64,000 nt of DNA from positions 70,590 to 134,589 of the forward strand of contig QPMI01000491.1 of assembly GCA_004431415.1 (NCBI GenBank). Reading direction: 5' to 3'. A program made the position numbers and the translations under genes. This document shows, one piece after another, positions 1-64,000 of the stretch (the stretch's first letter is position 1; the number at the start of each line of letters is the position of its first letter). The DNA comes from Cyanophora paradoxa CCMP329. Lineage: Eukaryota > Plantae > Glaucophyta. The notes under the pieces were generated by a model. The model saw nothing but the letters and a program-made list of their open reading frames with translations. It was not told where the DNA came from and did not search any database.

Positions 1-3000
1 TTCTTTCATTTGATTTACTGATGCGAGAATCGCCGGTTCTCTACGCGCTTCACAGTTTTACACATGGTGCGAGAGACTCCTCGAACGCACAGAATGCGGA
101 GTGTGACCGATGATTATTAAAACTGCGATATATATATTGCGCAGGTATCATATCGTAATCGGTATTCCATGATGAACCGAAACTCTTTTATACGCGATCG
201 GAATCGTTTGCTGCCTTTGACTGACGCGGCGAGCAGCAATTGGCTCCGACGGCTCCGTCTCTGCCTTCGTCGACGGGAAGGCAGCGAGCACGGCCAATAT
301 CACTGCGGCCCCGTCCGTGAACCGGTCGTCGCAGTATATTGGCAAGTCAAACTGGAACACCGTGCGTTGCTAGCGTTGCTACAGTTTCCACAGTTGCGTC
401 TGCTGATTGCAAAGGCGGGGTAGACGCAGCACCCTTACCTCACGGGCTGCGCTCTTGCTGGTGGGCTGACCTAAATTCGAGCCGAAAACTAGATATTAAC
501 AACGACCTTTCCTCGCACGCAAGGTTTCCGAATGTACTCCGAAGTCCTTACCGCGACCGATGTCGCGACTCTGTACGGCGGCGGCTCTGTGTCAAAAGCT
601 CTCTACCTTTTCTACAAGTTTGATGAAGCCGCCGGGGTACTCCCCGCAAGGTTTAATTTTATCCGCTGATTCTCTTGAGCTGACAATTGCAAATGCTTTT
701 TCGCACAGGCCGCGACCATTGTCGACTATTCCGTGCGCCAATCTTCCGTTCATGCGATAAATTCCATTTCCCATCTGACGTCGGTTGCTTCGGGATTCAA
801 GGGAAACACAGGACGGGACGCCAATATTACTGGCGACGTCTCTATTGTTACCTACAAAAAATTCCCGTCCCTCAGCCGCAGCACGGGCGCGTTGCCGATT
901 GGTCAAAGAGCGTCATGTAAGCAAGCTGACGCGCACGCGGGCGCATGCGCAGCTGCCTACTTCGGCGTTACTGGAAGCACGGCCGGCCCGCGATCGATTT
1001 CGGCTCCCGCCTTTACTTTCTCCTTCCCGATAAGTCTCGAGTTCAACATCCTTCTGGTCCAGTATCAGACTGACGCTTCCAGGTGCGGGCTGTCACTGCC
1101 GCGCATGCGTATGTTGCAATAGCCTTCTGAACCGACTCCGTCTCCGCAATTTCCTCCTTTCAGAGTCCTCGACTTTGGTTAGGCTTTCTCATACATTCTT
1201 CATCCGTATGCGTACCTCTAGATCTGACGCGACGCAAATAGGCAAGGGTCAGACGATGTCGAATCTGGTGAGCTGGTTAAACTTTCGTCCATCAATATTA
1301 GTATCGCAATCGGATGTCCCATGGCCAGTGTGTGAATTCCTGATCCTCGAGCGCCCCATACCAGGCCGTCTGGGTCGAAACGGACGTCTCTGGATACGGT
1401 AAGCAGAATGAATTCCTTGTCCAATTGCATGCTTCTTGTTCTGGAGGGCGTTAACGCTGTCGATCCCGCAGGGCTTGGAATGCAATTATTCTCTGGCTCC
1501 ACCGGCTCGAATATCATCTACCTGTTCCGCCCCTCCAGCGCCGGTACCCTACAGCTTAACACCTGGTGCGGCTCTTTTAATTCCGAAGTTAGTGGGGCAT
1601 AGAGTCTGTGGATCACGAAAGTAATTTAATTGCAAGGTATCACATCGTCATTGTCTTCGGAGCCGACGGATCCGTTGCGGGGTATCTCAATGGAGCATAT
1701 GTCGCCCCGAGCGCCACAAAGTTCGTTTCCGGTACCAACGCGGCGAATGCATTGGTCCTGGAAAATATATCCCGTAATTTGAACTACATTGTGCGTCGAA
1801 AGAAAATGTTTTTGGTCGCATGCGCCCGCTTTCCCGTTGCAGCTGACATACAATGCACCAGGGGAAGTCCAACTGGCTGGCGGTTCGATTTTTGAGCTCT
1901 CATTTCTCGTCTCTAGCAGATCTAGACTGTTCATGTGGCTGAAAGGGTAGCAGGATCCATATCTAACCGGAGCGTATCTTGGTGGCCTGCGCATGTGGAG
2001 CATGTGCCTCGGGGCGACCGACGTGGCGAACCTGTACGGCGGGAAGCCGGTGTACGGGAACGCGCACCTCTACTACGAGTTCGACGACGACCCCTCGGTG
2101 CGGCCGAAATCGAATCGCATTCGTAGCCGATCATTTATCTCTGTGTGACAATGCTCCGCGTACGTACACCTGCGCAGGGCACGAACATTACTGATTACTC
2201 GGTGAGATGCGAGCTTGATAACGATATCGATGTCCCGTGATGTCCTTTAAGACCCCGTGACGCCGTCTGTCCATGGCAGGGTTTTGGGCGAAACGGTACT
2301 CGTTCGTCGGACGTGAAGCTTCTATTGCTCTCCTCAAAATTGTGGCCAAGCTTCAACGGCAACAAAGGTTGGCTAGTGTCAAATTTCGCTGAGGCTGTAT
2401 GGACTAGCGACGATCTGTCTCGCAGCTGTTCGCTTTGGGACAACTGGAGGGATTAGCGGAGCGCGTGCAGTCACGTTGCCGACGATGACTGTGGCGCTTC
2501 CCCTTTCGATCGAATTCTCCTTTATGATCACTCAGCTGCAAGATTGGGGCGCGCGCGTCGTCGGTGCGTTTCATTCTCATTCTCACATTCTTATAATCAC
2601 ATGTAGACGTTCTCATCCAAGTTCTGCAGATTTGGGCCTGACGCTTCAGAGCGAGAACGTCATTGTTGTCTTCAATAAAGGTATGCTATGTTTTGATCGA
2701 TGCGCCGTTGTTCGCTGACAGTCAAGAAGGCCCGAGCGACGATTCGAATTATATGATGATGCAGATCTTCGATGGGAGCACACAGAGTTCATATGTGACT
2801 ATGTTCAAGAGCGGCAGCAACATCGGCGTTATCTATGTTCGCGCAGCTATCTAGGGACATCTTTCTTCATATATAGCATCCAATCTGACGTGCCTCCTGC
2901 AGCCGAATAACTGGTACCACGTCGTAATTGTCATGCAAACCGACGGCACAATCACGCCCTACCTCAACAATGTCAAGTACGCTCCTATCGGTTCGCTGGG

Positions 3001-6000
3001 GTTGGTGATGAAGTCGATCGCCCGCACATCCAATTTTATTGTACGTCCCACGCGCTATATTTGCGCATATATATGGGGGTGGACGTGAATGTCCGCTCAG
3101 CTGACATTTCGCAATTCAGGGCAAGAGCAACTGGCCAACTGTCTGCTCTCCTCTTGCTTTTCTGGTCGTTTTTCTCGTGAGGGCTGAAAAATCGATGGCA
3201 GGACCCGTTTCTTACTGGATGTTTCTTTTCCGGATTCCGGCTTTGGAGCTCCCCGCTCTCGGACGCCGACGTTAGTTCCCTCTTCTACGGCAGTGGCGCT
3301 TCGGGATCCCTGTACGTCTTCTATGCGTTCGACGATGATCCCGCGGTACGCACCATTTCCCCATGCATATGCATAGCTGTAGCTTTTGCTCGCGTGCGGC
3401 GGCGGCGCCTTCGACATATGAATGATTCTTGTGACGTCGTAAGAAAGATGATGCTGACTGTGATTCAGCAAGACACAGGTTGAATATTAATCTCCTCTGC
3501 TTTCGGGCTTGCAGGATTACAGCGGAAATGGTCTCAATGCCACAATGCAGGGCGATGTGTCCTTCGCATCAGTCGTCCAGCATCCCTATCTGCGCCGCCA
3601 TGACGGTTCGCTACTTCTCGACCCAGACCTGCAATGCTCGCGCCAATCGATCTTACAACCATGGCGACCGTACGCGTGCAGCCGTGTTTTTCAACACGAG
3701 TGCGAACGCGACGGAGCGCTACTTGGATTCAGCTCCGACGTTTGCCTTGGGCCTTCCGATCTCCTTAGAATTCAACGTGAAGGCGCGCATGCGCACCTGC
3801 CGATTTCGATACGCTGCTGTTTGTCGACGCAAATCGAACTGCCGATGTACTCGCGGCGTCGGCTGCGCAGATCTTACAAACGCAACCATCGTATGCTTGC
3901 ATCATGAACTTCGGAAGCGGAACCCCTATGGATACTCTGGTGCGCCGCCTACGTATATGGTTTATAAAATGTATGAAGAGGCTGATCGCATTTTGTGCAC
4001 GCAGATATTTTTCTGGCAGGTTCACACGATTCTTTATTTTCAAATCTGATCATGACTTTATCTATCGATATCTTTGACTTTGAGTGTCTTCCGAGCAGAA
4101 GGACAGCGACACCCGGAATTCGATAGGTAAGTATGCGCGCCGGTATATTGCGCTCGTTCAATTAATTTCCCGTTCGCTCAATCGCGTTTCCGGTGACCGC
4201 AGGTCTGACAATGACTTCCGCAACAACCTGGACGGCACCCGAAATATACTTTTTCCGCACTAATGGCGTCGGCGACATTGTGGTGCGCTTTAGCGGCACA
4301 TGTTCCCTTGCGTTTCTATGGTACTGGGTCTGAGCTGCTTTCCGCAGAACAACACATGGTGACCTCTTACGTATATACGTATAAAACATTAGAATGGCAA
4401 TCGACTGAGTCCGCTTCCCTTCCGCCTTGCAGGTATCATATAGGTGAGCAGATCTCTTTCAGTGAAGAAGCACATTGCGCGTGCGTGCCCCATCGAGAAC
4501 GACGCTTCGGAATTTCCTCTTTTCAGTTATCACGATCGATCCCGCGGGAGCCGTTCGCGGGTATATCAACGGAGTCGAGGGCACCGCAACTCAAGCGACA
4601 ACCGGCCGTGAGATTCCGCCTATCCGGGCAGTCACCCGCACGAAGCACTGGATAGGTGCGGAAGCGTGCAGCCTCCGTGCTCTTTTTATATCTCTCGATA
4701 TTCTATGTCTCATTTGCATTTACTTCAATGTGCAACAGGCAAGTCGCTATGGGCGACGCCAGGTCTTTTGGACCCCTCTGCCATGAAGGGAGTGTACCTT
4801 GGCGGATTCAGGCTCTGGGGCAACGTACTCACCGCGGCCGACGCGAAATCCCTTGCAAACAAGGGGCAGGCCCCCGGAAGGCTGCACCTGTACTACAAGT
4901 TCGACGAAATCTTCACGAGCGGCGTGCGTGCTGTTTCTATCTTCTATACATATATTTACTCTGCTTTGAGTTTCTACTGCTCGCCCAGATCACCTTTGGA
5001 ACCGTTGCGGATTATTCGGGGAACAACCGGTGCGTCGCTTTGAAAACAATTCGATAACGTGATTATGAATTAACGACCGGCCACGCCCGATCAGCAATGC
5101 TTTAATGATCGGAGATTTGGAACTGGTCGTCGCGGAGACGGAGACCAACACCACAACGACTTCATTTACGCCTATGTCCACGCCGTCGGTGCGCATGCAT
5201 CGCCCCGGCCCGCGGTGCACATAATGGCGTGTGCTGCATTGCTGAAGGCCCCCCCCCCCCCCCCCCCTCCCCTCTCGCGAATTCCGGGATCCTCTGCAGA
5301 TCCAGAATCCCAATGCAGACGTGAAGCGCTATGAGGTTCATATCGACTGATCTCGGATACTATGGCTAGGCCTGATGGTTGACTATAAATTGATCTCGAC
5401 GTCGATGCTGCAGGCCAAGATCACGCTCAACGTAGCCAATCCCTCGACATGGACGGGCTTCGTCTCTTTGAACGCAACCTGCTCTGCCACCTCCCTTGTA
5501 CAAGCTCCACTTAAATCGTTTATCATCCAGTGGCACTTATTGACGTTCATTTTCGTGTGCAGCCTGCCGGCATCCAGCTGCCCCCGTCGACGCAAGTGTT
5601 CGGACCTCGTCCTTTCCTGCTCCCGCCGCGCAGGGTCCTGCAGATCTCGCTGGAAAAGTCGTTCCTGCCGCCCAACTCGCAGCTCAACTGCACACTCTTC
5701 GTCACCACTATGGACGGGCCGGAGCCCAAGATCATTGCTCAAGCAGAGCTTCAGTTTCAGACCGGCCCCGTCCCCCCGGCGCCACCGCTCGCACCGCCAC
5801 CTCCGGCGTTGATGCACTTCACGACCAAGTCCCTCTTGGTGCAGGTGCGCGGGTAACTCGCCTTTAAACCTTTTCTCAACTCCTCAGCACCTTCCTTTAC
5901 GCGCGCAGATTATCATGCAGAAGGAGCTGGCGTGGCCGCCCCTAACGAAGTGCGACCTCTACGTCATGGCCAGAGATTCCGTCGGAGATTCAGTAGTCGG

Positions 6001-9000
6001 CCACGTCATTGCCACGGAACTGGATACGCGCTGGGGCCGCCTCGTGAGCGTAAAGGGCCTCGAAGCCTCTTCAAATTACACGTTCATGATCACCCGGCCC
6101 GCTTCCCTTCAGCCCCTAGCTCTGCCTTACCGTTCGCAGGTTTTTCTCGCGCTGCTGGAACAACCTCGAGACGGGCCCGGTGTCGCGAATGGTCACTTTC
6201 ATGAGTGCGGCGCATATCAAGCCTTGCGTGGTTCAATCGCCCACAATCGCGCAGCGGATGGCCCCCCACAGGAGCCCTTCGCTCCGGTGCGCTTCGCAGT
6301 GTCGGTGGAAGTCAGCTCTCAGAAGGCCTCGGTGCACTGGAAGAGTTCTTCGCAATAAATTTACATTTACGTGAGACTGCAGATTGAAATCGGCATTCCT
6401 CGTCCAATCATTCCCAAGCACATCGCGGCCGCAACTCCACCCAACACGTTCAACTGTTCAATCATCTTTGTCGAGTTCAACGGAAAACCCATCGAGGTGC
6501 ATCCCGGCATTTTCTGCAGCTGTCCCGTTAACGTTGTTGCCTTTCAAATATTCGCCTGACCGTGATCTGATATCGATATAATTTGTTTGCATACAGGGCC
6601 GGGGACCCACAGTGCCGCTGGAGGCCTACGTCGGCGAAACGGTGCTGCGCCGGAAGATCGATTCCTTCACCGTCGGCTCGCAGGAACAGGTATGCATGTG
6701 CAGCCTTACGCTTCTCAGCGAGCGGGGAATAAGACGTCGGACACGCAGCAGATGGTTACCGTAGGGCGATACAAGATTGCGACATCGTGTTCCAACAGGT
6801 TCGGCCGGCGTGACGGCGGCTGGATCCCCATCGACATCTTCAGTGCGCGCTCCCGCTGTCGATTTGAAATTGCAGTTGCAAATGGGGCGAGCGAGCTGAT
6901 TGCCAGCAGACCTGGAGCCGCCGCCGTCGCCGGGCTTCGCCGTCATGCCGCGCACCTTCGGCGCCAGCGTTCTGATCGACCCGCTGTACATAGTCGCGCC
7001 GGGCCTCGAGTTCTGCGCGGGCTACATCGCCGACGCCGAGGTCTTCCGCGTCACCAAGGCCGACGACATGTGGTGCTACAAGCCCCTCCAGAGCGTTGAC
7101 GTTGAGACCTGCGGCTCCAAGGCAGTGAAGAACGGCGGCATCCCCTCCGCGCTCGCAAACCTCCTTCCGGGAACCACGTACACCGTCGAGGTGCCCGGCC
7201 TGGGGCACACCAATCACACAGTTTTGACTCAATGACTTTGTGCTCTCCTAACCAGGTTGCCTGCTCGAATGCGAACGGGCGGGGCGAGAGCAAATCACAA
7301 ACGTTTACAACTAAAGGTCAGCTCTGCCCGACCACTGATTCGATATCAATCAAAGCGATTTGCGATCGAATGAAACTCACACACAACCTTGCAATTAGCT
7401 TTGCCCCCGCCCAAGAACCTTGTCGTTAGGAGGGCCGAGGTGCGATCGGGTTTGAAGACGGTTACTATTTCCGAGCTGATCATGACCTTGACATCTGCAG
7501 TCCCAATATGTCACTGTATACTTTGATATGCAGTACGGACCCGCAGGGGGTGACCAAGGTATAAAGCACTTCTCTCCCAGACTTTACGTGGAATCAGCGT
7601 GCTCATCAATAATTATTTGATTCTTTGCAGTGACGAGGTGCCATATGCTCATTAACGGGACGGACGCCGGTGCGCGCGAACCGCGATTGGCGATTCCGAT
7701 GCGAGTAATTTTAATTTCACATCCAAATCTTCTGCGCATTCAGGAGGACTTAATTTCACGGCGGAGATGGGCCAGCCGAGCAACCTGACCATGTCCAGCT
7801 CTATCAGCGTCCAGGAGCTGTCGGCAAAGCGGCCGTACTATGTCCAGGTGGCGTGCGGCCGCCGCGAGGGCCTCTCCAACTACACGGACCCAGTCGTCTT
7901 CGCGACCCGCGAGAGCGGTGCATGGGCTTCAATTTAAATTCGTTCCGCCCACGTTCGCTCATAATCCAACCCCATCCCGTATGCGTAGCCGTCCAGCTGA
8001 GTCCTCAGACCACAAAGGATCTTATCTCCACTGCTGACGGTGCGCGTGTTTGATTTCGACCCGGTACACGTGCATGGAGGGACGCGGCGAAACTTTTCGC
8101 AGGAAAGCTGATGGCTTCGACGCCGCTCGCCTTGGCGAAGGACACTTGCCTCTCGCAGTCGAAATCCGAATGCATCTACAAGCCGCCGACAGTGCAGCCA
8201 ACAACCGGCGATCGCGATGCTGCTGCAGTGCTCGCAGCTGAAAAGGAGGCAGTGAAGCTGAAAAAGGAAAAGTGCGGGGAGACCTGCGAGCCTGGGGCAG
8301 ACGGCAAAGTCACGTGCACGAAAGATTTCCCGGGTGCGCCTGCAGTTGACGGAAGCATCGCCGGCTACTTACCTCTCTTTCTGGCAGAATACTGGACGAA
8401 GCCCGAGTGCCCTCTTGCAACGACAACTTCCGTTACGTCTACCCAGAGTGCGCTCTTATTGTCGCGCATGTAAACGCAGCTTCTTCGCGTGTATATTTAC
8501 TCCGCGTCGCCGGCGCCGGCAGTGCCGGGAACGATCGCTCCCACGCAGCGCCGTTCGATGCTGGCTGGCAGGGCGGGCGCAAGCGTCGGCAGCGGCGAGG
8601 CGCCGGCGGGTGCGGAGTGCCATGAGTACGAGGACACCCGTGGCGAGTCGGTGAAGGGGAACATAGTCCGCGCGTGCTACCGAAAGTCAGCCCGCGCGCC
8701 CGCACGCCGCTCGCTGCTCTAGATCTAAAGCGCGCTCGGTTGCAGCGGCAAGCTCGTCTCCTCGACCTACATCCTCGCATCGTGCGCAAGTTTCATCTCT
8801 CCCTCTGTTCGAATTTTAGTAAAGGACCGACCCGTGCGTTTACATGGACAGGGCCAACATTCAGACGGTAGTGGCCGCACGAAAGTTTACCCCCGCACCC
8901 TGTCCTCGGAGCTGACCGCGCGCCCACGCAGAACGAGAGAGGGGAGGTAACCGCCAGCATTCCGGACGACCTTCCCCCACCCGAGTACCTCGCTCCGAAG

Positions 9001-11470
9001 GGCGTACGCGCCCGCCACCTGCTTCAGACCCTCCCCGGCCCCGTCTTCGCCAACGGCGCCCTGCTCGGTGCGCGCTCTGCGTCAATGCTTTAGACACGCT
9101 CATGGATGGAGCGTTAATGTTGGCTTTCACAGGCATGACGACGACGGTGAGCTGGTTGTAGCTTCGAGCCATCGACCCTCTCCGGGGTTTTTTTACACCA
9201 CTCGCAGGACTTGGCGAGCGGGGAGTCGACGACTGTCGAAGGAGTGCGTGCACGCGCAACGTGTTTTGGTACCCTCGAATTAATAATCGATTTCGCAGGC
9301 CATGCAGTTTAAGCCACGCCCCGTCGGTGTGTTTGCGAATCGATTCTGACACGACCGCGTGGCGGGGGACGTTCCATGATCGCGATAATGACATCCGAAC
9401 AGGCCTCGCGGCGCCAAGCTTCCCTCGCGTCGTGGCCACGACCTTCCGCTCCGTCTCCGTTGCGTTCACTGTCCCCGTCAACGAGGCGTACGACGTCGTG
9501 TCCGGACAGTCCATCCCGATCTCGAAGGTGCGTGAACTCGCTGCGGCGCGATTCTAGAGCTGACTCTTCAATTCTGGCCTAGTGCTCTCTGCTCTCGCTC
9601 GGGGTGGACTCGACCGGCGCGGAATCGGCCGCGGAGGTCGCCAGCGGCGTGCCGACGCGAGCGAGCGAGATGTCAATGATGGTGGACCGCCTAGCCGCGA
9701 ACACGGCCTACCGCATGGTCGCCGTGTGCAGCAACTCGATCGGAAGCAGCCCGCGGAGCGCGGTTGTCGCTTTCACCACGCCAGGTTCGCCGCCGCGAAC
9801 TCTAATAAATCTGACGCTGAAACTCACCCTCAACCGCAGCGATGGGCATCCAGCTGGACTTCGACTCAATCGGGAGCCTGAGCATGGACGGCAGCTTCGT
9901 CGCGAACGCGCCCATCAAGCTCTTCCCGCCCATGGCCGCCGCTGCCGACCGTCGGGCCTGCCTAGCGGGCACATTCTTCGCTGTCCCTCGCGTGAGTCGA
10001 ACTCAGAGAAATTAAGAGCCGGCGCCTTTGAATTTCGGGGGCTCAAATTTATCTGCAGGTCGAGATCGGGCGCTTCAGCCGAGGCTCCTTCACCGATGCC
10101 ATCACTGTCGACGCGTCGCTCAACCCGCCCATCCCAGAGAGGAGCACGGAACCCTCGACCTCCGTCTGTTTCGGTGAGCGAACGACATTATGATTCACGG
10201 AGCACGGAAGCCATTGTCGTTGATTATGGTTGTTCGGCACATGCGCAGTGATTCCAGCGAGTCCCTACGCGGCGTCCGCGCGCCCCGCGCGGCACCTGCT
10301 CGTCCTGTCGACGGGCGCCGCCCACTCGCTCCGCGTGACGGACGTGCAGACGGGCTCCAGCGTCGTCGTGCAGAACGTGCGCTATATTCTCTGGCATGGG
10401 AATGCGATACTTTGCCCTGCTCTGATTAGACTTCTTCGAATGGACGTTGACAGGCCGTCATTTGGCGACCGGCCGGCGCGATCGACGCCAACCGCACGGG
10501 GCTCAACTGCTCGAGCTTCGGCGCGATTCGCAGCTGCTCCGGCAACAAGCTCCGCCGCCTCTCGGCTCACTTGAGCTCCAATTCCACTGCGGACTTTTTC
10601 ATCGCGGGCACGTTCGGCGTCGTCCCCACCAGCGTGAGCTCGCGTGGCCCTCCGAAAGTGTATCCGAGCTGAAGTTGAAGCCGCTGCTCAGGTGATGTTC
10701 GGCCAGTTCGATCTTTCGACGGCTGCGGCCGTCTGCGCCCACCCCGCCGCAAACGTCCGCCTGTGCAACGGCGGCCTCTGCTTCGGTGCGCGAAACCGGC
10801 CCCAACCGCCCGCGGCCGCCCGAACTGACCGCCACGCTCGAGCAGACCTTCCGATGTCCCCTCCGTTGGACTGCGCCTTGGGCACGGGAAGAATGGCCGC
10901 GGGCCGCAGCCTTCTCCTCGCAAGCGAAAAGACGTACGACCTGCGCATCGATCAAGCCGACGGCGAGCAGACTCTCGTCACCAACGTGTGCCCGTTTATG
11001 CAGTTCATACACCTAGATCCGATAAAATCTATCACAAAGTCTTTTATTTATCTATCTAGATCTGCCAGCGCTGTTCACGCGATCCCGACACTTGCGCAGT
11101 TTGTGCAGTGGCAAGTGGCGCCGACGACTCTGTCGGCGTGGTCCGGATCGCAGGCTGCAGCCCCTCAGCCCGGAGGCAGCAACACGTCCCACATCGGACT
11201 CGGCCTCGGCCTCGGGCTCGGCCTGGTTCGCGTCGCACGTCCTGTACTCGTCCGACACCTCTGATCGACCTCTGCCTTCTGCAGGGCGCAGTGCTGCTGC
11301 TCGTGGGCGGCATCTGGGGGTACCACTACTATCGGCGCAGCAGCGCCCAGTGGAGCCGCAAGTCCCGTCCTAGGCCTGCAGCCGGCACCGGGGCCGACCC
11401 GCCGCCCCCATCCACCCTCTCGAGATCGGGCCGGAACGAGCCGCAAAATCCGACAACGATTTACATGTAG
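1..11470 (+). CDS. Giant multi-exon cell-surface protein (5' end outside window): at least 4 LamG/concanavalin-A-like jellyroll repeats, then FN3-like beta domains and a C-terminal TM helix
   Basis: Spliced exons repeat WYH(I/V)VI..DG....Y.NG and D/APYLTG..L.G.R.(W/Y)S..L...DV..LY...LYY.FD(D/E) near 145-640, 1640-2100, 2910-3345 and 4433-4920. FN3-like segments include LLPGTTYTVE.VACSNANG and LAANTAYRMVAVCSNSIGSS. TM segment GLGLGLG/AVLLLVGGIWGYHYYRR, ending TTIYM-TAG at 11468-11470. The internal exon structure is only partly resolved. Confidence 0.75.
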
Positions 11471-11761
11471 TTAGCTCCGACGATTGACATTCACATGCAT
11501 AAATGTGTAAGCGCCTCCCTGGCGCGTGCACGGGTACAAGACAGAGTCCTTGAACGGTGTCTGGTCCCGCGTGCACGTGTGTCGAGTTTCGAATATCAAT
11601 TCGCGCGTTGAGCGCACAGATCCGGTTTGACACGCTAGGGTTCTGAGCTTCGTGGTCTGAATTAAAATGGGCCGCCACGGCCCGCGCCGAGTCCCGATCA
11701 GATGGGCGCGCCCGGCCGCTGGAGCCGCAGGCCCGCGCAGCGCCTGTATAGGGCGCTCCAG

Positions 11762-14700
11762 TCAGCCGCGCCAGGGACGCGGGGAAAAGGAGGAGGGGTA
11801 CCGGGAGATCATGAAGAAGTAGAGGAGGAACAGGGCCCCTGAAGCGCGGCGGTGAGGCGAGAGGAAGGGGGGGTGGGGAAGCGGTCGGGGCGTACCGAAG
11901 AAAAGGGCGTTGAGGAAGCAGAGGCGGGCGGCCGCCGAACGGCGGAGGGCACGCCCCACCCGCGCCCTGCGCGCGCAAGCTTCAGAATTCGAAGGGGGGG
12001 TGAGGGGGTGTGTGGAGAGGGGTTTCGAAGGGGTACGGGTACGCACGTGCGAACGTCGAAGCCGCGGGCGATGCCGCGCACACGGCGAGAAGCGGCCGAG
12101 TCGGGACCCCCGAAGACTCCCCACGGCACCAGCGTCGCCGTGGGCCGGTACCCGTCCAGCTCTGCCGATACCGTATGCGTCGATAGAGGGATGGGGGGGG
12201 ATGAAGGGACGGGGGTACCGCGCTCGGAGTCGGAGTCGGACTCCTCGGGGTCCTCGGGGGAGGGTGCGAAGCCGACGTCACGGGGCCGCAGTTTCTTTTT
12301 TTAGAGAGGGGGGGGGTGAGCGGGAGCGGGGTACGCGAAAGGAAGGGGCGCACCCGGGCCTGGCGGTCGATGAGGGAGTGGAGGAGGGTACTCTCGGTGG
12401 GGCCCTCCTGCAGCCTTGAGGCGAGGTCCGAGGCCCGCGCCTGGGGGGGACGGATCAGGGGGAGGGGAGGTCCGGGGGGTACGCGGCGGACCGAGGAGCC
12501 GTCGAAGGGGGGTATGTCGAGGGCGCGGGAGGAGTTGGAGGAGGGGAGGGAGGGGGCGGCGCCGGGGATCGTCGGCTGCCCCGAGGCGTGCAGCCGCTGC
12601 AGCAGCTCCCGGCTGTCCGCCACGAGCCGCTGCGCCGAAAGTCAGGGGGGGGGAGTGGAGAGCGGCGCGGCGCCCCGCCCCCTGGGGGTACGGACGTCGA
12701 TGCGGTCCTGCTTGGCCTGGAGCTGCCCCTCGAGCTCGGCGCGCTCGGCGGCCCAGCGGCGCGCCTCCTCTTCCTTCTCCGCCAGCCGCCGCTCGAGGTC
12801 CGCCGCCGCGGGGGCCCCCGGCAGGCTCGCCGCCTCGGGGCCCCCCGGCGGGCTCCAGCCCACGGGCGTCCCCACCGCCCACCCGTCCGCCCCCCGGCTC
12901 GGCGTCGCCGGCTCGGGCGAGAGCTGCGCGGCGGTCAGAGGGGCGGAGCGCGCGGGGGCGGGGGCGGGCCGCCTCTCACCGGCGCGGCGCGGGCGGCTGC
13001 GGGGGTCGCCGCGGGGCGGCGGCGGCCTCCGCGGCCTGCGCCGCCGCCGCCGCCCTCGCGGCGCGCTCCGCAGAGGCGACGGCGGCGGCCTTCTCCCGCT
13101 CCAGGCGCTCCACCTCGTCCTGCCCCGCCCCGCCCTCGGTCAGGCGGGCGGGCGGCGGAGAGGAGGCGAAGCAGGGCCGGCCGGGCGCGCCTGGAGCTCC
13201 TTGGCGCGGGCGCGCAGGCGCTGGGCCTCGGCGGCGAGCCCCGCGGAGCGCTCGGCGGCGGCGCGCGCCGCCGCCTCGGCCGAGGCCTTCTCGTCCCGCG
13301 CCTGCTGGGCGGCGGCCTCGGCCCTGCGCGAGGACTCGCGCTGCTCCTTGAGGCGCCCCGCCAGCCGCTCGAGCTCCGCCGCGCGGCCGTCGAGCTCCGC
13401 CCGCAGCGCCTCGCGCGAGGCCCGCAGCGACTCGACCTCCTCCTGCCTCCCCTGCAGCTCCGTCGCCATCTGCGGACCCCTCAGCCCGATCCGAAGATAG
13501 ACGCAAAAGAGGGGGCCTGGGCGCACGCGGAGGCGCTCGGCGGCGACCTCCTCGACGGCGCGGCGCTGGCCCTCGACGGTGAGCCGCAGCTGGCCCGCCT
13601 CGCTCCGCGCCCGCTCCAGCTCCGCCGCCTCGTCTCCCATCCTGCCCGCCGCTAAGCACGCGCGCGGGCGCGGGCGAGGGGGTGTGGGGGGCACCGGGCG
13701 CGCTCGGCGGCGGCGGCGCGGGCGGCCTCCTCGCGGGCGCGGGCCTCGGCCTCCCTGCGGGCGGCCTCGAGGGCCGCCTCGAGCCGCTCGCGCTCGGCCT
13801 CCAGGCGGGAGGCCTCCTGGCTCTTCGCCATCAGCTTCATCGCCAGCTCCGACACGTTCAGGGCTGCCGCACGCGAGTCGGACGGGCCGAGTCGGGCCTA
13901 GGCGGGGGGCGGGGGAGCGCGCACAGTTCTGGTGGAGGCGCCCCGTGAGCTCCTCGGCCTCGGCCGCCGCGCGCTCGGCCTGCGCTGCGAGGCGCCCCCG
14001 CTCCGCCTCCGCCGCGTCCCGCTCCGCCGCCAGCCGCAGCGCCGCCTCCGCGTGCGCCTTCAGCTCTCGCCGCGCCGCCTCCTCGCGCCCCTCCGCCGCC
14101 GCCTCCCGCCGCCGCGCCTCCTCCGCCGCCCGCGCCCGCGCCGCCTCGGCCGCCGCGAGCTCGTCGCCCAGGCGCGCCATTTGCGAGCGGAGCCGCCCGG
14201 ACTCGGCCTCCGCCACCGCCAGCCGCGCCCGCAGCCCCGCCCCGCCCTCCTCCCCGCCCTCGCCCTCGCCGCCCTCGCCGCCGCTGCCGCCGCCGGCGCC
14301 GGCGGAGAGCGAAGCGACGAGCGCCCCGAGCTTGCCGCGCTCGGCGGCGAACTCCTCCTCGGCGGCGCGCGCCGAGGCGCGGGCCGCCGCGAGCGCCCCC
14401 TCCGCCTCCTCCACCGCCGCCATCGCCGCCACCGCCTGCCACCGCCGCCCCTTCAGAGGCGGGCTGCGGACGGCCGGAGGAGGGTACCGCACCCGCATCT
14501 CGGCGCGCTCGGCGCGCTCCTTCCACTCGCTGGGGAGGGTCTCGAACTCGGGGGCGCCGGCGCCGGCGGCGCCCGGCTCGCCCTTCAGCTGCGCCACGAT
14601 CCGCTGGAGCGCCGCCACCTCCTGCCGCCCGCACGGAGTGAGCCGGGGCACGGGCGGCCCGGCTCGGTCCGGCCGCGCGGCACCTGGCGCATGGTGGCGT

Positions 14701-17700
14701 TCTCGCGGGCCATGGCGTCGGCGCGGTCGCGGCCGCGGGCCCCCTCCGCCGCCGCCCCCTCCAGCGCCCTCGCCCGCTCGATCAGCGCCAGGTTCTCGTC
14801 CCTGCCACGGCCCGCCCCGTCAGAGGCGATCGACCTTGTACGCGGCACGAGAAGAAGGCACCGGATGCCGGCGACGAAGGCCTTCAGCTCGCCGACCTCG
14901 GCCTGCAGGTCCTCCTTCTCCTCCGCGAGCCGCCGGTTCGCCTCCTGCACCTTGGCCGCCCGCTCGCGCACGCGGAAGGCCTCCTGCTGCGTGCTCTTGA
15001 TCTGCTCGGCCAGGCCGGCGTTGTCCTCCCGCAGGCGCTCCACCTCCCGCGCAGCCTCCCGCAGCTGCGCGCCCGCCCCAGGCGCTCAGGTGGGACCGTG
15101 GCCCGGGATAGAGGCATCGCACCCGCTTCTCGAGCTCCTCGGCGCCGGAGCCGGAGCCGGCCGGGGCGGCGGCCGCCGCCGCCGCCTCCTTGTCCTCCTG
15201 GAACTTGCGCAGGAGCGCCGCCATGCGCTCGTTCGCCTGCCGCTGCACCAGCGCCCCCTGCTCCGCCTCCGCGCGCGCCGCCTGCGCCAGCGCGCGTCAA
15301 AGGGAAGAGGGGCGGCGGAGCGGCGAAGGAGAGGGCGGGCGGGCCTCGAGGGCGTCGCGCTCGGACTGGAGAGAGGCGAGGAGGCCGTCCGCCGCCTCCT
15401 TCTCGAGCCGCAGCGTCCGCAGCGCCGCCTCCGCTTCCCGCAGCCGCGCCTCCGCCTCCGCCGCCGCGGCCGACGGGGCCGCCGCCTCCTCGGCGACGAC
15501 GTCCCATCCGTCGCCGCCCTCGTCGCCCCAGCCGTCCGCCGCCGTCGGGGCCGCCCGCTCCCGCCGCTCGGGCGCCGCCGCCGCCGCCTCCTGCCTCTCG
15601 GGGGCCGCGAGGGCCGCCTCGAGCGCCGCCGCGAGCTCCCGGATGCGCTCCTCTGCGCGACGGGAGCCCCCGTCAGAGACGGAAGGCCGAGGCGGAGGCG
15701 GCGGAGGAGGGGGCGATCCGAGCGCACCGCCCTCGTCCCGCTGGCGCTGCAGCTCCTCGAGGCGCGCCTCCGCCCGGCGCCGCTCCTCCCGCGCCGCCGC
15801 CTCCGCCCGCCGCTCCGCCTCCGCCGCCCGCGCCTCCGCCGCCGCCGCCCGCGCCTCGGCCTCCTCCTTGCCCGCCGTCGACGCCGCCGCCTCCTCCGCC
15901 TCTGCCAAACGGCCCTCAAGCTCGAAGGCACGCGTCTCGGCCTCCGCCAGCCGCCGTCGCGCCTCATCCAGCTCCGCCGCGGCCGCAGCCTCGCCCGCGC
16001 CGGCCGAGGACGCCGCCTGCGGGGCGCGGTGAATCGGCCGCAGTTCTGTGTGCGCAGGTCGGCCCCCGCACCTCTGCAGCTGCCTCGGCCGCCGCCAGAA
16101 GCTCCTTCAGCTCCGCCGCCCGCGCCTCCGCCGCCGCCGCCCGCGCCTCGGCCTCCTCCTTGCCCGGGGCCGACGCCGCCGCCTCCTCCGCCTCTGCCAA
16201 ACGGCCCTCGAGCTCGAACGCACGCGCCTCCGCCTCGGCGGCCCGCGCCTCCACCTCCGCCAGCTGCCGCCGCGCTGCTTCCAGCTCCGCCCCGGCCACA
16301 GCCGTATCCCCGCCGGCCGAGGACGCCGCCTGCGGGGCGCGATGAATCGGCCGCGGTTCTGTGTGCGCAGGCCGGCCCCCGCACCTCTGTAGCCGCCTCG
16401 GCCGCCGCCAGACGCTCCTTCAGCTCCGCGACACGCGCCTCCGCCGCCGCCGCCCGCGCCTCGGCCTCCTCCTTGCCCGGAGCCGCCGCTGCCGCCTCCT
16501 CCGCCTCTGCCAAGCGGCCCTCGAGCTCGAAGGCACGGGCCTCCGCCTCAGCGGCCCGCGCCTCCGCCTCCGCCAGCTGCCGCCGCGCTGCCTCCAGCTC
16601 CGCCCCGGCCGCCGCCGCGTCCCCGCCGGCCTGCGACGCAGCCTGCCGGGAGATCAGCCGCGGTACTGTGCGGGAAGGCAAATTCCAGCCAAGGCACCTC
16701 TGCAGCCGCCTCGGCCGCCGCGAGACGCTCCGCCAGCTCCGCCGCCCGCGCCTCCGCCGCCGCCGCCTTCGCTTCGGCGTCCGCGGCGCGCGCCGCGGCC
16801 TCCTCGCCGCCGACCGCCGCCTCCTTCGCCGCCTCCAGCGCCCGCTCCGCCGCCGCGGCGCGCTCCTCCGCAGCCGCGCCCCGCGCCTTTGCCTCCGCCA
16901 GGGCCGCCGAGGCCGCCGCCGCCGCCTCCTGCAGCTTCGCCTGCGCCGCCGCCGCGCCCGCCTCTGCGGCGGCCGTCGGCGCTTTTCCTTCGCAGGGGGC
17001 GCGGGCATGCGGCGGGCGCACCGGCTTCGCGCGCGGCCTCCCGCGCAGACTGCACCTCCGCCTGCAGCGCCGAAACGCGCTCCTCTGCGGCGGGAGCCTT
17101 CAGGGACGAAGAAGGTACCCATCAGAGCGGAGCCGCGCACCGAGCGCCCGGCGGGCCTCGTCGTCCTGGCCGGCCGCGGCTTGCTGCGCGGCGCGCTCCG
17201 CCGCCGCCGCCGCCTCTTCCCGCGAGCGCTCCGCTGCGGTGCGCGCTGAGGACGGGCGGGGGCGGCGCGAGGATGGGATGAACGGGGCGGGGCGCACCGG
17301 CGGCCTTCGCGGCTGCGGCCTCTTTCTCTGCAGCCTCCGCGCGCGCGCGCAGCGCAGCTGTTTCTGCGAGGCGATCGTTGGCGGCGAGCCCGGCGCGCCC
17401 CGGGCGGCCCCGCACCCTCGTTCCGCTCCGCAGCTGCCGCCTCTGCCGCCGTGACTCGCGACTCTGCGCGGCGCGGCGCCTGAGCGGGTGGCAAGGAGCG
17501 CACCGGCAGGCACCGCGCCGCCGCCGCACCGAGGGCCGCCCGCAGCCCGCGGCCTCGCCGGCCGCCGCCTCCGCCGCCGCGGCGCGGGCCTCGGCCTGCG
17601 CCAGCCGCTCCGCCGTGTCCCGCTCGGCCGCCGCGCGCTCCTCCCGCTCCCGCGCCAGCGCCGCCTCCGCCTCTGCCGCCCGCGCCGCCGCCGCGCCCTC

Positions 17701-17721
17701 ACCGTCGCCCTCGGCAGGCGA

Positions 17722-17754
<33 letters not shown>

Positions 17755-18853
17755 CTCGAGCTCGGCGGCGCGCTGCTTGAGGGCCTCGTGCTCGCCCTTG
17801 AGGCCCTGGAAGGCCGTCACCGCGCTGCGCAGCTTGCCGCCGGCCTCCGCCAGCCGCTCCGACGACTCCTTCGCCGCCTTCTGAGACTGCGCCGCCCGCC
17901 GCCCGTCAGCCCGTCAGCCCGGGCCGTTCGCCTTGCGGGAGGGGCGGCCCGGCCCGGCTCGCCTCGTCGCGCTCCTTGCGGGCCTCGTTGCGCTCGGCCT
18001 GGAGCCTGCGGAGCTGGCCCTCGATGGCGCCGCGCTCCTCCTCCGCCGAGCGCGCCTGCTCGTCGATCGTCTCCGCCAGCCGCTGCACCTCCGCCTCCAG
18101 CTCCGCCACCCGCGCCGCCGCCGCCGCCGCCGCCGCCGCGCCCCCCGCCGGGGCCGCGGGGGCGCCCTGGCGGATCTTGTCCTGCAGCCGCTCCGTCTCC
18201 TCGAAGAGGGCGTCCCGCTCGGCAGAGACTGCGGCGTAGAGCTCGCCCCGCAGCTTCAGCTCCTTCTCCAGCTCCGCCACGCGCGCCTCGGCCTGCGCGG
18301 CGCCGGCGGCCTCCCCCGCGGCCGGCCGCGCCTCGAGCTCCTTCACGCGCTCGCCGAGGCGCGCGAGCTGCTCGTCGGCCTGCGCCTTCTCCAGCCGCAG
18401 CTTGCTGAACGCCTCCGCCAGCTTCCGCAGCTTCGCGTTCGCCTTCTCCAGCTCGTCGCCGCCGCCGCTCTCGGCCTGCCGAGATCCATCGGCGGGCGCG
18501 AGGCGGCGGCAAGCGCGGTCGTAGGAGGCGCAGACCTTGGCCTTGAGCTCGTTCAGCTCCTTTCGCAGCGCATCGCGCTCCTCGCCGACGCTCACAGCCA
18601 AATCCGCTGCGTCGTTCCTCGCCTCCTCCAGCTCCCGAATGCGCGCCTGGAGCGCGGCCTGTGCGAACGAATCAAAAGATGCACGCGGGAGGCGAGCGAA
18701 GGCCGCGCGGGCGGCATCGAACGCAGAACGCCGAATGCGGCTGGCCGTGGGCGCCGCTCGGTGAAACACGCGAAGCTAGCTGGCACTAGAAGACCGCTAG
18801 CGAGCAAGAAGCGTCGATCCCTCCCCTGCTCCCGAGCTCACCTCATCCGCCAT
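11762..18853 (-). CDS. Long Ala/Glu/Arg-rich coiled-coil protein with a C-terminal hydrophobic anchor (golgin-like), multi-exon
   Basis: Proposed start MADE|gtgagc at 18853. Exons such as LQARIRELEEARNDAADLAVSVGEERDALRKELNELKAK and MERLREDNAGLAEQIKSTQQEAF are heptad-rich. The C-terminus reads ARLCFLNALFFG|ALFLLYFFMISRY...WRG*. Confidence 0.65.
15820..16700 (-). repeat. Three tandem ~290-310 bp exon+intron modules inside the coiled-coil gene
   Basis: CGCGCCTCGGCCTCCTCCTTGCCC recurs at about 15850, 16142 and 16455. The introns at about 16017-16071 and 16330-16384 are nearly identical. Confidence 0.85.
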
Positions 18854-19001
18854 GTCGCCCCCCGCCGGCGCTCCGTGTGGCTGGAGCGGCCCCGCAACGA
18901 CAAACGCACTTCCTCCGCGTGCGGCCGGATGCCCTAGTTCGCTCGCCGACGAAAGCGCGACCACACGCCGTACCCCCAGAAAGAAAAAAGAGCGAAGCGC
19001 G

Positions 19002-21328
19002 ATGAAAGAGCCCAGCGAGAAGGAGATCAAGAGCTTCCTGCGCGAAACACTCCTAAATGAGGACCTCGACGTGCGCCGCCGCCTCCGCCGCCGCCCGTTC
19101 AGTTTGGCCTGACGCGCCGGGCAGCAACTGACCGTCAAGATGGTGCTCGTTAAGCTGAACGGTGAGCGTGCATGCATATCGCTCGAGCTAGCGTCGCCCG
19201 CCGGGGCTGGAATAGGCCCTCGGCCGAAATCGCTCCGAAGCTCGCGAAGCTGAGCCCGGCACGCCGATTCCGACCGAGGAGCTCTTTCTCAGCATCGGAG
19301 CAAAGATCCTTAGCTTAGCTCCCGTGCGCGGCCCGGAGCGCGTGGGCGCTTACTGCGCCCCCGCAGAGCGTTTCAGCATCGACTTCTCCGAGAAGAAGAA
19401 GAAGGTCAAGGCGTGGCTCGAAGAGCTCATGAACGTGCGCGGCGCTGCGTGCGGCCCGCGCGCGGCGCGCTCCGATCGTCCCGCGCGCGCAGGAGGAGGA
19501 GAAGGCGAGCTCGGAGGAGGACGCGAAGAAGAAGACGCCGAAGCGGATCAGGTGCGGCGGGCCGGCCGGGCGCGGGCGGGCGCGGGGCCTCGCCGGCGAC
19601 CCCGGGGCCGCGCGCGCCGCAGCGCGGCGGACGTGGCGCGGGCGACGGCGACGCCGCAGCGGCCGGGGTCGGAGAAGAAGGCGAAGGCGACGCCGTCCGC
19701 CAGCAGCAGCAAGAGCGCCTCCAAGGTACCCGTACCCCCCCCCGGCGCTCCCGACCGGCCCCGGCCGAGACGCCCCCTTCCCCCCGCCCCCCGCCGCCCG
19801 CCGACGCGCCGCCGGCAGAGCGGGCGGTCGGAGCGGTCGGAGAGGAGGGCCGGCGGCTTCCCCACGTGCAAGCTTAGCGAGAAGTTGACCGAGTTCCTGG
19901 GGGTAGACAGCCTCACGCGGGGCGAGGCGCGTACCCCCCGCCCCCGCAACCCCCCCCCCCACCCCCCCGTGCCTTCTCCGTCCCGCCCCGCCCCGTCGCG
20001 CGCACCTGACGCCGCCACGCCCCGTACCCCCTCTCCCTTCCGCCCTCCCGCAGGTGGTGAAGGCGATCTGGGACTACATCAAAGAGTGCGCGGGATTCGC
20101 TGTACCCCCCTCGCCCGCCCGCCCGCCCGCCCGCCCGCCGACGTGCCCCGCCCGCCGCCGCGCGCAGGCGCGGCCTGCAGAACCCGAACAACAAGTGCCC
20201 TCCCTCTCGCCCTTCCGCGCCCGCGCGCCCCCTGCAGCTGACAAGATGCACTGCGGTGCGCGGCGGCAGGCGGGAGATCCACTGCGACGCGAGGCTTACG
20301 GAGCTCCTCGGGGTCGACAAGTGCACCATGTTCTCCATAAACAAGTTCCTCGCCCCGGTCCGCCCGCCCCGCCCCCTCCCTCCGCCCCGCCCCGCGCAGA
20401 AGCGGCGGCGGCGCCGCCGCTCGGTCCGGTTCCTGAGCGCCGTGGGCGCAGCACATCCAGGGGTCGGACGGGAAGGGCAAGCGTAAAATGGAGCGGGGGG
20501 AGGGCGAGGACGGGGAGGGCGGAGAGGGGAAGGAGAGGAAGAAGCGGAAACCGTCGGGCGGCCTCGCAAAGCTCTGCGCCCTCTCCCCCTCCATGGCCGC
20601 CTTCCTCGGCGTCGACCGCCTCCCCCGCACCGAGGTCGTCAAGCGCATCTGGCGCGTACCCCCTCCCCCCGCCCCCCGGTGTCCCCTACCCCGTGCCCCC
20701 CGGCGCGCTGAACGCCGTACACCCCCATCCAGGGCGTACATCAAGGAGAAGGAGCTGCAGGACCCGAAGGACAAGCGCAACGTGCGCGGCGCCGGCGCGG
20801 CGCCGGGGCCGGGGCCGCCTGCGGGGGGCGCCGCTGACGCGGAGCCTGGGCCCCTTGTGCAGATCATCTGCGACGAGACGCTGAGCGCGGCGTTCAAGGG
20901 GGCGAAGAAGATGACCATGTTCTCGATGAACAAGCTCCTCTCGCAGGACGGCCACGTCCGCGCCCTCGAGGAAGTGCGTGGTCGTGGGCGGGCGGGCGGC
21001 CGCCCGCGCCCTCGCCTTGTCTCTTTCTTCCGTCCGCGCTGATTGTTCGGCCCGCGCGCAGACGACGGCCGTGCTCGCCAAGGAAGAGGAGGAGGAGGAG
21101 GAGGAAGATGAGGAGGAGGGCGAGGAGGAGGAGGAGGAGGAGGGGGGCGCGGCGGAGGTGCCGGCGACGAAGCAGGAGCCGGTCGCCGTGAAGCAGGAGC
21201 CGGCGGGGGCGGCGGCGGCGGCGGCAGCGACGGCGGCGGCGGCGGTGGCGGCGGCGGCTGTCAAGAAGGAGGAGAGCGAGGAGGAGGAGGGCGACGGGGA
21301 GGACGAGGACGTCGATCTCGACAACTGA
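19002..21328 (+). CDS. DEK-C + two SWIB/MDM2 domain protein (UAF30/TRI1-like), 13 exons
   Basis: DEK-C: MKEPSEKEIKSFLRETLLNEDLDQLTVKMVLVKLNERFSIDFSEKK. SWIB1: LSEKLTEFLGVDSLTRGEVVKAIWDYIKERGLQNPNNKREIHCDARL. SWIB2: LSPSMAAFLGVDRLPRTEVVKRIWAYIKEKELQDPKDKRNIICDETL. Acidic tail. Confidence 0.92.
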
Positions 21329-21519
21329 TCGCGGGCCCGTACCGAGGGCTGCCCGGACGGGATTTAGCTTTAGCGCAGCGTACCCCTCTAGCGTAGGCGC
21401 TCATGATCAGCGACATGCAGCACTAGTGAATTTTCGCACGTGTCCGCTGGGGGTGAATTGCAGGTCATGTAATTTACTGCGAAAACCACGAAATCAAAGA
21501 GGGTCCAGGGTGGCGAACC

Positions 21520-21830
21520 TTCCCCCGCCCCCCCTCGCCCCCTCGCCCCCTCCCCCCCCCCCCCGCCCCCTCCCTCCCTCCCCACCTCTCCCACCCCTCC
21601 TCCCTCCCCACCTCTCCCCGCCCCCTGCCCTCCTCGCCCTTGCAGCTATCCCGTCCCTGGGGTGTGTGCTTGACCTTTCACTCTCAAATATTAATTGAAA
21701 TTGTGGAACTAGACCTAGATCTTGCTTGACCTCGAAGCCCACTGCCCGCCCCGCCCCCTGCCCCCCCCCCCCCCCCCCCCCCCCCGCCCCCGCCCCCCGC
21801 CCCCGCCCCGCCCCCCACCCTCCTTCCATC
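21520..21830. repeat. C-rich low-complexity tract (G-quadruplex-prone on the - strand) between convergent genes
   Basis: Runs of C4 to more than C20 with short spacers. Confidence 0.7.
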
Positions 21831-22150
21831 TGAGTACCTCCGAGCTACAGCTGCATTGAATAGTAGACAATGTTATTCAATTAAATCGATGCTGTACAGA
21901 AGTGCTCTCATTAACCATTTACACCTAACATGAACAAGTATGTCGCTGCGTATTGGTGTCTATATATATATAGCTATCGAGTTAACGTTCAAGCTGCTAT
22001 GTGTCAAAGGAACATCGCATTTCAGAACAGGCAGAACACGCAAGTTGCCTTGAGCTTCACCGAACTTTGTCTTCGAAATTCCTCACTGACCAATTTGGGT
22101 CGACCGCTGATCATAAAAAGTTTGGGTCCGTTGACTTTGATTTACTTGAT

Positions 22151-25100
22151 TTACACCGGCGGCGCCGCCGGCGCCGCGGCCGGCTGGACGTCGACGCGGT
22201 TCGGGTTGCGGCGCCGCCGGACGACGATGACGACGACGACGGCGACAGCGACGATGGCGAGCACGGCGCCCGCCGCTCCGACCGCCGCCGCGATCGTCAG
22301 CGTGTTCGACGAGGACTCCGCGGCGGCCGGGATCGGGCTCGACGCCGGATTCGCGGTCCCGCCGGGGACCGGCGAGTCGACCGAGACGGGGGCGCTCACA
22401 GGCGCCGTCACAGCCCCTCGGAGGGCGCCTGCAGATAAGAAATTAAAGGCTTCGCCGTTGACGTCTACGCATGCGCACCGGCGTTCGCCACGATCTGGAC
22501 GCCCGTGACGCGGACGCCGTTGACGACAAGCGCGCCGGCGAGGGCCTTCTGCTGGATCGAGACGGCGAGCGCCTCTGCCGTCACGTTGCTCCCCGCCGCC
22601 GCCGTGACCTCGATCTGCCGCGACGTTTCAGATACACTTAAAGACTAAGCGATCGTGCCGTCTCACCGTGAGAACAACGGATCCCTCCCGTCGGCTGAGG
22701 ACCTTGAATCGCGATACCGGCACGCCCTCGAGCTCGGCGAGCCCCGCCAAGAACTGCGCGAAGGCGGCCACGGATCGGCGCCGCGAATTAATATTGGAGC
22801 AGGCACTCGCACGCACTCGCGCGTCGCTCGCGTTGGTCCACGTCGCGTAGTTGCCGTCGAGCACCAGCAAAAGCACGGAGGAGGTCGGGGCCGCGGCGAA
22901 AATGTCCGCCGAATTGACCTGGTATGCCTTCACGGCCGAGACCTAGATTGAAAACGGGCGGCTTGAGAAAGCAACGAACGTGCCATGATGCACAGACAAA
23001 GCGTAAGATACTTTCGCACCATCGCCGCCCATCCCTGGGACTGTATGACGCCGTTGCTCTGGAAACGGATCACGAGCTTGCTTCCAAGGGACTGCACTGC
23101 TGGTGGCGGGAGCTCCGGGCTCCCTAAAAAGCAGCCATCAGGGAAAGAATAGTATAAAGCAAATTAAATTAAAGGGATCCGTGAACCTGAAATATTGAGG
23201 AGAAGATCGGCGTTTTGCATGGGTTGAAGAGTACCAGTACTGGTGCTGACTGTCCCGTTCGCCGCATTCGAAGTCGACGTCGTCGCATTCAAAAGTCGAA
23301 CTTCTTTCGCCGCGATCGAGCTCGAGGCCGTTGAAGCGAGCAGACCGGACACCATTGTGTCGATCACCTGCCATTGTACAAGTCGAGCGCGCAAGATCTA
23401 TAGCTATATATAGCTAGAGCCTCGCACCTGAAGAAAGTCGACGCCACCCTCAGTCGACAGGAACGTTGTGTTGAAAACAAGCGACGCTCCCACGGGTCCC
23501 TCCACCGTCCTAAATTAAAGGGGATGTGATCATGAGCTAACTTAGTTAACGGGTTCCATCAATCACAATCTAGATCTTTGCCCACCAGGTGCACAGCGCG
23601 TCCGGGAGATACGTGAAGGAAGATTCTTGCCCGTTGCTCGCGACGGCGACGACGCTCCCGAGCTTGTCCAGAGCAAGCTTGATTTCGCCGTTGCACGCTT
23701 GCTTGTCTGCAGCAACAATCGATATTACATCCACAATCACAGTCAGAGAATTGAGGCCGACCTTTCCTATAGGAGGCGCGGAAGCCCTGGAAATTGTTGA
23801 CGCGGTCAGAGGTAAATGTCACGTAGGCTCGCCCCGACGAGGCGGCGACCGCCCGGCCCTCGGGATTCACAGCGCCCGAAATCTCGGCGATCAAGCGGGC
23901 GTCGGCGCTGGGCCCGTCGTAGACGCGGATGAGGTCTTGGCCGGGCTCCGTGTCGACGAAAGTGAAGTTGAGGAGAATCGATCCGTTGCCCGGCGGAGAA
24001 ACGAGCCACGCGCAGAGCGAGTTCTCCACATACGGCTGGCTTCCGGAGCCATCGTCGAAGGTTCCTTCGCTAGTGTTTAACTGCGTAAGGCGCGCGCAGA
24101 GCTGCTCCGGAGGCGGGACGTCCCAATACTCGAAGAGGAATCCTTCGCCCGTGTTCGCAGCGTTGGACACGAAGTACACAGTGAGGGCAGTGATGCCCTC
24201 CGACGAGATGAACGACGTCTGATTGAAGGCATCACCGGCGCTGGTTCCGACGGTGCTGGCGTTGTAGGACCCGGAGAACTTGCCAAGGATGGAGCCCTTC
24301 GTCGAGGCGCCGTCGATGACGGAGACGAAGTCGAAGCCCTTCTCGAGCGCGAGCTCGCGAAGCTCGACCCGCACGCGCCCACCGGAGCTCGAGTGCACCA
24401 CCCTGCGCAGGACCGAATCAGAACCGCGCAGGCCAGGCCCGGGCAGGTGAGGAAGGAGACCAAGCGCAGGCGGTCTTGTCGGAGTAAGGGCGGTCGCCAG
24501 ACCCATCCGTGAAGTTGCGGCGCTCGAGGGTCGCGTTGAGCGTCTGCGCCGCCTCGCAGTAGCGGACCGTGGTGTACGTGGCCTCGAAGCCCTGCAGCGG
24601 CTCGAGGCCGGATGATTGGAAGACGACCCTGACGCTGGAGCCCGTGGACTCGTAGAAGAACGTGTTCCGCTCTGTTGTGTTGCCACGGACGAACGGGCCG
24701 GAGCGCTCCGCTGCCGCCACGTAGCTTCTCCCTGCTTCCCGCTTCAGCGGTGTGCCAAATTTCTATAATTTAGAGCTGCGATCTAGAGCCGCGGCACCTT
24801 CAAATATGGTGATCGTGGCACCACCCGCCTCCAAGTCAATGAACGTGAAATTCAGTTGCAGGAAGCCGGGGGAGTCCGTTTTCAGGACCCTGCGCAGTTG
24901 AAAATGGAATGGTCAGATCTCGCGATCGTGCAGCTAGCCGAATTGCAATTCGGAGTTCGAGTGAATCGGATGGTATATACCATGAGCAGAACGTTTCCGG
25001 CCTGTACAGAGCGTCCCCGGAGCCATCGTTGAACGAGCCCGAGCCGGCAGGCTCGATGCGGCGCCTCGCGCAGTAGGGCGTTGATTTGGCTGCTCGCGCG

Positions 25101-28100
25101 TCAAGACAGCCTATATTCGTCAAAGAAAGGCAATAGACCGGTTTTGTAAGTCGCTGTGAATCCGTTGCTGAGCTCTGCAAGGCTTCCAGAGACGAAGGTG
25201 ACGGTCATAGCACTTCCAGACGAGCGGACGGTGAAGGGAACTGACGGCGTTCCAGAGGTCCTGTTCAAAAGAGTAGCCGATGTATCTGGGCCGTCATAAA
25301 TCTGGGTTCAAGAAATGAGGAGACGATTGAATCTGGCCATGGAGGCCAAAAGTGCTGGAATCGATATCGATGCTCACCCTCACAATGCCGCTATCAGCTT
25401 TCGTTGCGAATGATGTGAAGGTCAATTCTATCGGAGATTGACTGGTGCTCACAAGTTTCCTGAGAACGCAGATGTAGAATTTTTCGAATCAATGGAGTTT
25501 TTGAGGAGACCCATGGCCATGCAAAAATGACGCACCACTCGCAGTTAGTATTTGTCCCGTAATTAAAAGGACCGCTACCGTCGCTCAATGTGCCCTCTGA
25601 GTACACGTATATTGTTTCTGAACCCTTGCAGAACTGGTAGTAAAAAAGAGTGAAGCCGCCAGCGCGCGTATAAGAGTCGGAAGTCCATGTCACGAGCAGA
25701 TAGTTGGACGGATAGGCGAATAGCCTCGAAGGCGAAACCCGAAAGATGTTGGGGGTATTGGTGCCAACTCCAACATCCGTGCCCAGAACACCCGAGGCTA
25801 CGTATGATTTGTTGACCCTTCCATCGACCATGTGGAAAACCGTAACGAAATCGTATCCTGCGAAAGCTTTTGATTCGCGCGCTGAAAAGATTTGAATTCG
25901 CAATCGTGAGATCGTACCCTTTTCGGTGCTGAGATTGTCGAAAGACATCACCACATCGCCAGTGCCGGGTGGCATAATGGCCCAGTTGCACTCCATGTTG
26001 TCGATATAATTTCGGCGAGGACCGCTACCGTCCGTCACGCTCCCCGAAGGGCCAAACAGTTTGACCGGCCGGGAGAGCGAGGAAGCGCAAACTGCACCAC
26101 CGCACGCGACGGCATCTTAGATGACATATATTCACGACGATATATATAATTAGATATACGAATACTTTATTGACGCACGTGGATTATAATCAATTGAGAT
26201 GCCAGCAGCAGCAGTCGTCGATTCCATGCCGAAGCGAAGAATTAAGGGGAAGCCAGAGTAGGGAATGTCCCAGTAGAGGTCTTCAGTCAGAGCAGGGTAG
26301 ACTATCCAACGCCCCAGCCAACGGCGATCAGTAGTAGTACGGCGAGTGCAATCTTCGGTCGTGTACGTGTACGAGCGCTTGTACCACGGCGCCCACGAGT
26401 ACGGAGCATACGTCCCCGTCACCGTATTCTCCTCGCAGACTTGCAGCATGTCGTCAGGCCCTGTTGAGAGGAATCACCGTCTGTCGGGTCTCCGGATCCA
26501 TCGGAAAACGAAAGAGAGCACCTAGCACTGTTCCTTCTTTGAAAGTGACATATCCAGTGTTCACTCCGTAAAGAATGAACTCGCATTTCTGCGAGGTACC
26601 ATGAGACGACTTCGCTCAATGCGATGTCTGACCTATAGCTACGTACCAGTCCCTCGGTGTAAGGGAAAGGCCCGCTGCCGTCTGTGATTGTGGCTGCCCC
26701 CCAAACGCTTGCGCGTCCGTTGCACATTTGCCACCACGTAAGAGTAAAGCCGTTGGCTTCCGTATTTGCGGCAGAATCGCTCGTGAAGAGCACGAACACT
26801 TGGGTTCGCTTGGTCGAGCTTGATATATAGTCTGTGTAGACTGGCGTCAAGCTCGAGCTAGGAATGATCATTTCGGCCACCGAAGGGTAGCCGGAGTCAA
26901 AAACCTGATCGATATGAAATTAAACGTGAGTTCGAGGTTAATCAATGCAATTGAAAAACTGGCAAAGCAATGCGATGCGAATTCCATTGGGGAGCCGCGC
27001 ACCTGGAGCGTGTCGCCAGAGCCGAGAGACTTGCTGATGTTGAATACGATTGGCCCCGTTCCGAGAGGATTGATGATCCACCCGCACTTTGTCCCGGGGC
27101 GGTACTTCGAGGCCCCGCTTCCGTCTGTGATCGTTCCGGACTTCGCGAAAATGTTTGATCCTTCAGGCACACGCTGGATCCCATCGCAGAAGACCTTCCC
27201 TCCGATCGCTGTTCGACCGGTCTCAATTGAGAGCTCAAGCTAAAGGGTTTAAGCCTCCTTTTGCTGAGTGCTAGCTATAGCGTGCGCGTGCGAACGCACC
27301 GACGGAGACCGTCACTGATATCTTGATGGAAGAGGTGAGGTCCAAAACGTCTGTTGCTGTGATTGTGAGCTCAGTAGTGCCGACGGAAGCAGCCTGGTAG
27401 CTAGGTCAGAAACGCTGCAGACAGATGCGCGGCAGATCCAGATGCAGACGCGGAGCTTTCAGGATCACCTTGAAGCCGAGCATGAATTTATGATCGGGAA
27501 ATCTCTCGAGGAGATGATAGTCTTCGATCGTCAGAGACGAAGAGGAAACCACTGACTCCGCAGAGCTTTGTACGGTGAAGGTCATCTCGTCCGGGAACTG
27601 GTCCGACAGAATTTCGAAAAACTCGAACGCTGACTGATCAAGAGGCGTGGTGATAGTTGTAGGGGCTCCCCTGAATCTCGGTGCTGCATTCGATTGCAAG
27701 GCTTCAGAAAGGCTTTCCTTCGATTGAGTTGAGCACCACTAGCATACGCATGCGCACGATTTGCGATAAGGACAGTGATCGTCCTCCGGCTTGTCTGCCC
27801 GATGTAGTCGCGGGCCGAAAGAGTGACCACGGCCGTGCCCTTCGCATTTTTCACTGTTTTGAGAATGACCTTCCCACTGTCGATGCGAGCCGTGACGCTG
27901 GAAGAGTCCGACTCGACGCGCAATACAAGCTCTCGCTTCTCACAATCGAAGATGGCACAGAGAACTGTATTCCGCCGCTTGGCTGTGAATGCAACTGGCA
28001 GCTCCGTAGCTACAGCCTCGTCCGAGCGAAGAGTGACGAAGTCGGACTCGAGCGAGAGCTCCGGGGCTGCCGTGCCAGAAACAGCTTGAGTTTATTTTGA

Positions 28101-30992
28101 AAGATATATAAATAATATTAATAGTCTAGCGGTCGAGGGAACTGAAGATCTAGAACCGGTCGAACCTTTGAAGGTCTGTAGGGAAATCCATGGTTTTTCT
28201 GCGTCCATTATCGCCACTGTTGCCTTCGGAGAGTACTGCGTACGCGCGGGTGCAATGAGGAACGCTCGCCCGCGGCCGGTATTCAGCACGAGAAAAGCTT
28301 AAGAAAAGAGAACCTTCGCTAGTTGCGTTTCTTCCGTCCATAGCTTGATTCCTGTCCAGCCGAAATCCCATTTCGGGCGCTGGAAATTGATCGTCGCGTT
28401 GACGCGGGTCGCATTGGATTTAAAAATTCTGGCAAAGACGCGATGTGCTGTCAGACACAGGGATCCGAATAGAGGACTGAGCGGGTAAACGTCGCACCCA
28501 ATTTGGATATCTTCAGTGCCGGCAACGGGCTGAGCTGACAAAGAGCCGCCGTAGTAGTAGGAAAACTCGACTGCTCCCATTACTCCCAGAGCAAAGTCAA
28601 ATTCTAGCGAGAAAATCTTCCAGCCAAGACGCTTTCGGAACTTGGGAAGCCCCGCATACAGCTGGATCTCGACGGCGGGACCTGCTCCTGCAAACATCTG
28701 GAGCCCTGATCATGACCATGAAGCTCTAATTAGTTCGATGTTATTGCAACCCGCTGGGATCCGGCGAGGCGCACTGTTGGATCGAACGTCCAACCTAGGG
28801 CCAACAGTTTGCAAATCGAACTTGGATGTGCCATACGGCTGGTGAAAAATGGCGAATAGGACCGTTTCAGAGGATCAGAACGTGAAGAACAAGTATTCGT
28901 AAAGATTAAATTTCGAGGCTAAAAGGCAGACCGTCCAGGAATCAGTACGCTTTGAATACTCAATTCCCATTTCCGTCTCGAATGAGAAGAATATTCCAAA
29001 AACGAGGCGAGCCTCCGCCTACATCAGCACCAAAATTGAGCAAGATCAGCACACGAGCCAAACGTGAGTCGACAAATTATACTTTCTTGAGCACGTATAG
29101 CATGAGTAAAATCAAAGAACACGCATATATACATGGGATAAAACTTTATTCGATCCACAAATTTAAAGATAGATCGAGACTCTGAGAGGTTACCTGAAGC
29201 TGATTCTGGAACAAAGCCTTCGCCTTCAACACCGCCGCCACCGAAATCTCGAAGATGCCGACAAACGTCTTCGCGACAGTAAACGACTTGCTGGCGAGCA
29301 GCTTCTCCCTTTCAACTTCGTTGATGTTGATGATCGTCTCGACGGTGACATTTCCTTCTCCGGTCCCCTTGACGCCGAATTTGGCGGACGTCGGGGGCTC
29401 TAGCGAAGGAGCCACGATGAGACAAGATCACAAGATCGAGCTTGCGCGGGCGATGGCCATGGCTTGAATATCAATTTCGCACCTTCGCTGGATGCGCTGT
29501 ACTCGATGACGACCGCGAGCTTGGCTTCCGCGTAGCACCCCAGGCAGTTCACCCTGTACGAGACCATGGGGACCTGCGCATGTGCAAAACACCGTGAGGC
29601 AGATTTACATTGCACTGGTACTGGCTTCGCTGCGCGCCTCCGGATCTTCGTCGAGGTCCTTCTTGGCGGCGGTTGCGGTCGCCGCGGTCTTCGTTTGTGT
29701 CTGCGACTGCTGGCTTCTCTCCCGCGCCTCCTTCAACTCCTTCACGACGTCGATCACAGCCTCCTGGGGCCCCCCGTTCGCATTCTGAGAGAATGGATTG
29801 GGGAAATACTAATTAGATTAGAGCATACGAAGAGATGCAGAGCTAACGCGCCCTGTTCCACGCGTATGTGTAGACGGGGATCTCCCACCGCTCGGCCAGG
29901 TGGCGGCGCCCGCGCGCCGCCGTGCGGCGCCTCTCAACCGGCGAGCCCTCCCCCTCTTGGTGCAGCTGCTGGCTTTCCAGGCGGAACGAAATGTGCTCCG
30001 CGCAGTCCTGCTCGTCGCAAGTTCGAGGTCAATTTTAAGAGACAGCAGCTGCAGGTAGATGCGAGGGGTAAATTGAATTCAAACTCGCTCACGAGGACAT
30101 TGGCGACGATCACCCGGACTCGGATCTGGCTGGCGTCGAGGCCGGTTTTGGGCTCAGCGACGATGCGGAGCGTGATGGGGCCCTCTTCCCCGACGAAATC
30201 CAGGCACTCCCAGCCGGAGCTCGCGTGGAGGACGGTGCGGAAGGGGGCGAGGCGGGCCGCGAACGCGGCGGCGTCGGCCGGGGACGCGAGGCCGAGGAGG
30301 AGGAAGCCGTCCTGCAGATCGGAGCAGGAGAGCGCCTGGATGGATGGAACGAGGTCGAGGACGATGCAGAGGGGGTTCGGGTTGTCGATCCGGTATTCAA
30401 CACGATGGTACCTGCCGCGAAACTTGAAACGATCACGACGTCGACGCTCATATGTATGCCTATGCCTATGCATATGCATATGCATGCGCAATACGTATAC
30501 GTATACGTATACGTATATGCATGTACACGTATACGTACGCGTATATACCTATACGCGCGCAATATTAATACGTACTACGGTATACGTATACGTATACGTA
30601 TATGTACGTATATGGTACGTTCATACGAATATTAATATACGTGATTAACTATAATGCCGTGTGCACGTGATGCATGACACTCACCGACCAGCTTCGTCCG
30701 TGTCCGTTGAATCGCTCGAGAATACCAGCGGCTGGCCCCGCGAGCCGGGGCTCTCGTCGAATCGCTTCGTGCTGATGCCTGAGCCTAGGCCTCCGGCTGC
30801 AGTCCCCGCCCCCGGGCTGGCGCCAGCCGACTCATAAAAGGACAAGATGCGCTGCACTTCGTCCGGCTCCTTCCCCGCAAGGACGTACGAGGGGTCGGGC
30901 CGGCTGCCTGCCGAGCAGTGCTGCACGATCGCTGCGACAAGGCACGCGTACAGAAGAACTCGGCCCCGCCAAGAGTTCGAGAGCAGAGACAT
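22151..30992 (-). CDS. Giant type-I membrane protein: signal peptide, unknown beta-rich N-region, Ig/cadherin-like segments, about 8 CUB domains, SEA-like segment, TM helix
   Basis: Signal peptide MSLLSNSWRGRVLLYACLVAAIVQHCSA. The CUB motif G.(I/F)TDGSG..Y....C.W.I appears near 27130, 26690, 26040, 25590, 25035, 24510 and 24060, with a degenerate copy near 23650. Other hallmarks are TEKGYDFVTV, TEPGQDLIRVYDG and REGSVVLT. TM LTIAAAVGAAGAVLAIVAVAVVVVIVVRRRR; TAA at 22151. That the 28-31 kb part belongs to the same gene is inferred. Confidence 0.75.
30450..30643. repeat. Intronic alternating purine-pyrimidine microsatellite (TATACG)n/(TATGCA)n
   Basis: atacgtatacgtatacgtatacgtatatgcatgtacacgtatacgtacgcgtatatac...; related tracts at 31277-31350 and 37766-37822. 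Confidence 0.85.
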
Positions 30993-31439
30993 GGTTTCCG
31001 ATGTCAAAGTTGCCAAGTTGCAATTCTCAACGGCTATAACAATTGCGCGAGCGCATTAGCGCGAGCTAGCTATAGATCTAGAGCTGTCTGCTCAGCAGCT
31101 AGTCGCGATCGACTGCTGCTTCCCGGAGTCCGCTGCTTCCGATATCGATATCGATCGCGATCGCGAAGTTCCACTAGTGCAGCTGCAGGAGTGCAGCGCG
31201 CGCAGCGCTACTAGGCTAGCCCGGGCGTGGCTGACTCAGTGAGCAGTGCCACGGTGAACAGCCCGCTGCACGCCGCACGTATATATACGTATAAACGCGT
31301 AATCAAACTACGTATATATACGTAATCTACGTATATATATACGTATAAACGCAGCTAGTAGCCTAGTAGCCTAGTAGGCTAGCTGCCGCACTGGCGCAGT
31401 GCATGCATGCGCGCGCGCGCAGCGCCGCGCACTACTATA

Positions 31440-31717
31440 CTGTAGGAATGCTTAAATTGCCGCGTATTACGGTAGTTAAATTGCCGAATTTGACCAAAAC
31501 CGGAATTGCCGTGGCCATGGCGAATCATTGGCGATACGATAAATTGCCGAATTCGAAACTCTGGATTTCTTCTATGGCGCCAATGCCGCGCCATACAAAA
31601 GCGGCCATTTAGCTCTACCCCCTGAGAATTGCCGTGGCTTAAAATTGCCGAATTCGGCCTCTAGACCTCGGCAATATCCGGCAATTTAAAACATCGGCTA
31701 AAAAAGCATTCCTACAG
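31440..31717. mobile_element. 278-bp non-autonomous MITE, TA target-site duplication (Tc1/mariner-like)
   Basis: Perfect 14-bp TIRs CTGTAGGAATGCTT (31440-31453) and AAGCATTCCTACAG (31704-31717), each flanked by TA. Six internal AATTGCCG motifs plus two inverted CGGCAAT near the right end. No coding capacity. Confidence 0.85.
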
Positions 31718-33535
31718 TAGTAGCACTGCCGCAGTGCACGTGCGGCCCAGTCGACGTCTGAACGTGAATTCGAGTCCCCGGCCGCGGCGAGTCGCCGGCG
31801 ACTCGATCCCCGCCGGCGCCGACTGCCAGGCGCCGGCTGCCCGGCCCGGCCGGCCGGCGCCGGCTCGGCGCCGCCGGCGGCCGCGGCCAGTGACGGCCAC
31901 CGTGCAGTGCGTGCACGTACGCGCGCGGCGCGCGTGTCCGACCGTCGGACGCGTACGGTCGTGCAGCGACGTCACGCCGACGTGCACTCATACGCGGATA
32001 CTGAAGATCTAGAATGAATGAGCGAATTCGATTTGAAGATCTCGATCGCGCGACGAGTCCGCCGACGAGTCGGCGACGACTCGGCGCGGCGATCTCGCGT
32101 TAATCGAAAATCTTGATCGAGAATCTTTTGGGAAACATTTGAAGATCGCGTGCGGATCTTCCGAAGTTCGACGATCATCGGATCGTGATTCGTGATCATC
32201 GGATCGATGATCCGATGATCATCGGATCACGAGTCGATTGAACTCGATTCACGACCAGTCGACGTCTGGCATGGCAGCATTGGCAGGTGACCTCAGGGCC
32301 TGCAGGACACCCGGTGACCTGCCGCGGCCTTCAAGGCTTGACACGGCCCACGTGCACACCGTCCGGTCTCACACCGACTCGGCGAGTCACACGGCGTCGT
32401 GACGGCGACGCCTCGAGCTCATCGCCGAGTCGACTCCTCGTGACGGCGAGTCGATCGCGACCGGATCAGCGGCCGATGAATCCGATCGGAGATGTTCGAG
32501 TTCGAATACGCCCGAGACCGCTAGCCACGGGCCCGGGGGCGGACGCCCCTCGGGCTGCAGTCTCCGCCCCCGATCGCGAGCCGCGACCCGAGGACCGAGG
32601 TTTGCATGATCCTCGATGCGATCGTCTAGATCTCGAGCTCGAACATCGTCCGACACTGTGAGTATGTGACAGTCGCGGCCCGTGATCGCGATTCGCGAGC
32701 TCGAGGGCCCGCGCGCGACCCGCGGGCGCCGGCCGCCGGGCCTGCATGCGCAGCTGCATGCTCCTAAAAAAATCGACACCAGAATTGTTTTCGAATATGA
32801 AATGAAAACTCCGGCCAGGAATTCGAAGTTGCGTTTACGAAAAAATGCAAATTAAAGCTCGAGCCGGTCACGAGTAGAGTCGCGGCGGTGGCTAGCGCTG
32901 TCATGGGATCAATTGGAAGAATATTAATATAGATTCGATTCACCCTCGCACGCGAGGAAGAGGGGCGCGCGGCCCGCACGGGGCGACTTCGACGGCTGTA
33001 CATGTCAAGAATTCGCGTGCGATCGCGAGGAACTCGGAACTCGGAAGAACTCGGAACTAACGGCAGGGCTGTCCCGATCGCGATCAAGAATCACGCGAGG
33101 AAGATCGAGAGGGCTCCGCCGGGCCGGGAAGTTGAAGCTTCTAAGAGGAGCTTAAATGATGCCGACCTTGACAACTACGCACCAATATTAATATTAATAT
33201 AGCGCTGGCGCCTGATGCAACGGCACGAGGTAGAGTGCAGGTCAATTGAATTTAATTCAAATAAAAAGAAATTAAAGCGAAAGAAATCAAACCAGGGGAC
33301 CGGGGCGCGGGGGGGCCCCGCCCCTACTGGCCCCCTAGACTCTGAGCCTCGAGGACTAAAGCAACTTATATCAGTAGGCAACTAAAAAGCCTTCAAAAAC
33401 GCACAAGCGGTGAAAAGCCCTATAGCTAGCTGTAGCTAATCACATACCTATACACATACAGCCTACTACTACGTATACTTAAGAACTTAAGGAATTCTAA
33501 TCCGAAGACGGCTTGTACGTTTCGGACGGCTAGCG

Positions 33536-35315
33536 CTATGCGGGGAGGCCGGCATCGATATCGGAGGAGCGAACGGAGGCGATGAAGGCGGCCGTCGAGC
33601 TCCCCGCGATCTCCCTGCGCGTGCGAGGCTCGGGGCTCGAAGGGGGCGGGGGGGAGTGGGGGTGGAGTGGCGGACCAGAGGGCGCGCATGCGGCGGAGGG
33701 CCTGCGGGGGCCGCGGGGACTCGGCGGCGGGCGCCTGCGAGCGGAAGGAGGCCATGAGGCAGCCCAGCGCCATGCTCAGGTCCGACAGGTCCCCCGCCCC
33801 CACCCCCTGCCGCACCCTCCCCGTCAGCCTCCGAAAAGGGGGGGGGAGAAAAGAGAGGGGGGTAGACCTCGACGCCGTCGGGTGCGGGGCAGCAGTAGGA
33901 TCGCTCGCGGTGGCCCCTGCGGACGAGCGCGCGGTACCACTCCACAATGAGGCGCCCGTCCGCCCCCATGCGCGGCTCCTCCTCCGCCGCCGCCGCCGGG
34001 CCGGGACTCCAGCAGGGGCCCGCGCCCGAGCCGGGGCCCCCGGGCGTCCGCGGCTCCTCGGGCGCGGGCGCCGCCGGATCGAGGCAGCCGCGGGCGGCGC
34101 TCAGGACGCGCGCGATGGTGACGACCGCCTGCTCCGCCACTGCCCGCTCCGCCGCCAGCGCCGTGCTCACCTGAGGCCGCGCGGGCTCAGGGACGCTGAG
34201 GAGGCGGCGCGGCGCGGCCTCGCGGATCGGATCGGACCTCGCGCGCCACGTCCGCCGACGCGTCTGCGATCGCCTCCTCCGAGGCCCGCAGCACCGCCTC
34301 CCGCTCCGCTGCGCCCGCCCCCCCCGCGCCTCAGCCCGCTGCTCAGCTAAGGAAAAGGGGGCGGGGGACGCGCCCTCGAGCCTCGCCACCTCGTTCTCCG
34401 CCTCCTCGGTCTTGGCGGCGTACTGCGATCGGGCCGGGCGGGGCCGGCGCGCCTCAGCGGGGCGCCCGGCGGCGGCCACGGGGGCGCTCCCTGCAAGCGC
34501 CGACCTCGCGCATGAGGCGCTTGCAGTCGCGGAGCTCGGCCTGGGAGGCGGCGAGCTCGCGCTCCATCTCCTCGGCCCGCTGCGCCGTGGAGAAGAGGCG
34601 CGCCTCCGTGGAGAGCAGCTGCTCCTGCAGCGTCGCCTGCGCCTGCGCGGCCGGCGCCGGCGGAAAGCGCGGCTCGAGAGGACTCCGGGAGGCGAGAGGA
34701 GGCGGGGCGGGCGGCGCACGGCCTCGTGGCAGCGCCCTTTCTGGAGGAGGACGGAGACCTCGTCCTTCAGGCGCTCCGCGTCGTGCCGGATCGTGCGCGC
34801 GCTCGCCCCGTTCGCCCCGCAGCTCGTCCTGCCGGCCGCCGCCGACGCGGGGAGCTGCCGCTGCGAGATGCGCCGCTGCGAGATGTGCCGCAGGGAGGCC
34901 GCGAGCCCCTCGGCGCAGGCGCCGGCGCCGGCGCCGCACGCGAGGTCCGCCCCGGGCCCCGCCTCGCGCTCCACGTCCTCCCGCCGGACGAGGCCGTCCC
35001 CGTCGGCGTCGAGCGCCGCCACGACGTCCGTCACCTCATCCTCGCTCAGGTCGTACGCCGCCAGCACATCCCTGCGCCCCGCCGTCAGCCCCCGCTCTCT
35101 AGATCTCCAGCAACACGGCGGGCGCGGAGCGCAGGAAGGAGGAGGGGCGGATCGGTTTGTACACGCATGCAAAGGCCCGTTTTAAGGTCTAGCCCGTCAT
35201 GCGGGGCGCACCGGAGGCGCGAGACGGGGATGGCGGACTCGTCGCCGGGGAAGAGCGCGTCGACGACAGCTGCGGCCGGCGCGTGCTTCTTCGTCGGCGT
35301 AGCTAGCGATGGCAT
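33536..35315 (-). CDS. EF-hand-like motif + coiled-coil protein of unknown function, multi-exon
   Basis: DVVAALDADGDGLVRREDVE is an EF-hand-like loop. Coiled coil ATLQEQLLSTEARLFSTAQRAEEMERELAASQAELRD. Ends MRALW|EIAG...GLPA*. The start codon is uncertain. Confidence 0.6.
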
Positions 35316-35837
35316 CGAGATCGGGAGGCCAGCCGCAGCAGAAGGAGTAACCGCCGCAACAACGGCCAGGCGGGGGGTACAGTGTGCGTGGAGCACATTC
35401 GTGGAGCGCTAGCCGTCTGCAGGAGCTCTGCAGATGTCGACGTCTGCACTCCAACATGCATGGAGCAACGCAAGGCTGTAGCTAGCAAGACGTCGGCTGC
35501 TGTACATGTCATGCCGCAGTGCGTGCGCAGCTCACTGCAGCTGCCGCAGCGCGCGTGCGAGGCGATGTCGATATCCGATGTTCTACAGTAATTGAGTGAT
35601 ACACATACGCCGCGTACTACGATACAAGCGCGGGGCGCAGCGCGCCGCGCACCCCGGCCCGCGGCCGCGGCCGGGCGCCGGGGCCCGCGGCCGCGGCCGG
35701 GCCCGCGGGCCGATCGATATCGATCGATATCGCGGCCCACCCCGGCTGGCATCGCGGCATCGCCGGGGAACGAGGATGACGTCCCCGCGAGGCCGCGGCC
35801 GCGCGGCGCCTCGCGCCTCGCGGCGGCGGGGGGGTCG

Positions 35838-37167
35838 CTACAGGGGCTTGCGCCAGTAGGAGGTGTGCCAGTCGGCCTCCACGAGCGGCTCCTCTATGCC
35901 GTGCTTCCTCCTGTAGTCCTCCGTCGCCTGCCGCGCCGCGCACCAGTCCCTGCCGCGCGGCCGCGGGGGAAGAGTCGGGGGTACATGATTTAGAGGAGGG
36001 GCGGGGACGGGTGTCGCGCACGCGATGCCCCAGTCGTCCACGATCACGTACCCCCCTGGGCTCAGCAACGGGTACAGCGCCTCGAGCACGGGGTACGTCG
36101 ACTCGTACTGCGGGCGGCCCCGGCTCGGACGGTCGGGGGTACGCGGGGCGGGGGGAAGGGGGGGGAGGGGCGCTTTGGGGGGTACGCACGTAGTCGCCGT
36201 CGAGGCGGAGGACGGCGAGCTGCTTGATGGGGCCCGGGAGGGAGCGGTCGAACCAGCCTGGGTACGATGTGAGACCGCGGCCGCGCGGGAAGGGGGGTAC
36301 GGTGCGGGCGCACCCTTCAGGAACTTGACCTGGTCGTCCAGCAGGCCGAAGCTGGGGGGGGGGGGGGGGGCGGGGGCGGGGGCGGAGCGGGGTACAGGCG
36401 CACCGCTCGAAGTTGCGCCGCACGTCGGCTTCGTCCGCCCGCCTGCGGCCGCGGGGCCCCGCCGCGGCTCAGCTCGACCGGCGAGGAAGCTCGGGGCGGG
36501 GCGGGGGCAGGGCGGACAAGTGCCCTGCGGCGCAGATGGCCGGCATCGAGTGCATGACCTTGTCCACCTCCTGCGTCGGCTCCGGCAGGCCTGCGCGCGC
36601 CGCGCCCCGCCGCCGCCGGTCACGGCCAGCTTCGCGTGCCGGCGGGGCGGGGCGGGGCGCGCGCGCCCTCGAACGAGTCGGCGACCCACACGGAGCGATC
36701 CTTCACTGCGCGCGCGCGCGTGCTCGGCGCGGGGCGGCGGGGCGCGGGGCGCCGGGGGCGGGGCGGCGGGCGCGCACCGCCGTAGGCCTTGAGAACGGCG
36801 CGGGCGACGATGCAGGTGCCGCCGCGCCAGACGCCGGCCTCCACGAAGTCGCCCGGCACGCCGTCCCGCAGGCACGACTCGAGGAGCTGCTGAACATTGT
36901 CCAGGCGCTTCGCCGAGAGCATCGAGACGGCCCGCCCGGAGAGGAAGTGCCTGTGCGACCGAGAGCGCCGCGGCCGGTCATGCACGGCCGCGGCGGCGCG
37001 GAGAGCGGGAAGGGCGACGTCCGGGCGCACGCGGGCCAGCGGGGGTCCGTCTCATCCTCAGGCTTGTCGGCGGGCGGCGGGTCGCAGAGCACGCCGTCGA
37101 CCACGGACTTCTTGACGAGCTCCAGGTACGCTCGTCCGATCTCCGCGTCGAATGCGAGCGGCGGCAT
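35838..37167 (-). CDS. TylF/MycF/NovP-family (macrocin-type) O-methyltransferase, multi-exon
   Basis: YLELVKK...[30 protein letters not shown]...[11 protein letters not shown]...[22 protein letters not shown]...[34 protein letters not shown]...YWRK: the family motifs in the expected order. Confidence 0.92.
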
Positions 37168-37352
37168 CTGCAGCTGCCGGCGGATCGCCGATGGGTCGGA
37201 TACGTATTACGTACGCGAGCTGCCCTGCCCTAAGCGCTCCTCGTCTGCAAGTATGATCCGATCGGCGTTTGCGTCACGTTCGAATTCGCGCCAGCCCGAC
37301 TCACTGCTGCTGCGACGAAACTCCCCTGTATATTGCGTAGCCCCCTCGGTTG

Positions 37353-37403
37353 CGCGACTCAGCGCGAGTCACCGCGACTCAGCGCGAGTCAGCAGCGCGA
37401 CTC
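37353..37403. promoter_or_regulatory. Tandem GACTC-N5-GAGTC inverted-repeat motif in the divergent TylF/WGR intergenic region
   Basis: cgcgactcagcgcgagtca occurs twice (37353-37371, 37373-37391), followed by a third GACTC. A regulatory role is inferred from position only. Confidence 0.35.
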
Positions 37404-37553
37404 CACGAGCAGGCGTCGGCTGAGAGCAAGTGCGAGGCTTAGCAAGCGAGCCCTCATCAGCTGGCTCAGCGGCAGGCTCGCGGGCATCTCGCGCCATTGC
37501 GGGTCCGGTCATTCCTGGCGGTTTGGACGTGGTCGTCTGCCCGGCATAAGCAG

Positions 37554-39059
37554 ATGGCCTTTCTTTGCCCTCTTGGCGTTCCCGCCACCTTTCGGCGAGA
37601 CGCGCGAGCGCTCTCCTCGAGCTCGGCGCCGGCGGCGGCGCCGGCCGCGGCCGGCTTGGAGCGGCGGCCTTGCTCTGGCCTGGGCGGTCTGGCATTCTCA
37701 AGCTTGCTCGAGAATGCCGATCGACGCCGTTTCTTTGGTCTCGCTTTGGACATCGCCCGACCCACCACGTATACGTACGTATACGCTTGCGCATGCGCAT
37801 GGCATACCTTTACGTATACGTGATTGATTGACCTGTCGGCCAGCTTCTCGCTTCCCGCGGGCCGACAGGGCCTCTTCGTCCTCAGCGAGGGCTCGGCGCC
37901 GCGGCCGGCCGCGGCCGCGGCCGGAAAGAAGCTGAAGAATCTCAAGCCAAAGGGAGCGAAGAAGAGCAAGAAGTCGAAGGATGGCGCGCCGGTCACGGCT
38001 CCAACGGCGTCGTCCCCCGCCGTGCGCGCGCGACGCGCCGCGCCGGACGCGCCGCGACGCTCCCTTTGAGCGCGCTGCAGCTGGCGCCCGCGCAGGTGGC
38101 GCGGACGTTGCGGCACGCGTGGGCGGCCCCGGACGATCTCTTCTACGCGCCGCCCGAGATCAAGGAGAAGTACTCCAGGGTTTACACCGACGGGAAGGAC
38201 TACTATGCCGTCTTCCTTAACATCACGGACATAAGGCGCGCCGCCCGCCCGACGGCCGCGGCCGCCGCTGCCGCGGCCGCCCGCGCACGCCCCCCGCTGA
38301 GCGGCGCACACAGCCACGAGAAACAAGGGCACAACAAGTTCTACGTGATGCAGGTGCCGGGGGGCCAGCGGACGCCGGCGCCAGCGCGGGGGCCGGGCTC
38401 GTCGGCGGCTCATGGGCCGGACCGCATGCGCAGCTGCTGGAGGAGAGAGCGCGGCCCGGCAAGTTCGTGGTCTACACGCGCTGGGGCCGCAACGGCCTCT
38501 ACGAGAAGCCGCCGGCGCACAAGATCAAGGAGTGCGACGGCCTCGAAGGGGCGAAGAAGCTCTTCAAGGAGAAGTTCAAGGAGAAGACCGGCAACGTCTT
38601 CGGGGAGCCCTTCGTCCACCTGAAACACAGGCCTGGCAGGCCTGGCAAGCGTGCGCGGGCGCGCCGCCGCGTCGACGTCCGGCGCCCGAGCGACGGGCGC
38701 GGGCGGGCGGCGGGGGGCGCAGCGCTGTACGACGTCGTCGAGTTCGAGTACGGCCCGAGCGCCGCCGCCGGCTGCTGCTGCGAGGACGAGGGCGTCGACT
38801 GCGAGCGGGTGGTGCGCGCCCGAGCCTCCCCGGCCCGCGAGGCCGAGGGCGCGGCGCAGCTGACGTCGACACCCCGCGCCGCACCGCATGCGCAGTGGGC
38901 CGCGGCGTGGCCGGGGCGGCCGAACCCGCTTGCCGGCTGCGCGCTGGAGCCGGCCGTGCGGGGCTTCCTCGAGCTCGTCCTCCTCCGCGCCGCCCTCGAG
39001 CTGACCCTCTTGAACATCGGCGTCGACGTCGGCTACTACAGCGTCCCCGTCGGTGCGCC

Positions 39060-39093
<34 letters not shown>

Positions 39094-40213
39094 GCGGCCC
39101 CGCTCACCGGCGCCCCGCGCCGCGGCAGGCAAGCTCTCCAAGCGGCAGATCGCGAAGGGCCTCAGCATCCTCCGGCAGATCCGGATCCTGGAGCTGGGCG
39201 AGGGCGGCCCGGCCCTCCTCGAGGGGCTCTCCAGCCTCTTCTACACCGCCGTGCCCCACGGCTTCGGTGACCGCGGGCGGGCGGGGCGTGGCCCTCCCCG
39301 TCCCCCCTCCTCACCGGGCGCCAGGCTCCGAGAGGCCGCCGGTGGTGACCGAGCTCCGCGACCGGTGGCCGGGATCGCGTCCCCGGGACTTCGTTCTCGA
39401 CCGCGAGTGCGCGTACATCGCCGTCCTGGTACCCGTCCCATCCCGGCCCCTGCCGGCCCCGCCCCCGCCCCCGCCGGCGCCGCCTGATCGCGGCCGGCGC
39501 CCCGCCGCGCCCCGCAGGTGTTCGTTGCGCTTGCGCTCCGCGCGGCCGGCTCCATCGACGACGCGCAGTGCCTCCAGAAGCTCGTGCGCGCGTACCCCTC
39601 CCTCCCTCTCCCCCCGCGACCCCCTCGGAGCGGCGCCGGCCCGCGGCCGGCCGCAGGGCGAGGCGGTGGACGGTCTGCGGGGGGCGATCCCGGACTACGC
39701 GGAGACGCGCGCGGAGCGGGTCTCGTGCATGGCCGGTCTTCTCCTCATATCCGCGTGGAACTTCGGTCGGCTCGCGGGGCATGCGCGTACCCCACGCGCC
39801 CCTGCGGCTGACATCGTATCCCTCCTCCCTCCCTCCCCCCTCCTCCCCCCCTTCGCGCAGGCATCGTGCCGGGCAATGAGCCGCCTCCCAACAGGCTCGG
39901 GCCCTTCGCTGCCGCCCTCCGCAAGCAGTCCGCCCGGGCCCGGGCCCTCGCCCCTCTACCTCTAGATCTCGTCTTGCGGCGGCGGCCGCCTGCGGCTGAC
40001 ACGACGGATCGCAGGGAGGGCCACGTCGTCCTCCCGGCGGTGGCCGACGTTGTCGATCGCATCTTCGCGGTGCCCGGCCCCGGCCCGCCTCCCGCTCGCA
40101 GGAGACGAGGGTTCGGCCGCCGGGCTCACGCGCGGCGCTGGCAGCCGCTGCAGGAGGAGGCGTGGAGGCTCGACGAGGCGCCGAGGAGGAGGAAGAGCCT
40201 GCCCCTGGACTAG
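37554..40213 (+). CDS. WGR-domain + PARP regulatory (helical) domain protein lacking the PARP catalytic domain; probable plastid transit peptide
   Basis: N-terminus MAFLCPLGVPATFRRDARALSSSS...RRRFFG. WGR: YAVFLNITDISHEKQGHNKFYVMQLL...VYTRWGRNG...AKKLFKEKFKEKTGN. PARP_reg: PVGKLSKRQIAKGLSILRQI...LEGLSSLFYTAVPHGFG.ERPPVV. The remaining exons splice in frame to TAG at 40211-40213 with no catalytic HG(S/T) or G.YF motifs. Confidence 0.8.
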
Positions 40214-40689
40214 GCCGGCGGGGCCTCTTGGAGCGCGAGGCGCGCGCGGGAGGCTTCAGCTCCTTTGCGGCCGGCAGCCGGCGCTCCGAAGCTCTGCAGC
40301 CGAGTCGACCGGCCGGGCGGGACGCGGCGCACGAGCTCGAGGCTCGAGCTCGTGCAACTTGGCAACTGGGCTCATGATCAGCTCGCTATATTGCGCCCGA
40401 TGCTTGATGGCGTGCTGCCAAGCCTGTACCCCACCCCTCGCGGTCGGTCTGCCTTCCCCCCCTTGCCGCAAGAACTGTTACCCGGCCTCCGCGTATTTTG
40501 TATTATTTTAGAATTAGCTCCCCCCGGCCAGTCCCCCGGCCGCGGCCCCGCATAAATAGCCACTCCCGGCTCGTCCAGGCGGCGGTCCCTCTTTCAGTCG
40601 AAGTCGCGGGCCTGCAGGCTGCAGCCGACGATGTGCATGGGAGCCTGCCTCGGGATTGAAAGAAAGGGGCCTAGCCTGCGCGCGCCACC

Positions 40690-42155
40690 CTAGAACTGGA
40701 GCTGGTCGGCGCCCGGCCCGTCCCACGGGTCGCCCGCTGCAGCGTGGGAGACGTCGGCGGGGGGCGCCGCGTTCGCGTCCTTCTCGACCTGCCCGCGCCG
40801 CTCAGATCTAGAGGGCTCAGAGAGGGGGGTACAGGGGCGCGCGCACCTCGTGGGCCTCGAGGTCGACGCTGTTCTCGCGCCCGAAGATCGTCATCGTCGC
40901 CGTGATCGTCTTGCGGTCCTCCGAGATCCCCGTCACCACGCCGCTGAAGCCCTGCATCGGTCCCGACGTCGCCACGATCGCGTCCCCGACCTGTACCCAG
41001 GTCAGCGGGGGAGGGGGGGGGGGGGGGGGGGGGGGGGGGAAGGGGGCGGACCTTGACGTGCATGGGCTGGTAGTCCTCCTCGGTGACGGTCGCGCTGAGC
41101 TTCATGATGCGCTCGACGTCCGCCAGGCTCAGCGGCGCCGGCAGGTTCACCGGCTTCTTCCCCCGCCGCCGCGCGTTCGTCACCTTGCGCGCCTGCCCCA
41201 CGAAGTTGATCACGTTGGGCAGCGAGATCAGCTCCGACGCCGTCTTGTACTCCTCGTCCATCACCATCTGCAGCAGCACGTAGCCTGCGCTCGCGCGCGT
41301 GCACGCCCCGTCAGCTGCAGGCGGCGGACCGCGGGCGGCGGAGCGCACTCGGGAAGAGCTTCTGCTGCATGGTGCGCTGGCGGCCGCCGGTGTCCGAGCG
41401 GATGTACGTGCTCTTCGGGATCAGGACCTTGAAGATCTGGTCCCGCTTGTTCTTCTTCACGATGTAGTGCTCGATCGACGCCTTGACGTGCTGCAGGGGC
41501 GCCGAGGGCGCGCGTTAGGCGGATCCCCAGGCGCGAAAAAGGAAGAGCAAAGGACTGGAAGCGGGGGGGAGGCCCGGGGACGCACGTTCTCGCGGTTCGT
41601 GGCGGTCTGGAGCATGTACCACCGCGCCTTGTCGAGGTTCTTGCGGATCCGCTCGATCAGCGCCTCGTCATCGACGCCGCTCGCTGCAGCAAGAAGATCC
41701 GGGTCCTCCTCGTACACGTCATCGCCCTCCTCCTCGAGTCGCTGCGCCGCGTACGCGTCGTGCTCTTTCAGCAGCTCCTCCTCCGTCATGAGCTCGATCT
41801 CCAGGTCATCCTCGTCTATGTCAACGCCAACGACTGGCGCGTTCGTCGGATTCTCGTCCTCCTCCTCTAGATCGGCGAACTCCTTTTCGATCTCGTCGTC
41901 CTCGGGCATTGCTTTGCCCCGACCCCGCGCTAGGGCATGTACGGGCTCCGCTGCCTCACGTGCTTGCCTCCGAGGACGCTGCTGCTGTGCAGAGAAGGCG
42001 CGCAGCGAAGCGCCGAAAAATCTTGACCTACTGCTGGCCGGCATGCTAGCTGGGCGGGCCTGCGGGGTCCCAAAGGCGCTACATAGCTGTGCGGCAGCTG
42101 AAACCGGCGCCTCCGCCGCGCGGGGAGCCGCGGGCACGCCGGACGCGAACGCCAT
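40690..42155 (-). CDS. nusG: Nucleus-encoded, plastid-targeted transcription factor NusG (NGN + KOW)
   Basis: Presequence MAFASG...SRSRFFGASLRAF. NGN: ARWYMLQTATNRENHVK...KVLIP...KLFPGYVLLQMVMD...LPNVINFVG. KOW: VKVGDAIVATSGPMQGFSGVV...TMTIFGRENSVDL. Confidence 0.9.
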
Positions 42156-42208
42156 AGTCGAGGGGGGGAGAAGTGACAGGGGGGGACAAAGCGGAGGTCG
42201 CGGCAGCT

Positions 42209-44409
42209 ATGGAGCAGCTCGACTACCGGAACAAGGCGATACTGGCGCCGATGGTCCGCGTGGGGTGCGTGCATCGCCCCGCGCGCTGCGCGGCTGCCGG
42301 CCGCGACCCGAGCCGGCGCTGCAGGACGCTGCCGATGCGGCTTCTGTCCCTGGAGTACGGAGCAGACATAGTGTGTGCGTGCTCTCAGTCCCCGTTGGGC
42401 GCCCCGTAGCTAAGGCCTGGACCTGAGCGGCGCGACCGGGCCTCGTATGATGCCCGCGGGCCGCACGCGCCGCTGGCGCCGCGCTCCGCGTAGCAACGAC
42501 CTAGGATAGCCGCGCATGCGCCTCCCTCTCTGCGCCGCGGGGCGGGCCGGGCGCGGCGCTGTGGGCTAGCTCGGGCTGGCCCCTATCCGAGCGCCGCGTC
42601 TGACGCAGCGGCGCCGCGCAGACTCCGAGGAGACGATCGATAAGAAGCTCATCGGCTGCGACCGCATCGTGAACGGTGCGCTCCGCGCCGCGCGCCGCCT
42701 GCGTGGATCGCCGATGGGCGCCCGCTCCCCGCGCGCAGAGGCGCTGAACACGGTGGACTACATACACGCGCGCATGGGGAACCACGTCGTATTCCGCACC
42801 TGTTCGCCTTCCCGGCTTCCCGGCCGCCCTCCTCCCTGAGCCCCGCGCAGCGCCGAAGGAGCGCGGCCGCGTCGTCCTGCAGCTCGGCACGGCGGACGCG
42901 GCGCTGGCTTTGAAGGCCGCCCAGGTCGTGTGCGCTCCTTTCCCGTACCCCTCGCCCCGCCCCGCCCCGCCCGGCGCTCACGCCGCGCCGCCCGCGCGCA
43001 GCGAGAAGGACGTCGCTGCGATTGGCGCGCCCGACCGCCCCTCTCGCCTCCGTCCTCTGCGCCTTTTTGACGCTCTACCCCCCAGACATCAACATGGGCT
43101 GCCCTAAGAAGTTCTCCGTCGTGGGGGGTATGGGCTCCGCCCTCCTGTCCCAGCCCGAGACCGTCCGCGACGTGCGTCTTGTACCCCTCCGAATCCCCTT
43201 CTCGGTTCGGTTCGGTTTCGCCTCGGCCGATTTCGGTCCCCCGCCCGCAGATCGTCACGACGCTGCGGCGAAATCTCAGCGTTCCTGTAACCTGCAAGAT
43301 CCGCTTGAAGGCGCGCCGCCTCCCATACCCCCCCTGCCCCACGCCCCGCCTCATCCCGCCCCCCCCCTCCCCCCCCCTCTTCCCTCCAGGATCGCCTCGC
43401 GGACACGATCGACCTCGCGAAGCTAATCGAGGGCGCCGGCGCCGCTGTACCCCCCTCCCCTGCCTCCGTCGCGTACCCCCCTCGCCGCCCGACGCCCCCG
43501 GCAGGCGCTTGCGGTGCACGCGAGGAGGATCCCCGAGCGGCCGCGGGACCCGCCCCACCTCGACGAGCTCGCCGCCGTCTGCTCCGCCCTCTCCGTACCC
43601 GTCATCGCCAACGGCGCGCGCTGCACCCGTACCCCCCCGTCCCCCCGCCGCCCGGCGGGCGCGGCTGACGGGGCCCGGGGGCGCCGTGCAGGGGACATCT
43701 GGAGCCTGGCGGACGCGCGGCGGGTGCGGGAGCAGACGGGGGCGGCGGCGGCGATGTTCGCGCGGGCGGCGCAGGAGAACCCGTCGTGCTTCCGGGCCGA
43801 GGGGCCCCTCCCCGGCCTCGACGTCGTCGTCGCCTACGTCAAGAAGGCCGTCGAGTGCGAGTGCGCCGCCCCGTACCCCCGCCGGCTTCTTCCCCCCCCC
43901 CCCCCCCCCCCCCGCGGGCTTCCTCCCCCCTCCTAACTTCTCCCCGGGGCAGCGCGTACTTCCAGAACACCAAGTACGTGCTCATGCCGATGCTGAGGGC
44001 GGCGTCGAAGGGGACCACGCCCCTGGCCGAGGAGGCGAGCGGGCCGCCCTCCCGCCCCCGCGCCCGCGCCGTCGATCCTTCCGTTCTGACGTTCCCCCGC
44101 AGATCTCGCACGCGCGGTCGCTCTCGGATGTCTGCCGGGCCTTCGACCTGGAGGGGTACAGGGAGGAGTTCCAGCGGCGGCTCGCGGCGGGGCGGCCCCT
44201 CCTCGAGGAGCAGGGCGCGCCCCCGTCCCCCCCGATCAGATTCTAGTCGCCGAGTCACTCGCGATCGGTTGCTGAGCCGCGCCCGGCCCGCAGACGACAC
44301 GTGCGGGGAGGTGGCGGCTGCGAAGCGGGCGCGGGTGGAGGGCGCCGAGTCGCCCGCGGCCCCGGCGGGCGCGAGGCGGCCCTCCGACAGCGCCGAGGGC
44401 GGCGGCTAG
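42209..44409 (+). CDS. DUS2: tRNA-dihydrouridine(20) synthase, Dus2/Smm1 family
   Basis: [42 protein letters not shown]...VVLQLGTADA...IDINMGCPKKFSVVGGMGSALL...PVTCKIRL...ALAVHAR...PVIANGD...MFARAA. Confidence 0.93.
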
Positions 44410-44657
44410 CGAGCCAGCGTGACCGCGTTAGGGTTATCTAGCTAGTCCACAGAAGTTTGGCAGATAGGAACCCCTATGAGACTTCCTCTCGATATCGATG
44501 GCGAAGAGCGCGCGTCCAAGGGGCCAACCTGGGCGAGCGCCGACGGGAGTACTTGTGCGCTGCAGCGGGCGGGGCTTGGGCTATCGATATCATAGTTTTT
44601 GAAGGCTACGGACACACACTACGGAGAAGTACATGTACAGGGGCGCGCGGGGCCTGC

Positions 44658-44723
44658 AGCGGCGTTCCGCGGGGCGGGTTCCCTTGGAGGGTATTCCCCG
44701 CCTCGCATCAAGTGTCGCTCGCT
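44658..44723 (-). promoter_or_regulatory. Type II SECIS element in the SELENOK 3'UTR (UUGA core variant)
   Basis: Minus-strand RNA: AGCGAGCG acac UUGAU GCGAGGCGGG gAAUa CCCU cca AGGG aa CCCGCCCCGC GGAA CGCCGCU. This gives helix I, a UGAN/NGAN core, a 10-bp helix II with one mismatch, an apical AA and a helix III. Confidence 0.8.
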
Positions 44724-44866
44724 CGCGGAGCGTAGCGAGCGAAGCTGCGGTGGCCCGCGGTGGGCGGCTAGCGCCGCCCTCGGCCCCGGGGCTCGAGGAT
44801 GGCGCGTGCGGAGTGGCGGGCTTGAAGCCCGCACTCAGACGCTCGCGCCGGATCGAGTCCCGGGGC

Positions 44867-45417
44867 TTACCGGGCTCATCCGCCCCCCTGCAGGGCGGTG
44901 TGAGGGCCTGGGGCGCGCACTCGCGCGCGGGAGAGACAGAGGGCAGCGCGAACCATTCCCGGCGGGCAGTTCTGTGCGGCGCCGAGCCCCTTCATCGTTC
45001 CTAGCCTCATTCCTGGCCTCCCGTTACCGCCGCCGCCACCGCCACCACCACCGCCGCCGCCGCCGCTCTTTCGCCTTGAGGTCGGCGCGCGGATCAGGAC
45101 GGCCGCGCACGGGGGTAAGGAAGACTGGAAGGATGTAAGTCTATCGTTCGCATCCCCTCGCACGGCCTAGCTAGTGCTCCAGCGATGCGCGGCGAGTGAT
45201 GACGTAGCAGGGCGCACCGCAGCGCGTCGGGGTCGACGCTGGGGTTGATGAAGGTGGAAACGAGCAGCTGCCTGCAAGAGCGGGTGAGAGACGCGAGCGG
45301 CGCTGCGCAGGGCGGGGCTGACAGGAACGCGACGAAGGCCCAGAACCAGCCGATGAGGATGCCCACACCGAACGGGCGCTTCCGTTTCAGGTCGCCAGAA
45401 CCACTTATGTAGGCCAT
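44867..45417 (-). CDS. SELENOK: Selenoprotein K (SelK/SelG family), 96 aa, Sec encoded by UGA at 44876-44878
   Basis: Exons 45417-45323, 45271-45218, 45074-44954 and 44887-44867 (all GT-AG) give MAYISGSGDLKRKRPFGVGILIGWFWAFVAFLQLLVSTFINPSVDPDALRRKS(G)nNGRPGMRLGTMKGLGAAQNCPPGMGGG-U-AR-TAA. This matches the SelK layout: M.YIS, TM helix with FW, Gly/Pro-rich tail, GGU two residues before the stop. Confidence 0.9.
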
Positions 45418-45780
45418 GGCGGGCCCGGATGAGCACGGCTAGGCCAGCCACGCCTCGATCCTCCCCCCCCCCCCCCCCCTCGTTCGCCTGTGTACGCGGC
45501 ACGGTCCTCGTATCCAGCGGCTCGTGTAAAGGTGCGCTGCTCGCGCTACATTCTCCAACGCCCTGCATTGCAATTTCAATTGCTAACGTATACATTCCAA
45601 GAGGTGCACCGTGTCTGGCCGCGAGAGCTTGGTTAACGCGTTGATCTAGATGTGAAAGAATTCGACGTCGAAGGAAGGCGAGGTGTGAAGTCACCGCCTT
45701 GACGTATGCTGTTGGGAATATCGTTTCTCACGTTCATTCCGCGTGCTTGCCAGCTGCAGGCCGCAGACCCGTTCGTGAGC

Positions 45781-46358
45781 ATGGCAGTCGTACCCGAAGA
45801 AGTCGCCGCGGCTCTTCAAGGGCAGCCCGTGCCGCCCGAAGTGCATGACGGCGATGAGTACGGAGACTCTTTCGTTTGGGTCGAGTTCAATGCCGACGCT
45901 GTCTCCGCGAGGCGCAACACTGCCGGCTTCCCTCACGTGATTCCGCCGGACCCCAAGCAGGCGCTCGCCAGCGCCTTTGCTCAAAACGGCGGTCGGCCTT
46001 TCCTGTATCCGGACGGAACGACTTCGACGGCCGCATTCAGATTTAACACAGAACAAGATGCCGAGGTGTGCAGTTGCAGGATCCTACGTGTGGCACTGCA
46101 CACAGGCATTCAGGCCGCTGCAGAATGCCCTTGCGCGGATTTATGAAGACCAGACACTCAGCTGGGCCCGAAAGGCAGCTGGAGTTCCCGACGTCGCAAG
46201 AGTCATTGAGTTTTCAGCAGGTTCTTATCCTACTAAAGCCTGATGCAATTGCAGTTGATCCTGTCATGCTGATGCTTTCTTGTTTCCGCTGTGCAGTTCG
46301 TAATGGAGAGCCCAAGGCTATCACCAAATTCGTGCCGTTCAACCTTCTGCCCGCCTGA
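45781..46358 (+). CDS. Hypothetical protein, about 150 aa, 3 exons
   Basis: MAVVPEEVAAALQ...FRFNTEQDAE|AFRPLQNALARIYEDQ...VIEFSA|VRNGEPKAITKFVPFNLLPA* joins in frame through GT-AG introns. No family recognised. Confidence 0.5.
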
Positions 46359-47724
46359 GTACTAGTAATAGATCACGGGTGAAGACCAGATCCTGTGCTT
46401 CTCGGACATCGATATCCCCTCCCATGGCCACACGCGTTTATTCGGTAGGGAGCAGTAGTACAACATCCCTCCCTACCTTCTTTAATTTGTTTGCCATTTA
46501 TGAATTCTCGAAGCACAGAGTCGTGCATTTTCGTCACACGCGTAGGGCGGGGCGCCCCCCCCCCCCCCCCCCCCCCCCCCTCGTGGATCCGGATGAGCCA
46601 GTGGAGGACCGGAGGGCGTTGCAAATTGACGAGCGTCGCCGCCGCCCCGCGCTCCTCGAGCTCGCCGGCCTCGGCGGCCGACGGCTCGCCGGCCTCCCGC
46701 TCGCACGCAAATGAAAGAGCCGGACGTCGACGGCGCCGGCACCGGAGGCCGCCTAGAGGTGCACGTGCAGCCAGCGCGCGGGCGGTTGCCCCGCCGCCGG
46801 GAGGAGGATCAGGTATCGCGCGCCCGCCACGCCGCCGCCGCCGCGGCCGCCGCCCGCACGCGCTCCGCCCCGAAGACCGCGCGCCGCCAGGTGCGCCCCG
46901 AGCCGCGCGGCGGCGGCGGCGGACGGCGGGGCGGGGCCGGCGGGGGCCGGGCCCGGCGGGCGGGCCGGGGCGAGGGCGGGGCGAGGCCAGGGGGCGGCGC
47001 GGGGCGGGAGGCCTAGGGCGGCGAGCGCTAGCGGGCCTAGGCCTAGGGCGGGGCGCCGGCGGCGGTGGGCGAGGGAGACAAGCCTAAGCTTAAGCCGCGC
47101 GACGTCTGCCGCGTCGCAGAGGGCCGCCGCGGGCCCCTCCGCCGCCGCGCCGCCCCGCGCGATCGCGCCACGGCGCCGGCCGCGCGCGCCGGCGCCGCCT
47201 CGAGCTCCCGCACGTGCACCGTGAGCGTCGCCCGCGCGCGCCCGCTCTGCGAGCCGCCGCGTCGCCCGCCGCCGGGCGCCCCGGCGTGCGCCGCGGCGGC
47301 GCGCGCCCTTGCCGCATGCGCAGGCGCGCGGGCGGCCGCGGCCGCGGGCTTCGATTCGAATTCGTCGACGCTTGCGCATGCATGAGCTCAAGCTCAGCGG
47401 CTAGCGCTGCTATATATAGCTGGTTATAGCGTCGCCGGCGTCGTGCCCGCGGCGCCGGCGTCGTGCACGGTGGCCGCGGAAGGCTCCACCGGGTCCACCC
47501 CCCCTCCCGGGTACAGTCATCGAGCGGACGTTCCACGGGCCTGGGCCGCCGTGCCGGTGAGTCTTCGGTTACTGTGCTCGGAAGAAAGCGCGGCTCGGTG
47601 CGGTGCAACTCGCACAGTCGGCACGGCACTTTGACCTTTCGACCCGAAGCCCACACGGCGCGTCCTGATGCTAGCGCCAGGTCACGATCCTTGTAGCGGA
47701 TGTGGTGAGGTGCGAAGCAGGACG

Positions 47725-50700
47725 ATGGACAGGTCTGTTCTGCTGCACTTGACGGCGTGCTTGACGCCGCCGGGGATCCCTCTGATTCTGACGCATGCCC
47801 TTGTACTTGAATCCGACAGCGGCGCGGATACATTGTCCCCGCTGCCCGACTTCTCTTTCGAGGCGGTCGGCAACAGCATTTCTCGCGCGACATCAGCGCC
47901 GCCCAATCTCGGTCAGCCATTGCAGATTTGTTTGCTATGCGAGCGCTGACTGTTATTTCACGGCGCAGAGCTCAGCGGGAAGAGCCTGTTCGCTTTTCGC
48001 CCCGGCTTCGGCCCTGCAGAGTCCGGCTTGACAGGCAGCGCCCTTCAGGGCGATATCCGCTGCGACAGCGACTATGAAGCTTTCTACAATTCTTTCAAGA
48101 ACCAGCGGAAGCTGCCGCATCCGATTGAAACCCTGCCCCCGCTCCTCGAGAACCTTGTCATGGATACGTCCGCCAACCCGCAAGCGGCAGCCATCCACCA
48201 GTTTCTAGCGATGCAGCAGCATCATCATCACCAGCAGGCGAATCCTGCGGGCATTCCACAGGACGTGTGGAACGAGGCGCTAGCGGCGCAGATGGAAATC
48301 CTGAGGCGACCGTCCCCCCTTCAGGCAGAGGAGCTCGCCGCGGCCGCTGCCGCAAACGGCTTCATTCGAAGTGCCGCTGCCTCGCCGCTCGTCCGCTCCG
48401 GTCCGCCTTTCCCTTCTCTTTTTCTCTCCTCTTCTGACCGTGTAACGGGTCACGCGCAGCTTCCGCCAACCTGGTGGACCCGCAGCTGCAGGCTCGCATC
48501 CAAGTGGAAGCGTACCGGCAGGCGATACAGCGGACGGGTCTCAGCCCGCAGCTGGCGGCGCAGCTCGCGCCCGAGATGGGCCTGCCGCCGGAACTGGCGG
48601 CGCTTGCGGCCGCCGGCAAAGCTACGGATCCGATCATGCGCATGCCGACGCCCGGCGCGGACGGCTTCGTCCACCCGCAGGCGGTCCGCGGCATTCCTCC
48701 CGAACTCGCCTCGGCCGCCGCCCTCCATGCCGCCATGGAGCGCGCCAACGCCCTCTCCCCCGGCCTCCCGTCGCACCGCGCCCCCTCGCCCCAGTCCCCC
48801 GGAGCCTACTCAATCCAGGCCGCTGCGGCGGCGGCGGCCGCGGCGGCGGCCGCGGCTGCGGCGGCGGCGGGCCTTCCCCCGCAGCCGGCGGCGGCGGCAG
48901 CGTACGCGCAGGCGCAGGCGCAGGCGGTACACGCGGCGCAGGCGCATGCGGTGCACGCGGCGCAGGCGCAGGCGCAGAGCTACGGCCAGGAGGCGCTGCT
49001 GGCTGCGATGCAAGGCCTGGCGCTCAACGGCGGCCTCAACCCAAACCTCGTCGGCATAAACCCGCTGGCCCCGAGCCCCCTCGCCGACGACTCGAGCGTC
49101 TGCCGCTTCTACCAGCAGGCGAGCTGGCCGTCCCGCCCCGCCACCCCCGCCGCTCGCCGCCTGCTGCCGGCCTGACCGCCCGATTCCGCGCGCAGGGCTT
49201 CTGCCAGCGCGGCGACTCGTGCAACCTGCTGCACATCGACGACCCGTACGCTCTCAAGCGCGCCATCCAGAAGGTCAGCCGCTCGGCCGCCCCCGCCGCG
49301 CGGGCGCGCGCATGTGGCCGACGCGCGCGCGGCGCAGGCGCGGGAGACGACGGGCCGGCCGATGGAGGGCTCGCGGGACGCGGGGCGGGGCCAGCCGCAG
49401 GGGCGCCACAGCGGCTCGCGCCGCGGCAGCCGCGACTTCGAGGGCTCCGTCCTCGCCGCCGCCGCCACCGCCGCGTCCTCCGGCAAGGTGCCCCCGGCCC
49501 GCCCGCCGCCCGCCCGCACGGCGCGCGCCGAGCCGAGCCGAGCGTCCTCGCGCCGCGCAGGAGGGCCTCGGGGAGGGGTCGGGGGAGCGGGGCCGGCCGC
49601 GGGAGGCCGGGGCGGAGGGGGGCTCGTCGTCGCGCTCGAACAGCCCGTCGCACGCGAACAAGTACACGAGCTTCGACCAGGTGGTCGGCAAGGTCTGCGC
49701 CCTGGCTCGGGACCAGCACGGCTGCCGCTTCCTCCAGAAGAAGCTGGAGGAGCGCAACGAGGTCTACGTCGACGCCGTCTTCAGCGAGGTCGTCGCCGAC
49801 GGCTCCCAGCAGCTCGTCGAGCTGATGGTCGACCCCTTCGGCAACTACCTCTGCCAGAAGCTCATGGAGTTCTGCACGGAGGAGCAGAAGACGCGCATCA
49901 TCGAGGCGTCGAGCGGCGAGCTGGTCAACATCTCGCTGAACATGCACGGGACGCGGGCCGTCCAGAAGCTCATCGAGTCGCTCAACACGCCGCAGCAGGT
50001 CCAGCTCGTCGTCCGCAGCCTCCGGCCGGGCGTCGTCGCCCTCTCGAAGGACCTCAACGGCAACCACGTCATCCAGCAGTGCCTGCGGCGCCTGAGCCCC
50101 GCCCAGAAGCAGTTCGTCTACGACGGCGTCCGCGGCCACTGCGTCTCCATCGCCACGCACCGCCACGGCTGCTGCGTCCTCCAGCGCTGCATCGACTGCG
50201 CCAACCAGCCGCAGCAGATGCAGGCGAGCGCGCGCCCTCCCTCACGCACCCCGCCCGCGCCCGGCTGAGCCGCGCCGCGCGCTCGCAGCTGGTGCAGGAG
50301 ATCATCCAGAACGCGGGGACGCTGGTGCAGGACCCGTTCGGGAACTACGTGGTGCAGTACGTGCTGGACCTCGGGATCCCCGCGTGGAACCGCGAGGTCA
50401 TCTACAAGCTCAAGGGGAGCTACGGCGAGCTCGCCCAGCAGAAGTTCTCCTCCAACGTCGTCGAGAAGTGCCTGCAGCTGGCCGACGGCGAGATGCGCTC
50501 GCACATCATCCAGGAGCTCGCGGACCCGGAGCGCATGGCCCGCCTCATCCAGGCCCGCCCCGCCCCGCCCCGCCCGCCCCGCCCCGCCCCGCCCCGCCCT
50601 CGCTGAGGCGCGCGTTCGCGCGCGCGCAGGACCCGTACGCGAACTACGTGATCCAGCGGGCGCTCAACGTGGCGCAGGGGCCCCAGCTCGCCCTCATCGT

Positions 50701-50809
50701 CGACTCGATCCGCCCGCACCTCGCCTCGCTGAAGAACACCCCCTACGGCAAGCGCATCCAGAACAAGATCGCCAAGAAGTTCCCCGGCCTCGGCAGCGGC
50801 CGCGACTGA
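47725..50809 (+). CDS. Pumilio/PUF RNA-binding protein (Puf4/Puf5-like repeat code) with a CCCH zinc finger
   Basis: N-terminal RATSAPP and DIRCDSDYEAFY...KLPHP motifs. CCCH finger CRFYQQGFCQRGDSCNLLH. Eight PUF repeats: DQHGCRFLQ, DPFGNYLCQ, NMHGTRAVQ, DLNGNHVIQ, HRHGCCVLQ, DPFGNYVVQ, QKFSSNVVE, DPYANYVIQ. Confidence 0.92.
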
Positions 50810-51644
50810 GCCGGCCGCCGGCGAGCGGCCCGCCTGCGGCTGCGGCCGCGGCCGCGGCCGCGCCCTCGCGGGCGCCCGGGCGGCCGGCCCTGGCGCCGCC
50901 GGCCCGCGTGTAGCACTACTACGACCTCTTCCGGGGTCCCATGTACTTAAGACCTGTTGTATCACGTGCCCCCCACCTCAGGCTTTCCCTCTCTGTACTT
51001 GTTTTGCTCAGCTGCCCAGATTTCAAGTTGGTCGCCCCGTCTCCATTGTTTTTTCACTTTTCTCATGCATGTGGCCGGCGTTTCGAGCCGCCGCTGTATT
51101 CCGCCTTCAATGCTCAACCACAGTTTACTTCCTTTGTCGTGTGCCTGTAAAGAATCTAGCTTGTTTAGTCAACCCTAGTTCTCGATGCATACAATTTACC
51201 AGTCTTTGCGAACCCCGGTCTGCTCCGTTTTGCCCTTGCTGGCCCAGTGGCCTCGGGCCGGGGCGGGATCCTCGCCTCTCACCTATAGGTAGGCCTGGGC
51301 GTCTAGACCCGATGATCTGCCACCACGTTCGCAGCTGCCTGCGCATGCGATGGTTCTAGAGCTAGCGCTTGTGTTCAGTACCGGTAAACCGTTGAAATTA
51401 AAGTCGATGCGCATGCTGCTCAAGTCTCGCGAACCCGCGGGCCTTCGCGGAAACGCTCAGGCGAAGCGGAAGCTGTTGAGGATCCATAGAGCGAGGCCGC
51501 GCCCCCGGGGCCCGCGGCCGCAGTTCGATCGCGACCCCCGCTTGCAGATGGTGCAGCAAAGTAGTTACTAGTGCTGACTTGTTTCTAGTGAAACTACACT
51601 GCGGTGCGCGGGCGCGGCCCGAGCTCTCGTGAAAATGCCGGCGG

Positions 51645-53478
51645 TCAGCGGGCGAGGAGGGGCCGGAGGCGGGGGAGGGCCGCCACGCCGGCGAGCAGCA
51701 GCGCGTAGAGGAGGACGAGGGCCCAGAAGCGGGCCTCCCCCGAGGGCCCGCCCCGCCCCGGGCCCGGCGGCCGGCAGAAGACCATCAGATACCTGCCGCG
51801 GGGTGAGCGCCGGCCCTCGGCCTCTCCCGCGCCTCAGAAAGGGCTCACTTGACTCGGACGGCGTCGGGGTTCTTGACGATCACATACGTCTTAGGGACCT
51901 GCGGGGCGGAGGGCGGTGTCGGGAGGTGTGTGGGGGGGGGGGGGGGGGGGGGGGGTACGGCGAGGGGACGCGCCTCGGTCTCGTGGAACTCGCCTACCCC
52001 CCTCCGCACCGCGGGATGGTCCCTCACGACCTGCGGCGCAGTTTGAAGAAGGAAGGGGGAGGTGGGAGCTGGAAAAAAGGGGGGTGGGGGGTACCTGGCA
52101 AGCGACGAGGCATGCGACCGTGCGCGGGTCGCTCGTGAGGCCCGTCCGGCCCCAGACCCGCCCGCTCCTGCGCCCCGCCCGCGTCGGCCGGAGAGGGGGG
52201 GCGGGGGGAGGGGAAGGGGGGTACGAGGAGAAGGAGAAGGCGACGGAGGGGTCCTCGGAGAGGTACACGCCCTCCCCGAAGACGGACCCCGTGCTGGTGG
52301 GGGGGGGGACTCAGGGGGTACAGGCGTCTCGTGGAGGGGTACGGCGCACCGCTCGTGCTTCGTTCCGGAGAGGTTAAGGAGCCCGAACCGGACGATGCCG
52401 TGGAAGTTCTGTCGGCCACGCAGGATTGAGAAGGGGGTAGAGGGCGCTCCGCGGGGTACGCAGTACGCACCTCGATGCTGCTGCCGTGGAAGGCGAGGAG
52501 GGTACCCCCGTGCTGCTTGGCGAGCTCGGCGAAGGGCGCCGCGCTCCCGACGTTCGTTGGAGTACCCCGGCCGCCGTTCGTTGGAGTACCCCGGCCGCCG
52601 TGAGACGAGCTCCTGCCACAGGCGCCTTATGAGAAGCCTCGGGGGAAGGGGAGGCTGGGGGGGGGGGGGGGGGGGAGGAAGGGCGGGGTCAGGTCGCGCA
52701 CGTTTCGGCCTCGCAAACCTCGTCCGGGTACGTGATTTCGAAGATGTGGTGGAGGTCGCGGAGGGGGAGCTTGGCGGCGAGCGACGCCGCCGCCGACGGC
52801 GATGCCTTTGGCGGCTCGGGGTTGGGCGTCAGGGGCGCAGGGGCGCCCTCCGCCGCCGCCGCCGCCGCGTCCCTCGCCGCCGAAGCAGCAGTCGCTGCAG
52901 CGGCGGCGGCGGCTGCAGCAGCGGCGGCGGCGGCGACGGTGCGAATGGCGGGCATCTGAGGGCGGGGTCGTCGGCGGCCGCGCGCGCGGGCCCCGGCGGA
53001 GGGCGGACCTCGGGGAGGCAGTCGACGCGGCGTAGGGATCGGTTGGAGGGGCGCAGGATCCAATCCAGGAGCACAAGGTGCCTGATCGGCATGGAGGGGA
53101 TGCACGCTGGGGCCCCCGGCGCAGTTGGCGGGAGCGCTCATGCGCGCCAGGCGGGGCGAGAACGCACGCGGGAGGTGCGCGGTCTGTGGAAGGTCATTGA
53201 GGATCTTCTCGCAGGCGCCGAACTGCTTGTCCTTCGTCGTCGGGTCCGTGAAGTCGGACGGGAAAGGGAACGCCGCGCTCGCCCGCCGGAACGAGAGGAG
53301 GGCCGCGCCGAAGAGCGCCATAAGCACATCTGAGGCGTGCTTTGGAGCCAGAACGAATCAGCGACGTCGCGCGGCGCGGCGGGGACGAGCAGGGGATTCG
53401 CAATACCTGGTCTCGCGTCAAGCAGTCCAGCACGCGCTGCTCGAACCGCGGGCGCCTCTGCTGCTCGACCTCCAGCAT
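51645..53478 (-). CDS. PARP16: PARP16/ARTD15-like mono-ADP-ribosyltransferase with a C-terminal TM anchor
   Basis: RDQHASDVLMALFGAALLSFRR...FPFP, LLDWIL, HIFEITYPD, LLAFHGSSIENFHGIVRFGLLNL, SVFGEGVYLSED, ACLVACQVV..HP.V, VPKTYVIVKN...RVKYLMVF and tail FWALVLLYALLLAGV are collinear with the PARP16 sequence as I recall it. Confidence 0.85.
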
Positions 53479-53705
53479 CGCTCTTAGCTAAAGTTGCTCT
53501 TCCGGCGTGCCTTGGCTCCCGTGGGCGCTTCGATGGGATGTTCCCGCGCGGTGCCGCTGCCGGAGAAGCAAGAAAGTTTCTAGTGTGTTTTTGTGTGCCG
53601 CAGAAGGGGGCCGGGGCGGCGTCTCGCTGGCGTGCTGGGGCCGTTTGAACCGTTGGCGGACTGCGAGCTCTATTCCCCCATCCGGCGCCGAACCCGCGTT
53701 CAACC

Positions 53706-56197
53706 ATGCTGGCGGGCGTGGTGCGCGAGCCCGGGCGCCCCCGCACGCGCGGCGACCCCCTCACGCGCCGCAGCGCGCGATTGCAGCGGCGAGGTGCCGC
53801 TGTGCCGTCTGGCGGCACGGGGCGGCCGCGCTCTCGACCGGCCCGGCGCCCGAGGCGGCCCCGCCCCGCGCGAGCGGGCCGGCAGGGCCGCTCAGGCGGC
53901 ATGAACAGACGAAGCAGATGAAGGTGAACTTCGGGCGACGGCGGCGCGAGGCCGGCATCTCGAGGACGATCGACGAGCTGATGGCGGGGTTCGAGGACGA
54001 GGGCGGCGACGCCGGGACGGCGCCGAAGATGAGCATGGACGAGATGCGCGCGCAGATCGGCAAGTGGGCCGAGGAGGCCGGTGCGCGGGGCCCCGCCGCG
54101 GCGCCCCCGGCGCTCGTGACGGATCGCCGCACGCGCAGATGAGTTCATCGCGGCGGACATAGAGCAGGACGAGCGCGAGTTCGAGCGACGGGAGGCGCTG
54201 CGTTCGGGCGAGCGGGCGCGCGGGCCGCAGGCGCCTGAGGCGACGCCGCCGCTGCACAGGCAGCGCCTGCTCGAGATCTCAATCCTCGGGTCGCCCAACG
54301 CCGGCAAGTCCACGCTCCTCAACACCCTCGTCGGCACCAAGGCCCGCCCCGCTCCCCTCCGCCCCGAGGCGGCGCTCGAGCCAGCCCCCGCCGAGCCGGC
54401 GCCGGCTCACCGCGCGCGGCGGGGCGCAGGTCTCGATCGTGGCTTCCAAGGCGCAGACGACGCGGGAGCAGGTCCTCGGCGTCCGCGTCGACGGCAACGT
54501 CCAGGCGGCGCGTACCCCCCACACCCCCGCACGCGATTCGCGTACCCCCTCCTGATCCCCCTCCAGGTCTTCTACGACACGCCGGGCATCGTGCGGCCCG
54601 AGACGCAGCGCAAGTGCGCCGGCGGCCTCGCCCCTCGCGGGGGCGCCGCCCGACCGCCCGCGCCCGCGCCCGCGCCCCCGCAGCCTGGCGCGGCCCCTCA
54701 CGAAGAGCCCGTGGGAGTCCCTCTGGGAGTCCGACGTCGGTGCCCCGATCCCGTACCCCCGCTCCCTTCCGTCCCGGGCCAGCTGAGCGCTGTACCCCCC
54801 AGCGCTGCTGGTGGTCGACGCGTCCCGCCACCTCGACGCCGGCGTCAAGCACGCGGTTCGAATCCCCGCGGGGCCCCTTCTCCCTCCCTCCCGCTGGGCG
54901 GGGCCGGGCGCGAGGCGGGCGCAGGTGCAGCGCATGGCGAAGGAGGCGGCGGAGCGGCGGGCGGCGGAGGCCGAGCGGCGGGCCCTGCTGGGCGAGGACG
55001 AGGAGGGCGGGGAGGAGGAGGAGGAGGACGAGGAGGAGGAGGAGGAGAGGAGGCCCGACTTCCGCGTCGCCCTCGTCCTCAACAAGGCGCGCGATCGCGT
55101 ACCCCGGGGCCCGGGCACCGCGTAGCCCCCGGCCCGGCGACCGACGCGTACCCCCCTCCCCCCCCCCCCCCCACAGGTGGACCAGCTGCGGGACAAGACG
55201 AAGCTGCTGGACCTCGCCCTGGAGCTGCACGCCCTCGCCGAGCAGGCCGCCGGCCCCGGCACCGCCGCCTCCGGCGCCTTCGTGCGCCCGCGCCCCCCGC
55301 GGGTCGAGTCGCGTACCCCCGCCTTCCCGGGGGGTTAAGCTTCGTTCGCAGTTCGAGGAGACGTTCATGATCAGCGCCCACAACGGCGACGGCGTCGCCG
55401 CCATCGAGGCGCGCCTACCCCCCGCGCCCGCTCCCCCCACCGGACCACCACGTACCCCCCCTCTAACCTTCAGCTCCGTCATTTGCAGGCGTACATCAAC
55501 TCGAAAGCGCCGCGGCGTGCGTGGCTGTTCCCCCTGGGGACGGTGCTCCGCCCCCACTCCTTTCTGCTGTACCCCCGCACGCTCCGTTGTACCTTCCTCA
55601 CTCTTCCCTTCAGACTACGGACCTGGGGCCCGAGGACCAGGTGGAATCTGCCCCCCCTGTCTCCCCCCCCCACCGCCCAACGGGGTACAGGTGCGGGAGC
55701 TGCTGCGGGAGAAGCTGCTGCGGTTCTTCAACAAGGAGATTCCGTACATCGTCGAGCAGGTGGACCCGCTCGGATTCGAACCCCCGGCCCCTCCGGGGGG
55801 TACGGCCCAACCTTCGTTCGCAGGAGACGGTGCACTGGGAGGAGCCGCAGGGGCCGAAGGGGCCACTCCTCATCAAGCAGGCGCCCCGTTTACCCCCCCC
55901 CCTCCTTCCCCCCCCCCTGCCCCCCGGCCTCGAGCTGACGGTACCCCCAGGCGTTCCACGTGGCGCGGGATTCGCAGAGGGAGCTGCTGTACGGCAAGGG
56001 CGGCGGCACGATGAAGCGCCTCCGGGAGCGCGCCGAGGTGCCGCCGGCCCTCCCTCTCCCGGCATCTAAAGCGCGTGCCGAGCGGGCGGGGCGGGGCGGG
56101 CCGCTGCGCGCAGGCGGACATCGGGAAGGCGCTGGGGCGGCCGGTGCAGCTGGAGCTGACGGTCAAGATCCGCGACCTCGCCCGCCGCTCCCGCTAG
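53706..56197 (+). CDS. era: Era GTPase (ERAL1-like, probably mitochondrial), multi-exon
   Basis: G1 [32 protein letters not shown], G3 FYDTPG, G4 VLNKVD, G5 ISAHNGDG, KH domain ELLREKLLRFFNKEIPY...LLYGKGG. Arg/Ala-rich presequence MLAGVRAIAAARCR...ALST. Confidence 0.92.
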
Positions 56198-57056
56198 CCC
56201 GCGGGCAGCGGGCCGCGGGCGCCGATCGTGCAGGCAGCGCGATGTCGCGATCGACCGCGGGTCAATGCATTATGTATATTATCGATATCAATCGGCGCGT
56301 GGACACAACTGGCAATGACCATCAGCGCCCTAGATCCAATGTCACAGTGTCACTGACACCATCGCCACATATCGATTGGCCATGGCGTGTACATGTCAAG
56401 GCAATCATGATCAGCACGACCACGTGCACGCACGTGCATGCACGACCGCCTAATCATGAATCATGAATAAATATTAGGCTATCTTCACCGAGCCTCGGAG
56501 TCAGTGAGTCGATCAGCACCATACTATGATAATGCGAACTATATATATATTTATACTATGATATAAGTTTGAAAGAGACACATATACATTTACGATCACT
56601 GCTTCCCTATTTGCAAGTTAACGTTCCAAATGTCCATCGTATGCGCGGGTACGAACTGTCGCGGCCGTGAGAACTAGGCCCTGATCATGAGGAGCTCGGG
56701 CATGAAAAAGTACATGCAGAAATCCAGCTGCAGAAACACTGTAAATATCTTTATAAATACGAGGACTCCGGGACATATACGCAAGAAGCTGTGCATGCTA
56801 AGAAAACTCTCCAAGTCAAGATACTGCGATTAGCAGAGACTTTGCATGCCGCACGAAAACCGTGGCTTCACTATTTCGAAAGGAATAAAAGGAAGACGAA
56901 ATAAAGTATACCACTCTTGATAGCACGATAGCACGATACTACGATAAATTGCCAATATACGCATACAATAACGAAACCACGAGTCGGACCCGAGAGGGGT
57001 ACACGCCCAAGATACTGGGACGAGAAACGCCGAGAAAGGGTCATTGAGTGGCCCGC

Positions 57057-60000
57057 CTCACTTCTCGTGCCACTCGTGGGCCTCGCGGAAGGTCGCCGGG
57101 TCGCGCGCGTACCCCCGCGCACGCTCCAGCATCATCCGCGCCGGGCGGTCCCGGGGGTACCGCGCCACGATCGACGCGAAGCCGTCCCGCGCCTGCGGAC
57201 GGGGCGGGGTGAGGCGGGGGTTGCCAAGCGAGGGCGGGCGCGTCCAAAAATAGCCACTTGCCTCTTCGAAGCGGCGGTCGAGGAGGGCCTGGAGGGCGCG
57301 CCCGTGGTCCGCGATCATCTGAGGGCCCAGGAAGGCTCAGAGGGGCCCCCGGGTTCAGGAGGGATCGGAGGAGGCTCGCTGGCTCGCCTGGGTGCGGGCG
57401 GGGGAGATGCGGTCGCCCGCGGCGCAGACGAGCTCGTAGAGGTCCGTCGCCTCCGACTTGCCCTTCACCACCGCCCGGTCCAGCCACCGGCACACGAACC
57501 GCTCCCGCACCTGCCGGGGCGAGAGGGGCGAGTCAGGCTGGGGCGAGGGGGAGGGCGGGGCGGGGCGGGGCGGGGCGCGCCCGCTCGTAGACGTCGGCGG
57601 TGATGAGGATCGAGGAGCCGTAGGCCTGCGGGGGGGCGGTGAGCTTGAGCCGATGTCGGCCGGGGCCGCCGGGGCGGGCGGGGGGGTGGGCCTGGGCCTC
57701 GTCTCTAAATTTAAAGGGGGGCCCCGGGCGGTGAGCCCGGGCCGGGGTCGGCCGAGGTCGGCCGGGGGCGGGCGGGCGGCCGGGGCGGCCGGGTGGGGCC
57801 GGGGGGGCGGGCCTTGTTGAGGGACTCGCAGCGCGAGGCGAGGTTCACCGCGTCCCCCACCGCCGTCTGCGAGGCGGGGGCCAGGCGGGGGGGGTCGGAC
57901 GTCGCCGGGGGCCAAGAAAGCGGAGGGCGGGGCGTGCGCACGTAGTTCATGCGGGACTGCGAGCCGATGTTCCCCACCAGGCTGCGCCCCCGGCATCGGC
58001 GTCGGCGGGGCGGAGGCGCGCGGGGGCGACGACTGCCGCCTATATATAGCCAGGAACGGCGAGCTTCTTACTTAAAGAGCGATGAAGCTTCCAGGAACCT
58101 AGGGTGGCGGGGGCGTCGGGGCGGCCGGCGCACCACTCGCCGGTGTGGATGCCGAAGCGGGAGCGGAGCGGGGGCAGGCCGATCGAGCGGAAGTGGTGCC
58201 GCAGCTCCGCCAGCCGCCGCCGGCACGCCAGCGCCGCCGCGCACGCCTGCATGCCCGAGCGGAGCAAAGCTCAGCCAGCGAAGCTGAAGCCAGCGAGGCG
58301 TGCGAGAGGCGGGGCGGGCCTATAGCGGGCCTAGCTATGTATGTCTTGGAATTGGGGGGCGGGCGGGGCGGGGCGGGCCTGGGCCTCGTGCTCGGCGAGG
58401 GCCTCGGGGGCGTTGAAGAGGAGCATCAGCGCGTCCCCGATGTACTTGTCCTGGGGGGGGGGGGGGGGGGGGGGGGGGGGAAGAGGCGCTCAGACGGCTC
58501 AGGCGGCTAAGAAAGGATCAGATCCGAGGGCCGGGGCGGGGCGGACGACGGTGGCGCGGTGCTCCTCCATGACGGTGGTGACGGCCTCGAAGTACTCCGT
58601 GACCAGCACGACCAGCTTCTCCAGCCGCATACGCTCCGTTCTGAGGGAGGGGCGGCGGGGTTAGATGGAGGGGGGCCGGGGTAGAGGGGGCCTTCGTTCG
58701 CACATCGCGGTGAAGTCCTGGATGTCCACGAACATGACCGTCAGGCGCCGCACCTGCGGGGCGGGGCGGGGATCAGAGGGGGTGGGGGTGGGGTGAAGGG
58801 GGGAGACGCGGGGGGGGAGACGCGGGGGGGGAGGGGAAGGTACGACCTCCATGCCGAGGCGCGCGTGCTCGTTGTCGCGCAGCATGCTCCGCACCACCGA
58901 GTTCGGCACTGCGGGGTACAGTGCGCCAGGTCGGCTCGAGCGAGTTCGAAGAGGTGGGGGGGGGGGGGGGGGCGGGGGGGGGAGAAAGCGGCCGGGTACG
59001 GCCGCACCGAACTTCATGAAGGAGAGGACGGTGCGGGAGAGGGTCTGGAAGGTGCCCTGGAGCCCCGGATCTCGGCGAGCCAGGTCCTCGGGCCGAGCGC
59101 AGGCCCGGCGCCAGCCGCTGCTCCGTGAGCAGCACGCTGCTCCGGTACTCCCACTCCGTCTCCGGCGCCGAGGCCGCCGAGGCGGCGATGGAGAGGGTGC
59201 GCTTGGAGGCGGGGCGGCGGGCGCCGCCGGCCGCCGAGGAGCGGACGGAGCCGCCGACCTCGCCCGCCTCGGGGTCCGCCGGCTGCGGCAGCTCGGGGAG
59301 GGTCGGCGGCGAGGGAGCTGCCCGAGGGTCGAGTCCGAGGAGATGGGCGGCGTGGCGCCCCCGCCGCTGTCCGGCACGACCCGCGAGCGCCGCCGCGGCG
59401 GCTGCGCGGGCGTCCACGAGAGGAGGCTCTTGACACTCGCGCCCCGCCCAGGCCCCCGAAGCCCGGCCCGGGGCCCCCGCCCAAGGCCCCCAGGCTCGCC
59501 CCCACGCTCTGCGAGCGGCCGCTGCGGGGCGGGCGGGGCCCGGCCGGGGGCGGCGACCCCAGGGCGGTCGCGAGCTCGGCAGCGAGGGCGGCGGGGAGGC
59601 GCCCGCCCCCTCCCGCGTGGGCGTGCGGAGCCCGAGCCGGCGGCGGACGCGGCCCGGCGGCCCGCTCGGCGGCGGCCTCCTCCTCGGCGGGGCCCTCGCG
59701 GCCGGCGAAGGTGACGCTCGCCTGCTGCACGGCCTGCGCCATGCCGGCGAGGCCGAGCACCCCGGGGCTCCCGCCGCTCCCCCGGGGTCCCTCCCCCGCC
59801 CCGCCGTCCCCCGCCGCGCACCCGCGCGCTCCCCGCGCGCGCCCCGGGCCCGGGCCGGGCCCCGCCGCCCGCGCGTTGATCGCCGCCACGTCTGCGCGCG
59901 GCCCGCAGCCGTCGGCCGCGCACGGGGTTTGGAAGGGGGGTGCGCGCACCGAGCGAGGCGGAGGAGGAGCCGCCGTCGCTGCCGGCGAAGGAGCCGCGCC

Positions 60001-63000
60001 GCGCGAGCGCCCGCCGCGCCTCCGCCTCCTCCGGCTCCAGCGAGGCGACCTCGAGCAGGGGCCGCGGAGGCGCGGCGGGGGCCCCGGCGCCCTCGACGGG
60101 GGCGCCAGCCTCGGCGAGGGAGCCCCGGCGGGAGACGCCCGGGGTCCAGCGGGGGGCCGTACCCCCCTCCCCCTCCTCCTCCCCCTCCCCCTCCCCCGCC
60201 GAGGTCGCCACCGCCGTCGTGATGAACGACTGCTCCGACGCCGCGTCCTCCTGCGCCCCCGCACGCCTCACGACCCGGAAGCAGAGCCAAGGGGAGGAGG
60301 CGCGGGCGGGCGGGCGGGCGGCCCGGCTAGCTCCTCGCCCCCGAGCAACTAGCTAGCTCCCCGTCGCTTAGGCTCAGCTTAGGCCCCGTGCAGCCCAGCG
60401 GCTTCGCTCGCGCACGTTGTCCGCCTCGGCGTCCCCCGCGGCGGCCGGGGGCGGCGCGGCCGGCCCCGCCGGCTCCTCTGCCATCGTCCGCGTGATCCAC
60501 TCCATCTGGGAAAAGAAGTTAAAAAGGAACGAAAAGGAAGGGGGGAAGGAGGAGGGGCGGACGGTCTGCTTGAGGGAGCGGAGGGGGCGGGAGATGCAGA
60601 AGCCGAGGAGGAGGGAGAAGCTGAGGGCGACGGCGAGGAAGAGCGCGTTCGCCACCGCCGAGTAGACCGTCTGCGCGGCGCCGGCTCAGTGCAACGAGGG
60701 AGGAGAGAAGAAGAAGAAGAAGAGAAAGGGAGGGCGGACCGACTGCTTGACGGAGGCGACGAGGTCGTCCTCCGGTATCGCCGCGAAGAGGTGCCACTGC
60801 GCGTGTGCGCGCGCCACGGCTCGGAGGAGGCGGGCGGGGGCGGGGGTGGGGGGCGGGGGCGGGGCGCGCCATGAGGCTGGGCCCCTCGCGGACGTCGGCG
60901 CGGGCCAGGAAGAAGCGCGCCCCGCCGTGCTGCGAACGAGGCGAACTCAACACTCGGGAAGGGGCGGGGCGGGGCGGGGCGGGCCCGGGGGCGCACGCGG
61001 AAGGAGCCGAGGAGGACGGTGTCGGAGCCGCGGTCGCCGGCGAGGTGAACGGTCTCCCAGCAGAGGCGCACGACGGCGTCCGGGTTGTCGAAGGCGCGGA
61101 GGGGCTCGCCCCCGGGGCCGGCGACGAGCTCGGGGCGCGGGGAGGCCGCCCCGCCCGAGGCCCGCGAGACCGCCACCATGTCCCCGTCGTCCTGCGGCAG
61201 TGCGGGCGCGGGCGCGAGTGAGCCCGAGAGGACCGGAGGGAAGGAGGTCCTAGCGCGAGCCCTCGGCCCTCTAGAGGGGACGGCCGTTCGCGAGTGGTGA
61301 GGAGCGAGCGGCAGCACACAGCCGAAGAGCCCTCGGTCTCCTAGAAGAGCCCTCGGCCCCCGAGAAGGCTCTGGACGGCCGCCACGGACCTCGGTGGCGA
61401 AGATGAGGGCGTTGGGGGTGAGCAGCTGCTCCGTCGCCGCCTGGAAGAACTCCGCCAGCGCCCCCAGCTGAGGCCAGGGAGGTCAGGCAAGAGGAAGGGG
61501 GGAGGGACGGAAGGGGAGAGGGGCCCAGGAGGGAGGGTGGGAGCCCGGGGCGGCCCCGCTCCATCCCCGCCGAGCAGAGCCTCGCCGCCGCGCCCCGGGG
61601 CAGCGGGCGCACCTCGATGTCGACGGCGACGAGGCCGTGGAGCCCGGAGGGGAGCGCCCCGCCCGCCGCCGCCGCCGCCGCCCCTGCCGCCGGCGCAGCC
61701 GTCCCGCGCCCGTAGACCGGCACGCCGACCGTCAGGAACCGCTGCCCGTCCGCCTAACGAGGAGGAAAGAAAGAAAGGTTCAGTTAGATAAGGACTTTTA
61801 ACAGAATTTACGTTCAAAACACTTGGGCACCGCGAAGGTGGGGCTGGCGTAGATCTGGGACCAGGTCGGCTCCCCTCGCGCCCCGTCGCCAGCTCCCGGA
61901 ACCAGGGGGCGCCCAGGGGGTGTACCCGGCTGCGCCCCGAACGCCTCGCCCACCGCCCGCGTCCCGTTCTCGATGCGGCGGAACTCGCGCCCCGCCGCCC
62001 CGCCGCTGCCCGCCCCGCCCCGCCCCGCCCCGTCGGCCCCGGAGGGCGCCAGCGGGCGGAGGCGCGAGGCGGCGGCGGGGGCCGGGCGCACGCGGGGGCA
62101 GGATGTAGTGCATGCTCCCCGCGTCGCCGTGGCGGTCCCTCCGCACCCCGTAGAAGCGATCCGACACTGCGGACCGGCGCCGGGCGCGCGTCGGCGGCTC
62201 GGCCCAGCACGAGCGCAAGTCGGGCGGGGCCGGGGCGGCGCGGGCGGCGGGCACCGAAGTAGACGGTCGCCAGCCACTCGTAGGCCTCGAGCTGCGGGGC
62301 CGCGCGTCAGGGCTACGGGCCGGGGCGCGGGCGGGGTAGGGGTACGCACGTCGACGAGGAAGCGGCGGAGCATGCCCGGCGGGTCCGCCTCCGTGGCGTA
62401 GCCGAACCTGCGCCCGGGGCCGGCCGCCTCAGCGGGGGCGTCTCGGGGGCGCGGGTTCGGATCCGCGCGCCGGTAGTTCACGGAGGTGGCCCGCGCGATC
62501 TCGACCGCCGGCTTCAGCAGCTGGCGGCCCGCGTGAGGGGCGAGCGGGGGGCGGGGATTTCGCCGGGGGGGTACGGGTACCTCGTCGTGGACGTGGCTCT
62601 CGGCTCGGCGGACGAGGAGGGATACCGACGCGTTCGCGAGCTCTTCGGCGTTCTTCGACGCGAAGTAGTGCTGCGGAGGGCACGCGGAGGGCACGCGGGC
62701 GTCAGCGGGCACCGGGGCCGCCGCCCCGCGCTTGGCTTCCGGCTCTCTGCCTAGACCCGGAAGCGCGCACCGAGATGCCCACACGAGGCCGATCCCCCCG
62801 CTGCGATCGCCAGCCAGAAGTCAGCGGCACGGCGTGCACGTGGGGTCAGGCGGGCGGGGCGGGGGCGGGGGCGGGCTGGGTGCGGCGCGCCCTACGAAGA
62901 GAAGGGAGGAGAGGAGGAGGGTGGTGCGGAGGGAGAGGAGCGTTCGCCTGAGGGGCGCCAGCGGCCGCTCCGCAGCGCCTCCTCCCCGGAGTCCGGGCGG

Positions 63001-63425
63001 TCCCCTCGGGGTCCAGGCGAGCCACGTTCAGGTTCAGCTTGAAGGAGGGTGCCGCAGGTTCCCCGGCTTGCCCACCGCTGCGGCGCCGGGGCCCCGCCCC
63101 GGCGCCGGCGCCGGCCCCAGCGGGGACGCGTTGAGGGGCGCCGGGCCCGGGCGTACGCAGAGGGCCCGGGCCGGAGGCGCGGTTGCCCCGCCGGGGCGCC
63201 GCGCTCGCTGCCGCCCTCCTCCTCGTCCGAGGACGGCCGCTGCGAGTCGATGACGATGCGCAGCCGCTTGCCCGAGGCCGAAAGCAGCCCCGGCAGTCCT
63301 CTGCCGAGGGCGGCCCGCTCCGCACCACTTCCACCGCAGCGCCCGCGCCGCTCGCCCTCGAGCCGGCTGCAGCTGGCTCGGCGCCTCGCCCGCCGCCGTT
63401 GCGGGCGCGGGAAGAGGGCCGCCAT
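57057..63425 (-). CDS. Membrane-bound class III adenylate cyclase of bacterial type (TM, extracellular Cache-like sensor, TM, cyclase, TPR-like tail)
   Basis: [104 protein letters not shown]. Sensor motifs PWFRE, WSQIY, GLVAVDI. The start is approximate. Confidence 0.88.
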
Positions 63426-64000
63426 GTGAGCCTACTCAGCCGCGCGAAATTGGCGCCAGCAGCTGCGGGCTGCCGCGGGCGTCAGTGGAGGCCGCCCGCA
63501 CGGCGCCCGCGCCGCAGCTTTGTCCGCACACCTCCTGAGCGTGAAAGAGGCCGCGCTGCAGGTGCTATCATCTGCAGCGCGCGGTAAGTTTATACGTTGC
63601 AATTGTGTCATATGCTCGCTCGCGCGCGCGGCGCGCCTGCTGAGGCTCGGTGCGCAGACCGAGACGAAGGCCGGGATACGAATGTCACTCCCGGCGAAGA
63701 GCCCGCACGCGCGCCCCGTCGGACAAGGACTGAGCTTAGCCGGTACCGGTTGAGCTGCGGGCTGCGGCTTTGGAGCTGCGCAGCACGATTCCGGCGCCGA
63801 CAGGGGCAAGACGTGCAGCGCGATCGGCGTCGCGGAGACTGCAGCTAGCTCGCGCGCGCTTCACCCGGCGGCCGCGGCACCTGCGGTCCAGGCTGCGGAG
63901 CGTGCGACGGGACGTCGCGATCGGAGCTGGCCTCGTCCCCGGGTACACCGACGCGCCCGAGTTCAAATTGCCGAGCTGGATCCGGATTGACCCGAATTCA

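Follow-up and report, generated by a model that had tools for sequence, protein, structure and literature searches.

Few selenoproteins are as widespread as selenoprotein K (SelK, SELENOK; PMC2375036), and its presence in an alga that uses selenocysteine (Sec) is therefore expected. SelK and SelS belong to a family defined by an N-terminal transmembrane (TM) segment, a Gly/Pro-rich, positively charged tail, and Sec as second or third residue from the end (PMC10650576). The SelK proteins of animals, Dictyostelium, and Ostreococcus have about 95 residues, a single N-terminal membrane helix, an FW motif, and a Gly-rich basic tail, in which Sec occupies the third position from the end (Sec92 of 94 in human) and is followed by one variable residue, Arg, and the stop codon. 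Their 3' UTR harbors a SECIS element and a hairpin just past the stop codon, which has 8 bp in human (PMC6844570). An endoplasmic reticulum (ER) location and a role in ERAD or palmitoylation (acylation) are known from work on animal SelK.

SelS, which is about twice as long and contains a coiled coil, pairs a cysteine of its tail with Sec (Cys174-Sec188). On its mRNA, a stem-loop termed SL1 follows the UGA at a distance of 9 nt; it was initially described as promoting Sec insertion (PMC3628699); later, deletion of SL1 was found to increase Sec insertion (PMC6844570). This proximal stem-loop (PSL) is 34 nt long and acts together with a SPUR element. The mRNA of selenoprotein N (SelN) likewise has a stem-loop shortly 3' of its Sec codon; this element, the Sec redefinition element (SRE), belongs to the coding sequence, begins 6 nt past the UGA, and has been tested experimentally.

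In glaucophytes, tRNA-Sec is kept (PMC13578239, PMC3531208), and SecS as well as eEFSec are listed for Cyanophora paradoxa (supplement of PMC6627142). SBP2 was noted as missing from the old, fragmented assembly of this species (Liang 2019; PMC6627142). As tRNA-Sec, SecS, and eEFSec have already been reported, a working Sec system in C. paradoxa is expected rather than discovered here. The selenoproteome of the lineage was called very small on that old, fragmented assembly (PMC7539508, PMC6627142).

The locus described below lies on the minus strand of a 64-kb stretch of C. paradoxa DNA, referred to as the window. With a probability of roughly 0.92, it is the SelK gene of the alga, with the UGA at codon 94 read as Sec. 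It shares with the SelK genes listed above the length, the single N-terminal helix, the FW motif, the Gly-rich basic tail, the position of the UGA, the Arg-stop ending, and the arrangement of SECIS and hairpin in the 3' UTR. It differs by Ala instead of Gly after Sec, by a run of 13 Gly, by a hairpin of 33 instead of 6-9 bp, by a U in front of the SECIS core, and by a Cys eight residues before Sec (Cys86 and Sec94), whereas the tails of the marine relatives contain no Cys. The gene is an additional member of a well-known family and is easily overlooked: callers that take UGA for a stop would cut three residues and with them the active residue. A corrected gene model may add SelK to the selenoproteome of this lineage.

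A spliced transcript with UGA and SECIS

The ATG, the in-frame UGA, the UAA, and the SECIS element are all located on one four-exon spliced transcript (Table 1). The reading frame comprises 291 nt, i.e. 96 codons and the UAA, with codon 94 as its sole in-frame UGA. Four GT-AG exons and a frame of 96 codons, in accordance with the 96-residue protein of the original prediction, are thus borne out, the joints of introns 1 and 3 being read directly in contigs and that of intron 2 being deduced from length. The ending proposed there, GGG-TGA, is right when read as the residues Gly-Gly-Gly and wrong when read as a codon: the frame closes with GGG GGC GGA TGA GCC CGG TAA, so that GGA directly precedes the TGA.

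Table 1. Features of the SelK locus, with positions in the window
Feature	Position	Strand	Content or basis
Exon 1, coding	45323..45417	-	Met1 to Leu32, phase 2; N-terminus of SelK with the larger part of the membrane helix
Intron 1	45272..45322	-	51 nt, GT..AG; joint in X1, X3, X12
Exon 2	45218..45271	-	54 nt; rest of the helix, juxtamembrane segment
Intron 2	45075..45217	-	143 nt, GT..AG with AAG acceptor, CTGAT branch-like motif; contig arithmetic and frame
Exon 3	44954..45074	-	Gly-rich basic tail, RLGTM motif, Cys86
Intron 3	44888..44953	-	66 nt, GT..AG; joint in X1, X3
Exon 4, coding part	44867..44887	-	Gly-Gly-Gly-UGA (predicted Sec94, 44878-44876)-Ala-Arg-UAA
Proximal stem-loop	44783..44866	-	33 predicted pairs
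Upstream hairpin	44715..44742	-	Alternative pairing for the helix I 5' arm of the SECIS; minimum-energy UTR folds
SECIS element, type 2	44658..44722	-	Folding, spacing, core
Distal 3' UTR	44574..44657	-	Contig ends in X1, X3, X12, X13

The transcript evidence comes from assembled contigs of sequencing runs (X1, X3, X12, and X13). In each of X1 and X3, which belong to two studies, a contig of ~625 nt spans all four exons and skips exactly 66 nt at intron 3 and 51 nt at intron 1. Both runs are presumed to be RNA, and the lack of introns in these contigs speaks for it; several presumed RNA runs contain ~45% of the words present in the stretch. At intron 2, a GGC repeat beside the intron was passed over by the alignment, and the joint follows from length: in X1 as well as in X3, 56 contig letters separate the flanking pieces and correspond exactly to 45018-45073, which identifies the unusual AAG acceptor at 45075 as the one used. 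Among other candidate acceptors, those at 45124 and 45067 break the frame, and those at 45140 and 45065 are at odds with the 56-letter gap.

A transcript ending before the SECIS hairpin had been named beforehand as an observation that would count against the gene. A single contig instead runs from the ATG to 44574-44578 in X1 and X3, about 80 nt beyond the SECIS. Judged by the contig ends in X1, X3, X12, and X13, which do not define exact termini, the transcript ends near 44574-44584. The contigs of X12 and X13 show no sequence differences from the window and hence no covariation.

The high GC content of the window and its short introns agree with the values given for C. paradoxa (PMC6627142). 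The lengths of introns 1 and 3 are divisible by three, and neither intron contains a stop codon, so that retention of either would preserve the reading frame along with the Sec codon; among the contigs, no intron-retained form is found. A run of ~23 G (minus strand, window 45457-45479) lies just upstream of the 5' region of the transcript.

Family assignment and relatives

Profile and homologue searches were performed exon by exon or with reading frames as they stand in the genomic DNA, and the joined protein was translated for frame, length, and hydropathy only. The sole Pfam family matched by exon 1 is SelK_SelG (PF10961; profile positions 1-31 of 86, E 0.0017); with 19.4 bits for this exon alone, the score stays under the cut-off of 23.3. 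In the ESM Atlas, the three matches listed for exon 1 are all SelK_SelG clusters, the best of them named 'Selenoprotein K' (0.83, a lead only), and the search with exon 3 yielded no match. Although below the cut-off, the match of exon 1 to the SelK profile sets the gene apart from SelS. Residues 18-36 of the predicted product form its one hydrophobic window (Kyte-Doolittle mean, 2.25), and its last 46 codons comprise 48% Gly, 13% Arg and Lys, 7% Pro, and no acidic residue. The product predicted from the 96 codons thus displays the TM segment, the basic Gly-rich tail, and the Sec position by which the SelK/SelS family is defined. Together with the UGA as third codon from the end (94 of 96), a position shared with six relatives, these features sustain the SelK identity originally proposed.

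Direct homologues of exon 1 are hard to find. Searches with this exon gave no candidate sharing words, a single repeat protein (phmmer), and no related metagenome locus, and no glaucophyte or close algal orthologue emerged from the word-based, phmmer, and metagenome searches. With a pattern derived solely from exon 4, 120 metagenome loci were retrieved, mostly by chance, with one clear SelK among them (L028; Pfam E 4e-12). This locus led to 23 further proteins, most of which carry the SelK Pfam mark. Five relatives with full transcripts (L121 and L123-L126) have a SECIS-like hairpin 76-155 nt downstream; they share one spliced leader, presumably appendicularian, and represent one clade rather than independent cases. 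Their called genes end at the UGA and are thus truncated, as the original prediction expected of automated annotation. Including L028, all six relatives end with GG-UGA-Gly-Arg-UAA, each accompanied by a SECIS-like hairpin. Orthologues that fail to conserve the UGA and the two codons after it had been put forward as a ground for rejecting the gene; in these six, the order UGA-x-Arg-stop is kept.

Exon 3 aligns with the relatives' alignment around the RLGTM motif (hhalign, probability 82, E 1e-5). When shuffled sequences were compared with the relatives' profile, 1 of 500 equalled the score of exon 3 and 0 of 500 that of exon 1; exon 2 alone was not significant (79 of 500).

Several metagenome genes are SelS-like or have Gly/Pro-rich tails, namely L047:13231-14001 (-), L069, L081:2441-3628 (+), and L012:582-950 (-). 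They end with GGG-UGA-x-Arg-UAA and resemble SelS-type genes by their tails; each has a candidate SECIS of the GUGA type and a strong hairpin that opens 1-2 nt past the stop codon. Pfam recognizes none of them. Four SelK proteins from the database (P0003, P0005, P0006, and P0015) carry an insert of 15-17 residues directly after the membrane-helix motif. It resembles a translated in-frame intron and is located near the site of intron 1 in the C. paradoxa gene.

The hairpin behind the stop codon

The proximal hairpin, which the original prediction did not mention, opens at the first base after the UAA, 9 nt past the Sec UGA, which is the distance of SL1 in SelS and falls in the 6-9 nt range of the SRE and related stem-loops; it is a predicted UTR element, unlike the SRE of SelN. 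Its 33 pairs have a mean pair probability of 0.96 and a z-score of -4.6. Among 1903 GC-matched 90-nt segments of the window, it is the most stable, and it occurs there in single copy. Searches against Rfam returned weak matches to miRNA models only, with scores far below gathering, and a miRNA identity was rejected.

Stems at this position have precedent. A stack of at least 7 bp opening at most 4 nt from the stop codon is present at 8 of 10 SelK/SelS loci, which are not mutually independent, versus 10 of 103 chance loci. Judged by eye, paired changes occur in the relatives' short stems (6-9 bp). Taken together, the position has precedent, the length is unusual, and a putative regulatory role is suggested. 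During decoding, the hairpin would probably be placed at the mRNA entry of the ribosome and may tune Sec insertion versus termination. A long hairpin at the position of SL1 offers a test case for the role of proximal stem-loops in mRNAs of proteins with a C-terminal Sec.

It is nearly as plausible, at somewhat less than even odds, that the hairpin is unrelated to recoding and represents a chance GC-rich fold, a decayed inverted repeat, or a small-RNA precursor, with the gene and the SECIS unaffected. The great excess in length over the 6-9 bp stems of SelK relatives and the weak miRNA-model scores would fit such an origin, as would the ~10% of chance loci that carry a 7-bp stack at the same spot; furthermore, a tagged reporter did not respond to deletion of the 8-bp proximal stem-loop of human SelK (PMC6844570). 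The exact start at the first base past the UAA argues against it, as do the rank as the most stable, single-copy segment and the frequency of such stacks at SelK/SelS loci, bearing in mind the interdependence of the latter.

A far-reaching scheme can be built on a regulatory hairpin. The SelK mRNA would regulate itself: the 33-bp hairpin would stall the ribosome, the second hairpin would switch SECIS helix I, and both would set the ratio of the 96-residue Sec form to the 93-residue form. The Sec form would close an intramolecular ring between Cys86 and Sec94 like SelS, and the proximal stem-loop would be ancient in SelK and SelS messages across eukaryotes. As a whole, this scheme is doubtful. 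The ring by itself is possible by analogy with SelS; for human SelK, an intermolecular diselenide is reported. What this locus adds to a regular SelK gene is modest and open to experiment: the long hairpin, the U-preceded core with its contested helix I, and a Cys close to Sec.

The SECIS element and predicted decoding of codon 94

The SECIS consists of helix I, a core of U and UGAU (U of the UGA at 44710), an 11-nt helix II, unpaired AA (44695-44694), a mini-stem of 4 bp, and the 3' core GGAA (44668-44665). It starts 144 nt after the stop codon, in good agreement with the ~145 nt originally given, and its core UGA follows 156 nt after the stop. Published searches require the pattern NUGA..AA..GA with spacings of 10-13 and 15-39 nt as well as an upper stem that is stable (PMC2375036); here the spacings are 11 and 25, and the upper stem has -21 kcal/mol, in line with these requirements. 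On both strands of the window (128 kb), it is the sole SECIS-like match as compared to 0.15 per shuffled window, with a filter that was tuned with the candidate already in view. The SECIS families of Rfam gave no match to the locus, even at E 10.

Two features of the element are atypical. First, the core is preceded by U (44711) and not by a purine. The base in this place is A in most and G in some SECIS elements, and published searches allow any base (PMC2375036). Relative L124 likewise has U at the matching place; its SECIS (L124:428-478, +) is part of a SelK transcript that carries the spliced leader. Second, helix I is contested. While helix II has a pair probability of 0.98 in the fold of the full UTR, helix I forms in the isolated SECIS, and its 5' arm is captured by the hairpin at 44742-44715 in the full-UTR fold. 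Enforcing the classical helix I costs ~12.7 kcal/mol relative to the competing hairpin, in folds that take no account of G-A pairs or SBP2. In human SECIS elements, swaps of helix I have little effect on strength (PMC2761289). The contested helix I may bear on efficiency more than on identity.

Both features were weighed as signs of decayed Sec use, with the UGA as a true stop after 93 residues, the SECIS as a relic, and Cys86 providing the redox function. A U before the core, a helix I sequestered by the competing hairpin, a Cys close to the C-terminus, and the reported lack of SBP2 in the old assembly would all agree with such a decay. It is nevertheless improbable: the UGA is still followed by two codons, Ala-Arg, and the UAA, a layout kept in relatives that use Sec, the SECIS is intact in its core, spacing, AA, and helix II, and a U before the core is shared by L124 and accepted by the published searches. 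An exon model that arose as an artefact of GC-rich DNA and resembles SelK by chance is extremely unlikely: the low-complexity Gly run, the sub-threshold Pfam score of exon 1, and the lack of a direct homologue in its word-based and phmmer searches are countered by exact GT-AG joints in two studies, which refute an artefact, by a frame closing on GGG-U-AR-stop, and by the position of the window's sole SECIS-like match in the same UTR.

The UGA at codon 94 of the SelK gene is almost certainly read as Sec. According to established biology, SBP2 would bind the SECIS at its kink-turn core, and eEFSec would deliver the Sec-tRNA, so that codon 94 would be read as Sec in some translation events. The remaining events would stop at the UGA and give a 93-residue form; some termination at the UGA is also reported for overexpressed human SelK. 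Junction-dependent decay is not expected, since the UGA is located in the last exon. The predicted product crosses the ER membrane once and has an exposed Sec and a disordered cytosolic tail rich in Gly and Arg. By analogy with animal SelK and SelS, it would most likely take part in protein quality control at the ER (ERAD), as a redox or adaptor partner, or serve as a helper in acylation.

ARAGORN detects no tRNA gene in the 64-kb window. A gene for a dihydrouridine synthase (Dus, ~42170-44510, +) is oriented convergently with SelK, and an RNA-type contig of this gene stops at 44501-44509, ~65-75 nt from the end of the SelK transcript. A SepSecS Pfam match in a neighboring ORF (E 0.035) was discarded, as this ORF belongs to the Dus gene. 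Elsewhere, the GC content drops to 52-63% at positions 1-12000 and 22000-34000 of the window, compared to a background of 68-80%; these regions are possibly mobile elements.
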